A stretch of 64,000 nt of DNA, taken from NCBI GenBank assembly GCA_964187785.1, contig OZ076409.1, forward strand, positions 15,564,001 through 15,628,000, written 5' to 3'. The notes below the pieces were generated by a model, which saw only the letters and a list, made by a program, of their open reading frames with translations, was not told where the DNA came from and did not search any database. Source of the DNA: Amphiscolops sp. MND2022 (taxonomy: Eukaryota). Made by a program: the position numbers and the translations under genes. Positions 1 to 64,000 of this stretch are shown here, one piece after another. The first letter of the stretch is position 1. Each line of letters opens with the position of its first letter.

Positions 1-258
1 CTAAGTCCATGAGATTTTCTATAGAAAATTACACATCCAACAACATACTAAGAAATCATGTTTTGAAAAGCAAAAGTTTTGTATACTTTCTTTCAGCTAC
101 GTCCTAGTTGAAACTATTGATTTTTCCTCTTCACTTTTAGCTCTCGAGGTCCAAAATTGATAAAAGAACAAATCCTCATACTTTGACTTTTTAGATCTAT
201 TTTTATTTCTCTTTATTCACTTGGTATGTACCTAACAAACGAACTTTACATTACTTAC

Positions 259-3097
259 CTCCATCAGATACTCGGTCTGTACGCCTTCCATCGCTAGAGC
301 TTGTGTCAATGTCATTTTCTCGAGTATTTCACTGTGGTAGTCAAGAACAATCTCGTTTTTAAAAAACATCTGTGTGCTGACCACTCCGCGTCCATAAGAT
401 TTGAAATTGACTGGACATACGCCTGGCCAGCTCTGCGTGTCACATCGTTCTAATAGGAAGGTCTGACACTCGAAATCCATGTTATGTGCCATCCCTTTGT
501 ACATTATTTTGGCAGAACCATCACTGTCCATCCGCCTCGAATCTGGATTTTGTAGCATAGGTAGAACCAACAGAAACACTTTTCTAATGTCCTGTTTGAC
601 GTCTTCTGGGGTTGTCCATTTCTGCCTCTGGAAAAATCCTTCGATTCTTTTCTCCAAGATGTTCAAGTCACATTTCCCGTTCATATATTTGAAGAACGTT
701 GTGGCTCGAGCTGACTGTCGTGCGTATCGTTGAGCATCTTGATGCTTTCTCACGCATGTTTTGATAGTATCCTGGTCAAATTTATTGCCAAATTTTCCTT
801 GCACTTCCCTGATTTGATTTTTCAATTTTGGCAATCGTGCTTCAGGGTCGTCAACAATTGGATAGATGAGTTCTAATTTGAACTTCAGCTGATTGGCTGG
901 TTTTTTACATTGTTGAAGTACCTGAAATACATGCTTTAGATTAAATATATGATCTTTTGCACTAGAACTACAATGGTTTAGCAGATGTAGATTTTTCAAT
1001 CGAAGTTGTTTTGAAAACTCCGAATTATATAAAAAGCAAAAAAAAACAAACGTACAGGGATCAAATACTGGTCGACAACATGGCTCCGTCTAAAACAAGA
1101 CTTCCCAACAGAATTGACGAACAGGAGCTCAGTCACGACTGGTCGGTCATCACTTTCGGAGACACATCGTTGGAATTTCACACCTTCGGTTTTGTTGAGA
1201 AAGTCAGGTCTCGTGTGGCTTGCATACTCAACCAAACCTTCGATTAACCAGCGTGGTGTATTGTATTGTACTCGAGAAACAGAATCTGCAAAAGACATTT
1301 AACTTTGTGGATTATGCTAGACAGAATCTTTCAGACTGTAGATAATTAGTCTAGCCCTTAATGTATTTATACTCCATATTTATATTAGTTGCTTGTAAAC
1401 AACCTGTACCTGCCACCTGTAAATAAGTTTCGAGTTTTCAGGTTTTTTTGAAATTTTTATTATTAGAAAGACAAAATAGGCCCAAAATATTTTCGCCTCT
1501 GAGAACTCTAACCAATCGGAAAGCTGGCACTTGAACAAAAGTTGCCAGATTTTGATGAAAAGCCAAATAATATTAAATGACATGTTATTTTACAACGCAA
1601 TTCAACACTGAGCAATATTTCCATGACCATATGATGGTTTATAAGGTTTTAAATTTTGATGTACTACCCCCTTTGGTAGTTGTTTTCTTACAGTTTAAGA
1701 TATGTATGTGGTTTCCACAACACATGTATAAAGATATAGTCTTACTTTCCACAGTCGCTTTCGTGGCCATCGAACAGTGAATGCTATTTTGGTGGAAACC
1801 AGGACAATTCAGTCAGAATTAAATTTTGACGTACTACTACTACCTTTGGTAGTTGTTTTCTTACAGTTTAAGATATGTATGCGGTTTCCACGACACATGT
1901 AAAAAGATATGGTCTTACTTTCCACAGTCGTTTTAGTACCATTCAAGAACTAGCTCATTCGTTGAATGCTCAAAAAATGGCAGTTGATAAAATTCTGCCA
2001 AATTTTAATGACACACAGTTATATATAAATGCCATGTTTTTATAAAATGCCATGCAAAATTGATCAATGTTTTCGTAAGACTAGGACTTTTGAGACGAAT
2101 TTCGTGTTTAATACAAGTAAAAGAGACAAATATTCGTTGCTATTACACGTCATGATGGTTGGGGACACAGGGGACAAAATATGGGCGGCCTGGTTGCGTT
2201 TACAATGTTCATACTCAGCTCGAAATGGTGGAAACCAGGACAAAATATCAAATTGTTGTTTGGATCATCTAAAATTGATAGCTACTTTGATTTTCATCAA
2301 ATGTTTGAAAAAGTGAAAAAATTGTAGAGGTGAAAGGTTTAGGTTATGCATAATTACTTACTTTCATTTGGCTCGACTGAAAATGGTATGTCTTCATCAT
2401 CCGGGCAGTCTTTCATATGTACCACGGCTTGAGCCAACTCGTGGACAGTGATGTTTCTGATTTCCTTGTCCAACATGCCAGCAACGCCAACAAACAAAAA
2501 CAGGTAAGCCACCAGACTTCTGAAAAAGTTTATCTGGGTCTTCTTTGGGGCGCTAACATTCTTTTTGTAACGGCTCGTAATGGCAATTATAAAGGATTTT
2601 AGCCATTCTTTGGCTTCATCAGTCTTCAAGTCGGGTTTGCATTTTTTTGCAGGGGGAGTTGTTTTGACTATATTGTAGACTCTTTCTTCAGAAGAGTCAA
2701 CAAGCTGTTTCTGGCTTGAGGTCGGAACTGTGGCGCTGGTTAAACCCACGGCATTGGAAATGTCAAGATTAGGAGAAGGAGTTACCGCGTGATCTTCGAC
2801 CGGCTGATTTGGCTCGTGATGCTCTTCTTGCATAATCCCATCTGCATTGTAAGCAATCGAGCTCTGCGAGCTCTGCGTGTAGACTGTCTGCGAGCTCTGC
2901 GAGTAGACTGTTGCATCGAATGAGGGTGTCGAATTTGTTAAAGAAGGTTCTGAACTTCCGCTCAGCAAAGGAGTTGAGGATTCGATCAACCATGCGGTCA
3001 AGTTTGTCAATGGAGTCGAGAACTGGCTTAGAACAGATGAGTACGGCAATGGTGGATCGTGAGCAGGAGTTTGATTTCGGGGATCTGAATTATCCAT
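259..3097 (-). CDS. Spliced tyrosine-recombinase-like / SET-domain fusion protein (3' end lies beyond the last exon identified; YR part looks degenerate)
   Basis: Exons 3097-2362, 1285-1056 and 921-259 join in frame with GT-AG sites; a small extra exon near 2268-2218 is possible. Motifs: YR box-I-like FRSLVAYLFLFVGVAGMLDKEIRNITVHELAQA (catalytic R position is L), YASHTRP...LLFVNSVGK, then SET N-terminal QSWPGV...YGRGVVSTQMFFKNEIVLDYH. No HxxR/Tyr box II is seen. Confidence 0.6.
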
Positions 3098-3659
3098 TAG
3101 TTATTTAGTTGCAAACAAGCGATTCGAAAATTTGGAAGGAACTGTGATGTATATTCGAGAAGACTGGAAGCTAGCTACTGATTGGAAAAATGGTTTTAAA
3201 GAACCATCTTTATCAAACAATCGTTATCAAACAAAATTGAGCGCCATCTTTTTTTAATTATAGGCGGCGTTGGAATGACCCAAAGATCTCTTAATTAATT
3301 GCAAAGGTGAGTTTTAATTGAACCTCAGGATACACAGTAAGCATCGTCCCTACTTCAATCATAAGCGGTGTCAACTTGATGCCTGATCATAAGCGGTGTC
3401 AACTTGCCGCCTCAATTGAATATGCCCCCAATTTCCCTACTTTACTTTCCCAGTGGGTGTTCATTAGATCTGAGCATCAACAGTAATTAAGCATCGTCTC
3501 TACTTCAATTAGAGCGGCGTCATTTTGCCCCAGCTTTGAAATTGACGCAGGAAATGGGATTTTTTAAAGGTACTTTGGTTCCCCCAGCGGTCGTTAATTG
3601 AACTATTGATAAGGTGACTATTCCAGTCAGTCTCAAACTATCCACCTTTAAAAGCAGTG

Positions 3660-6446
3660 ATGCTTCTTCAAAAGTTCGAAACAAACGAAGTGGTCCATAT
3701 CCTGGACCCTCTAACATATATTTGGGAGCTTGCAAAAATCAGTGCAATCATGAGTGACTGGACTGTCAGAATCAAATGGATGGAGTGGTCTACGAGAAAA
3801 GCAGTTGACATAACAGTGCCAGAAATCGACAGGGAAGATCAGGTTGATATAACATTTCAAAATTTTTTTTCGAAATCCTTTCCACAATTCTCTGATCTCT
3901 TAGGCCAAAGTTCCGATGAAATGCGAAACCAGTTTCGAGGACAAAAAATACATCAATCGAATTTTAAAATTGAATAACTCTTTTGAAACCATGAAAATCT
4001 ATTGAAATTGATTATTGACGTAACTATAAGCTCATACGTTGGAGTGAACAAACTAGAAACTGGAAGTTCAACAAAGTTTGCCAAATAGAAACGACTAGTT
4101 AGATATTTAGAAGTGCCAATTTATTAGAAAATGCCAAACAAAAAATCATAAATTTCCTGAGGGCAAGACAAAAAATTGGCATGTAAACCTTGAAATACTA
4201 TTTATAATCAAAAAATGAAAAGTCCTACTTCCATTCATGAAAACTCGAAAAATGTAAGTAATGATGATTCCAATAAAAAAGATTTTGTGATATTTTGGTC
4301 CCACTTGTGAGTAAAAAAATTACTCATGATAGGTACCAAAATTATTCGTGATTAATTTCACCTTTGAATTGCTTTTTTAGCAGAAACTCGTTGCTACTAG
4401 AAGTCAGAGAGATAAAAATGTCCTCAATATCTTTTGTGAGGGCAAAAAAAGGCCTCTTAGTATACTTATATGAAAAAAAAATTATGTCATTTTGGTCCCA
4501 ATCGTGAGTAGAAAAATTACTCACGATTGGGACCAAAATTAGTCATGATTTATTTCACCTTTGAATTGTTTTTTGGCCGAATTGCGTTGCTTTCAGAAGT
4601 CAGAGAGACCAAAAATGTCCGTAATATTTTTAGAGCGAACGAAAGCCGTCCTCTAAAAATGCTAACCAATCGAAAATGTACCAATTTATCAAAATCTGCC
4701 AGATTTCAATTTTAAGCCAGATATAAATTATTGCCAGAATTTTCTAAAACGTCATTCAAATTTGATCAATATTTCAAGGACACTATTACGGTATATTAAA
4801 ATTTACATATTGACGTACTACCCCCTTTGGTAGTTGTTTTCTTACAGTTTAAGATATGTATGTGGTTTCCACGACACATGTATAAAGATATAGTCTTACT
4901 TTCCACAGTCGCTTTCGTGGCCATCGAACAGTGAATGCTATTTTGGTGGAAACCAGGACAATATGCTCAAAATGGTGGAAACCAGGACAATACAGTCAGA
5001 TTTGAATATTGACGTACTACCCCCTTTGGTAGTTGTTGTCTTACAGTTTAAGATATGTATGCGGTTTCCACGCCACATGTATAAAGATTTGGTCTTACTT
5101 TCCATTGTCGTTTTGGGACCATTCAAGAACGAACTCATCCGTTGAATGTTTATGGAAAAATGGCAGTTCATCAAAATCTGCCAGATTTTAATGACAATCC
5201 ACGTGTTGATAAACTCCACATTATTTTTTTTTCAAAATTTCAAAGAAACCCGTGATTGACGTTGATGAAAGAATGAAAAGCGAGAACTAATATTCAAACT
5301 TTTTCAGCGACGTTGGAATATTAGAAAAGCCCAGAAACTGGATGAAACTCAGCAAGAAACGGGGTAGAAGCTTGCCTTTCAATCCAAGGAAGTTAATGCG
5401 CAATGACAAAATTTTCTTTTGGCAATCAAATGACGAAGATTGTGACTGTATTGGCGACTTCGAAAATTGCGAGATTACTTGCTGCGGGTCAGTTGTTACT
5501 GCAACAGTGATGATCAACGATCCGTTCCTGCGACAGTGCATGGTCGTTGATGACGAAGGAAAAGAATTTTTCGTCTCTCATCGACAATTACGGGCAAGCT
5601 TGCCTGATCATCATGATGAGACTGCTCAAGATGACACCAACGAAGAATATGAATCACCTCCGACCATAATCGATTCCAGGCCTCCCGTAACGAAAAAGCG
5701 ATGCCCCCCAAAAACAATACCTTTTGTGGATGCAATAGCTTTGATACCACACAGTGAGGAGAACGTTGAGTTAAAGTATGCGCCATGCTTTAACAACATC
5801 CTGAAAGTTGGTTCTCTCACCAACTATGCAAACGCTACGTTTGAGGTAAAAGAACTGTTCTTTGATTGCAGCAAACGAAAAGCGTTTGTTAAATTGTTAG
5901 GAAAAACAAACCCCGATATTGAAGTACGCATGCCCGCACTAGAAGTTAAAGTTATCGAAGACGAAATAGAAGAATTCAATATCCACACTCTAGTTCATCC
6001 TATTAACCAAGCGTTCGCGGTGTTTTCAGCAGTAAAAAGGATGGTTGGATTTGCAAAAAAAAAAACATTCAATGACCAAATCATTAATTCCAGCGACGCC
6101 ATTGACCCGTAAAATGTGTGGTTTTGAAACGACGTCCTCAAAAGAAACAGTGAAATTCTCTGGGGATATCAGCAATGACATCAAAGGGTCTAATCAGTCA
6201 TGGGACAGTGTGCTTGGGAAACGATGGGACGTAATCGCAAGTGATAAAGAAGGTGAAGATGCCTTCATCAAAATTTTGAAGTTCACTGAACATCGTGAAT
6301 TCGGGTTTTTCATGATCCGATGTAGCTTTGTAGCATGTCGTGGTCACTTCAAGTGTTCAGATAATTATCGATCATTATATCAAACCAGTGTACAACGAAT
6401 GACAAACCCAACGTCCTGTATTTCTACAAACTCCCTGATTTCATAG
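3660..6446 (+). pseudogene. Two-exon gene with an N-terminal Tudor/chromo-barrel-like domain; two frameshifts
   Basis: Exon 3660-3843 encodes FETNEVVHILDPLTYIWELAKISAIMSDWTVRIKWMEWS, a pattern like Tudor-knot F..GE.V...D....W..AKI......V.V.W..W. Donor CAG|gttgat; acceptor tttttcag at 5307. Continues through ORFs 5342-6112 and 6045-6446 with frame breaks near 5340-5365 and in the A-run at 6055-6065. Confidence 0.45.
4489..4539. repeat. Perfect palindrome with 22-bp arms and a 7-bp asymmetric spacer; further copies at 4292-4342, 8242-8293, 14743-14793 and 17551-17600
   Basis: attttggtcccaatcgtgagta-gaaaaat-tactcacgattgggaccaaaat read directly; the other copies have a few mismatches and A-rich spacers. 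Confidence 0.9.
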
Positions 6447-7189
6447 TGTGTTATAGAGTAAAAAATACGTGACTCATAGAATTATTATTTACTGTATTTT
6501 ATGCTATCCTCAAGTGAAAACGTCTTCTCAACTTCTTTTGAATCTTTAGGCAGGTTGTTTACTAACAACTTTGAGACAGTTGCGATAGAGCACACAGAGC
6601 ACTCTATCACATCTAGGAACATAAATTTTCGGCACAGCGGAGAAATGCCGAAAACGCCAAAAACCGATAAATTTAGGGTTCGTTTCATAGCTTTTGCCAT
6701 ACTGTTGAGTTTTGCCAATAAAGATACTGTTCTAGGGTTGAAGAATGGAAAGAAGTGAATAGTGTTAAACTGTATTTTGTGGCACTAACGGTACGCATGA
6801 CACTCATACATGAATTGGCACTTTCTTTCAATTTGCCACTAACAAGTTTTTTTACCACAAATAAGAGTGTTTACGTATTAGCAAGTTTCTCACACTCTGA
6901 CACATTCGCCCTTTTATACTGATTGGATAATAGGCAAGTAATTAAAATTATTAATATATTATAAGTAAGTAGCTCCGTTTACTACCAAAGTTTGTGCGCT
7001 TTGCGCAATGTGATTGGTTACTACTGGACCAATAATAAAACAGTTTAATAGTTCAACAAAACTAAAATGTAGATGTTTGTTTCATTTTTTTGTGTTTCAG
7101 GCTTCACTTGACTAACATACTTACATACTTCACTTAACATACACTTGACTAAATCTGGAAGAATTTAGCTGATGATGACTTTCTAATGT

Positions 7190-7450
7190 TTGATTCATTT
7201 TGGTAGGTTTGGCGTTTTTGCGTGTAATGGCAAAGAGTAATTGAGTAAACAAAATAGATTAGCAGAGCGATTAGCCAATCAGAAGCGAGAACGCGCGAAT
7301 CTACTGTATCGGAGCAGAACAACAGTGCTTCAAACTGCCAAATTAAACAAAAGTGTCAAAATTGAACGTAAATCAAACAGCGAATTAATGGCAGCTAGTT
7401 CCAAAATTAGCAGAGTTTACGTTCAAGCGAATTATGAAAAAGATAAGCAA
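7190..7450 (+). mobile_element. Short Ty3/Gypsy pol fragment (region just upstream of the integrase zinc-binding domain)
   Basis: SSKISRVYVQANYEKDK matches NSKISQVYIQANYENDK of the Gypsy integrase ORF at 22334-22846. Confidence 0.7.
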
Positions 7451-7543
7451 TGTGTATATTTGAAATTTCGAGTAAGAGATGAAACTAAAAACTTTGTTGA
7501 ATGACAAAAGTGGAAATGAATAGAATAAGGGTGAATAAAAACA

Positions 7544-10500
7544 TCAATAGAGATCAAAGAGTTCATCCTCTTTAGGGATAGTTCTAATTCCTTTTAATGA
7601 AGCCACCATTGGCAGTGCACGAGGTCGGAACTTGTTTTCGCAAAACTTTGGAGTTTGCGAATTCTCCCTCAGCAGTTCGACTGTCGAAACACGGGTCTCG
7701 CGCGACTCACTCAAAACATCTACACTGTTAATGTAATCGGGGATGGTTGCGTAAGAGTCACCGGTGCATTTTTTGCTGACACACGCCAGATATTTTTCGG
7801 GGATTGCTGAATCTTGCAAGGTTCCGGTTGGTTTTTTCGTGCCCAGAAGCAATCGCAACTTGCTCATGCAAAACTGTGGATGAACCTGCAAATTAAAAAG
7901 AGAATAAGTTAAATGTGTGAAACGCTACAAGTTCAAAATGAACAATTCTTTTAATTCAAATCGTAAATACCTCCTGGACGGCCTTCTCATTAACAATTGT
8001 TTTCACTGCGTCGAACAAACGAAACTTGAAAGGACAAGCTCTCTGAATTTTTTCTGTTGCAGTGAGAAGAAGCAATGCCAGCAGCTCGGGAAGATCAGGG
8101 AACTTGTCATCCGCGTAAGTCCTCGAATGGTCAAGGATCATCATCTCCCGTATCATAGGGATGTGTCCAAAGGCCAAAAAATTGGTCCCCACTGCAATTG
8201 AGTCACCTGTAACGATTTGGTTGGGGAAAGACATAGAATTATAATTTGGTTCCAATGGTGAGTAAAAATGTTACTCACGATTGAGTCAAAAATTATTCAC
8301 AATTGTTGTCACTATAATTTAGTTTTGAGCCAATGCAATGGTTATTGCAAGTCAGAGAGTCAAAATTTAACAGAATCTGCCAGATTTCTATGACTAGCCA
8401 GATATTAAAAAATGCCAGCATTTTTCAAAACGCCATTCACAACTGAGCAATATTTGCAAGACACTACTACGGTATATTAAAATTTACATATTGACTTTGG
8501 AAGCGGACAAGAAGTGAAACTAGATTCAGTAAATTCAGCTAACGAAGTCCTAGTCTAATGAAAACGAAGTAATGAAAACAATTTTGCATGGCATTTTATA
8601 AAAACATGGCGTTTATATATAACTGTCTTGTCATCAAAATATGGCAGAATTTTATCAACTGCCATTTTTTTGAGCATTCAACGAATGAGCTAGTTCTTGA
8701 ATGGTCCTAAAACGACTGTGGAAAGTAAGACTATATCTTTATACATGTGTCATGGAAACCGCATACATATCTTAAACTGTAAGAAAACAATTACCAAAGG
8801 GGGTAGTACGTCAATATTTAAATCTGACTGTATTGTCCTGGTTTCCACCAAAATAGCATTCACTGTTCGATGGCCACGAAAGCGACTGTGGAAAGTAAGA
8901 CTATATCTTTATACATGTGTCGTGGAAACCGCATACATATCTTGAACTGTAAGAAAACAACTACCAAAGGGGGTAGGTAGTACGTCAATATTCAAATCTG
9001 ACTGTTTTGATGGTTGACCTTTCAACAATGATGGTTGAAATTTCAAACAAAAACCATTGTTAAAGTGTTTGGGTCTAATTATTTAATTATAAATGGCTTT
9101 CACCATGCTGTATTTTTCAAAGGTAATTGTATTTCGTCATTAATTGCGCAAAATACCCCCTACCAACCCCCCCCCAAGCGACCGGAAAGGTAGAAAAACT
9201 TAAATTAATTCAATTTAATATCACAGGAGATTGTTTTGATTGACACGAAAAATCCCAAAGTACGAATAGAGATACTCGTGACTGGTACCAAAAATGAAGC
9301 ATGTCATTGAAAAGTGGAAGATTGTGATGATCTGGCAGTTTCCTCAAAACTGGTACTAAAGTGAAAAACAGTAATATTTGTGTAATATGATTATAACCAT
9401 TTTGCATGATGATTATTGGAAAGGCAGAAGACTTTAAAGTAATTCAATTTTTTATCAATGAAACTTGTTTTGATTGACACGAAAAATCCCAAAGTAGAAA
9501 TAGAACTTCAGAGACAAAATCAAAACATTCTGAAAATTAAAAGACTAAAAACAATTTTACATGGCATTTTTTGGAAACGTGGCATTTATTCATAAATGTC
9601 TTGTCATTAAAATATGGCAGATTTTTGTCAACTGCCTTTTTCATAAGCATTTGAATAATAATTCGTATATATTTTCGTTTCGAGCCAAATTGCCTGCATA
9701 ACCCATAGATGCTATAGAAGACCATAATACCTTTCGTGAGGACGAAATGAAGGTAGTTGGCAGGCATGACTAGCATGTCACTGGGTGTAACAGTGAGTCG
9801 GAGGCATCCTTCTTCCAGTTCATTGATGGCACCGAAGAACGTGGGTCTAAAACATCAAACTAAATCAAAATTAGTTTTCATGCACTGTTCCTGTAAATAT
9901 AGGTGACCATTGTTTCGTTGAAAACAATTCATTTCTAAATGCTGTAAAAAAACTATTCGTTAGTTTCAATTAAAAAAACTTACGTTTGGTCATTTTCTGC
10001 ATCTGACCATTTCTCGAATATTGCCATATTCTTTTTTGTTGGCTTCACCAAGAAAAAAATTTTCTCGCCACGAAGAACAGTATAGCAAACAGAAGTTGCT
10101 GAAAAGTCTTGGTGCCAAGTTGTGTGCGCTGAGTCCTGTGTAATTAGCAGATAATATGAAGTGGCATAGGAATAAGGCTCGAGGCTAGTCTTCCCAATGA
10201 GTTTTTCAACCAGGTGACCAATGGAATTTTCTCTTATCATCTTTGGAACTGTGTACAGCTTCTTAAACACAAAAATTTACTTTGAAAAAAATTGAAATTA
10301 GTTGAAAAATTAGATTATTCATTCATCAAGTTTCCCAACTCACTTTTGGCTTCAACCTGATATCGATAACATTCAGTGGATAATTCACGTCATCGGGGCC
10401 ACATGAATTCAAAGCATCTACGAACTCCGGTATGGAAAGAGATTGCGTCTGAAATTAGGAAGTAGTCATATCGTTTTATGGAAAAAGGTAAAGAATAATT

Positions 10501-11598
10501 TTTGTGAAAGAAGTTTGAATGGTGAAAAATCAAATAAAAACACTACATGAATTCAATATTCGAGGCAATTTGGCCTCAAAAAAGAAACAGTATTTTTGCG
10601 AAAAGATAATGAAAAACCTACAGTGCCGATCTTTGCCGATTTCACATCAAGGTGCTGCTCTGGATCAGCCAAATTTGATGCCATCAGGAGTTGCTGGACT
10701 TCACTGGGAAAATCCGCTTTCCTGTCAATTTTGGGAAGCTTTATACCGGGACAGTGGTTTGCACCACCTTTCCAAAGAAGAGGTATGCCTTGTTGCAACA
10801 GAGAGCCTAAATGCACACTTGGATTCTCCTGAGGACCCTGCCACTCGTCGAAAGAAAACCCACATTCCAGAGGAAGTTTCTCGCAAAATTCAAAGTACCC
10901 TGTGGTACCAAAAGGAGATGGGGGATACTCTGAAAAGGTGACATCAACAGGCATTGGAGCTAGGGCTACTTGGCAAGATAGTGATCTTGCGACGTGATTC
11001 CGGAGTACGTACTGGTACGCGAACAACTTGTCACAACTCAGACAAATATGGGGACTTTTATGATGACCTTTTGCAGCTGCTGGAAAACACCATGTGTAAA
11101 CACAAAGATTTGTTAATTCCCCTTCTAAACACCCCCTACCCCCAAAAAAACCTTTACATCTTTCAAGATCATAAGTATTGGAGCAAAAAACTCAATAATA
11201 TAAGTATTAATAAATAACTTACGATATTTGTACATGGACACTTCTATGCCGGCATCAATCTTGTTTTTCTGCTTGACACAGTATTTAGCGTTCTTTTGAT
11301 GACGCATCCGACTTTTCTTGTTAGTGAACAACTGTCCACAATTCTCACAGGTCACTTCTTTTTTCTTCCAGTCCTCATAGGGCATTCCTGGGCACTGCTT
11401 CTCATGACGCTGGAGGTTGAACAACCGATCAGTGACGTAATCACAGGCGCCATTGGTACAAGAAAATAAGTTGGTCGAGCTTTTTTTGTACTTCTTGTAT
11501 GACGGTGCTTCATTCTGGCTTTTATTATTCGGCAAGAACTGCCCGCATTTCTCACAGGTCACTGCTTGTGACTGTGATGAGCAAGCCTGATCAGACAT
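7544..11598 (-). CDS. Zinc-finger (C2H2/C2HC) + JmjC-domain protein, KDM2/KDM7(PHF8)-like lysine demethylase fold, 7 exons, about 651 aa
   Basis: Exons 11598-11223, 11124-10622, 10448-10344, 10261-9984, 9846-9731, 8206-7971 and 7885-7544 join without stops (1956 nt), all GT-AG. JmjC motifs YLLITQDSAHTTWHQDFSATSVCYTVLRGEKIFFLVKPT and DMLVMPANYLHFVLTKGDSIAVGTNFL keep HxD...H and the 2-OG Lys. N-terminal fingers: CTNGACDYVTDRLFNLQRHEKQC, CENCGQLFTNKKSRMRHQKNAKYC, CLSCDKLFAYQYVLRNHVARSLSC. Confidence 0.85.
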
Positions 11599-11616
11599 CT
11601 GGAATATAGGTTTATA

Positions 11617-14600
11617 AGAATCAGGAGACAGAGTAGCGTTCTTTTGACAAGTGTAGTTAGAAACTGTTCACGCGTTTTCTTCAAATTATCGGGCTATAGC
11701 TTACCATAAAAGGATGAGAGTCATCTGACATACTAGAGGATCAAAACATGCTGAGGTGTAATCATTCAAACAAATAGTAGTTTAGCATAATCTGCCAAAT
11801 TTTGAACTTAAGTGACATTTTGTATGACTGCCATGTTATTCATAAAAAGAAACAATGTAAGATCAGTCAATAATTTTGTGAGACCAGGATCAAACTTCGT
11901 GACAATTTGTGACCAAAATTATTCAAGGTTAATTTCAACTTTGAATTACTTTTAGCCGACTTTCGTTGCTATGAGAAGCCAGAGAGACCAAAAATGTCCG
12001 TAATATTTTTAGAGCGAACAAAAGCCGGCCTCTAAAAATGCTAACCAATCGAAAATGTACCAAATCATCAAAATCTGCCAGATTTCAATTTTAAGCCAGA
12101 TATAAATTATTGCCAGAATTTTCTAAAACGTCATTCAAATTTGATCAATATTTCAAGGACACTATTACGGTATATTAAAATTTACATATTGACGTACCAC
12201 CCCCTTTGGTAGTTGTTTTCTTACAGTTTAAGATATGTATGTGGTTTCCACGACACATGTATAAAGATATAGTCTTACTTTCCACAGTCGCTTTCGTGGC
12301 CATCGAACAGTGAATGCTATTTTGGTGGAAACCAGGACAATATGCTCAAAATGATGGAAACCAGGACAATACAGTCAGAATTAAACCTTGTGTCTCATTT
12401 TCCCCTGCGGTCGCTTGGGGAGGGGGCATTTTGCGCAATTATTGACGAAATGCAATTACCTTTGAAAAAGACAGCATGGTGAAAGCCATTCATAATTAAG
12501 TAATTAGACCCAAACACTTTAATATAACTTTATGCTGACATCAAAGCAGTATTTCAACCTATAAGGGTTAACCAAAAAGTTTGGCTTTCAATTCCATTTC
12601 GTTCATTGTTGCCAACAAACTCAAACGATCCAGTCTCTATTCTTTTTTGTCATCATTCAGTCTCTCTCCTCCTTCTGTTCTCATTCTGCCATCAATCAGT
12701 CTCTCTTACCAGGTCATCTGTACTCGGTCTCTCCGCAAACCCTTTTCTGCACCCAGTCTCTCTCCTCTCTCCACAAGTCATACATCTGTACTAAATTTCG
12801 CTTCTTGCTTCAATGGATGAACTCATCTCACAAAACGGCGACAACGCAGTTAATAAAATACATGGAAAGTCGAATACCCCACGCAAAGTTGGGTTTTGCT
12901 ACTACTGCCAAGTGTTCTACCCCAACGGGAAAATGAAGTACAAAGTTACACAAAAAAACACGTACGATGAAGATATCATTTTCGATGACATCTGGAGACC
13001 GAACAATAATCTTCATGTTAAGCCTTTTAGGGCTCAGCTCTAAACAGCCAGTACCCCGCAAATCAAATCCAGTACAGCAGAAACCCAAAGAAGATATTAT
13101 AAGCCCTCTCGAGCCACTACTGCTTCAACAGAAGAAACTTAATGCTTTGTTGATCTGTTTTTTTCATATATATTTTTGTATTTAGATGATCAAATAATTT
13201 TTTCATATACAGTCATTTTCTGTACAAAGCTCTAAATTGTTTGAGTTAACGTAGACCGAGAACCGCGCAGAGAGAGGAAAATGAGCTATATATTACACAG
13301 ATATTCGTGTTTTTCAAAAAGAGGGCGTTAGCCAACAGAGAAGCTTTGGAAGCGGACAAGAAGTAAAACTAGATTCAGTAAATTCAGCTAACGAAGTCAT
13401 AGTCTAATGAAAACGAATTAATGAAAACAATTTTGCATGGCATTTTATAAAAACATGGCATTTATATATAACTGTCTTGTCATCAAAATATGGCAGAATT
13501 TTATCAACTGCCATTTTTTTGAGCATTCAACGAATGAGCTAGTTCTTGAATGGTCCTAAAGCGACTGTGGAAAGTAAGACTATATCTTTATACATGTGTC
13601 GTGGAAACCACATACATATCTTAAACTGTAAGAAAACAACTACCAAAGGAGGTAGTACGTCATTATTTAAAATCTTTTATACCTTAATGTTGTCATGGAA
13701 ATATTGCTCAATTTTGAATGACGTTTTATAAAATTCTAGCATTTAAAAAATCTGGCTTGTCATCAAAATCTGGCAGATTCTTTTGAACTGCAGTTTTTCG
13801 ACTAGTTTACTTTAACAATTGAGCTTAGTGTTACGTCCATAATCAAATCCGTTTGTATTTGCTTGGTTTCAAAATATATTAGTCACGAAAATATGGTTCC
13901 CACGTCACGTAAAGAGAAGGCTGCGAATTCTTCATTCAATAATCTGTTTTGGTATGCCGTTTTTCAGCTACATTTTTGTAGGTAGTATCAGCAATCATAA
14001 GTACGTATCAGATTACGCTCAGTACAAAGTCCTCAAAATTGAAGAACATTCCTTAGATTGAAATTTTATATGATATTGCTTACCTTGAGTACTGGGAGTT
14101 CGGATAGATAAGTATGTCTCGAAACCCTTGCACAAAGAGGAATGAAGTAGCAAAAGTGGCAATGAATCAATATCAAACAAAGTTTCAACGAGCGAGAAAT
14201 GACAAATAAACGAGCAGTTAATCAGCTAGGTAGCTCAAAATTGCAAAGTACTAACTAAACGTGACTTTTCACGGACTATGGTTGACCAAAGAATCAGGAG
14301 AGAGAGACAAAGTAGCGTTCTCTTTTGACAAGTGTAGTTAGAAACTGTTCACGCGTTTTCAAATTATCGGACTATAGCTTACCATTAAAGGATGAGAGTC
14401 ACCTGACATAGTGGAGGATCAAAACATGCTAAGGTGTAACCAATCAAACAAATGGTAGTTAAGCATAATCTGCCAAATTTTGAACTTAAGTGACATTTTG
14501 TATGACTGCCATGTTATTCAAAAAAAGAAACAATGTAAGATCAGTCAATAATTTTGTGAGACCAGGATCAAACTTTGTGACAATTTGTGACCAAAATTAT

Positions 14601-17340
14601 TCAAGGTTAATTTCACCTTTGAATTACTTTTAGCCGAATTTCTTTGCTAGAAGTCAGAGGGACGAAATATGTCCATAATATCTTTCGTGAGGACAAAAAA
14701 GAGGCCTTTTAGAATACTAAAATGAAAAAAAGATTTTGTGATATTTTGGTCCCAATCGTGAGTTAAAAAATTACTCACGATTGGGACCAAAATTATTCAT
14801 GATTAATTTCATCTTTGAAATACTTTTTTAGCCGATGTTCGTTTCTATAAGAAGTCAGAGGGACGAAATATGTCCATAATATCTTTCGTGCGACAAAAAG
14901 CCGGCCTCTAAAAACGCTAATCAATCGAAAACAGATTCTTTTTTATTAGAGTCTGGCATATTTCAATGACAAGCTAGGTATAAATGAATGTCAGAATACT
15001 CTAAAACGTCATTCAAAATTGAGCCATTCTTCCATGACACTACTACGGTATATTAAAACTCACATATTGACGTACTACCCTCTTTGGTAGTTGTTTTCTA
15101 ACAGTTTAAGATATGTATGCGGTTTCCACGACACATGTATAAAGATATGGTCTTACTTTCCACAGTCGTTTTAGCTCATTCGTTGAATGTGATACTACAA
15201 AAATGGCGGTTTATCAAAATCTGCCAGATTTTGATGACAAGCTAGATAATATTAAACGCCATGTTATTCGAAAACGCCATTCAAACATTGAGCAGTTTTT
15301 CCTTGACCATAGGACGGCATAATAGATTTTAAATTTTGACGTATTACAATACAGTCAGAATTAAACCTCGTGTCTCATTTTCCCCTGCGGTCGCTTGGGG
15401 AGGGGGCATTTTGCGCAATTATTGACGAAATGCAATTACCTTTGAAAAAGACAGCATGGTGAAAGCCATTTATAATTAAGTAATTAGACCCAAACACTTT
15501 AATATAACTTTATGCTGACATCAAAGCAGTATTTCAACCAATAAGGGTTAACCAAAAAGTTTGGCTTTCAATTCCATTTCGTTCATTGTTGCCAACAAAC
15601 TCAAACGATCCAGTCTCTATTCTTTTTTGTCATCATTCAGTCTCTCTCCTCCTTCTGTTCTCATTCTGCCATCAATCAGTCTCTCTCACCAGGTCATCTG
15701 TACTCGGTCTCTCCACAAACCCTTTTCTGCACCCAGTCTCTCTCCTCTCTCCACAAGTCATACATCTGTACTACATTTCGCTTCTTGCTTCAATGGATGA
15801 ACTCATCTCACAAAACGGCGAAAACGCAGTTAATAAAATACATGGAAAGTCGAATACCCCACGCAAAGTTGGGTTTTGCTACTACTGCCAAGTGTTCTAC
15901 CCCAACGGGAAAATGAAGTACAAAGTTACACAAAAAAACACGTACGATGAAGATATCATTTTCGATGACATCTGGAGACCGAACAATAATCTTCATGTTA
16001 AGCCTTTTAGGGCTCAGCTCTAAACAGCCAGTACCCCGCAAATCAAATCCAGTACAGCAGAAACCCAAAGAAGATATTATAAGCCCTCTCGAGCCACTAC
16101 TGCTTCAACAGAAGAAACTTAATGATTTGTTGATCTGTTTTTTTTCATATATATTTTTGTATTTAGATGATCAATTAATTTTTTCATATACAGTCATTTT
16201 CTGTACAAAGCTCTAAATTGTTTGAGTTAACGTAGACCGAGAACCGCGCAGAGAGAGGAAAATGAGCTATATATTACACAGATATTCGTGTTTTTCAAAA
16301 AGGGCGTTAGCCAACAGAGAAGCTTTGGAAGCGGACAAGAAGTAAAACTAGATTCAGTAAATTCAGCTAACGAAGTCCTAGTCTAATGAAAACGAAATAA
16401 TGAAAACAATTTTGCATGGCATTTTATAAAAACATGGCATTTATATATAACTGTCTTGTCATCAAAATATGGCAGAATTTTATCAACTGCCATTTTTTTG
16501 AGCATTCAACGAATGAGCTAGTTCTTGAATGGTCCTAAAACGACTGTGGAAAGTAGGACTATATCGTTATACATGTGTCGTGGAAACCGCATACATATCT
16601 TAAACTGTAAGAAAACAACTACCAAAGGGGGTAGTACGTCAATATTCAAATCTGACTGTATTGTCCTGGTTTCCACCATTTTGAGCATATTGTCCTGGTT
16701 TCCACCAAAATAGCATTCACTGTTCGATGGCCACGAAAGCGACTGTGGAAAGTAAGACTATATCTTTATACATGTGTCGTGGAAACCGCTTACATATCTT
16801 AAACTGTAAGACAACAACTACCAAAGGGGGTAGTACGTCAATATTCAAATCTGACTGTATTGTCCTGGTTTCCACCATTTTGAGCATATTGTCCTGGTTT
16901 CCACCAAAATAGCATTCACTGTTCGATGGCCACGAAAGCGACTGTGGAAAGTAAGACTATATCTTTATACATGTGTCGTGGAAACCACATACATATCTTA
17001 AACTGTAAGAAAACAACTACCAAAGGAGGTAGTACGTCATTATTTAAAATCTTTTATACCTTAATGTTGTCATGGAAATATTGCTCAATTTTGAATGACG
17101 TTTTATAAAATTCTGGCATTTGAAAAATCTGGCTTGTCATCAAAATCTGGCAGATTCTTCTGAACTGCAGTTTTTCGACTAGTTTACTTTAACGATTGAG
17201 CTTAGTGTTACGTCTATAATCAAATCCGTTTGTATTTGCTTGGTTTCAAAATATATTAATCACGAAAATATGGTTCCCACGTCACGTAAAGAGAGGGCTG
17301 CTAATTCTTCATTCAATAATCTGTTTTGGTATGCCGTTTT
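11617..17340 (+). repeat. Tandem segmental duplication (~11617-13965 and ~14290-17340) containing a ~950-bp module
   Basis: Both units start agaatcaggaga...gtagcgttc...tgacaagtgtagttagaaactgttcacgcg and end ...ggtatgccgtttt. Near-identical small ORFs at 12581/15561, 12813/15793 and 12967/15947. Confidence 0.9.
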
Positions 17341-17902
17341 CCACTTTCGAACAAACTGCCAGATCATCACAATCTGCCATTTTTTGATGACATGCTTTAA
17401 TTTTGGTACCAGTCATGAGTATCTCTAATCGTATTTTGGGATTTTTCGTTTCAATCAAAACAATTTCAATTAATATAACTTGTTAAAAAATGTCTTTCGT
17501 GAGGACAAAAAGGTAGCCTTTTAGTATACCAAAATGAAAAAAATGGTGATATTTTAGTCCCAATCGTGGGTAAAAAATTACTCACGATTGGGACCAAAAT
17601 TATTCATGAATAATTTCACCTTGGAAATACTTTTGCTGTCGCCTTGCGAATGCTGATGATAAAGAATTCGAAGATAGAGCAATACTATATTTAACAAAAG
17701 ACCATGTGGTGAATGGCCGCTGATGTTATTCTGCTTGATACGGTTCTGTTTGTAAATAGGGTATCAATTTGTGTTAAATATATGTTTACAACTTGCTTTG
17801 AATTAACTGTTTGATTAATTGGTTTTGTTCGAGAGTGAGGTCAAGGTCAACTCTCTCAACTAATAACTTTGGTCGTGAGACCGTAAGGAATATAGTTATA
17901 AC

Positions 17903-18210
17903 TAGGGCAACCGCAATTTGCCCTTTATTGATTAAAATTTTGCCCTTTATTTGCCGCCCTTCATTTTAAAATTTGCCCCTTATTTGCCCTTTATCGGCAC
18001 GCGTTTGAAAACGAAGGTTCAACAAAAAAAGGCAAATTCACTTATTAAAAGTTTTCAATTAACATTAGAACCCACTGTCTCAACGCATTTGTACGTCACC
18101 AAAAACTGCCTTTCTCCAATTTCTCCCACATGAACAAACTTTTTATCGAAATTTTTGCCCCTAACCCTAGTTTAGCCCCTTTTGCCTTTTTGCCCTTTTT
18201 GGTTGCCCTA
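17903..18210. mobile_element. hAT-type MITE (308 bp)
   Basis: TIR tagggcaacc...ggttgcccta; 8-bp TSD gttataac on both sides; internal tttgccc repeats. Confidence 0.9.
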
Positions 18211-18361
18211 GTTATAACAAGTTACATGACTGTTGATGGTACTCTACGGGTGCTAGCACAAATTGTATGTGTTAGGGTATCGTACTCAATTTAGCAACAA
18301 CGAGTTGGTGTACGTATGGGTTATAAAATTTTACATGACTTCATGACACCATGCTTCATAA

Positions 18362-18548
18362 TAGGGCTGTGCAATTATCATTTTTCTGAGTTCGGTCGGT
18401 TCCAAGTAAAACTGGGCCTTAATAGAAATGCTTCAATCTAAATGGTTAACGAATTAACCGAAGTCGGTTATATAATAAGTCGGTCGGTTTCGGTTATTGC
18501 CAACTTCGATCTGTTAATCGAGTTCGGTCGGTTAATTGCACAGCCCTA
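18362..18548. mobile_element. hAT-type MITE (187 bp)
   Basis: TIR tagggctgtgcaatta...taattgcacagcccta; 8-bp TSD cttcataa. Confidence 0.9.
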
Positions 18549-18620
18549 CTTCATAACTAACAAATGTTGAGGTTTATGTTTGTTTTTGAGTTTGTTTGTC
18601 GCTTCTTTGCTTCTTTGACT

Positions 18621-20600
18621 TCAGTTTTGGTCTTCTGCTTGTGTTCCATCAATCCGTGTGACCATGACGTTTTGGCCGTAGAAGTTTGTTTTGTATCTTC
18701 GGCGCTCTCCTCTTCTGTTCTCGCTTCCCTCTTGGACTGTTTGTCGCCTTGGTGGCAACTCGTTTGGCTCTTTCAGCTCGGGTGGTTCTGGCATTTCTCT
18801 CTTTTGTGGCATTGTTGGCCTTGTTTCTTCCTCTGATTCTTGTTTTTTTTGCTGCTGCTCTTCGTCTTTTTCTTTGGCCATCATCTCCTCTTCGTCGCTC
18901 TCTAGTGCGTTGATAGTTTTTAGGTTCGGGCTGTTTGCTGTTTGTTGTTTCTTCTTCTTGTTTTGTCTTCGTCTCCTTTGCTGTCTTATTGCCTTCTTCA
19001 GTTTTTCTATTGCTGGTCTTTTTGTTTTTGTTTGTTTCTCGCTCCTGATTGGTTGTTCTGTCATTGCGCTGGTTGATTGTTCAGGCGGGAAACTGGCAAT
19101 TTCTTGTATTGAGTCATTTGACTCATTTTGCGCTTCGCTGTTTGTCTGCTGTACGCCGCTGCTGTGCGTTTCGCTCATAATTGCTGTATCGTTCAGGCTT
19201 TCTCTTTCTTTTTGTAGCCATCTGTCTGCGTCTTTTGAGCAGCATGGTTCAAGTTGATCGTGCCCAATCATCGTGCCCAACATGATGTCTCTTTTTGACA
19301 TGATGGTTGCTTTGCCCTTTCCTGCAGAAAGGAATGTCACTGTGTGTTCGGTCTCTTCTAGCAGGGTCCCCTTTTTCTTCTTGTATGCCCCTTCTAATTT
19401 GCTTCCCCGGGTTCTTTCTCGCACGAGAATAGCTGAGTCCTGGCCTGACTCAAAATCTGTCTCCGTTAGCTTGATATCTGATGTATCTGAAAAACACATG
19501 TCCCGATTTATTACAAGTCTCATTATCGTGTTAGGTTCTGTGCCCGTGTACTTCTCATATGGCGTTTTTCCGTTTTTTGTGGGGTACACTCGAAGTACGA
19601 ATAGTATCTCGGAAAGGCGTGAATTATCTCTTTCTACTACTATTTTCTTATTTGTCCTAAGCCTTTCATTAGTCTCTTTTGGCAGAATTCTTTGAACCGC
19701 TTACTACGGAATATTGTTGCTGGATCCGTTCTTATCTTTTGCGGTATTCCATGTCTTTCAATGTACCTTTTTAAAAATTCTATTACATTTTCTGTAGTTG
19801 GCTTTCTTAACAAATTAGCCTCGGGCCATCCAGAAAAAGGATCGACTGAAACTAATAGATATTTACGCGCGTTTATGGCGTTTTGGAACGGCCTTGCGAA
19901 ATCGATTGCTATTTCTTGATTGTTTTCTACACATTTTGGCAGTTTTCCTATTTGTTTTTGAGTTAGTATAGTTTTGATGTTCTTACCTGGTTCGCGGCAT
20001 AGTGGGCAAGATCGGGCGATTGCTACTACCTCTCGATGTAATCGAGGCCACCACACGTTAGATAATGTCGCTAGCATCGAATCTCGTCCGGGGTGTCCAT
20101 AATGTAATGATCTCATTATTATGGGGCGGAGCGTTTTCGGGATGACCAACCGTTCATCCATATAGAGAAAGTCATGTTGGTCTAAACTAAGGCTTCTGAA
20201 TTTCTCTCTCCACGGTGCGGGGAGGCGGTTTATTTTTGTCGAGTCCGGCTTCTTCATTAAATTTATTATTTTCTGCAGAAACTCATCAGTCTCATACTGC
20301 GAAGCGAATGTGACGTTTCCGAGGGTTTGTAACACCTCTATTTGGTTCATAGAGTAACAGACGGGTGTTTTGATTGGTGGCTTGTCCGCCATTCGCTGTA
20401 GCTCTTCGCTCATTTTATCGTTGTCGATATCTCGATATCGTCTGAGCTTGTCTCGCTAATTGCTGTCGCTTGAATGATTGCGGCTATTTGTTTAAATGGC
20501 GCTTTGTTTACATTCGTTGCTTCGCGTTCGAGTGCCGTCACCTTGTTATCTTGCCGCTCGCTCGCGTTTGCCAATTTCGTTCTTATTGGCTGATTCTTAG
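18621..20600 (-). mobile_element. Truncated Ty3/Gypsy pol remnant (integrase zinc-binding domain, partial core, C-terminal tail)
   Basis: LHYGHPGRDSM...WWPRLHREVVAIARSCPLC (HHCC); IAIDFARPF...VDPFSGWPEA...RTDPATIF. Internal deletion and frameshift near 19680-19600; no RT seen. Confidence 0.85.
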
Positions 20601-21466
20601 TCGCTTTCGTGGCCATCGAACAGTGAATGCTATTTTGGTGGAAACCAGGACAATATGCTCAAAATGATGGAAACCAGGACAATACAGTCCGATTTGAATA
20701 TTGACGTACTACCCCCTTTGGTAGTTGTTTTCTTACAGTTTAAGATATGTATGCGGTTTCCACGACACATGTATAACGATATGGTCCACCTTTCCACAGT
20801 CGTTTTAGGACCATTCAAGAACCAGCTCATTGGTTGAATGCTAATAAAAAAAAGGCAGTTGATAAAAATCTGCCATATTTTGATGACAAGACAATTATCA
20901 ATAAATGCCACGTTTTCAAAAAAATGCCATGTAAAATTGTTTTCAGTGTTTTCATGAGACTAGGACTTTTGAGATAAATTTTGCGTTAATTACAAATCAG
21001 AGAGACAAAATCTGCCCATAATATCTTTCGTTAGGACAAATACATGCCTCTCAGTTTTTCAATATGAAGGAAGAAAACGAAAACGAAACAAAACGAAAAG
21101 ACTGTCAAAACTGTATTCTTTAACGGTATTCTGATTCTATTTGTTTTTAATTTTACACATTTCTTTTCTCACAGCTTTCAAGGGTACAAATTTATCACTC
21201 TACCACACTTCCCTTACAATTAAAAATCTCGGACGTTGGAGTAACGGTTTACAACATTAGTTTAGTTACACATTGGACTCAGGTAATTCATAGACATACC
21301 ATGAAGAATACAGTACAGTTTACAGAAGTTTTTAGGTTAACACTGAACATAACTGCTAGCATGATTGGTGTTACTACAACACTCTCATTTAACTATAGCA
21401 ACTGTTTAAAAGAACACAATTGTTTAAAAGTTTCTCGATTGTTTTTCTTTACATTGGTTTTGGGAT

Positions 21467-22990
21467 CTCATACACACTTGTTGCCCAGGCGGTCTGGTTT
21501 CTTCGTCACTCGGCTCGACGTTCTTTTTTTTCCCATTTGATCGACACACCACTTTCACCGTGACTAGCACTCGTCACTTCTCTTTCCTCGTCTTTCTTTT
21601 GTTGTTCATTTGTTTCCTCAGGTTGTGATACCATTTCGGTTTTGTGCATATTTACATCTTCTTGATTGTCGCTACAATCTTCTTGTTGCGTGTCTTGATC
21701 ATCTGATTCTTCAGGGTTTATATATGGTGCCACATCGCTCCACTTGGGTACTTTCCCCATTTCCTGCTTTTGTTGGCTGATTTTTGTTTTTGTTCGTTTG
21801 GCCACTTTCTTTGCTTTTGGCACATTTCCGTTCTCCTTGTTGGGCTTCGTTCCGCTGCTGCATTGAGGTTCGTCTTCATTTGGCGTTTCTCGTCTTAGCC
21901 ACGCTACATCTCTTTTTGAGTAGGTTCTCTCTTTTCCTGTTTTGGGGAGGATTGTTATTGTATGCCCCGACTGCCCTTCTACGGCACCTTTGACTTTTTT
22001 AAATGCTCCCTCGAGCTTGGTGCCTCTCATCCTTTCGCGTACCAAGATGGTCGAATCTGTTTCACTGAAATCCTCTGGATCAATTTCTATCAACGGGTCT
22101 TTGTCTAAAACACATTTTTCAACCATCACTGATTTTAGTGTATTCGGTTTTCGCCCTGTTTGTCCTTCAAAAGCTGATTTTCCATCCGCCACTTTTTCTG
22201 TCCCCAAAGCAAATAAAATGTTTGAGATTGAAAATTGATAAAGTTTAATGATTGAGATTGATAAAATTTTGAGATGAAATTCAATCCCTTTTTCCGACAT
22301 AGGTTTTGGCATGTGGCCATCCCGAATTATTATCTACCGATACGAGTAAATACTTATTTCGTTTATGCGCATTTTGAAAGGGCCCCGAAAATCGATTGAA
22401 ATTTCTTCATTTGACTCTTTTGCTTCCGGTAACTTTCCAAACTCTTTTTGCGTTTTCAAACAATTTAGGTTCTTACCTGTTTTTTGGCATTCTGAACAGA
22501 TTTGGGCTTTCTCTACAATTTCCCTGTGGATTTTCGGCCACCAAATGTCCGAGGCCTCTCGCAGCATAGTGTCCCTCCCGGCGTGTCCAAAGTGAATCGC
22601 TCTCAATAAATTTTCTCGCATATCCTTCGGGATAACTAGACGGTTGTCCATAAATAGTAAACCCTTTTCGTTGACGCTGAATGAGGGAAATTTTTCCCTC
22701 CAAGGAGGTGGAAGACGCGAAATAACTGTAGTGTTTTTTTCTTTAACCAAGCGAATAACTTTTTGAATTACTTTATCGTTTTCATAGTTTGCTTGAATAT
22801 ACACTTGGCTTATTTTAGAATTTGTCAAAATGCTATCATCTGCCATTTTAAGAACTTGCTTATAATGACCAACTTGTTTGCTTTTCTCTACTCGTGTGCA
22901 ACGGCGCGTGAAGTTTCAACACTTCCCTTTTTGATCCCTTTGCTTAATTGCGATTTTGCTGCGTTCTTATTGGTTCGCTTATTTTAGCCA
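21467..22990 (-). mobile_element. Second truncated Ty3/Gypsy pol remnant (related family)
   Basis: IHFGHAGRDTMLREASDIWWPKIHREIVEKAQICSEC; the tail DSTILVRERMRGTKLEGAFKK is paralogous to DSAILVRERTRGSKLEGAYKK in ORF 18621-19589. Integrase core deleted. Confidence 0.85.
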
Positions 22991-23689
22991 TTACCGTTCA
23001 ATGAATGGAGTTATATCTATATGGCATTTTATAATAGTATGGCATTTATATATTAAAATCTGGCAGGTTTTGTCAAAGTGTCTCGTTTCAAATTGGTTAA
23101 CATTCTTAGAGGCCCGCATTTTGTCCTCACGAAATTTATTTTGGACTTATTTTGTCTCTCTGACTTCTAATAGCAACGAAATGAAATTCGGCTAAAAAAG
23201 TAATTCAAATGTGAAATTCTAAATGTCTTAGAAGAAATACACTCATCTGCGGAAGATGAACCTGCGTCCCATTGTTGAGCCTTGGACCCCCTTTGGTAGT
23301 TGTTTTCTTACAGTTTAAAATATGTATGCGGTTTCCACGACACATGTATAAAGATATGGTCTTACTTTCCATATTTGTTTTTCCTCATTCGCTGGAGGTC
23401 AACCTAAGAAAATGGCAGTTTATCAAAATCTGCCAGATTCTAATTACGAACAAAATGATAATAAATGCCAGAATATTATAAAATTTAAAATTGGACAATG
23501 TTTTCATGACCATAAGACGGTTTATAAGGTTTGAAATATTGACGTACTACCTACCCCCTTTGGTAGTTGTTTTCTTACACTTTAAGATATGTATGTGGTT
23601 TCCACGCCACATGTATAAAGATATAGTCTTACTTTCCACAGTCGCTTTCGTGGCCATCGAACAGTGAATGCTATTTTGGTGGAAACCAG

Positions 23690-24630
23690 GACAATACAGT
23701 CAGAATTAAACCTTGTGTCTCATTTTCCCCTGCGGTCGCTTGGGGAGGGGCATTTTGCGCAATTATTGACGAAATGCAATTACCTTTGAAAAAGACAGCA
23801 TGGTGAAAGCCATTTATAATTAAGTAATTAGACCCAAACACTTTAATATAACTTTATGCTGACATCAAAGCAGTATTTCAACCAATAAGGGTTAACCAAA
23901 AAGTTTGGCTTTCAATTCCATTTCGTTCATTGTTGCCAACAAACTCAAACGATCCAGTCTCTATTCTTTTTTGTCATCATTCAGTCTCTCTCCTCCTTCT
24001 GTTCTCATTCTGCCATCAATCAGTCTCTCTTACCAGGTCATCTGTACTCGGTCTCTCCGCAAACCCTTTTCTGCACCCAGTCTCTCTCCTCTCTCCACAA
24101 GTCATACATCTGTACTAAATTTCGCTTCTTGCTTCAATGGATGAACTCATCTCACAAAACAGCGACAACGCAGTTAATAAAATACATGGAAAGTCTAATA
24201 CCCCACGCAAAGTTGGGTTTTGCTACTACTGCCAAGTGTTCTACCCCAACGGGAAAATGAAGCACAAAGTTACACAAAAAAACACGTACGATGAAGATAT
24301 CATTTTCGATGACATCTGGAGACCGAACAATAATCTTCATGTTAAGCCTTTTAGGGCTCAGCTCTAAACAGCCAGTACCCCGCAAATCAAATCCAGTACA
24401 GCAGAAACCCAAAGAAGATATTATAAGCCCTCTCGAGCCACTACTGCTTCAACAGAAGAAACTTAATGATTTGTTGATCTGTTTTTTTTTCATATATATT
24501 TTTGTATTTAGATGATCAATTAATTTTTTCATATACAGTCATTTTCCGTACAAAGCTCTAAATTGTTTGAGTTAACGTAGACCGAGAAACGCGCAGAGAG
24601 GAAAATGAATTATATATTACACAAATATTC
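23690..24630 (+). repeat. Third copy of the ~950-bp module (others at ~12380-13330 and ~15350-16320; partial inverted copy at ~9060-9190)
   Basis: Near-identical sequence and ORFs (23905, 24137, 24291) to the copies at 12.6 and 15.6 kb. Confidence 0.9.
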
Positions 24631-25875
24631 GTATTTTTAAGTTTATATCAATTTTTAACAAACTGCCAGATCATCACAATCTGCCATTTTTTCATGACAT
24701 GCTGCAATATTGGTACCAGTCATGAGTATCTGTAATCGTATTTTGGGATTTTTCGTTTCAATCAAAACAGTTTCCAATAATATAACTTGTTAAAAAATGT
24801 CTTTCGTGAGGACAAAAAGGAAGCCTTTTCAAATGCCACATTTTCAAAAAATGCCATGTAAAATTGTTTTCAATCTTTTCGTGTTTTGACGTACTACTGT
24901 GCGAGCAATACTTGGAAGATAGCAGAACTGGTTGATGAAGAATAAATTAGAAACTATACAGGAAAGTGTAAGGCAACAGCAACTGAATATCTGAACTTTA
25001 TCGATGTCTAAAAAAGCTGACAGGTGCTAGTAATTAAAGTTTTCACAAATATTCGTTTTTTCTAACACCAAGATTAACTTTCAATGTCAATCTATCACAC
25101 TCTCCATTTTTTGGACAAAACTTGGGAAACTAACGTTTCATCAAGTTAAGTTCATTTATGTTTCACATGTTATCGGTATCACAGGTATTCATTTCAAGTT
25201 ACATGACTTCTCAAAGTGTTCAGGATGTTTTAATGTTTTTCAGTTTTAAGCTCTCTTGGGCTCTCATTGTTCTCTTTTTTGTTCTACGCCCGCTTTTCCA
25301 CCATCATCGACATTCATTACGACGTCGATCCCATATCTTTGAGCTGGTCGTCTCTTTCTTTCTCAACTTTTCAATTATCTCAGATGCGGCAATTTGCACG
25401 AATTTGTTCGTTTCGTCACGTTGACTCATTTCGTAATTATTGTTAGCAGCAATGATTTTCCGTCCTTGTTCTCTTACTTTTCTTTCCAGCAATTTGAATG
25501 CTTGATCACCTTCATGCTTTCTCGCCGTCTTTGACTGTTGTTGCTCACTCTGTTTACTTTCCACTCTAAGTACATGTACCGAGTACGGCGCACGCGACAA
25601 TTTCATCGATTTTGTCATTTCCGAGGGTGTTGTCTCTTCTTCTGAAATAGCATTAATTTAAGTAATGGTATTTACCGTAAACCAATCATTCTATGATTTT
25701 TCCGCCTTCACTGTGTTTCCTTTTATTTCACTTGGCCCAAAAAGAAACCACTCATGAGTATTAAACCAGCAAATAATTCTAAATCGTTAATTGAGTATTT
25801 CGCTTCAAAATCCGTTTAAAATCTTAACGCAAATGTTACTGGTTTCCATTCTTGGTTATATTGCTGTTGCTAGCG

Positions 25876-26334
25876 TAATGATCATGCAAAATGAATATTA
25901 TATTACGCAAATATTACTGTTTTTCAGTTTAGTACCAGTTTTGGAGAAACTACCAGATCATTGAAATCTGCCACTTTTAAATGACATGCTTCAATTTTGG
26001 TACCAGTCACGAGAATCTCTATTCGTACTTTGGGATTTTTCGTGTCAATCAAAACAATTTCCTTTGATATAAAATTGATTTAATTCAAGTTCTTTTGCCT
26101 TTCTAATAATGATCATGCAAAATGAATATTATATTACGCAAATATTACTGTTTTTCAGTTTAGTACCAGTTTTGGAGAAACTACCAGATCATCAAAATCT
26201 GCCACTTTTAAATGACATGCTTCAATTTTGGTACCAGTCACGAGTATCTCTATTCGTACTTTGGGATTTTTCGTGTCAATCAAAACAATTTCCTTTGATA
26301 TAAAATTGATTTAATTCAAGTTCTTTTGCCTTTC
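25876..26334 (+). repeat. Two-copy 231-bp direct tandem repeat
   Basis: taatgatcatgcaaaatgaatattat... begins at 25876 and 26107; related sequence is inverted at ~9225-9435. Confidence 0.9.
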
Positions 26335-26392
26335 CAAAAATGATTACATACTCAAAATCAGCGGACCAATGAGAGAGCAGCGGCAAAAGTGT

Positions 26393-26560
26393 CATTACAG
26401 CAGCAGTGTTGGCGTGGAATCCAGGACAAGCACTGTCGTGGAATCCAAGACACGCTCAACATCAAAGGTAAATTTTGTCCTGGATTCCACGACATTGCTC
26501 AATTTTCGTGTCCCGGATTCCACGACAAGCAGCAAAATAGCTTGCCTGTGCACTGTAATG
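26393..26560. repeat. Compact inverted-repeat (MITE/foldback-like) unit
   Basis: Outer arms cattacag...ctgtaatg; inner gtcgtggaatcc(a)(g/a)gaca x2 opposed by tgtcc(t/c)ggattccacgac x2. Confidence 0.6.
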
Positions 26561-26649
26561 GTACTCGGTATTTATTTTTAACATTTTTTACCATTTGTGT
26601 TAAAAACGGAGTGTTAATAACAGTTAATTATGGCAATGTTAATCAACAG

Positions 26650-28125
26650 TGTCGCGACCACAGAGATGCGATGGGTCCGAAGGGCACCAATGAGAAGACA
26701 AACAACAACTGCTATAAAACACTAAACTTAAAAGACTCATTTGTAAATCATGTAACTTGTTTGTTTGTAGACCATTTGTCAATAGTCAGGGTAATTAACT
26801 CATTTCATCTGATAAAACTTGCGTCTTATGTATTTTCTTTGTTTCTGAGATGCCTTAATGATGAACTTAGTCATTGTGATAATGTGGTTATAGTGATATA
26901 GCTCATTTTGAAATGTACAGTGCAAATGATATACGTCATTATACGTTTCGAGTAATGACGAGTATACGTCAATATACGCTTTTGAGCATTTTTCATAACT
27001 TCAGGTATACGTCAGTATGCGGTTCGAGCAGTATCGAATACTCGTCACTATGCGTTTTTCTCAATTAGTCTACTATACGTCACTCTGCGTTTCAAGGAGT
27101 AACGTATATGCGGCATTATGCGTTTTTCGCAGGACTTGCTAAATAACTCTAGCACGTGTTATAATGTTATCTAGAAGCTATTCCAATCGCAATTGCAGGC
27201 CATTTTAAGAGATCCCCAGGGTTCATTAGTTTCTTTTCCCAATCATACTTTTATGATGTCATGTAAATGTGCTATTTTTATAATATAACGTCATCTGACG
27301 TAATCCTACTTTTGTCTCGATTTCATTCAATGACTCCCATAAAAAGGAGTGTCATGTTTTTGGATATTTTGTTTTCGAGGTTGCAATTACAGGAATTCAT
27401 TAAGAATCCAACCTTCATCAAGTGCAGTTACTTTCTCAAATAACTGTAAAACTTTGATATCGCCACTGTAAAACTTCAGCTTTGCTTCTATTGTGGGATA
27501 TAAGACTAATTCAAATTCTTCCCCAAAAGCCAGAAAACATTTTCACTTGAGAATAACATGGGAAATAAAAGAAGCCGAAGGTCTAGAAGACTTGAGACAC
27601 CGTCCCCAGACAGAGAAGTGGAGGTAACACAAATAGAAACCCCTAAAACAGGTAATGAAGCTTTAATTGATCTTAGTAATGTTGCCCAAGGAAATTTAGG
27701 TGAAAATAGCTGTGAAAACCAGTTAACCGAACCTAGTCAAATAAGCAATGAGATGCAAGTTTGGACCCAAATCATGGAACAAAAGAACAACGATATGATT
27801 GAAAAGATGAGAGAAGAAATGGAAAACAAACTTGAAGCGATTCTAAAGGAAATAAAGTCCAATAAGAGTGCATCCACAGTAACTAATCCTAGGTCGGATA
27901 TAAACGAAATGCGAGAAAGCCAACCTTCGGGATCCAAATGGGATAGATCTATAGGAGTTCATGCATCTAATAACGAAAACTCTGATTCCGAGAACGACGA
28001 CTATCCTCTTAGAGCATCTAAAATGAAGGACTTGAAACATCCTGCTAAACCCTTCTTTGAAACTGAAACAGACTTAGACCAAATAGAGCTTTCAAATGAA
28101 GAATCCGAACAAGAGGATTATCACA
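26650..28125 (+). repeat. 5' LTR (1476 bp)
   Basis: tgtcgcgacc...gattatcaca, near-identical to 40918-42900 apart from an insertion in the latter. Confidence 0.95.
26930..27125 (+). repeat. CpG-rich ~32-bp minisatellite in the LTR; related arrays at ~35615-35795 and ~38945-39125
   Basis: Recurrent ta(c/t)(a/g/t)cg(t/g)ca(c/g/t)tatgcg(g/t) at roughly 32-bp spacing, same orientation at all loci. Confidence 0.8.
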
Positions 28126-29231
28126 TGGTGACAGGAGCCAACCGACAACTCCATAGACAAAGCTCCCAGAAACTAAACGACACAGTAGGATCCCACGCAG
28201 ACCACAATTTGTCAAATTCGACAGTAAAACCACTTGACCCAGTTAACCAAATTGCTTTAGCAACAGAAAAACTGGCGAACAAAAACCCTTCACAATCCCT
28301 TTTTCACCCAAAAAATACTCTAACATTCAATGGAAAAAACGAGAAATTTGAATACTTCGAAGACTTATTCCACACGACACTTCGAATGCAACCAAACCTA
28401 ACAGAAGACATGAAGATTAACCATTTTCACGCCCATCTCAGGGGTTTGGCACGTAAGACATTCAAGAACATACAACGAACCCCAACCACGACTTTAGAAG
28501 ACATACTTAAAGTCTTCAGACGAAAATACGTAAAACCGGAATTCAGTGCATCAGCAAAGCACAGATTCAACAGACTCTCATTTGACCCAGAAAATCAGAA
28601 ACTCCCAGATTTTCTAGAAGAACTCCAGGAGAGTGCTGAAAAAGCATTTGGGGAAAACGCCCACCAAATGATAGAGAATTTACTCTATGCTAAAATGCCT
28701 CCCCATCTTAAAAAGTCAATTAATCAAGCCTACCTTGAGAATGGCACATATGATCAAATAGTCAAACATCTCGAAAGAGAGATGGAACTCAACGAACATC
28801 TAGAGGCAGACGAACATCTCGTCAAAACCCAAATGACCGCCACGAAAAAAGAACAAAACACTGAAAAAACCAATAAGAAACAAAATGATAAATCCAAAAA
28901 ACAGACTCCAAAAACGGTACCCGATAAAACCCTCAAGGACGATCAATGCCGGTACTGTAAAGAGGCAGGCCACATGATGGCTGACTGTCCCAAATTGGCC
29001 AGAAGACGCATACTGGAGGAAGACCCAGAGGCTGACAAATGCCAAAACTGCAATACACCGGGACACGATGAAGAAAATTGCTGCTTTGGTGCAAACATGG
29101 AAAATCGATCGCCCAAATGGCTTCTAACAGAAGCCCAGAAAGATGTCATTGAAAATTATAAACAAGCCAAAAAACCAATAAAACCAAAAATAGAACGACA
29201 ACAACAATCCTCTTCGAAGGATTTAAACTAG
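27558..29231 (+). CDS. gag: Gag polyprotein (557 aa), initiating inside the 5' LTR
   Basis: Capsid-like region FNGKNEKFEYFEDLF...; zinc knuckles CRYCKEAGHMMADC and CQNCNTPGHDEENC. Confidence 0.9.
   Translation: MGNKRSRRSRRLETPSPDREVEVTQIETPKTGNEALIDLSNVAQGNLGENSCENQLTEPSQISNEMQVWTQIMEQKNNDMIEKMREEMENKLEAILKEIKSNKSASTVTNPRSDINEMRESQPSGSKWDRSIGVHASNNENSDSENDDYPLRASKMKDLKHPAKPFFETETDLDQIELSNEESEQEDYHMVTGANRQLHRQSSQKLNDTVGSHADHNLSNSTVKPLDPVNQIALATEKLANKNPSQSLFHPKNTLTFNGKNEKFEYFEDLFHTTLRMQPNLTEDMKINHFHAHLRGLARKTFKNIQRTPTTTLEDILKVFRRKYVKPEFSASAKHRFNRLSFDPENQKLPDFLEELQESAEKAFGENAHQMIENLLYAKMPPHLKKSINQAYLENGTYDQIVKHLEREMELNEHLEADEHLVKTQMTATKKEQNTEKTNKKQNDKSKKQTPKTVPDKTLKDDQCRYCKEAGHMMADCPKLARRRILEEDPEADKCQNCNTPGHDEENCCFGANMENRSPKWLLTEAQKDVIENYKQAKKPIKPKIERQQQSSSKDLN
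28126..28140 (+). promoter_or_regulatory. Primer binding site (tRNA not identified)
   Basis: tggtgacaggagcc immediately follows the LTR-terminal CA; TGG is complementary to the tRNA CCA end. Confidence 0.7.
29222..29228 (+). promoter_or_regulatory. -1 ribosomal frameshift slippery heptamer T TTA AAC at the gag/pol junction
   Basis: X XXY YYZ pattern in the gag frame directly before the gag TAG; the -1 frame is open from there into pol. Confidence 0.8.
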
Positions 29232-32200
29232 AAACGCCACGCCTTACAAATACAAAAGAAGAACCGTCGAAGCCACATGACGACTGGCAGCGTCAAGTGG
29301 ATTCTATAAGCATCCAACTCAAACAACTGACGACTGAACCCGACTCACCTTCAACTCCACCACAAACTCCCGAACAACACTTCCCCCAGGAATCTCTCTA
29401 CGAACTCCTGAGCAACGCTCCAGACAATTATTTTACAAACCCCCATCAACCACATCACCCCAATACGGACGTAACACCAACAATTCACCACAACACAATC
29501 ACAAATACTCATGAAACGACAAAGTCTTCTTGCAATGAACCCAAACAACCCCTTTTAGACGATGATATAACTAACCACATACAGTTCGACAAGGAACGTA
29601 ATTTGTCGTTCCTGCCGATCTCAACCTCTCTAACACTGAAACGGAAACGCCATATGTACTATATGCCAATGGACTTCGAAAAACTCACACTGGACGGACT
29701 CATCGACACAGGAGCCCTGACAAGTGCAATTTCCGAGCAAGACTTGAATAAAATCAAATTACTTGCCAACAAATCAATAAAAGACACTGGTCCTCCCCCA
29801 AATTTTCAAATAATGGTGGCCAATGGACAACTCGAAGTTCCAATAGGCACAGTACTTTTAGAATTTGAAGTAGCCGATTTCATGTTACGAGAAAATTTCA
29901 TTATCATGAAAAACCTACCGAACCCCCTAATAGGATTGTGTTTCCTTCGCAGGAACAATGCAATTTTCGATGTCACCCAAGGCATCTTAACATTCCCCTA
30001 TTTGTCAATGCAACTAAAACCCGATACACAAACAACAATACGACAAGCAACACCATTGTTTGCAGAAAACACCTATACTTTACAACCAGGAGAAACACTC
30101 GCCATAGCAAGCAAAATGCCCCATTTGATGGATCACAACGCAACTGGAATCCTTACTCCATCACAACAGTTTGAAAATCACGATAGCATTTTTATCACAG
30201 CATCACTCAGTACCGTGAATAATAACTCTCTTGGGTACCAAATCATCAACTTCTCTGAATTACCCTACACGATAATATGCGACACGCATTTAGCGGATTT
30301 CAAGATATTAACTCCAGAACAAATCAAACATATACAACCAGTGGACCCAGCCTTGTTATCTTTCATGATACAACATGAAGAAACAACAGAAGTCTGCATA
30401 AATGAACTCTTCAAAGTACCACAGCAAAATTCTGAGCAGGAAACATACTGGTTCCCTACTCCTGAAGAACCAGGTGATCCTAACACATACACACCAATCC
30501 AACAACGCATATACAAGGAGCTCCTCGAATTACAGGAACTGGAGAAACTCAACCCAAATGCCAGTGAAACAGCCAGGAATACGTTCCTTTCAAATTTCGA
30601 CTGGTCCGACACAACGCTAGGCCAAGACGAACGACAAGAAATTGAAGAAATCCTGGTTGAATTCCACGACATTTTTGCCAGACATCGTTTTGACATAGGC
30701 ATAAACCGCGAATTCAAAGTCAAACTAACACCAAATGACGACAGACCTGCTTACAGTCAAAGTCTCCCAACCCCTATCAATCTCAAAGATGACATCACTG
30801 TAGAACTTGCTCTTCTACATAAATATGGAATCATAACTACTCTACCATTTTCAAAATACGCTAGTCCAATTTTCGCCCAACGAAAACCCAATGGTCGCCT
30901 TAGACTTTTAGTTGATCTCAGAAAAATCAACAACTTAATCACCGAAGATTATACCAACAACAATCACCCGGTAAGCACTTTATCCGATGCAGCTCAACAC
31001 ATGGCAGGGAAAAAGCTTTTCTGCAAATTGGATTGCTCTCAGGCTCACCACTGCCTCCAGATGGCGGACTACCAATCAATTCAAATGCTCGCATTTAATT
31101 TTGCAAGCAGAACGTTTGCTTACCGACGTCTTGCTCAGGGTCTCAGCAGATCACTCTCAGCATTTTCAAGCTTTATGAGAGAGTACCTGGACAAAGCAAT
31201 TGAAGCAGACCAATGCGCCCAATATGTCGATGACATCGGTATAGCAGCAAATGACACAAAACAATTGTGTACAAATATCAAAACCGTTTTTGAATGCATA
31301 CGCAACGCAGGATTAAAACTCTCCATGTCAAAATGCCATTTTGGAGTCAAACAAGTCGACTTTTTGGGTCGCACAATCACACCCGATGGGGTTGCCCCTC
31401 AAGCCGACAAAGTAAAAGACTTTCTCTCAAAACTTCGTTTTCCCAAATCAAAAAAGGCATTACAGAGGTACATAGGTTTTTAAACTATTACCGAAACTAC
31501 ATTCCACGCCTCTCAGAACGATTATCTCCGTTCTTCAAACTCCTCAAAGAAACGTCCAAATTTTATGTACCAACAAATTTGGTGGAAGATTTTACTAACT
31601 TAAACAAAATTCTTGAAAACTCTTGCCAATTAGCTCTGAAACAACCGATGAAGAACAAGCAACTCATAGTCATGTCCGACGCAAGCTTCACAGCCGCTGG
31701 TTACGCAATCATGATAGAAGACGACCCGAACCAAAAACTACAATCCAAACGCAAAACATATGCCCCAGTAGCGTTTGGCTCAAAAACTTCCAACCCAACA
31801 CAAACAAAAATGTCAATCTATGCGAAAGAATTTCTTTCCATATATTTTGCATTTGTTGAATTGGGTCACCTTATGTGGGGTAGTACCTTCCCAGTTATTG
31901 TCTTCACTGACAATCGTTCAGTAACCCGATTTTTTCAAGCGAAAATGATTCCCCCAGCACTCTGGAATGCCTGCGATTACGTCCTACAATACAATTTTGT
32001 AATCGCCCATGTTGCCGGTTCAATGAACACCGCCGCTGACTTCCTATCTAGAACGGAAGTTAACCCAATCGAAAAACTCGAAATGACTATCCGTAATGAT
32101 ATTCGCACAAAAGCAATCGAAGTGAATATCCAATCATCAGGCATAGTTGAAGAAGAACAAATCCATGTCCTACCTGATGAGGAAGTTGATGAAAATGACC

Positions 32201-34119
32201 TCTGGCAAGAAAAACAAAATGTACGAAACCAAGCCCAAACCGAAACCCACAATGACCCAGAAAATGAGGTCGCTGAACTACAACATTTCCATAAACCCAC
32301 ATCAGGACTGATCTCAATATCATCAGGGTACTTCAAGGACAATGCAAGAATCCGTCTCGAACAGAACAATGACGTAGTCCTTAGAAACCTCCGAGCTAAA
32401 ATTGAAGGTAACCCTTTCGACGAAAACGAATTACAATCTGATTACCGATACCAGCATTATTTACAAAACATAACGCGAATAGAAATCAAACAGGAAGTTC
32501 TCACACGCAAATACTACACAGACACAGGAACCATATCTCACTACCAAATTCTTTTACCAATCCAACTTCTAGAAGAATTTCCACAGGCCTTGCACGGTCA
32601 TAATTCAAATCATCTAGGAATCACCAAGATGATTCAAGAAGCACGCCAAAAATATTACTACCCATGTATGGCTAAATACATCAAAAAATGGGTCAGTAAC
32701 TGCCAAGTTTGTATTCAAACAAAACGCATTAACAATGATCTCCTCCGAACCGAACTTCTTAATTGCCCAGAATGGGATCTTGGCCCAGAAGACCTTCTGC
32801 AGATGGATATTTTGCCAAACCTCCCCCCAAGTGGAGGCTATGATCATATCATCACAGCAATTGATGTCTTCTCAAGATACTTGTTTGCCTATCCTGTAAC
32901 TCGCATAACTGCAACAACGGTTTCAAGAGTTATCATGGATATACTATGCAAGCACACTTACCTTCCAACAACGATAATTACAGATCTAGGCACTCAATTC
33001 AACGCGCAAGTAACGCATGAGGTTGCAGCAGTGCTAGGTATTGAACTTAAACACGCAACAATGAAACATGCCCAAACGATAGGACTCCTCGAGAGAACCC
33101 ATGCCTCAGTCAAAACACACCTAAAAGCTGCAACAGGTGAATTCAGGAACAACTGGCATAAGTACCTACCATTGGCAGTCGTAAACCACAACACAACATA
33201 CCATGCATCACTTGGTTGTGAACCTTCACGAGTTTTCCTTGGTAGAATACCACACAATATCCTAGACTACAAACTTGGGTATAACCCTAATCCACGATAC
33301 CAGCCACAAGCCGATATAGCGGAAGAAATTCAAAAGCGAATGAAAATTCTACTCGATCAAACAAAGAAAAACATCATGCAATCCTATCTCAAACATAAAG
33401 CCTATTATGATCGAAAAGCAAAGGCAGCTCCGCTCGAAACAACGGACTACTGCTATATTCTCAACCCAAAGGCAGATACACAAGCGACAAAAATACCATT
33501 CAGAGAATTCAGATGGTGTGGACCATATAAAGTCGAAAAAGTACTCCCTAACAATAATTACATTGTCCGGAGACTCGGAACTAACAAAACGCAACTACTA
33601 CATAGGATTCGCCTGCGGAAATTCACTACGCAAGCCCCATTATCAGATAATTTCGTTCGTGAAACGGATTGGCAGAAAGATGATCAAATGACTATTGCAA
33701 ATGATGACCTATACGCTCAATCATGGAACACAAACTTTGGCTCTAACCCGTTTGAAGAAAGCCCTTCAGAATTCTCACAGGACACTGAAGATGCTGAATA
33801 TACTCCGATTCAAATACCTGATGATAACCACCCACCCTCCCCAGGATCTTCAAAAAATATTGGGGGGAGCCCAGTGGAACAGACCACTGAACCAAATGAC
33901 AATCATGAAAATGAAATTCCACAACACATCAGTGAAGATGATGAAGATAACCAAAAAACTCAAAAAGAATCAAATAACTCACCAGTTAATGATATCCAAA
34001 AAACCCCAGAAAATTCCCAAAATGCCCCATTACAAGAAGAACCCATAAATACCCGTGGTGAAAAGTACAACTTACGTCCTAATCCCAACCCAAACTACTC
34101 TGACACATATAGATATTAA
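29222..34119 (+). CDS. pol: Pol polyprotein (protease, RT, RNase H, integrase) with one frameshift at ~31480
   Basis: LIDTGA (PR); YVDD (RT); MSDASF..KEFL..FTDNR..AADFLSR (RNase H); H..H..CQVC, LQMDIL..ITDLG..LLER (IN DDE); GPY motif. ORFs 29297-31483 and 31294-34119 join at RYIGF/LNYY, where one T is missing from a T-run. Confidence 0.93.
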
Positions 34120-34361
34120 AAACAACTTTCAGAATCTGACTCATACAAATACTAAGAAAACGACTGCAGAGAGATTTTTCAACTTCCAGCCATTAGCATG
34201 TACTATAGCGTCTTTTTTGCTGGCAACCTTTAACTATATAATAACTAGTGCCCATCCGTAAAGTACAAAGAGAAAAGGCACGAAACAAACCAGAATAGAA
34301 CAAGAAACACAATAGTAAAACGGTTCTACAGAGTATGCTGATGATCAGTTTTTCTTGCCCT

Positions 34362-37300
34362 TCAGATTAGATTAGGCTTCGGATTAGATTTCTTTGTCGG
34401 ATCATCATGAGAAGAACCAGAACAACGGCTCACAGAGACATTAATTTTGCCCAAATTTGGATCAGGAGAAGGACTACTGTTCACGCTACTGGTCCGACTC
34501 ACACTTGGGGTAGTAGTAGTTGAAGAAATTGTTGGTTTATCGTGTCGCAAAACTGCTTTCCGGTACCCTGTCTCTAGCTTTCCCAACAATGACGCCCGTC
34601 GCGGCCCACTTCCTTTCAAGAAGTTCCAAACTGAGAATTTCTTGTCCGCTAACAAATCTGTCCCACGACCCAGTAAACGAAAAACCCGGGTAACGGACTT
34701 GGGGTCTCGATAAAGACTGGAGACATGCTGAATGGTCAGATAAGACATTTGAAGACTTTTTACACAAGATTGGAAAATATTTTCGTCAGATTCCAAACCC
34801 GGAATAGGCACAACAAACTCGGTGGGCATTGCAACCAGAGGAGGCAGACATAAACATGAGAGTTTGTAGAACCGAAGCAATTCTGGCCGACATTGAAGTT
34901 CAGGGTGTGAAGAATCAAAATGGACCCAATCTTCATACTCCGGAACATTTTCGACTCGCAGCTTAGTAACAAATGACCGATACTGGCTAACTATTTTTGC
35001 CTTGTCACTAGAAGTAACTAACCCAGTCGAAACAAAGTGCCCAGACAACTTCTCAATGGCGACAATGTAATTCGCTTCAGGCCCATCTAAGATAACGGCA
35101 GGATCAAAAGCTGAAAGACCTCTAATAAGTTTGGACTTGAGGAGCTCATGACCCAATAGCTGCTTACAGTAGGTCTTGCTGAAACATATCGATTGATCCA
35201 CAAACTTGCCAGGTCGCGGCAATTTGCTGGCAAGGACAAGCTTATGAAAATCCTCATTCAATATGTATTCGTCCGGTGTCTTGAAAGGCAAATCCTGCTG
35301 GGATAAGTCCAATTGTAGATAATGATCCCAATCCGAGATACTTCCCAATTTGACATCTGGGAGGATACTTTGTAATTGGCTATAAACAAATACAGCGAAT
35401 TGATTGAATGTACGGAACCCGCCCGCTACATCTTTCTGTACTTCAGAGAATGCCGAGGTGTCTGAAACACATCAAGTGGATTACCATGCATTACTGTGAA
35501 TGAATGAGAAAAGTTGAAAACAAGTAGAGATTAGTCACCAGAAAAGACAACAATATATATAACGTGTAGAAAATTCATTTTGGAAGTCAACGCTTGAACC
35601 AAAAATTTGAAATTATACGTCATTGTGCGGATCGAGGTGTGTCGACTATTCGTCACTATGCGGATCGAGCCGTGACGACTACTCGTCACCATGCGGAATC
35701 AGCAAGAGTAGTTGACGAAGCCTGCCAGTCGCTTACATTAAATTAATATGCGTCACTACGCGGAACAAGCTGTGATGACTATGCGTCATTATGCGTAAAA
35801 CCAATTATACCTGAAAAAGACCAACTGAAGACGAAATGCCAATGACAACGTAACGAAATATCAAACCAACATGTGTATTTAAGTGAAAAGAATGCTAACA
35901 GTGGTCGAGGACGCATCTTATGATGAAAAGGCGCGCCAGATACGCCGTATCCAGCCGAAAGCACTCGTCTAAGGTGTTTAGCTAGAACAAGAGAGGAGAC
36001 ATGTAGGAGAAAGATTAAAGATATGTAAACCTGAGTTGGTGAAAAAACTTATCAAAGCAATATAACCTCACGCATATGGAAACGATATGGTGGGAGACGA
36101 GACACTCGGAGCAAATGATCGCACACATGATCCCAATTGAGAGAAAGGGCTTCTATAAGTGCGGAAGCTTCTTCAAGGGAGTACTCCGAACGAAGAACAC
36201 TCTGAAAGAAAACAAAGAGTAAACGGGGACACCGAAAAATGTCAACAACCAATATGATATACTAAACTACCTTGTGCAAGAGGGGAATCTTTCTCAGCCA
36301 CTCGCGATCCAAGGCTGTCCTCAACTTCATTAACAGAAAGTCAATGATTGTCCGAAAATCATGGCGCTCTATGATTTGCGCGGTGGGCATCGCAAGACTT
36401 TTTTCAAATTCCTCAATCCCGAAAGTGCATATGACGGTGGGCTGCTGTTTCCCTGGGAGACAAGTAGCCAAACACTCGCTCAACTTCTCTCCAATGTCAA
36501 TGAGAGAGATGCATGTAGGAACTGTGTCAAATAAGCTCAAGAACGAAGACACAAGACTCAGGATTTTCCGTGGCAAGAGCATACCTCGAGGGGCACTGCC
36601 CAGGCAAACTCGGTGCAAAACATTTTCTGACCAAAAATTGAGGATAATAAAGGTCGCAGTTGTAGTATGTTGAAGGGCCAATGAGTAATGTGCGGAAGAA
36701 GAAATTGCAGCTACACAGTATCCCATTAATTCACGAAACATGTACACGAGGATTCCCTGTAACACAAAGAACTGGAGATAACATCGTGTTCAAAATATAA
36801 AGAAACAGAGACATTTTTCCTCGAAAAAGATCGAAAACAGCTAGTTGTACTAAAAACATGTACTTAAAGACAGAATACTTACAAAGAGTCGTTGTGGGCT
36901 CCAGTGTTGAGTGCACAGATGATTACCGGATCCTAATCGAGCAAGTTCATTATAGATCCCAGTCAAACTATCGACGTGTCCTCCATACCGAAGGCCGAAC
37001 TCCAATATACTGATTTGGGACAAAATCTTTTCGGTGGGATTCATTGTGGCACTAAAGTCAGGAACAGTGTTCTGTCCCACGAGTGGTCGACATACGTCCA
37101 ACTGTGGTGTTATCGGATAAGTGTCCTTGGCCTTTTTCTTAGCCTCTTGAAGCACGATACCTAAAATCTCGCGTTCTTCTCTATCGTACAGTGCCATTCC
37201 AAGGACCTCCATCCTGATTCTGTGTTCCTTGACAAGATGACCCTCGGAACGATAGTGAGACAATAGTTCGAGTGTACCACGGCTCATTAAGGAGAGTTCT

Positions 37301-38545
37301 ACTTTGCACACCCTACACCACCATTTATACGGGTTTTTGTCCTTATCGATAGGCCCGGTGGCAGAAAATTTCAAAACGGGGTGCTTTTTGAGCATTGTCC
37401 CGGTGAGTGATTATTTCGGTCTTCTCCGCTTTCCACCGAGAACGGGGTTGTCGACTCTAGGAGTGCTGAGACTCAAAATTGGGGGAACGAAAGTCCTTGC
37501 ATCATCTTGACTAGACGTCATCATGTGTGGCACTTCAGACTCATCAATTATAGTTAGTCTCAATGGTTGACTCACCTCAGCTTCCTCTCCCATTACGTAC
37601 TCTTGTGGAATTCGTTCAAGAACTCTAGTTAGGGCAAGAATCTCCCGTCTGGTAATGTTGAAGCTGGATGTTCCTGTATTCCCATCGTTCTCTTGTACTT
37701 CCATGGTGGATGTATTTAGAGGAATATCCTGTCCAATCATTGTCGAAATTCCCGCATTAGGGGTAATGGACGAAGTCCGTGGTAGAGGTGCTTCATTGGG
37801 TCCTGAAACGAACTGGCTAGCTTGGGGGGAAAAGGAATTCTTCAAGAATCTCCCGACTTATGTCAACTAACGAGCTGTCCATGACATGTGGAATGCTGGT
37901 GACTGAGCTTGGCCCCACCTCCTTAGTACACGGCTCTGCACTATCAGTTTCCTGGGTAATCCCTGAAGGAGAACGTTCAGAATGTGCCAGCTCTTGTTCG
38001 ACGACAACCTCAATCCCTTCGTCAATCTGAAGGGGTGCGATATTGGGCGACTCTAACTCGACGGGGGTTTTTGGAACTTTGGGAGAAGAAGATTGCAGTG
38101 GAGTATAAATTTTTACAGGAGACTTGATTGGGGAACATCCAACAAATTCTAGTTCGACTGAAACAATTGATTTATAAATGAAATAAAATGAACAAATTGA
38201 TCGAAAACAGTGTCCGTTTCGAGCTTCCTAAAACCGGACGCGGGGACAGGAAACGAATAAAGAAGCGGAAATTGTTTGAAATTAGGAACGGAAACGTTTC
38301 GAGAAATTCGGAATTTGATCTACATAAAATGTGGGTCATTTTCACCTAAAGGCCTGGCCAGCCTTGCAAAATTCAAACCTTTCAAACAAAACTTGAACCA
38401 ACTTTCAAAGTCAAAATTAGTTGAACCTACCGGGATCTGACCAGAAAGAGGGGTTATAGTCTCTGCCTCCGTATCGATAGTGGGTGGCTTGCCCTTTTCT
38501 CGTTCTCTGTTTTCCTGACTGATTTCTCCCCTGCTGTGGATCCAT
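34362..38545 (-). pseudogene. Antisense 6-exon gene inside the LTR element: BED/C2H2-like finger plus degenerate hAT-transposase-like body (~1070 codons, three lesions)
   Basis: Exons 38545-38431, 38157-36883, 36756-36271, 36201-36067, 35981-35867 and 35461-34362 have GT-AG sites and consistent phases. Finger WWCRVCKVELSLMSRGTLELLSHYRSEGH; HYSLALQHTT sits at the expected position of hAT FSLxxDESTD; C-terminal GLSAFDP...QYRSF...ELLRFYKLSCLCLP. Lesions: frameshift ~37830, TAA 37411-37413, TAG ~35896. Confidence 0.65.
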
Positions 38546-39938
38546 TTCCTCCAGACAAGATGGAAAGTAATGCGGATTGTAAAAAGACAGAATGGCAAAT
38601 GACAAAATTAAATGGAATCAAAGGAGCAAGGTAATGTAAAGAACAATGGAAGTTGAACGGTATAACCAACCTGTGGACGGAAACTTCAAACTCGAATACT
38701 ATACAAACTGAAAACTGATTTACTTTATAATGTAACAAAGAAGGCGTGGCGTAATTTAAACGAGGCAGAAAAGCAAATGAAACAAGTTTGTGCAAATGTG
38801 CAAAATGAATACTGAAATTTGATTGGCTAATTAAATGTCAATCACGTCTGCCAGCGTGATTGATAGACTCACTGTGGATCTAGATGCGAGAATACATGCA
38901 AATGTATTGACGTCAAACAAATTGGAATGATTTCATACTCGAGAGTACGCGGCAGTATGCGGATCGTCCAATGACGAGCATACGGCAGTATACAAAGCTG
39001 AAGCGAAGACTATGCGGCAGTATGCGGATCGTCCAATGACGAGTATGCGGCAGTATGCGGAATTGCCAGCTGAAGACTATGCGGCAGTGTGCGGATCGAG
39101 TGGCGACGCATACTCGGCATCCTGCGGTTTTCGCTGTACGTTTTCAGAGAGGTGGATTAATGCTACCAGCAACCAGAATTTGACAAATAGAGTAGTATTA
39201 CGTAAGATGATGAAGAATCTGCTTGCCCTCAATGACAAACACGTGATATTATTGGTGTTTTAATACACATGGCTAGTGTTCTTTCGAGCTTAATATGCTA
39301 ATAGATGTTGACGATACCTACTTAAACCTTCTGAATGGGCATACCATTAAAACTGAAGCTTATTTGTCGGATTATCAGTCCAATTGCATTTTTCAAAAAT
39401 GCAGGACTTGGGATTAATGTATAATTTTCCTCAGAAATAAACTTTTACTTAGAGGAAGCATTGGTTTAAAATAAGTCATGAACACAAAATTTCTCTGAAT
39501 TTCTCCTTTAAAACTAGTCATGCAGGGTAAAATAAAATTGATTTTGAATTGTCCTGATGAATATTTCATGAAAATATTTCTTAGTTAGTCATTTTGATGT
39601 TAGGATAGATTTGTTTATATATCGTTAGAATATTGGAAAAACGCTGTAAGCTTTGATGATGAGTGATGATCGGTTTGAGTGTCAAGAGAAACACCTTTTA
39701 TGGAAATTGTTTACAACACATTGTGGATGAAATCCCGAGAACCGAAACTATACAGAACCCTTATAAGGGTGACGAGGGAAATAAAAGATGACAAGCAATT
39801 TCTTCGCGGGTTTTCTCCCAAAGACTGAATAAGGAGGAAGTTCCACCACCATATGGTCTCCATCAACCTGCGATTCAGTTGCTTCAAATTTAAAACTTTG
39901 TCTTCGATTATATACAATCATCACGCACGATCTAGAAA

Positions 39939-40961
39939 ATGAACCCCCTGCAATTTAGCCTCGACGAAGATTTAGGCTACTCGCCTATCTCACCCGACGT
40001 GATTGATATTTCTAGTGAATCCGGGGAAGAATTCACTGTAGAACCGGGTAATACAGCACAACTTGACGAAAAGTTCAGAATTGACACAAGGGGATCAAAC
40101 ATTATGACTGCGTTCATGGACTCTGCAACTGCTTCATTGTTTCCTCCCTCCATTAGTGTCGGTTATCAAGAAACTATCGACACTGCCGGGTCCTACATCG
40201 AAAGGGAAATTATGGAACTACTGGAAGAAAATCCCCTTTCCTCCCCTGTGTCTATCCAGTCTTTTGTGGACTCAGAGTTTGAAGAGGTAGATATGCCCCC
40301 GGAATCGCCTGAAACTGAAGCTAATGTACGAGTCAATAGCTACGGTCGGCCTGTGGCAGCGATACTACCCACTCCAAGGGCTGCGGTTCAGCAGCAAGCA
40401 GGAACTATTAGACCTGTTCCGACTTACCCCCCTAATTTCGTGCAGGGATCATCCAACTTTCATCAGACCCAAGCAGACAACACAAATGCGCAGGAAGCTT
40501 CTAATCTCCCAAGTTACGAACCAGAGGAAGTACCATACCCAATCACAAGCGACATCACGCCAATGGTGATACACCTGCCTCCCAGGAATATGGGAATTGT
40601 TCCTATCAATTTTAATGGGCACATTCATCAAAACGTTCAATTCGGATTTCCATTCGATATACTGCACAGCACCAATGTTCTCTTGATGCCAGTAAATGAA
40701 AGGCAAAATTTCAGGCTGTTCCCAACAGTCATGCCCAATGTTGCTGGATTTTGCGACTGGTGTGGTCGCACCTTTGACCAAGTCGCGTTGGAGACATTAG
40801 GAGACTACCTTGGTGCAACCGCTTACAATGAAGAGACGGTGAGGGATCGCGGAGTCCGGTCCAGAGCCTTCATTGATGGATTCGAAGCCGCGTTGTTTAT
40901 CTTCAAAAATGCAGGACTGTCGCGACCACAGAGATGCGATGGGTCCGGAGTGCACCAATGA
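39939..40961 (+). CDS. Extra sense ORF (340 aa) of unknown function ending inside the 3' LTR
   Basis: Uninterrupted ATG ORF with an acidic/Pro-rich N-terminus and C-terminal FCDWCGRTF; no obvious signal peptide or TM helix; overlaps the LTR start at 40918. Confidence 0.6.
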   Translation: MNPLQFSLDEDLGYSPISPDVIDISSESGEEFTVEPGNTAQLDEKFRIDTRGSNIMTAFMDSATASLFPPSISVGYQETIDTAGSYIEREIMELLEENPLSSPVSIQSFVDSEFEEVDMPPESPETEANVRVNSYGRPVAAILPTPRAAVQQQAGTIRPVPTYPPNFVQGSSNFHQTQADNTNAQEASNLPSYEPEEVPYPITSDITPMVIHLPPRNMGIVPINFNGHIHQNVQFGFPFDILHSTNVLLMPVNERQNFRLFPTVMPNVAGFCDWCGRTFDQVALETLGDYLGATAYNEETVRDRGVRSRAFIDGFEAALFIFKNAGLSRPQRCDGSGVHQ

Positions 40962-42900
40962 GAAGACAAACAACAACTGCTATAAAACACTAAACTTTAA
41001 AGACTCATTTGTAAGTCATGTAACTTGTTTGTTTGTAGACCATTTGTCAATAGTCAGGGTTATTAACATTATTCATCTGATAAAACTTGCGTCTTATGTA
41101 TTTTGTTTGTTTCTGAGATGCCTTAATGATGAACTTAGTCATTGTGATAATGTGGTTATAGTGATATAGCTCATTTTGAAATGTACAGTGCAAATGATTT
41201 ACGTCATTATACGTTTCGAGTAATGACGAGTATACGTCAATATACGCTTTTGAGCATTTTTCATAACTTCAGGTATACGTCAGTATGCGGTTCGAGCAGT
41301 GTCGAATACTCGTCACTATGCGTTTTTAGTCGGCGCCTTTTCCCTTAAGGAAAAAAGCCCGACTCTTACAGTGAGTAGTTTTTTTTTTTGTTTTTTTCAG
41401 TTGACAATCTCACTCTGAGTGGTCCACTTTTCTTACAATTCTGCAATTCTGCGCAGAAGGCAAACTTTACTCCAAAGGGTCCCCCTTTCAGTTTTTACTT
41501 TTTCAAGGAAACATACACAACCGGACGTGCCCAAAGGGTCCCCCCTTTGGATTTTTTTCGGCACTGTGCGACTTTTTTTCGAAAATTTTTGAAATTTATC
41601 AAAGGGTACCCCCTTGCATTTTTTTTGAAATTTTCGGTTTGTAGAAAACGTTGAATGAGCCTGAATGGCCTTTTTTTGAGTTTTTCGGCATTTTGCGACT
41701 TCAAAAATACTTTTTTTTCGAAAAAAAATTTCAAAAATAATTTTTTTGAAAAATTTTTTTTTCCAAATTTTTACAATAGTTGTTCCTTGAATATTTTTGA
41801 GCCTAAGATATGGCGCCGACTTGGGACGTTCCCGTCTTGTTCTCAATTAGTCTACTATACGTCACTCTGCGTTTCAAGGAGTAACGTATATGCGGCATTA
41901 TGCGCAGGACTTGCTAAATAACTCTAGCACGTGTTATAATGTTATCTAGAAGCTATTCCAATCGCAATTGCAGGCCATTTTAAGAGATCCCCAGGGTTCA
42001 TTAGTTTCTTTTCCCAATCATACTTTTATGATGTCATGTAAATGTGCTATTTTTATAATATAACGTCATCTGACGTAATCCTATTTTTGTCTCGATTTCA
42101 TTCAATGACTCCCATAAAAAGGAGTGTCATGTTTTTGGATATTTTGTTTTCGAGGTTGCAATTACAGGAATTCATTAAGATTCCAACCTTCATCAAGTGC
42201 AGTTACTTTCTCAAATAACTGTAAAACTTTGATTTCGCCACTGTAAAACTTCAGCTTTGCTTCTATTGTGGGATATAAGACTAATTCAAATTCTTCCCCA
42301 AAAGCCAGAAAACATTTTCACTTGAGAATAACATGGGAAATAAAAGAAGCCGAAGGTCTAGAAGACTTGAGACACCGTCCCCAGACAGAGAAGTGGAGGT
42401 AACATAAATAGAAACCCCTAAAACAGGTAATGAAGCTTTAATTGATCTTAGTAATGTTGCCCAAGGAAATTTAGGTGAAAGTAGCTCTGAAAACCAGTTA
42501 ACCGAACCTAGTCAAATAAGCAATGAGATGCAAGGTTGGACCCAAATCATGGAACAAAAGAACAACGATAGGATTGAAAAGATGAGAGAAGAAATGGAAA
42601 ACAAACTTGAAGCGATTCTAAAGGAAATAAAGTCCAATAAGAGTGCATCCACAGTAACTAATCCTAGGTCTGATATAAACGAAATGCGAGAAAGCCAACC
42701 TTCGGGATCCAGATGGGATAGATCCATAGGAGTTCATGCATCTAATAACGAAAACTCTGATTCCGAGAACGACGACTATCCTCGTAGAGCATCTAAAATG
42801 AAGGACTTGAAACATCCTGCTAAACCCTTCTTTGAAACTGAAACAGACTTAGACCAAATAGAGCTTTCAAATGAAGAATCCGAACAAGAGGATTATCACA
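40918..42900 (+). repeat. 3' LTR (interrupted by a Helentron-like insertion; its gag copy has a stop at 42405-42407)
   Basis: Matches 26650-28125; the ORF at 42528-42953 is the LTR-borne gag N-terminus. Confidence 0.95.
41328..41840 (+). mobile_element. Non-autonomous Helentron/DINE-1-like element, family A
   Basis: Absent from the 5' LTR; inserted in a T-run with no clear TSD; subterminal inverted repeat agtcggcgcc/ggcgccgact, 5' fold-back ...cccgact, 3' hairpin gggacgttccc, ends tcttgtt. Confidence 0.8.
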
Positions 42901-43578
42901 AACAGTGTTTTTTAACAACAGCCTTGTTATTACCCCAGAATTATTTTAAATAAATGCCCATGTATCGGTCAAATTTTTCACGCCAAAAAATTATGAAAGT
43001 GAAGAAGGTACGCTCGGACCAAATGATTTTTTTTCGAAAAGTCGCACAGTGTCGAAAAAACCGAAATGTCGAAGAGTTTTTTCTTTCCAGTTGCTTTTTC
43101 TCCCAGTGTCAAAAAACTCAAGAAGTAACTCCTCTTAAAATAACTCCTCTTAGTTCGGAAAACGTTTTTTGTCTCCTCTTTTGCAAGCATAAAATGTTTT
43201 TGGTTCAGTGCGAGACTCGAACCCACGCTCTTCTGCTTCTCAGTCCTCAGAAAATCCGGTTTAACCTTTCGGCCAAAACTATTTAAAAAGCCACTACTAT
43301 AGTCGGCTTTTACTTCGTAAGCGTCAACTAAAAAATGTTTTGTTGTTTTTTTCGATCAATTTGAAATTCAGAGACTTGATCCCAGGTTTGAACCTTTTCA
43401 AACAATTTCGAAGTATTTTTTATTTCATGAAAACTTCATTTTTCGCGAGTAAAAAGTGTTTATTGTCGTCTAAAAAATTAGCTGATGGTGTTTTCTTACG
43501 TTCTCCCTGTTTTCACTATTATTCTCAGAGAAATTAAACATTTTTGAGCTCTTTTTATTCTGGAAGTGTCGTTTGCAG

Positions 43579-46500
43579 CGAGTGAAATCCAACTTGCACA
43601 TAACCCTGGCTCTGAGTCCGGCTGGATCCAGCTTCCGGCACAGGTGTCGTATGCATCCCAGCATAGTGAACTGCTGCACCATTGACTGGATAGACGAGTG
43701 GGGTGACGATGCCATGTATACCGTCGCCCAGATGTCTCTGGCTAAACTGGACTTCAGTCAGACCACGGGTGAGTCTATCAGACCTGTGGATGAACGCCAG
43801 TATGATAGACTGGCACCATTAATCAAGGAAACACGTGAATTTCAGTTCATGGAAAAATGATATTCGAACTCCTTCGGAAAAAGTGGAAAAAAGCTCCTAG
43901 AACAAAAAGCACTCTAAATAGTGCCAAAATGTTCAAAAAAGCGCAATTTCGTGCATTTTTAGTCGGCGCTTTATGCTTTTAAAGAAAAATGCCCGACTAT
44001 AGCAGTGACCTTTTTTTTCTTCAGACTACAATCCTCACACTGATCGGTCCACTTTTTAGAAACAATCCTGAAACCACCTAAGGCGCCAAGTCCGGCCAAG
44101 GGGCCAAGGCAAATTTAGTGCAAAGGGTGGCCCCCTTTCATTTTTTACGTTTTCAAGATAACCTAAAAAACCGGACGGGACTAAAGAGTCCCCCCTTTCG
44201 ATTTTTTTCGGCACTGTGCGACTTTTTTTCGATTTTTTTTGTCTCCAAAGGGTCCCTCCTTTCATTTTTTACTTTTTTAACGTAACCTACAAAACCGACC
44301 GAGACTAAAAGGCTCCCCTTTTGATTTTTTTCGGCACTGTGCGATATTTTGCAAAAGAAAAAATTTTTTCGAAAATTTCAAGTTTTTTTCCAAAAAAATG
44401 TTTTGCGCTTTTTGAGCCTTAGATATAGCACCGACTTTAGACGTTCTCATCTTGTTGAATGTTTTCGTGGGTTTCCTTTGCTCAGCTAACAGCAGTTTTC
44501 CTCGCAAGTGTTTGCAAACTACGCTTTCGCCTCTGTGTTTAATTACAGTAGTTTTCAGTTTCGGATAATTCTTGATTAAAATGTGCTATTTTTACGCCAG
44601 TTTTTATACGTTTTGGCTTCTGTACGAATAATCGCTATTAATTTAACCGGTTTGATTCATTACTGAGTATTGTAATGAAATAATAACCCAACCGTTTAAG
44701 ACGAAGTTGCGTAATGTTGAAATTCAATCTCGCAAATTGAATTCTGTTTTCATGCACTTCATCTGTCTAATTACCTTTAATAACCAAACTATCTTCAGCT
44801 ACAAATGTTTTCTTCCTACAACAGGTGGATACCTGAAAGACCCATCGACGTCTTCTCCCAAGCCTGGTTCGAAGCCCGGAACTCCGCAAAGTGCCGAGAA
44901 GGAGTTGAAAGACAGTCTTGCTAATAGCTGCGTGCAGATTTACAAGACTGTCCGAAACTATTCGCAACGCTTCTATTTGCAGCTGAGGAGACACTATTAC
45001 GTAACTCCCAGCACCTACCTCAAACTCATGCGTATCTACCAGAACTTGTACACTGAGAAGTTACAAGAGCTACTCGATAACCGGTGAGCACTTATTTTTG
45101 TACCACACTTTTTAAAGAACAAGACGACCGCTAAGCGCAGGGATATTTTCCGCCCTGTTCCCCTTCACCAACTGAGCCATAGCTATTTTGGGAGGGGGGG
45201 AATAGGATCTAAAGAATAAGATCTAAAATTTAGTGGTTTTAGATCTTATTTCTTTTAGATCTTATTCCCGCCCTGAAATTTTAGATCTTATTCCCTTAAG
45301 ATCTTATTCCCTTTTTGACTTTAGATATTATTCCCGCTGTATGCTATTTTAGTTACTTGACTATTTTAGTTACTAATTGCTATATAAAATAGTCAAGTAT
45401 TCAAAAGGTGGAGATTGTTGAGATTTGGCAAAATTTGTAAAAAAAAATGCGTCACAGATCATGATTTTCCTCCCCCATTTATAAAATGTGGGGTCGGAAA
45501 ATAACAGCAAGCCGGGAAAGGCCCAAGTCGGCGCCATGTCTAAAGTTTAAAAATCCAAAAAAGTCATTAAAAACCTGACCCTAAAGCATTACTTTGGACG
45601 CAAATTTTGTGAAATTTTGGGGAAAAATCGATGGTGTTACACGAGGAATGAAAACGTTATATCCGAACTTTGAAAACGTTATATCCGAGTACTCTTTTGT
45701 CCCGTTGAGTTTCCTAGATGATGTAAAATACGTTGCAAGCTTGTATGCAAGATGAAATTCAAGATGAATACGTTGCAATATGAAAATTGTAAGAAAAGTG
45801 GACCACGCAGAGTGAGATAGTAAGCTGAAAAAAACTACCCATTGTAATAGTCGAGCTTTTTCCTTAAGGGGAAAGGCGCCGACTAAAAAGAGACTTTTTG
45901 ACACTGCTCATTTTTTTTCGAAGCATTTTTTGTTTAGGCGAGAGAGTCTGTAAATTTAGACCATTGAAATTGCTTTGAAAGCCCGATCAGCTCCACTGAA
46001 GGTTGTTACTGAAGGATGATGAAAATGTTACTTCAACATCACTTCGGTTAAGGCTACTTTTCACGAGTCCACTGTTTTATCAGATCGATAAAGTCCCAAA
46101 ATTCTGAAATTCCAGTTTTTCCTTACTAGGAAAAACAGATTGATAAACAACAGCAAAATTGCACTGTCATTTGTATTGAAAGTCAAATGATTTTCCCATT
46201 TCTTTTTGAATACATAACTACGACTGAAATTGCATCAGGGAATATACATGTACCCGGTCCTTAACATGGAATCAGGTGGATGAATATAGGTGGATTGAGT
46301 CAAAATAATTTGCACGATGCTGATTGGTTGTTTCAGAGACCGTTTGAAGAATGGGCTGGAGAAACTGTCGGAGGCGAATTCTTCCGTGGCAGTTCTTCAG
46401 AAGCAGCTTGTCAGTCTGGGACCCGAGATAGAAGAGAAAACCATCGAAACAGAAAAGGTTTTGGTCTTGTTGAAGGTAAGTTTTTGTGCCACCCCTGTTT

Positions 46501-49500
46501 GTAACACCATGCTATAGTGAAAGCGTTGCGGTTCTTATCATTTTGTAGTTTTTTTGATAGCATATTAACAAAAGCAACCTAACACGCGGAAAGAGAGCAG
46601 ATAAGCAAATCTGATTGTCTCATTAAAGTGTCACGCTCTCATTTTATTTCTCGAGAGCTGTTTTCAACACATTTTTAGTGTGAATTTCAGTTTTTTGATA
46701 TTTTGACCCACTTTTTTCATTTCAAAATAATTTTCACAGAAAAATTCTCCCGAACATTTCGAAAGTGACAATATGATTTTAGAAAAATATAGGTTTAATG
46801 CCATTATGAGGTATTCTTCTTTACTCCAAAGGACGGTCCAGATATTTCATCCGGGCTATTAAAGTCAAATTCATTTTTTGGAGCATTTTTAGAACAGTCC
46901 TTCAAAAGTACGCCATCTAATAACTTCTCAGTTTCATGTTCATCCTTTGTTTCTGCAATCGTATCTTGCGTTTTAGTGTACTGATATTTCATCATTGATC
47001 TTAACGTTTAAGTTAGTTGAAAGTTGGCATTCGTTTCTTTTTCTGTGTTTCAGGAAGACCAGGCAGCCGTTGAAGAAGTTATTCAATTAGTGGCTGGCGA
47101 AGAAAAAATAATGCAACGGGAGACAGAAATTGTTCAGAAATATGCACAGGTTGGTAGTTGATGCTGTCTTGGTTTTGTCTGCAAATATAGCTTACGATAG
47201 CCGTTCGTAAACCGAACGAGCTTAAAGAACGAATTTAAAGCCGATCTCAAATCTGATCGGACGACGAAAGAAGCAAACTACCACCTTGACTTTAAGTTAC
47301 ACTGACCGGTTGCCAAGGTACATACTACAGTGGAAGCCGCTTCTATGGGACGCCTCGGGACCGAGTATTCTTGTCTACTATATCCGTTGTCTCTTATATT
47401 AGTAGTTCAATAAAACCACTTTAAGAGGTGAAACTTTAATTGGAATTGAAAAATGCCGTGAGCAAGGATTGATATGGAAGCTCTTTGAAATGGTCTAGTG
47501 CAGGAAGTACACTCGCCTCCCCAATCAAATTATCAAGAAGCGCATCGGTTGCTTCACCTTCGCCTTCAATACAGGCTTCTTAAAAAATGCCCGACTACCG
47601 GGTGCAGTTCGTGATGTTTGCTCGACTCACGCTGTTCCAGGCGTCTTTCATCAACCGCATTGCATCCAGGAGCGTTATTTGTTATTTTCCGCCCACATTT
47701 AATGGGCGAGGAAAATCATAATCTGTGTTGTTTTTTTCCAATTTCTGCCAAATATCCACTTTCTTGCTCCATTTAGTAAATTCTAGTCACCATGGCGCAG
47801 TTAGTAGTGCGTCTGCCCGGAAGACATGAGGTCGTGGGGTCGAACCCGTGCTGATGCGGTTCATTTTTCGCGGAAAATATCCCGTTGCTTAGCGGGCGTC
47901 TAATTCATTAGAATCTGTTGTGTCAATGAGATGGACATATTTTTCCAATAACTTTTGACTATAGCGCTTTTTGAAATCGTTAACGCCACGCTCCAATGGT
48001 TGGGTCACCGATGTTGTGTTAGACAGCAGAAACACAAATTCAATTTTTTTGAAAGTTTGAGTTTTATGCACACTGCAGTTATCCATAATCAGGCAAACTG
48101 TGGTGTTCTCTCCTCTCTTTGACGACTTGAATTTCTCTTATTTGTGGAATTCCATCCATGCGTTGTTTGATGCAAAGGATGAGCACGGTTGTTTCGATAA
48201 GTCTTTGAAGCATCTTGGATTCTCAAATTGTCCCACAAATGTTAGTGGATGTTTTTCAGAACCGTCCATGTTCGTGCACAATAACACTGTCGCTGTTTTT
48301 TTTACTCTTCAGTCCATCATGGCATGGTTCGTTTTTGAAACAGAAAATCTTCAATGCCAAAATTTCGAAGTTGAAACATTTCTAGTCACTTTAAGCCAAT
48401 GCACCATAATAAAAGTTCTTGGTCAAAGTCGTTGCATATGGACTTCCTCGTATGTTTCCGAGCGGACCATAGTTTCTTCTTCATTGTGGACGATTCTCGA
48501 TAAAGTTGACTTTGTTATTATGTTATTGTTGGCATATTGTGTAAGTGTAATTATTTCGGGTCGTTCGGAGAAATCACGATTCCTTTGTTGCCTTTCGGCA
48601 TATGTGTAACTTTTGCGTGGCATCACTCAACCTGTAATGATAGTATTATTGATCACGGTTCTAATTCATCACGTATAGATCCAATGCCTGATTGTAGCTC
48701 AGCACACACAGCGTTCGTTTGATGCATGCAAGTAAAGAATTTTTGATCCTATTGATGCTCTGTCGCATCCCATATATGCGGCGGCTATTTCCTTTATTCA
48801 ACGAGGACCAAAATATGCGTGGCAATTGAGCGTTGTCTTTCATATGCGTGTCCTCTTCAAGTGGCTTCCACTGTAGTTTCATCATTCAGCATTCGAAGCG
48901 ACCAATCACTGTTAGGAATTCCATTTTTTTCTCCTATTATTTAATTATGCATCATTACCGCTCGGCTATACAAGCTACCACCACTTGTTTTCCATAAATT
49001 CCACAATTTCCTAGTTGTGATTACTAATGCTTTTGCGACCAGTGAAGGTCAATTTTGATAATCAGAAGAGGTTGGGAATTTTCTCCGTCAGAATCGTCAG
49101 AGTTTACTTTTTGACCTAAAAAAATGAAATAAGATTGTTTAACAATCTCGATCGATTTCCAATTCGATCTGTTTTGAGAATTTTTAGGATGCTGTAATCT
49201 CTTCATGGTTTAGTTTTGCAGCTAACATCAAAGAATCATGGCTTTTTTTGGATTTGAAGTCTAGTAATCGCGAATTATTGTGAAGACAAGACGCCCACTA
49301 AGCACCGTGATTTTTTCCGCTAAAATTGTAACGCATCAGCACGGGTTCGAACCCACGCCCTCGTGTCTGTCAGGCAGACGCACTACCAACAGCTCCATGC
49401 TGACTAGAATTTAGTAACTAAATGGAGTAATAAAGTGGAGATTTGGCAGAATTTGGAAAAAACGCAACACAGGTTATGATTTTCCTCTCCCATTATATGT

Positions 49501-52500
49501 GGGTGGAAAATAACATGAGTAACAATCGAGATGCTGCCCAAGTAGTCACCAACGCCCCCCGCTCAGGGCTCAATGCGTTCAAAATGTTTCAAGTTTTTAA
49601 GGTAGTCTCCTTGGTGTAGCATGATGTAGGTAGTGGTTCGAGCATTCTGTTTGTACTGGGGCGGTATTAGGTTCGAATTTCTCTAAAGTCACCGCCGTTG
49701 GGCCTTAAGCAAGTCCTTCATCCCTAGCTTAGTATGGTCATGACAAAAAATAAGCTCTCTGCAGAGTAAAGCAAAGTAAAAAGAGCAACGGTGAGCAGTC
49801 AGACCTTTGTGACCTTGAGCAAGTTACTGTGAAACCACAGCTTCAACCATTTGGTTGCAAATACGGTACCATAGACATTTTGGTACCATACCATATATAG
49901 TATCCATATTACCATACCATATTGATATCCGAAACGGGCGTCGACTTGGAAAAACAGAACTTCTCATTCGATGTCCACCCCCGCTGAAATGGGGAAGTTA
50001 ACTTTCTCCTGGATTTCTTCTGGGACACTAGTTTATGAAGTTTAATAGATCCTTTGTACCCACGGAACTGCTACCGACCTGTATTTGACAGTATTTCACA
50101 TAGCGGCGATAACTTTTTCTGAATGAAAGCGTGATATGACCTAAAGACTTGTTCTCAATAAAACATCAATTCATGTCCAAACCGGTAATCGAAGATATAT
50201 TTGATTTAAGCAACTCATTACAAATTATCAATACAAAATTAATTTGAAATTGTATCCTTTGTTCATTTTTCTTTGTTGGGTTTGTTGAAGTACCTCAGCG
50301 CAAGATATCCGTATCCGTAGAACATGATTGTAGCCCCGGCCATGACCAAGAAACACGGTCCCAAACTTAACACCACTCCTGCCTCTGATAAAATTTCATC
50401 GGCTGGAACTATCTCCGTACATAACTGACTTGACGCTGTGGAATTGAGATTTGAAAGCTGACATTCTCTGAAACAAAATCGGTCTTGAAACCTTTAAAAA
50501 AGTTACAAAACTGGCAAAAACTTGGTTAAAATCATAATTTCAAGCTCTCCGATATTTGTTTCTTGTTCATAGCTAACCGAAATTAAATTTCATTACTTGG
50601 AAAAGTCTAGTTTTGGGTTAACACTTTGGAAAATACAGTCAAGTCCGGTTAAGTTTCGCGACGACCAAACTCATGGCATCCGGTTATTTCTATTTCATAG
50701 TTCTCTTCAGTCGTACTATTTTATTTGTTCCCTAGCGATATGAATTAGGCGTATTCAACTGTAGTTGATAGTATGCTTCAAATTTGGTCCAGATATTAAT
50801 GCCCAAATTGAAAATCATTCACTAATGCGCACATTGGCATGTTTTTGGGATCTTTTCTGATAATTACAATCCCCCACGGTAAGAGCGAAAATTTTACTCC
50901 CCCCCCCCCCAATATGAGCGATGAGTTTCATTTCCACTTGCTGCAATTTCATTGGTTATTACTAATAATTCAATGATAATCTCACTCGACGGCTCAACTG
51001 GGGGATTAAAATGGTGGGAGGAATCAACAGCAGAGATCCTGTTTTTTTTCGAATAAAAAACTAGTTCATTCAAGTTATTCGGTTTCATTGTCAACTTTTG
51101 ATTACTAACTTATAGTAAGGGTGTGATTTGAAGTGGGTGTTGATGAGGGCATACCAGGTGTAATTGAACAGAGACAAGTAGCGGGTCCATCTGAAGGCCG
51201 CGGGTAACTGTCGACTATAGAATCCTCCAAACATTAGCATCATCAGAAGACTTATGGCACACAGAGTCAAGGTGTGCTGGTAGACCATGGTGGTGCAACC
51301 AATTGCCACTCCTGAAATGAATACGTTATCATAATGAGAGCGGCCGATGCAGTTGCAACTGAGCATGAAAAGATCACGGAAACTCATAAACCCAGATTGA
51401 CTTCGAATGAAATGGTTTCGTTTGAAGATTCTAGTATGTTTCATTCAAGATATCGTCATTCAAAAATATTTTAGATAGTGGTTTTTAAATCAACGAGGCT
51501 TTGTGGAATATTGATGCTCAGTCGATTGTTAACTCAAAAGTAGAAAATACTCAAGAAAAGAAGAAAAATTTTCTGGTAACCTAGAGCATTGAACTCAACA
51601 ACAGTGGCCAAAAGAATAAACACTGTTGTTAAGAAGGCCCATATGTCAGTCATTCCCGAAACCCAGTAAATGACAGATATCATCACAACAGGATACACGC
51701 AAATCAGAGGAATCTCCACCACGCATTTGCCCAAGTAGTAGGCCGACAGACTGTACCACCCCGAAGCCCTTTCTCGACGCACGACTTGCTTCTCGGAGGG
51801 AAACGAGAACATCACTTTGTAAGGAGCATGGAATGCCCAATATTGGGTCAGAAAGTAAAGTTGAGCTTTCCGTCTTTCTATGTCTCCAAACATGTCACCT
51901 ACCTTAAACATATGAACTGCGTCAAGTGTGTAAACTTTTCCAGTGTATTGGAATTTAAGACTCCTATGAGCCAGGTTTGAGGTTTTTGCCCTCTTTGCTC
52001 CAAGGTTTGCTTCGCAATGATCGCATGAAGTACGAGGAGGTTTATTGTACAGGTAATCGTATGATGAAATCAAAGGCTTTTCTGTTAGTCCATTCGGAGT
52101 CGAATTTTTGTGTGGCATACAAAAATGTTTGTAAAATTTTGTGAAACGAGATGAAATTTTGTTCATGGTTAGAGCTTCTACTCGGCAAAAACCGTTTCGA
52201 AGTTTTTTGAGAAGCTGATATAAAAGTTTATCTTACGTTGAACCAAACGATGCACATGAACAAGGTCATGGAAGTGACCTCTATTGCCGTGTACTTGTTG
52301 AGAATTTTCTTCCATCGGTGGGCGAAACTCCGTTTACCCAAAGTTAGAAACTGATGGCAGTATGAAGCCTTTGTTCCCTGTCCACTCGACTCGTCTTCCA
52401 ACTTAATGCCAACTTCCTTGCTCAGCATTTTGGTTTCTGCTTCTTTTTCAGTCCATAAGTTGTCTTGGATTGCACCACTGAAAAAGGGTTTTCGACTATT

Positions 52501-55500
52501 TTCGTGCGAGCCTTCACTCTTTTAGTTGTTTGAGTAGAAATTTCCGAACTTAGTGCAGAATTGATTTCCCGCACTGAGACTCAATGGCAATCCATTGATA
52601 GCCAGGCATGGAACAGAATTAACGGCTGGTAATTTGAATTCAATCGACGGCCAGGGGTTGTTTGTTTAGTTTTGTTTCTGAGTTTTGGACGTTTTTTGCA
52701 AGTTTTTAAAATTTTGGTTTCCATCGCTGGCAAGGTGTAAAGGTGTTGATTGCCACCGGCAAACCAGTCCTGTCCAGTGATGGAGCCTCAATACGGGTTA
52801 ACGTGAATATTTGTCCAAAGAAATGCAAGACACTTGAATTTCTTTTAATAGAGCGTTTCTTATTATTGTACAAAACATTCATGTTGGGCGAGATTTCAAA
52901 ACTAAAATTTCTGCAAGTAGTTTCTATATCAAGAAAATGTTATTAAAACCTCATGTTACAAAATTTGTTTTCTTCCGGTTCTGCGGGGGTACATTTAGGT
53001 GTTTCTATCTGGTTAAACACCGCTTTGACTTTGCTGTCCGGTAGTTTGTGCAGAACATCTTCACTGAGCACCTCCAAGAAGAATTCAGCGGCGTTGTAGT
53101 GCGGTGGACATACGTAGCCCTGAGATGCAAGCATCCGGGTACTTTCTTGGGGACTCCCGAAAAACACTTGGGATCCTTCGTATAAGATTAGCACCTGAAA
53201 TAGATGCAACTAGGTTGCTTCGAGAATCCCCAAACACTTTGGAAATAATGGATAGACACGAAGTTTCACACTGAAAAGAATGACCCTAAAGAAATCGAGT
53301 GTTTGGGGGCGAAAGTTTCGTAAGGTATCTCCAATGGTTGCGCACGTTTTAACTTTACAAATGTTTTATCCGGTGCATTCGCTCCAATCTTCCCCATTTC
53401 TGGGCCTGGTTTGGATGGCAGATTGATTATAACCAGACCCAGAAATTGCAATTTTATGATTCAATACAGCTATTATAACATGAAAGCGATATGAACCTTA
53501 TGGAAACATTGGAAAATAAAGCTGGACGGTTGATGAATTGAACAAATGACGATTTTGTTTTCCTTCACGGCAAAATCGCGGAGGAACAAGATGAGTTTTT
53601 TGGCTGCTGAAGCATCCAGTCCAGAAGTGGGTTCGTCCAGCAGAATTATCTCTGGGTTGGACAAGATCTCACACGCCAGGTTCAGTCGTTTCCGTTCTCC
53701 CCCAGAGAGTCCGTATCTCTCCCCATCACCACATTTGATAGCTGAACAACTCTAAAATAGATACTTAAATGCGTCCTATCCTCAGTGACGTCACAAATTT
53801 CATATTTTAATCCTGGTGAACAAAAATTTCAAACTCTTGGGCTTTCTTTTTCAAAATTGCAAAAAATGACTTTCTTATCAAGCTTCTAAAACCTAAAACT
53901 AAAGTTTCCAGGAAAGCTGAAGTTTTCATTAAAAGGATCAATTTCAGTGATAGTTCCATTTTACAATGCTGCTAATTAGTCTAAAAACTTCGCCGAAATT
54001 TACTGACAACTCCATCAATGAATATAATGCGAATTTTTAAAATAGTAGTGCGCCTTTTCACTCACCTCTAGATCTAAAGTTTTGATCACTTTGTTCACAA
54101 TTTCTTGTTTGTCAGTTCTACTCAGAGAGCTATCCAGTCGCAAGTTAGCTGCGTAGTTCAAAGTCTGCTTCAAAGTCAAGTTCTCGAAAAACGCATCTGT
54201 TTGCTGAACCAGACATATTCTCTTCACATTCTGTCTTGTCAACGGCTCTCCGTCAATCTTCACTTTTCCTTTGATAAGCGCTGCCAACATATGAAAAAGA
54301 TTTCAATCTCTCCTTCTCCTGATAGATTTTGAAATAATTTTTTAAAACCATTTCCGCAGGATGCATTTCATGCTATCTCTAGTGGGATGCATTTTGCTTT
54401 AGATTATTTGGTATTAGGTTGGCAAGGCTCCAGTACCGGTACGTACGGTACCGGTACAGTACCGGTACCGAAAAACCCTATACCTCTACCAGTGTAGTTA
54501 CCACGTGTATTAATTATTGCCTCGTCATACATGTAACCATCAATTTATACGTTTACTGACTACCCAATTGGACATAGGCCTAGTAATAATTCATAGAAAC
54601 GTAACAGACTTCTGAATGGAAAAGTTCGAACGCTTGTATTTATTTATAACAACTACGCCATGCTTGATCCAAAAGAAGATAATGATTACTTGAGTCATGT
54701 TTTTGATTCTGACCTTGAATAATACATTCTTGTGAAACAATGACTGTTTTGTGCTATCTTTAAACAAAGGTACCGGCACATGTACCGGTACAGTACGGGT
54801 ACGTACCAGTACCGACTTTGGCCCGTACCGATCAGGGCTGTTCAAAAATGAATTGTCATAACAATAATTGTCATTTTTTCTACTGGTACTAGAAAATGTG
54901 ACCATTGGAAAAAATGCAATAAAAATTGTATCAAGTAAATAAATGTGACATTTTGTTCCTGCGTCACTGTGTACTGTGTTTGTTTTAAATTGCTAAGTAA
55001 ACAATAGCAGTCAGTAGGCCTATCATTTCATTCAAGATTTGTTTGCTCTTCGCTGACTCTCTGCCAGCAATGTCGTCCGCGTCTGTGTTTAGTGGTGTTA
55101 CCAATAAAGAAATAGCGGAATATTATTTCACTTCCACTGAAGCGGAGAATATTTTTGAATGTCGCTGTAAAAAACGGATCAAACAGAATACCAAAGCAGG
55201 GTATGGAAATCTTATGCAACATGTCCGAAATTGGGTTTCCTGTACATCCAATGTTGCGGAACGCCTTTTTAGTCAACTTAGACATGTTTTCACAGACTAC
55301 AGAAAGTCCATTCTACCACACCATCTTGAAAGTCAAATTTTCTTGGCAGTCAGCCGGGACTTTTGGAATGCGCAGATAGTCGCAAAACTCGTGTAGTTTC
55401 TGTCAGATAGTCATAGATACCGTTGTATTTGTTTGTTTTTCTTTTAATTTCAATGTTTTACATATATTGTTTTATAGAAGAAAAAATGTAACAAATGCAA

Positions 55501-58500
55501 TTATAATTGTTGACAATGTTAAAAAATGTAATTAAAAATGTAGGTTCAAAAAATGATTGCATTTTAATTGTGAACAGCCCTGGTACCGATACCTTGACAA
55601 CCCTATTTGGGATGTTTTTTCCGTGGAATTCATTTTTGTCTGCGACCAAATTAAATGGCAATATCTGTTGTTTTAAACATTTTCACTAGATTACGAACGA
55701 AAAACTTCTCAAAGTTATTCATGAAGTGGAAATGAAAAAAAGAATGCTGCAAATTTTCTTAGACCAATGATTTTAATCCCTGTTTATGTTTGTTTTCTGT
55801 ATCAAATTACAGACTGAAGCATTCATGAGTTGATTTTTTTCATTGCTTTTTTCCCAAATTACGAAATTTTTGTTATTTTCAGCCCACATAAATGGGGGAG
55901 GAAAATCATGATCTGTGTTGCGTTTTTTTTTCTTATTTTCCGCTCACATAAATGGAGGAGGAAAATTATGATCTGTGTTGCGTTTTTTTTTTTACAAATT
56001 CTGCCAAATCTCCACTATTATTTACTCCATTCAGTGAAACGATAAACTAGTCACCGTGGGACAGTTGGTAGTGCGTCTGCCTGCCAGACACGAGGTCGTG
56101 GGTTCGAACCCGGGCTGGAGCGTTATATTTTTTATAGCGGAAAATATCCCGATGCTTAGCGGGCGTCTTGTTTTTTATCAAACCTTATAGGAATGCTAAA
56201 ATGGTTCACCTGTTCTGCGTCCAGACAAAATATCGAGTGTGTAAGTTTTTCCAGATCCACTGGGACCCATGATGGCCACAAATTCGCCTCTTTGCACATC
56301 CCCTGACAGATTTTGCACTATTCTATTACGATATGTAACGTTAGACCACTCCATATGGTTTCGTATTTTGTAATATTGCTCTCTTGGTCAAAGAAAATGG
56401 AACAAATTAACCAACTGAAACTCTACCGAGTGGGCGATAAATTTCTTGAACTCTTCTTTTTGTTTGATTATCCGCTGTTTAAAATTATCGAATGTCTTTG
56501 TGTACACCGCAAAAGATTTCATTCTCCACGGGGACGAGATCTGATTTCATTGTCACACTGTTTGCTTGAATTGATAACGAATAGTATAATGATAATCGAT
56601 TAAGTACGAAGTCCTATCTTTTGTTTGGAGAGATCGAATAGTCTTCGCAACCTTGTTTTTCATTCAACTTTGTTTCTAGTTTGTTTGTCATTTTCCAACC
56701 TTGACGTCGGTTTAATCGCTTTTGAGTTCTTGAAGACCTAAAGACCTTCTTTAAAACAAGATGTGATATTCAGTTTACAAATAAAATAAATTATTTTACA
56801 AATAGGTTTTACAAATAAATACAAATAAATGGTGTACAAATAAATTATAATGTTTACTGGTTTTAATATTGTTACATGACGTTGACTTTTTAAACTAATT
56901 TTTACACGTTTTTCCCTGTGCGCAGTCTGAATTTTCTATTTTTGTAAAAACTACCCTGCATGTAGGCCTGCAGCATGTAAAATGTCCCGGTAGCTTGTTC
57001 TCGGGAAATCCTTGGTTTCACTCGTTCCATAAATTGGTTTAGCTTTTCTCCATAAATTGCTCCTCAAACAATGGAATTCTACAGACTGCATAGATTTCGG
57101 CTTGTTTTTGGATTCACTAAATCATTTTTTAAGTATGAGATAGGCGTTGAAAGGAAATAAATAATTGATCAAAGCGTTTTCACGATTTGAATGGTTTAAA
57201 GTTGCGTGACAAACAACAAACAAGACACTCAACGGATGCTTTGCTCCATTCAAAAAGACCGTGTATTGTGCTTCTAGTAGGTTTTACATTGATTCCGGGT
57301 TCGGTTTGCGTGCTTTTCCTGGTCGATCGACAATTGTTTTGGAGAGAAAGTTTTGAGAACTAGTTTCTACTTTCACTTTTTAAAATCAACAGCCGTCAAA
57401 ACCACGACTACATTTTTCTTTCACCTTGCGCAAGACACTTTGAAACGACAGCTTCAAGCCGAGTATTGCTTGACTATGTATTTGGCTGTATATATGGTAC
57501 CATAGCTTGCTATCCGAAAAGGGCGCCGATATAGAAAAGCAGACTTGATTATTCGGTGTCCACTCCGCAAAATTGAGGAAATAAACTTTCTTTTTCTTCT
57601 TGGTCTGAGCCTGAAAATCGATAAAAAATTGTCAAATTGTCACTCGATTGAATTTTTGCACGGAACCATAACAGAAGTTCAGTTATGTTCTTTCTTTTAA
57701 TTTCTTGGTGAGTTTTGGTCATGTATTTTGTGTTATCGCATGACATTGTCATGGTAATCGTGCGCGTACCAATCATGTAACGGTACCAGTATCCGTTATA
57801 ACACTGCACTTGAAGTTTATAACACTGCACTCACGCGTACTTGCAGTAGAAGCAAATATTTGTTATTTTCCGCCCATATTTCATATATGGGAAAGGAAAA
57901 TATTTAAATCAAACGGTTTTTTTTACAAAATTTGCCAAGAATTTATTTATGTTCAACTTTAAGGGTGTTACCCATAGAATTCAACTCACATAAATTTAGC
58001 TTCGTGCGATATGTAATTGTAGAGATTTTTGGAGTTTTTTAAAATGACGAAAATGACCCCTTAATGACGAAATGACCCCTTAATGACAAAATGACCCCTT
58101 AATGACGAAATGACCCCGAAAATGTACCCAGAAAATTCCCAAATTTCTCAATTTTTTAACGTTTTTATGCAATTTTTGTCATTTTTTATTTGAGAGACAC
58201 CGCGAATTAGAATGTTGAAAACGTTCAACAGGGCACGAATTCATTCTCCAATAGTCTTCTATGAAGAGATAAATGCGATTTTGTACCAGAAAATTGACCC
58301 CAAAAATGACAAAAATTCCAAAATTTTCAGATTTTTAACAATTTTAAGCAATTTTTGTCAAATTTTCGACATACTTCGTTAATTGAAATGTTGAGAACGC
58401 CCAACATGGCACGCATTTGCTGTCCGGTAGGCTTTTCAGAAAAGGTAATTGCTTTTTTCCAAATGAAAAAGGTCTCAAATTGATACCGAAAATAAAAAAA

Positions 58501-61500
58501 AAACCAAAACTTTCCATTTTTCAAACTTTTAAATGCATTTTTGTCAAATTTTCGACAGACTTCGTAAATTAGAATGTTGACAAGCGTCAGCAAGGAAAAC
58601 GTATTAGTCCAGTAGGTTTTTCTAAAGAATTTATTGCAGTTTTCTTAATGAAAAATATCTTAAATTGGCCCCGAAAAAAACAAAAACTCCAAAATTTCTC
58701 AATTTTTACTGTTTTCATGCGTTTTTTGTCAATTTACTGATAAACTTCGCAAATTAGAATGTTGCAAACGTTCAACAAGGCACGATGTTGTTGTTCAATA
58801 GTTTTCTAGGAAGAGATAAATGCGGTTTTGTCAGAGAAAATTGTCCCAATAAATGACCAAAATTCCAAAATTTCCCGATTTTTAACGATTTTATTCAATT
58901 TTTGTCGAATTTTAGTAGGACTTCGTTGATTAGAATGTCGCAAACGGTCAAAGCGGCCCGTATTAGCTGTCCAGTAGGCTTTTCCGAAAAGATTATTTCT
59001 TTTTTCTGAATGAAAAAGGTCTCAAATTGAAACCGAAAGTGACAAAAAACCCCAAAACTTTCTATTTTTCGAATTTTTTATGCAATTTTTGTCACATTTT
59101 CGACAGACTTCGTAGATCAGAATGTTGCAAAGCGTAAGCAAGGAACAGTATTGGTCCAAAAAGTTTTTCCGAAGAATTTAATGCAGTTTTCTAGATGAAG
59201 AAAATCTCAAGTTGGCACCAAAAACGACAAAAAACCCAAAATTTTCCTATTTTCAATAGCTATGGAGGACACCTTCCAAAGGAAAATGTTTCAAGCTATA
59301 TCGTGGGTTAGAATGGTGTAAGCAATAAACAACAACTAAATTCGGTGTCCAGTAGGCCTATTTGTGAAAAGACATCTGTAGATTCATGTTAGAAAAGTTC
59401 CTCAAATTGATCCCAAAGTTGTCAGAAAAATGTCCAATTTTTGACACCTTTGATGGAACTTTTTGCAAAAATATACCAACCAGGGACCGTTCAAGTTCCT
59501 TAAACTTGCAAATGACCTAGTTTCGAGCCTAAACCATTTTCTCAGTGCCAAAAATAATCCCAATAAATACTCCTGAGACTCTGAAACCATTTTTTTCCCA
59601 ACAGGATTTTCAGAACGCCATATTTTTGATTTTTTTTTCGGTAAAATCCTATGAAGGCGGAACAAGTTTTAGCTCACAATCTACCTTTTTTATGCCGAAA
59701 TCAGCTATGAAATCAACGGGCTACGATTTGACCAAATGAAACTTTTGGGAAGAGGCACGGAGCCGAAAAAAACTGAAATGATGTATTTTCAACAGTCAAT
59801 AAGAGACTCCATCAGTTCCACATGCTTAAAAGTAACGGAAAGGTCACCCGTAAGACTCGGGAAACTTATTTCTTTCACAGAAAACCTCAAAAACTAAAAA
59901 ATGCAAAAAATATTTTTCGAAAATTGTTTTCGAAAAAAAATGAAAAATTTCACTCTGTAAGTCGCATAGTGTCGAAATTACGAAAACTGGCCAGCTATCG
60001 CAGAAATACTAAAATAAAGGTGTTTCCTTCGCAACTGGGCAAAGATAAATCGAAGCTTTCTTTTCTTCGAACTTCTTAGCGTTTTTATAGTGCATTAGTT
60101 ATCCTTGAGCCTCAATTTTATGTAGTTGTAGAACAGTTCGGGCGGAAAATATCTCGCTGCTCAGCGGGCGTCTTGTTGTTGGATCCTTTTGCTCTAAAGT
60201 TTCTATCACATCGACGTGACTTTGTAACATTTTTGTCTTATATGCTGAAAGTTTCTTGCAAAAAACTTCAATGTGGTGTCGTTTTCAGGAAGCCAAAGAA
60301 GATTTGGATTCCATTGAGCCAGTGTTAGAGAACGCCATCCGGTCTCTTGATCAACTGAACAAAACGGACATTTCCGAAGTACGAGTATACAACAGTCCCC
60401 CTGTACTCGTACTTAAAGTGAGTTTGATTACTATTTAATAAAATCAAAACAAAACTTTTTAATTTTCAAACTTTTCATTTTTATTGTATAGGTAATGAGC
60501 GCTGTCTGCGTATTACTGCAAAAAACCCCGAATTGGCCCACAGCGAAGCTGCTTTTGGGTGACCCAGCTTTTGTTGACCACCTTGTCCAGTTGAAGAGCG
60601 ATAAGTTGCCTGCCAAAGTCTTCAAGAATTTGCAAAAGTTCACCAAAAGCTCAGAATTCACTCCGGAGAAAGTCGGAAGTGTGTCTCTGGCGTGCAAATC
60701 AATTTGCAACTGGGTTCTTGCAATGGAGCGTCATTTCAACGTTCTAAAGGTTAGAAACTTTGAAAAACCTAAAAAGGTTTCATGTCTCAAATGTTGGCTG
60801 CCATATACCGTTTTTGAAATTCATCATCTTTGATGGTCATGTTTTTCCAAGAAAACGTCATTCATTTCAAACTGTGGTTCTTACGGTATTGAATTTTTAG
60901 ATGCACATATGTCAAGCAGTGATTTAATCGCTGCTCAAATTTAACGCTATCGATAGGTACCGCTTTTTGAAATTATAGTTACCACTGTTACATGAAATAA
61001 TCGTATTTTCGCGAAATCGCTCTTTTAGTTCGAAACAAAATAGCGTTGATGAGTTCCTGGAATTAGTATGTGACGAAAACACTCATGCAGTGACTTTTTC
61101 ATGAATTCTAGACACCAAAAGCAAAGAGGGTTGCTCTATTTTTGACCTTTGACAGCTTTCTCTTCTTACAGGTCATGTAAAAATTATCATGACAGAAACT
61201 AAAATAAAAATTAGCTGTTTAAATTAAAATTCCACTACAGCCTTGCTACTGCTTCTGATAATTAGCGGTAGCGACAGCTGAATTACCCTTCGCGGTAAAA
61301 CCACTGATGTCAAGACACTGTATTTGAATGCTTCTCTGGAGTGTATTGATATCTAGCTTTCCCTGATGCCTAAATTCTCATAGATTTCAGTAGTTTAACT
61401 ATTCCGCATTAACTTAACATGCTTCATGCCATTGTTTCAATGTTTCAGATGGTTAAACCCAAGCAAGACCGCGTCGAAGAAGCTAAAGAAGCCCTGGCCT

Positions 61501-63843
61501 TAGCAGAGAAAAACTTACAGAGGAAACAGAAATCACTTCAAATGGTATGTTGAAACTTCATTAACTAACATTTCATATAAGATTTTTAGCTGGAGTAATA
61601 AAACTCTGACAAAAGTTTTCCAAATTTATTGAGATATATTTCATCACGCGCTTATCTGAGCAATTGTCGATTAGCACGGGTTTCAAACGCCGAACTAAAA
61701 TGATGCCTAATTCATACTAGACCTCGTATAGAATTTATTGGCATTCTAAAAGTTCTATATACGGACTATGTTTTCAAAACCCTATTGACGTGTGCTAACT
61801 AAGCCTGCGCGATGCATCGAATTTCGATTCGATTATCGATTCAGTTGTAATAATCGGAATCGAATCGAAAATAAATTGAAAACCGATTCGATTCGATTAA
61901 TGTGCAGTAATCCCTTGTTAATGAGTAATGACAAACAATATAACAAACCGTGCATGATTCAAATTGTATGCTTTGTTCCTATTGGTTTAAATATAGAATT
62001 ACATATTGTCTGCCATTTTAACATTGCGTGACCACATTTATGCCGTAATTTACGTTACAATAATGGTTTAACAGTCTGTTGCTGTTTCAGATTCAATGAA
62101 ATCTTTGACGTGGGACTATTTTGACAAGGCCGCAGACAATTTAACCTGCAAGTGTAAAGAATGCGGGATTACAATAACATGCGGAGACGGCTCCCCTACC
62201 AATGCAAATCATCATTTACAACGTAAACATCCAAACATCTATGAAGAAATGGAGAAAAAGAAGAACGCAATCAAACCATCTGTGCCGCCAAAAAACAAGG
62301 CCCAAACGAAACTTTCTGCATTTGTTAAACACGACTATTATAACAAGAATAGCGACAGACAGCTACTATTAGAAGAGAAGACAGCCAATATGATTGCTTT
62401 GGATTTACAGCCTTTTAGCGTTGTTAACCAGCCAGGATTTCGTGGACTGGTTTCTGCACTTGACCCAAGATTTAAACTACCGTCACGCGAAGCTTTTTCG
62501 AGGACAATAATTCCTAAACTATATGAAAAAGAGAGGTTAAAATTGAAAGAGCTTTTTGCTGCGGTAAATTACAATGGCTTATCTTTAACAAGTGATATTT
62601 GGACAGCGCGAAATCAAGACGCTTATATTGACGTTACGGCACATTTTATTACCAATTTTAAGATCGAATCGAAGTTACTAGATACAATTGAACAGTGGGA
62701 GGAGATGAAGGAGCTCATAAATATTTTGGAGCCTTTTAAAAAGGCCACGGAAGTACTGTCCGGTGAGTCATATCCTACCTTGTCTAGCGTTATTCCCATA
62801 CTTCATGGAATTATTACATTTCTCGATCGTTTGGATGAGAATTTGCACTCTGCCAGTGGTCATTTGCTTGTAACATTTCTGAAATCCAATTTGGCCATTC
62901 GTTTTCCTGATAACCTGGCTTCAAGTGAACCACATATTCTGTCTATGATCATTGACCCGAGATTCAAAGATGTCTTGTTAGATGAAGAAAAAACGCTACT
63001 CGCAAAAACTAAACTGCTTTCATTTTGGAAATCGTTGAACAAAAATGCAGGAGAAGTTTTTGTAGTTGATCGGGGAGCACCTGAAACATCGCAAAATGAA
63101 GATGCCTTGTGGGGCGCCTTTGAAAACGCTGTTGAGAAAAAGAAAGCAAGAATGGACATGGATAATTCGTCAGCCGAGGATAACTTTTTACGTGAACTGG
63201 AAACCTTTCTTAAGGAGCCGATTATCAATCGACAGGATTGTCCTATCCAATTTTTTGAACAAAATGGCAACAAATTTCCTAGTCTCATACAATGTGCGAA
63301 AATTCTGCTGTCTATTCCGGCCACAGCGGCACCAAGTGAGCGAGTTTGGTCGGATGGAGGAAATACGGTGACATCAGCAAGGGAGTCTCTTTTACCGGAC
63401 ACTTTTAGAATGTTGATGTTTATACGTTCAAACCGAAAATAAATTTTTGGTTCATGTTTTATTTTTTTTTGGAAAAAATCGAATCGATAATCGAATCGCG
63501 ATTCATAGCCTACTAATCGAATCGAAATCGAATCGAAATCAAAATAACTGAATCGCGCAGGCTTAGTGCTAACTATTGAATGTATGATAAGCAAAACGTA
63601 TTCTTAAATTACACGGTTAGTTTGGTCTGAAATATGGCTTCTTTTTTGAAAGACAGTCATTATACTTTTGGTTTTTGCTATGAGTCCTTTTGTGTTATTT
63701 AGATCCAGAAACATATGAGTCTGTTGCAAGAAGCTTACCAAGGCATGGTGCAGAAAGTGGAAAATCTGAAACATGAAAAGATTCTCTCCCAAGATCGAAT
63801 TTCGAGAGCGTCGCTTCTGACTGATGCCCTAGCTGGGGAAAAG
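43579..63843 (+). CDS. DNAH14: Axonemal dynein heavy chain, DNAH14-like; internal exons covering the end of AAA4 and the stalk/MTBD (gene extends beyond the exons seen on both sides)
   Basis: Exons 43579-43768, 44825-45083, 46337-46475, 47054-47149, 60289-60417, 60492-60749, 61449-61544 and 63703-63843 join in frame. [97 protein letters not shown]. The paralogue assignment is from recalled similarity only. Confidence 0.85.
43961..44455 (+). mobile_element. Helentron-like family A copy (dynein intron)
   Basis: Starts tttttagtcggcgc...cccgactat, ends gcaccgactttagacgttctcatcttgtt; internal similarity to 41328-41840. Confidence 0.75.
45118..45505 (-). mobile_element. Helentron-like family B copy with internal agatcttattccc repeats
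   Basis: aacaagacgaccgctaagc...tattttccgcc at one end and ...gattttcctcccccattt...ggaaaataaca at the other. Confidence 0.65.
45506..45884 (-). mobile_element. Helentron-like family A copy
   Basis: caagccgggaaaggcccaagtcggcgcc ... agtcgagc...aaggcgccgactaaaaa, the reverse complement of the family A ends. Confidence 0.75.
47328..48873 (-). mobile_element. Degraded pogo/Tigger (Tc1/mariner superfamily) DNA transposon
   Basis: TIR cagtggaagcc(g/a)ctt at both ends with TA TSD; fragments [20 protein letters not shown]...[22 protein letters not shown] and [17 protein letters not shown]. Confidence 0.9.
47680..47901 (+). mobile_element. Helentron-like family B copy with a tRNA-like segment, inserted in the pogo element
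   Basis: tgttattttccgcccac...tgggcgaggaaaa; ggcgcagttagtagtgcg...ggggtcgaaccc; gcggaaaatatcccgttgcttagcgggcgtct. Confidence 0.75.
49286..49515 (-). mobile_element. Helentron-like family B copy with a tRNA-like segment
   Basis: Reverse complement of the 47680 and 55871 copies, including gggttcgaaccc. Confidence 0.75.
50263..56354 (-). CDS. ABCG (White-type) half-transporter nested antisense in dynein intron 47150-60288
   Basis: Exons ~56354-56210 (MEWSNVTY...[15 protein letters not shown], Walker A), 54280-54066, 53751-53497 ([23 protein letters not shown]), 53194-~52950, ~52477-52217, ~51900-51580 ([14 protein letters not shown]), ~51311-51110 and 50467-50263 (YLALRY...stop). NBD-then-TMD order. 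The start codon and some exon boundaries are approximate. Confidence 0.9.
54415..55605. mobile_element. hAT-type MITE with gtacc-rich subterminal repeats, interrupted by a mini-hAT
   Basis: TIR taggttggcaagg...ccttgacaacccta; flanks tttggtat / tttgggat (8-bp TSD, one mismatch). Confidence 0.75.
54833..55582 (+). mobile_element. 750-bp internally deleted hAT element encoding a BED finger fused in frame to the hAT dimerization tail (ORF 55043-55396)
   Basis: TIR cagggctgttca...tgaacagccctg; TSD gtaccgat; YYF...[23 protein letters not shown] joined to [26 protein letters not shown]. Confidence 0.9.
55871..56172 (+). mobile_element. Helentron-like family B copy with a duplicated 5' end and a tRNA-like segment
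   Basis: gggacagttggtagtgcgtctgcc...gtgggttcgaacccggg; ends gcggaaaatatcccgatgcttagcgggcgtcttgtt. Confidence 0.8.
57861..60177 (+). mobile_element. Long Helentron-like family B element enclosing a satellite array
   Basis: 5' end tgttattttccgcccata...tatgggaaaggaaaa at 57861; 3' end ggcggaaaatatctcgctgctcagcgggcgtcttgtt at 60141-60177. Confidence 0.55.
58130..59260 (+). repeat. ~180-bp satellite with trimeric higher-order structure (period ~546 bp)
   Basis: Monomers start (a/g)attagaatgttg at ~58206, 58381, 58567, 58752, 58928 and 59115; pairs 1~4, 2~5 and 3~6 are most alike. Preceded by aaatgaccccttaatgac x3-4 at 58040-58120. Confidence 0.85.
61800..63565 (+). mobile_element. hAT (Ac/ZBED-like) DNA transposon, internally deleted, in a dynein intron
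   Basis: TIR taagcctgcgcgat...atcgcgcaggctta; 8-bp TSD gtgctaac; subterminal gaatc/gattc repeats. Confidence 0.95.
62096..63442 (+). CDS. hAT transposase derivative (448 aa) with an in-frame central deletion
   Basis: BED finger [20 protein letters not shown]; first catalytic D (LTSDIWT); catalytic E (PSERVWS). The segment normally carrying the second D, CxxH and TRWNS is missing at ...[15 protein letters not shown]. Confidence 0.9.
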   Translation: MKSLTWDYFDKAADNLTCKCKECGITITCGDGSPTNANHHLQRKHPNIYEEMEKKKNAIKPSVPPKNKAQTKLSAFVKHDYYNKNSDRQLLLEEKTANMIALDLQPFSVVNQPGFRGLVSALDPRFKLPSREAFSRTIIPKLYEKERLKLKELFAAVNYNGLSLTSDIWTARNQDAYIDVTAHFITNFKIESKLLDTIEQWEEMKELINILEPFKKATEVLSGESYPTLSSVIPILHGIITFLDRLDENLHSASGHLLVTFLKSNLAIRFPDNLASSEPHILSMIIDPRFKDVLLDEEKTLLAKTKLLSFWKSLNKNAGEVFVVDRGAPETSQNEDALWGAFENAVEKKKARMDMDNSSAEDNFLRELETFLKEPIINRQDCPIQFFEQNGNKFPSLIQCAKILLSIPATAAPSERVWSDGGNTVTSARESLLPDTFRMLMFIRSNRK

Positions 63844-64000
63844 GTATACTGCTTCCAATAATATATAAACTTCTAATTTCGTTGTCATTTTGACAAGTCG
63901 TGGATCTGCGAAAATCTGGTCATTTCCAAGAAGTACTTCTCTGGCTGATATCAAAAGAGAAAATGAATCTCTCTCAGTCAATTGGGAGTCATTTTTTAAA

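Follow-up and report, generated by a model that had tools for sequence, protein, structure and literature searches.

What brings together, within about 11 kb, three spliced genes resembling a writer, a reader and an eraser of histone methylation, the first of them joined to a domain like that of tyrosine recombinases (YR)? The question is raised by a window of 64,000 nucleotides from Amphiscolops sp. MND2022 (contig OZ076409.1, positions 15,564,001 to 15,628,000). Positions below are counted within this window; negative ones lie to its left, and 0 corresponds to C1:15564000. The original prediction held that the genes were part of a large YR-associated mobile element inserted in a dynein intron.

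Ends, insertion site and transposase

Comparison with colinear sister copies set the element at 39,994 bp (G000:C1:15550567-15590560), with positions 1..26560 inside the window and the left end 13,433 bp outside it. Copies on C2, C4 and C5 were 99.6-99.8% identical over -13433 to 26560 and had identical end bases (n = 3). Terminal inverted repeats of 31 bp, beginning CATTACAGTG, lie at -13433..-13403, preceded by a duplicated GT, and at 26530..26560 on the minus strand, the latter being 93.5% identical to the former and followed by the second GT (26561-26562). The termini CATTACAG..CTGTAATG recurred in subfamilies A, A2, B and D, with 5'-CA..TG-3' ends. A 2-bp target duplication of varied sequence was found at 15 of 16 paired ends, short non-autonomous derivatives included, and the one mismatch belonged to a subfamily D copy. 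In addition, the terminal 23-mer occurred 503 times in the genome, against 0 for the reversed control.

The target was a hAT-like transposon, which the element split; its remainder occupies 26561..26652, and pieces of its transposase are found to the left of the element. In all seven hAT-like paralogues the flanks were joined with a single GT, which confirms the insertion by an empty-site comparison. Host dynein heavy-chain exons were found on both sides (upstream, C1:15547867-15548407; downstream, 43486..45087 on the plus strand, AAA_8 144-259), which places the element region within a ~59-kb dynein intron, as had been predicted. The same intron holds a full-length-looking LTR retrotransposon directly after the hAT remnant (26650-41217; gag-pol 27510-34119, further long frames 34362-35471 and 39936-40961), and a nested host gene with ABC-2 transporter exons lies between dynein exons on the minus strand (51091-52232). 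Elsewhere, in the G000:C6:66116556 region, a subfamily B copy is flanked by two similar sets of dynein AAA_8 exons (C6:66.11 and 66.16 Mb), which suggests a local duplication around it.

Just outside the window, the minus strand of the element carries a transposase gene with a main open reading frame of 837 aa (-4685..-2172), a C-terminal part (-5263..-4628) severed by a 1-bp deletion private to this copy (compared with four of four sisters), and a probable upstream exon (-1942..-1559). Pfam and PDB sequence searches did not place the protein, and only its fold did: the predicted structure is RAG1/Transib-like and contains a D-D-E triad together with DxxH. The CxxC after the second D is absent, DxxH alone being kept, and PYKLK replaces the expected His pair in the alignment rows covering the site. 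The element is almost certainly a large DNA transposon bounded by terminal inverted repeats and 2-bp target duplications, likely moved by cut-and-paste through this modelled RAG1-fold DDE transposase.

Compared with RAG1, ProtoRAG and Transib, the transposase shows 10-12% identity and lacks the zinc-ligand motifs; the 2-bp duplication also departs from the 5 bp of Transib and RAG transposons, and no RAG2-like partner was noticed. It likewise departs from that of P elements, whose target duplications measure 7-8 bp, and the Z score against their transposase was lower than that against RAG1. The CMCT clade of DDE transposons comprises EnSpm/CACTA, Mirage, Chapaev, Transib, Plavaka, ESTA, along with Lanisha (Kojima 2025, PMC12730594). 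Set against published clade features, the element shares with it CA..TG ends, a duplication within the 2-5 bp range, the RAG1-like fold, the D-D-E triad and repeated subterminal motifs, and its CATTA ends resemble the CATCA of PlavakaB. Unlike the clade, its transposase has neither C(2)C nor H(3-4)H, and it carries SET and JmjC genes; its size range of 17-47 kb compares with 16-20 kb for the enlarged EnSpm of algae (cited in PMC6431247). With this transposase, the structural group of RAG1 and Transib would come to include a form that has no zinc motifs.

Genes for predicted histone-modifying enzymes

The YR-like/SET gene (259..3097, minus strand) has exons at 3097-2362, 1285-1056 and 921-259 and a last, fourth SET exon left of the window (-304..-62, minus strand), which together encode 623 aa across GT-AG junctions. 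The SET domain, nearest to SETD8/KMT5A by both profile and fold (~25% identity), keeps the NH and DY motifs and is predicted to be a lysine methyltransferase. It contains an extra C-x-x-H...C insert, and has F where SETD8 has Y, at what we take to be the product-specificity switch position of SETD8; the enzyme may thus go beyond monomethylation. A G-to-S change in the DYHG motif of the window copy was absent from the other 11 loci compared.

The YR-like part has the fold of a YR catalytic domain, with a structural match to XerD 111-235 that ends before the HxxR box. Neither the window exons nor the subfamily C protein matched a YR family in Pfam, and Atlas gave only leads below 0.9, integrases among them. 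When positions were mapped via fish relatives, the R-H-R-Y residues were not conserved in any homologue shown for this lineage, and the modelled fold is predicted to be a catalytically dead YR derivative. The proposed YR-like/SET fusion thus stood as a spliced gene with a YR fold and a SETD8-like domain, extending beyond the window, and its catalytic tetrad proved to be lost. Among fish-type YR-SET proteins, P0149, P0153 and P0076 have an apparently intact catalytic pattern, and 3 of 12 gave weak integrase SAM-like matches.

These features bear on the idea, implicit in the original prediction, that a tyrosine recombinase moved the element in the manner of Cryptons or Starships. A YR fold is indeed present, and fish relatives, read by eye, keep a recognisable R..K..xxR..H..Y pattern, but the catalytic positions are lost in this lineage, the structural match stops short of the HxxR box, and a DDE transposase resides in the element. 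Moreover, the 31-bp inverted repeats and target duplications are at odds with Cryptons, which lack both and have short direct repeats at their ends (PMC3212892, partial text). We rejected mobilisation of this type, and its probability is close to nil. MarCry-1_FO, a Crypton carried by a Mariner, provides a precedent for a YR riding in an element with terminal inverted repeats and for a DDE enzyme as the mover, and DUF3504 similarly combines a YR fold with loss of the tetrad (PMC3212892, partial text). Unlike DUF3504 and Cryptons, the element joins a dead YR to a SETD8-like domain, in a gene that is under selection as part of the element and not a domesticated host gene.

The predicted zinc finger-JmjC gene (7544..11598, minus strand) proved to be real and spliced, with seven exons (11598-11223, 11079-10622, 10448-10344, 10261-9984, 9846-9731, 8206-7971 and 7885-7544), GT-AG junctions and a PHF8/KDM7-like product of 636 aa. 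Only the catalytic part matched relatives, PHF8 being closest (6e-16), followed by KDM7 and KDM2. The catalytic HQD...H and the GEK lysine are intact (HQD 363, GEKIFF 378, LHFV 438), and the protein is predicted to be a histone demethylase. PHF8 and KDM7 have an N-terminal PHD finger; Pfam found none in the element protein, which has C2H2 fingers instead. Both enzymes therefore have SETD8/KMT5A or PHF8/KDM7 as nearest catalytic domains but differ from them in the attached YR fold or fingers.

The barrel gene (3660..6446, plus strand; exons 3660-3842 and 5308-6446) encodes ~440 aa when open. In the window copy it is frameshifted near 5351 and in an A-run near 6055, and it was broken in six of six youngest-group copies examined (A-run length varied, n = 5; stop at codon 40 in C136). 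Copies with broken genes have multiplied, which may be explained by an intact protein supplied in trans or by assembly errors in homopolymers. W22, W34, W40 and W43 are invariant in four of four subfamily rows, a pattern reminiscent of PHF20-type Tudor domains. With shallow profiles, Pfam, PDB profiles and Atlas gave no support for a Tudor domain, hhalign comparison with Tudor-knot and MBT alignments from the host gave probabilities of at most 0.5%, and the real unfiltered HMM score was reached by 22-432 of 500 shuffles. The divergent two-exon gene is thus real and its Tudor assignment found no support by any method used; of the supposed writer-reader-eraser kit, a SET writer and a JmjC eraser are predicted and the reader is unconfirmed. 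The window's copy as a whole is damaged in the transposase, the barrel gene and the SET motif, and part of these lesions may be assembly errors.

Copies, selection and internal repeats

Genome-wide, an exon of each of the three genes was matched 150 times or more. Of 71 full-length YR/SET matches, taken at ≥90% identity, at least 62 were accompanied by a transposase, at least 70 by the barrel exon and at least 64 by the JmjC exon; in at least 55 of the 71 all three stood within 25 kb, each with the side and strand expected. A copy from each of subfamilies A2 (46.9 kb), B (17.8 kb), D (17.1 kb) and C contained all four genes; no right end was located for the copies of subfamily C at C13 and C8. 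Across subfamilies the genes stand in three orders, with YR/SET and barrel always head to head. The repeated order and orientation of the four genes and the exact ends common to copies bear out the view of a large dispersed mobile element rather than a host cluster, and the family has recently multiplied.

By simple counting, dN/dS between B and D was 0.055-0.18 for cargo genes and 0.135 for the transposase; between A and A2, where changes were few, it was 0.10-0.75 and 0.39, respectively, with weak constraint on barrel exon 1 (0.75) and JmjC exon 2 (0.71). Deeper dS values were often saturated. These sequence comparisons indicate that the cargo genes are under purifying selection, as core genes rather than passengers. 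The youngest group does hold junk (LTR fragments, repeated units) and several copies have decayed, which would suit passively captured host fragments of the Pack type, or an ordinary host gene cluster. Such an origin is nevertheless very improbable, given whole multi-exon open genes kept in five subfamilies through rearrangement, dN/dS well under 1 and the number of matches per gene.

Short non-autonomous derivatives, 0.14-1.2 kb long, that retain both ends and are flanked by 2-bp duplications lie at C1:34789514-34790330, 50277947-50278085 and 52231745-52232546, at C2:3900676-3901920 and at other sites (G000). Most of the 100 matches to the termini that were listed, which cover C1 and part of C2, lacked a partner, and some were arranged in tandem arrays (C2:34.28 Mb). 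An 8.3-kb B-type element (L094:624-8958) has both ends, an AT duplication and the YR/SET gene, with no transposase, barrel or JmjC match. Accessory genes vary by subfamily: C has an ELM2-domain frame just downstream of the JmjC exons (L083:6620-6895; Pfam 1.3e-4, over the cut-off), and A a RING-like frame (-7151..-6846, minus strand). The viral scan gave no loci. For P0008 (transposase) and P0219 (barrel), the longest contig is given as 14,243 in both cases, which is a hint only.

A 199-bp internal repeat family carrying GTGGAAACC extends over 1648..23700, and the element ends carry GTGGAATCC. All 25 blast hits of the unit in 84 kb lay inside the element (-11931 to about 23650) and the 44 kb of flank examined had none, in agreement with the initial observation that the repeat does not occur past ~25 kb; one intron of each of the YR/SET, barrel and JmjC genes contains it, also as first observed. 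When the repeat was mapped genome-wide, its 27-mer core occurred 662 times, with 61 of 66 occurrences on C1 in seven gene-bearing copies, and the unit was nearly confined to subfamilies A and A2. The 9-bp motif GTGGA[AT][AT]CC was enriched within the elements, with inside/outside counts of 53/1 in A, 64/0 in A2, 11/2 in B and 17/1 in D. It also builds the subterminal repeats and occurs in introns over the element's full length; because the internal motif is like the subterminal one, it is perhaps a transposase-binding site.

A 231-bp subterminal tandem repeat (25876..26344, plus strand) recurs near the left end in the same orientation and is inverted at 9185-9504. Three units of ~950 bp (12355-13314, 15346-16295 and 23680-24638, plus strand) are 98% identical, adjoin the 199-bp repeat and contain an 82-aa open frame with a CYYC motif; the A2 element also has three (88-91% identity), and the unit is possibly a fifth, amplified gene. 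Two nested LTR-retroelement integrase fragments (18621..22915, minus strand) are present in sister copies and had no match in the A2 copy. Since they have been copied to other chromosomes with the element, it ferries other mobile DNA. Such fragments also occur at L013:8483-L014:261, in the youngest subfamily.

Possible role of the histone enzymes

SET8 writes H4K20me1 (bioRxiv 10.1101/2023.11.22.567520, partial text), and PHF8 erases it, H3K9me2 also being a substrate in some contexts (PMC5397186, partial text). H4K20 is thus the mark common to the nearest relatives of both element enzymes. We favour, with a probability of roughly 0.55, the reading that SET and JmjC act on the element's own copies and keep them active. 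First, the dead YR fold, like the C2H2 fingers, would serve as a DNA-binding module, and between them they would bring both enzymes to the repeated internal motif. Second, JmjC would strip repressive H3K9/H4K20-type methyl marks from element copies. Third, SET would add an H4K20 mark compatible with expression of the element, and the barrel protein may read it. Several points weigh against this: the substrates are deduced from nearest relatives, H4K20me1 is tied to activation and repression alike (PMC5397186, partial text), a writer and an eraser of a single mark could cancel out, and the internal motif may instead bind the transposase. The youngest group also multiplied with broken barrel genes, and a metagenome scan gave two transposase loci without cargo, of only 3.5 and 5.9 kb.

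The same shared mark would also suit enzymes that influence how the excision gap or insertion site is repaired, with local H4K20 methylation tipping the 53BP1/BRCA1 balance towards sister-chromatid copying (copy gain) or end joining (clean insertion). SET8 locks homologous recombination via 53BP1 (bioRxiv 10.1101/2023.11.22.567520, partial text), PHF8 is the corresponding H4K20me1 demethylase (PMC5397186, partial text), and the transposase tail gave a weak BRCT hint, although its E of 0.14 falls below any cut-off. This reading leaves unaccounted for the motif's occurrence in introns over the full length of the element, and we consider it unlikely. Less likely still is a methylation switch on non-histone proteins of the element or host, for example in transposase timing. 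The JmjC protein without PHF8's PHD finger would fit such a switch, and the specificity of SET may differ because of its C-x-x-H...C insert and F for Y, but the fusion of both enzymes to likely DNA-binding modules points to chromatin.

Action on the element's own copies has partial parallels. VANC is not known to be a SET or JmjC enzyme. Like VANDAL/VANC, the element has element-specific tandem repeats in non-coding parts and encodes factors of its own, and its internal-repeat anatomy matches that given for VANC targets, although transposase-binding sites fit too; VANDALs differ in their MuDR transposase and plant hosts, and repeat binding is shown for VANC whereas for the element we infer it (PMC5735166, partial text). 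HarbingerS and oomycete MuDR with SET genes, and fungal transposons with TET/JBP, likewise join a DNA transposon to a chromatin-modifying enzyme (PMC12730594). They have other transposase groups and hosts and, as described, one enzyme type each, unlike the predicted writer and eraser together in the element. Our literature search, with Repbase outside its scope, found neither an element that combines SET with JmjC nor one that has such a transposase, and a review of giant transposons (PMC6431247) contains no occurrence of 'SET domain', 'JmjC' or 'demethylase'.

A more far-reaching reading, which we hold tentatively and as rather doubtful, is that these giant transposons form an undescribed lineage at superfamily level, in which the RAG1-fold transposase has lost the RAG zinc site and the element carries a complete self-targeted histone-methyl module, with a SETD8-like writer aimed by the dead YR, a PHF8-like eraser aimed by fingers, a barrel reader and the 9-bp motif as target. 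If true, the module would do in an animal, by means of histone enzymes, what VANC anti-silencing does in plants. The family likely explains some unnamed animal SET-domain genes fused to integrase-like domains. How transposons counter chromatin silencing is known chiefly from plants (VANC), with suggestions from fungi and oomycetes; this recently active family, from a genome likely to be animal given its MBT genes, many dyneins and fish relatives, combines a candidate target motif with a predicted writer and eraser and allows comparison across five subfamilies, so that protection, repair steering and spillover to host genes are directly testable. A natural sequence-targeted histone editor could, in addition, serve as a tool.

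Follow-up and report, generated by a model that had tools for sequence, protein, structure and literature searches.

A conserved, intron-bearing antisense gene in a Ty3/gypsy retrotransposon lineage, possibly a captured hAT transposase

Organization of the element

The window, a stretch of 64,000 nucleotides from contig OZ076409.1 of Amphiscolops sp. MND2022, contains a Ty3/gypsy LTR retrotransposon with TG...CA ends and a 5-bp target-site duplication (TSD). Between its LTRs lie gag and pol in the sense direction, an antisense gene pointing towards them, and a sense accessory frame, ORF3, which precedes the 3' LTR.

26645..26649 (left) and 42901-42905 (right), plus strand: target-site duplication AACAG, 5 bp
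26650..28125, plus strand: 5' LTR, 1476 bp, TG...CA; layout matched in other copies
28126..28139, plus strand: putative primer-binding site (PBS) beginning TGGTGACAGGA, within the gag reading frame
27558..29231, plus strand: gag with zinc knuckle; ATG within the LTR
29162..34119, plus strand: pol, with protease, RT, RNase H and integrase with its C-terminal domain, in Ty3/gypsy order
38546..39938, no strand assigned: divergent intergenic region from the antisense gene to ORF3, a candidate internal promoter
39939..40961, plus strand: ORF3, a sense accessory frame (340 aa) that extends past the PPT site into the 3' LTR
40918..42900, plus strand: 3' LTR, split by an insertion of ~510 bp at 41328-41836

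Pfam recovers gag followed by the PR-RT-RH-IN order in this element, and pol of the window copy is broken across several frames. The 5' LTR includes a repeat motif at ~26911-27122 as well as the first ~189 gag codons. A second element beginning past the 3' LTR was considered and rejected; the gag start found there is part of the LTR. LTR pairs were recovered for 18 of 20 copies, all of them with the same PBS start; the PBS-like TGG start is conserved. The tract preceding the 3' LTR falls within ORF3 and consists of purines only in part. ORF3 has an N-terminal acidic motif and a C-terminal domain with a conserved CxxC; its median dN/dS is 0.18, and a Pfam search with it gave zero matches.

Structure of the antisense gene

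The antisense gene consists of six exons on the minus strand between pol and ORF3.

38545-38431, minus strand: exon 1, ATG at 38545
38158..38430, minus strand: intron 1, in which clade A conserves three non-coding motifs
38157-36883, minus strand: exon 2, with low-complexity N-terminus, basic stretch, zinc finger and helical linker
37414..37431, minus strand: basic stretch KRRRPK directly preceding the finger, a candidate nuclear localisation signal
37237..37317, minus strand: zinc finger C-x2-C-x16-H-x5-H in exon 2
36756-36271, minus strand: exon 3, predicted RNase H-like core
36201-36067, minus strand: exon 4, 135 nt
35981-35900, minus strand: exon 5, 82 nt, strongly conserved
35462..35899, minus strand: intron 5, with a 33-bp CpG-containing array (TRF core 35614-35697)
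35461-34362, minus strand: exon 6, predicted all-helical, with a Ser-rich basic tail

All introns of the window copy have GT..AG ends, and the intron phases are 1, 0, 0, 0 and 1. Across 59 diverged copies, GT or AG is present at 454 of the 472 mapped ends of introns 2-5 (301/312 in clade A and 153/160 in clade B). Some of these ends were located by demanding GT or AG, which is circular; with such ends set aside, the counts are 225/234 in clade A and 113/120 in clade B. For intron 1, the 11 aligned clade A sequences have a GT donor in ten cases, a GC donor in one and an AG acceptor in all 11. The three intron 1 motifs occur in 35, 22 and 30 of 39 clade A copies and in 0/20 clade B copies. The original prediction of six antisense exons with canonical, phase-consistent splice sites is borne out by this retention of splice ends. 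The three lesions that it had counted in the window copy are likewise confirmed: exon 2 has a frameshift near 37820-37860 and a stop at 37413-37411, and the last few codons of exon 6 are altered.

Conservation among copies

We compared the position of the gene among copies chosen in two ways. All 60 loci picked by the gene have it tail to tail (convergent) with integrase, in the same position and orientation, although these loci were taken from top hits only and the sampling therefore favours complete copies. They span three deep groups, and integrase identity falls to about 41-54%. Among copies picked by integrase, 19/20 carry the gene, which is thus present in most family members. The coding sequence is under purifying selection, with a dN/dS of 0.06-0.27 (11 pairs, dS below 0.3); between subfamilies, pS is ~0.8 versus a pN of 0.23-0.42, and the last exon in clade C has a median dN/dS of 0.155 (6 pairs).

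These conservation data already refute the reading of the gene as a nested hAT insertion or neutral passenger, to which we assign a negligible probability. Such a reading could draw on the single gene-less copy among the 20, which is explained by a clean internal deletion, and on the many broken copies, since 32 of the 57 read did not pass the no-break filter. Against it stand the constant position and orientation, the purifying selection and the absence of terminal inverted repeats (TIRs). Among the 25 longest inverted pairs listed per region, none of three copies had a conserved pair around the gene; the sole flanking pair in the window (21 nt, 71% match) has no counterpart among those of the two other copies scanned. 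Among the 60 top-hit loci there was no free-standing non-LTR copy and no donor hAT. The gene is integral rather than nested, as first proposed, and it marks an entire gypsy lineage, deeper than the single family originally envisaged. We regard it as highly probable that the antisense gene, conserved and intron-bearing, is an integral part of a Ty3/gypsy lineage.

The carrier family is very abundant and recently active. In a set of 20 copies other than that of the window, 18 have LTR pairs that are 98.5-99.9% identical and 14 are flanked by exact 5-bp TSDs. The gene is found in such young copies.

Predicted fold and catalytic sites of the protein

The N-terminus encoded by exon 2 is low-complexity and rich in Ser, Pro, Glu and Thr. 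The ligands of the C-x2-C-x16-H-x5-H finger are invariant in the 25/25 copies read, and the finger is present in clade C copies too. Pfam matches it to C2H2 below threshold only (E 0.07-0.11) and leaves zf-BED unmatched; the finger proposed at first was BED/C2H2-like.

The exon 3 model has the predicted order helix, b1, b2, b3, helix, b4, helix, b5 and matches residues 153-264 of Hermes. The exon 6 model matches Hermes residues 371-609, that is, the later insertion domain and the C-terminus, and is of low confidence at the C-terminal end of this range (Hermes 609). When the two models were searched separately, the hAT transposase Hermes was the top or joint top match for each, with modest scores and collinear ranges. 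The predicted RNase H-like core is broken by a helical insertion domain, as in hAT transposases.

Sequence comparisons gave a different result. Pfam searches with the exons and distant homologues (26 plus 20 proteins) returned no family match, PF05699 included, and PDB sequence searches with the protein returned nothing significant. A PF14291 search of the genome gave zero matches, and its controls were likewise silent. The host genome contains many hAT elements; hhalign against profiles of them, which are small and shallow, reached a best probability of 2.2%. A Foldseek search with exon 6 gave no match, none of 4,959 candidates (647-2000 aa) was a longer homologue of a single window exon, and a metagenome contig scan produced 34 pattern matches, 0 of which were confirmed. 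The likeness to a transposase noted earlier is supported by the predicted structures, with Hermes best or joint best for two separately modelled exons, and is not seen in the sequence-profile tests. A hAT origin is predicted from the modelled structure and domain order, not from sequence profiles.

The catalytic triad of Hermes is D180, D248 and E572 (PMC2533014, in part). The segment YSLALQHTT, named in the original prediction as the equivalent of the first catalytic strand, indeed falls on the predicted first strand of the RNase H fold in exon 3. With registers set by secondary structure and by eye, Gln at ~36672-36670 occupies the expected place of the first catalytic Asp, and Asp and Glu are absent from six positions around the end of strand 1 in 25/25 clade A and B copies. 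The second and third sites have no invariant acid, and their residues vary. At the by-eye position of Hermes E572, Glu is found in the window copy, in 9/17 clade A copies and in 0/8 clade B copies; this qualifies the earlier statement that the ER motif is lacking, and the acid is not conserved at this position. The DDE triad is not conserved across copies.

It is very unlikely that the protein is still catalytic or that its ancestor was a different protein with an RNase H fold, for instance a duplicated integrase. Acidic residues do lie near the expected positions in some subfamilies, and integrases rank directly behind Hermes for exon 3. However, none of the three sites keeps an acid in all clades, the exon 6 model matches Hermes alone, and the finger, RNase H core, helical insertion and C-terminus follow the hAT order.

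Repeats in non-coding DNA

Both LTRs contain a 33-bp repeat that is also present in the upstream region and in intron 5, which upholds the claim of a minisatellite shared by gene and LTRs. Each of these places (LTR, upstream region and long intron) has the CpG-containing repeat motif, which differs from clade to clade. The intergenic region contains a CCAAT box at 38826-38822 (minus strand) and a 33/65-bp array at 38942-39098. In the non-coding DNA of the element (4,151 bp), one strand carries the motif TAYRCG, picked post hoc, 32 times; gag-pol (6,563 bp) has 4 occurrences and the flank (47,749 bp) has 21. Repeat words of the clade B intron recur more often in the LTRs of clade B than in those of clade A. 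In clade C, the upstream arrays are weak or absent: 4/7 copies lack an array of period over 15 and retain the gene.

The TAYRCG motif is strongly one-stranded (32 versus 4), and the clade B repeat units are partly self-complementary. Both features would suit a role at the RNA level, in which the protein, in the manner of Rev, binds one-stranded repeats of the long unspliced genomic RNA and serves in its export, packaging or stability; an export factor has been reported for another LTR element, Cer1 (PMC10309623, in part). We consider this role unlikely, given that the protein is predicted to derive from a DNA-binding transposase, that arrays lie in the likely promoter region beside the CCAAT box, and that ORF3 is an alternative candidate for the job.

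The presence of the motif in the LTRs, together with the NLS-like basic stretch, could also indicate that a dead transposase acts at integration, binding cDNA ends or LTR repeats and tethering, importing or targeting the pre-integration complex. Transposases naturally bridge DNA ends and targets, and this favours such a role. Nevertheless, the motif is also found in the intron and upstream region, distant from the ends, and the 14 TSDs, compared by eye, have no obvious common sequence. In addition, the clade A gene reassorts relative to integrase, which is unexpected of a tight partner: the Spearman correlation between the gene tree and the integrase tree, the maximum-likelihood tree being a quick one, is 0.13 within clade A and 0.83 within clade B. 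A function at integration is improbable on this evidence.

A proposed captured transposase as a candidate regulator

We give about an even chance to the reading of the gene as a captured, catalytically dead hAT transposase that is a candidate sequence-specific activator or anti-silencing factor of the element. An ancestral gypsy element would have acquired an intron-bearing hAT, or a hAT-derived host gene, in reverse orientation, and the introns would survive reverse transcription because the spliceosome cannot see them on the genomic RNA. From an internal promoter, a transcript would be made and spliced into an mRNA that encodes a nuclear protein of ~1080 aa. This protein may bind the repeat arrays via its finger and multimerise like hAT transposases; once bound, it would maintain the activity of the LTR and the internal promoter in trans. 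Transposases can switch on their cognate copies, and the DDE triad is lost in regulators that derive from them (bioRxiv 10.64898/2026.08.24.746577, in part). The targets of VANC are tandem repeats, which differ from one related element to the next (PMC5735166, in part).

Several observations count against the regulator reading. The sequence-level comparisons for hAT kinship were all negative. The arrays are weak or absent in clade C although the gene persists. A one-stranded motif suits an RNA signal equally. The gene and integrase trees of clade A are discordant.

The same anatomy would fit a negative or defensive regulator, which damps its own family, excludes rivals, or decoys host repressors or host hAT transposases. 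The regulatory antisense genes of HTLV (PMC11963269, in part) and the many hAT elements in the genome would agree with this. We find it improbable; what selection acts on is the copy of the element, and the great abundance and recent activity of the family fit more simply with a promoting role.

Returning to the activator, the full proposal is that an ancient lineage of gypsy elements turned an entire DNA transposase into a transcription factor for itself, encoded by an ordinary spliced gene concealed on the antisense strand, with a co-evolving protein-repeat anti-silencing circuit; its probability falls a little short of even. If true, it would provide an example of spliceosomal intron turnover within a replicating retroelement. 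A five-intron gene can last long inside such an element. The subfamilies, at 20-95% identity, supply many natural protein/repeat pairs, which suit tests of how transposons evade silencing and how a transposase changes into a transcription factor.

Comparison with known systems

In the predicted protein, a zinc finger is followed by an RNase H core, then by a helical insertion and a C-terminal region, an order like that of Hermes (PDB 8edg, 8sjd, 4d1q, 2bw3). Unlike Hermes, the protein does not conserve the DDE triad, has a long low-complexity N-terminus and shows no detectable sequence similarity; TIRs are absent, and the carrier is a retroelement.

The ZBED family, DREF, DAYSLEEPER and ZNF862 are hAT proteins domesticated by hosts, in which a dead or repurposed transposase retains the finger and is under purifying selection. 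Transposases are usually domesticated by hosts, whereas here a mobile element has apparently domesticated another, and the gene exists in many mobile copies instead of at one fixed locus. HBZ of HTLV-1 is spliced. It is similar in being a nuclear regulator encoded antisense in an LTR element, but is a small bZIP protein driven by the 3' LTR and of unrelated origin (PMC11963269, in part).

The antisense ORFs of plant Ty3/gypsy elements (maize Grande gene23, rice RIRE2 and Retand/TRP28) likewise occupy the interval from pol to the 3' LTR in most copies, tandem arrays lie in the same interval, and a regulatory role has been proposed for the ORFs, as here for the antisense gene (PMC7264820, PMC11963269, both in part). 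The present gene is antisense, lies between pol and the 3' LTR, is present in most copies and is conserved. Grande has its own promoter and a nuclear product, to which a candidate internal promoter and a putatively nuclear protein correspond here. The plant ORFs are of no established origin (PMC7264820, PMC11963269), whereas a full hAT transposase architecture is predicted here. Plant reviews call that origin unknown, and TRP28 bears the Pfam name 'transposase 28' with its function given as unknown (PMC7264820). For one LTR element, the predicted hAT ancestry offers a concrete candidate for the source of the antisense accessory gene. Our gene has five spliceosomal introns, whereas the Retand paper nowhere uses the word 'intron' (PMC7264820).

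The plant mobile domain (PMD) is common to Gypsy and MULE elements, thus to class I and class II, and is linked to silencing; it differs in not being a transposase core, and the flow described for it runs from a host gene into MULE elements rather than from a transposase into a retrotransposon (PMC5418596, in part). Our literature search of titles and the starts of abstracts, with Repbase and subscription journals outside its scope, found no transposase-derived, intron-bearing antisense gene of an LTR element.

VANC of VANDAL and TnpA of Spm are also element-encoded trans factors with fast-changing non-coding repeat targets (PMC5735166, bioRxiv 10.64898/2026.08.24.746577, both in part), and TnpA is itself transposase-derived (bioRxiv 10.64898/2026.08.24.746577, in part). 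A VANC-like clade-specific non-coding repeat is seen here in clades A and B and is weak in clade C. VANC and TnpA belong to plant DNA transposons and their function is shown by experiment (PMC5735166, bioRxiv 10.64898/2026.08.24.746577, both in part), whereas an LTR retrotransposon carries the present gene, its function is a proposed one, and its predicted donor comes from the other element class. The terms 'retrotransposon' and 'LTR' are absent from the main text of bioRxiv 10.64898/2026.08.24.746577. If our reading is true, the antisense gene would represent domestication of a class II gene by a class I element and a VANC-like system within an LTR retrotransposon.

Architecture of the carrier element

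The window houses a Ty3/gypsy LTR retrotransposon with the following features.

26650–28125: 5′ LTR, starting with TG and ending with CA
34362–38545 (−): six-exon antisense gene, between pol and ORF3
39939–40961 (+): ORF3
40918–42900: 3′ LTR, starting with TG and ending with CA, interrupted by an insertion of ~510 bp

The two LTRs are 97–98% identical and are bordered by the 5-bp duplication AACAG. Pfam matches to the gag zinc knuckle, protease, RT, RNase H and integrase follow the gypsy order, and pol of this copy is divided among several reading frames. The carrier belongs to the gypsy superfamily rather than to the hAT elements. Coding sequence overlaps the LTRs at either end: the first ~189 gag codons lie within the LTR and the end of the sense ORF3 overlaps the LTR start, a layout also found in other copies. 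In the window element and loci L101–L140, the LTR is 1.44–1.88 kb long where both ends were found and contains about 185–195 gag codons, and the PBS also lies within gag. Since gag starts inside the LTR, every 3′ or solo LTR holds a gag N-terminal fragment. The insertion in the 3′ LTR (41328–41836) is MITE-like and shows 68% similarity to a nearby repeat (43952–44456).

A second accessory gene, ORF3, is arranged head-to-head with the antisense gene; it has a median dN/dS of 0.18 (32 pairs) and no Pfam match. Its N-terminus carries an acidic 'IDISS'-type motif, also found at the beginning of a clade C sense ORF, and a CxxC domain is conserved in clades A and B (A, to which the window copy belongs, B and C are groups of gypsy elements in this genome). 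Elsewhere in the window, an internally deleted hAT transposase ORF with a PF05699 match occupies 62072–63442 (+); its family has a 610-aa form elsewhere in the genome (L063) and no detectable similarity to the antisense gene. Related dispersed repeats in either orientation are densely nested in 1400–26350, which also has tandem units of 199 and 231 bp and several long A-rich minus-strand ORFs (18621–22915).

Structure and distribution of the antisense gene

The six antisense exons with canonical splice sites described in the original prediction are real. The ends of introns 2–5 read GT or AG in 301/312 cases in clade A (39 copies) and 153/160 in clade B (20 copies); some ends had been placed by searching for these letters themselves, and excluding them gives 225/234 and 113/120, respectively. 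Intron 1 is kept in all 11 aligned clade A sequences, one with a GC donor. Exon lengths are constant between copies, and intron lengths and sequences drift. The three lesions predicted for the window copy were found as three breaks in the gene, and no flanking TIR pair, likewise as predicted, was present in the three copies scanned. Three short non-coding motifs of intron 1 (38158–38430) occur in 35, 22 and 30 of 39 clade A copies; the rest of the intron diverges in clade A, and clade B does not have the motifs in this form. In clade C (L141–L160), intron 2 is at an unchanged place, intron 3 is absent, the N-terminal part has additional introns and intron 5 is missing in at least one copy (L157). 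Intron turnover has occurred inside this element.

The genome searched comprises 1.07 Gb in 1,929 contigs. Exon 6 gave 6,640 first-look candidates, 111 of which were scored, at 65–100% identity. Among loci taken from the top matches, which favours complete copies, the integrase is convergent with the antisense gene within 2 kb in 20/20 picked by exon 6, and the gene is present in 19/20 picked by integrase, as expected if most family members carry it; the remaining locus (L032) has cleanly lost about 4.6 kb internally, at L032:1671–1672, and with it the whole gene. Clades B and C were reached via unnamed database homologues, and gene and integrase are convergent in 20/20 loci of each, likewise taken from the top matches. 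The clade B protein is ~40% identical to the window protein, with ORF3 in 19 loci and one locus internally duplicated; the clade C protein is about 20–24% identical, and the integrase stretch of clade C about 41–54%. Internal duplications affect the 3′ part of the antisense gene and the integrase end in L011 and L081, and part of the gene in L156.

LTR pairs were obtained for 18 of the 20 copies whose LTR regions were examined (98.5–99.9% identity), with exact 5-bp TSDs in 14 of the 20. These near-identical pairs and exact TSDs imply that the gene goes through reverse transcription, introns included; it is an integral, old component of the element. Homologue matches number 285 among 50%-identity representatives. 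The best matches in this genome are only 46% (P0087), 35% (P0154) and 29% (P0250), and such low identities point to the presence of the gene in other genomes, as represented by these homologues and P0232.

Selection and catalytic residues

Of the 57 copies that were read from the latter part of exon 2 through exon 6, 25 are unbroken. Among these, dN/dS is 0.06–0.27 in the 11 pairs with dS <0.3, as purifying selection predicts. Six separate clade C pairs give a median of 0.155 (0.08–0.47) for the last exon; that the gene is a passenger seems highly implausible. Between subfamilies, silent sites have reached saturation (pS about 0.8), and pN is 0.23–0.42. The gene evolves much faster than the integrase, with a median identity of 61% versus 96% within clade A. 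Gene and integrase trees agree on the A/B split and disagree in branching within A (L001–L040), which suggests recombination between pol and the accessory cassette.

The hAT transposase Hermes, the structural reference for the predicted fold, requires D180, D248 and E572 (accessible part of PMC2533014). At the predicted end of strand 1, all six positions lack an acid in 25/25 clade A and B copies; clade C does have acids there, at shifting positions. Near the strand 4 end, clade C carries G-[AGS]-[SP], with varying residues before it, a motif resembling the D-G-A-S of hAT transposases; clades A and B have a hydrophobic residue at the matching position. No invariant acid occurs around the third catalytic site, and all four zinc ligands are invariant. 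The lack of a conserved acid at the examined sites argues strongly for the catalytically dead transposase originally predicted; since the registers were aligned by eye, this is a strong inference rather than a measurement. Residual activity, or another ancestor, is very unlikely.

Repeat arrays and proposed function

In clade A, intron 5, the gene–ORF3 interval and the LTRs all contain a 32–33-bp repeat whose core is of CGCATA type, which bears out the predicted minisatellite common to gene and LTRs. In the window, the density of TAYRCG, a motif picked after inspection of the sequence, is ~17 times higher on one strand of the repeat-bearing non-coding parts than in the flanks. Intron 3 of clade B contains an array of a different kind (38–40 bp), and words from it turn up more often in the LTRs of clade B than in those of clade A; clade C has weak arrays. 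A CCAAT box matching a strict pattern lies upstream of the ATG in 22/39 clade A and 5/20 clade B copies.

In the favoured reading, an ancestral gypsy element would have acquired an intron-bearing hAT gene in reverse orientation, the sole orientation in which introns survive on the genomic RNA, and the captured gene would then have lost its ends and catalysis. An internal promoter would give a spliced antisense mRNA ending tail-to-tail with pol; the two stop codons are 242 bp apart. The protein would bind the family's repeat arrays and keep the element transcribed in trans, a role to which we give an even chance. Tethering of integration by the protein is unlikely, a part in RNA export or packaging equally so, and self-repression or a decoy role is a still slimmer prospect.

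Comparison with known systems

Within the literature covered, which left Repbase, most subscription journals and supplements outside its scope, no paper was found to describe an LTR element with a multi-intron gene derived from a transposase; the accessible parts of PMC6431247, PMC13547354 and PMC5418596 contain no gene of this kind. Plant gypsy elements are known to carry antisense accessory ORFs, whose origin and function are unknown (PMC7264820; likewise the portion available of PMC11963269). Rotifer LTR elements have additional ORFs that encode esterases, exonucleases or env, as far as the available text of PMC5408684 goes. In plant DNA transposons, repeat-targeted anti-silencing and transposase-derived regulators are known, according to the sections available of PMC5735166 and bioRxiv 10.64898/2026.08.24.746577. 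By analogy, the antisense protein might work similarly to a VANC- or TnpA-type factor. The observation of the antisense gene in an LTR element is real, and a plausible reading of it would be categorically new.
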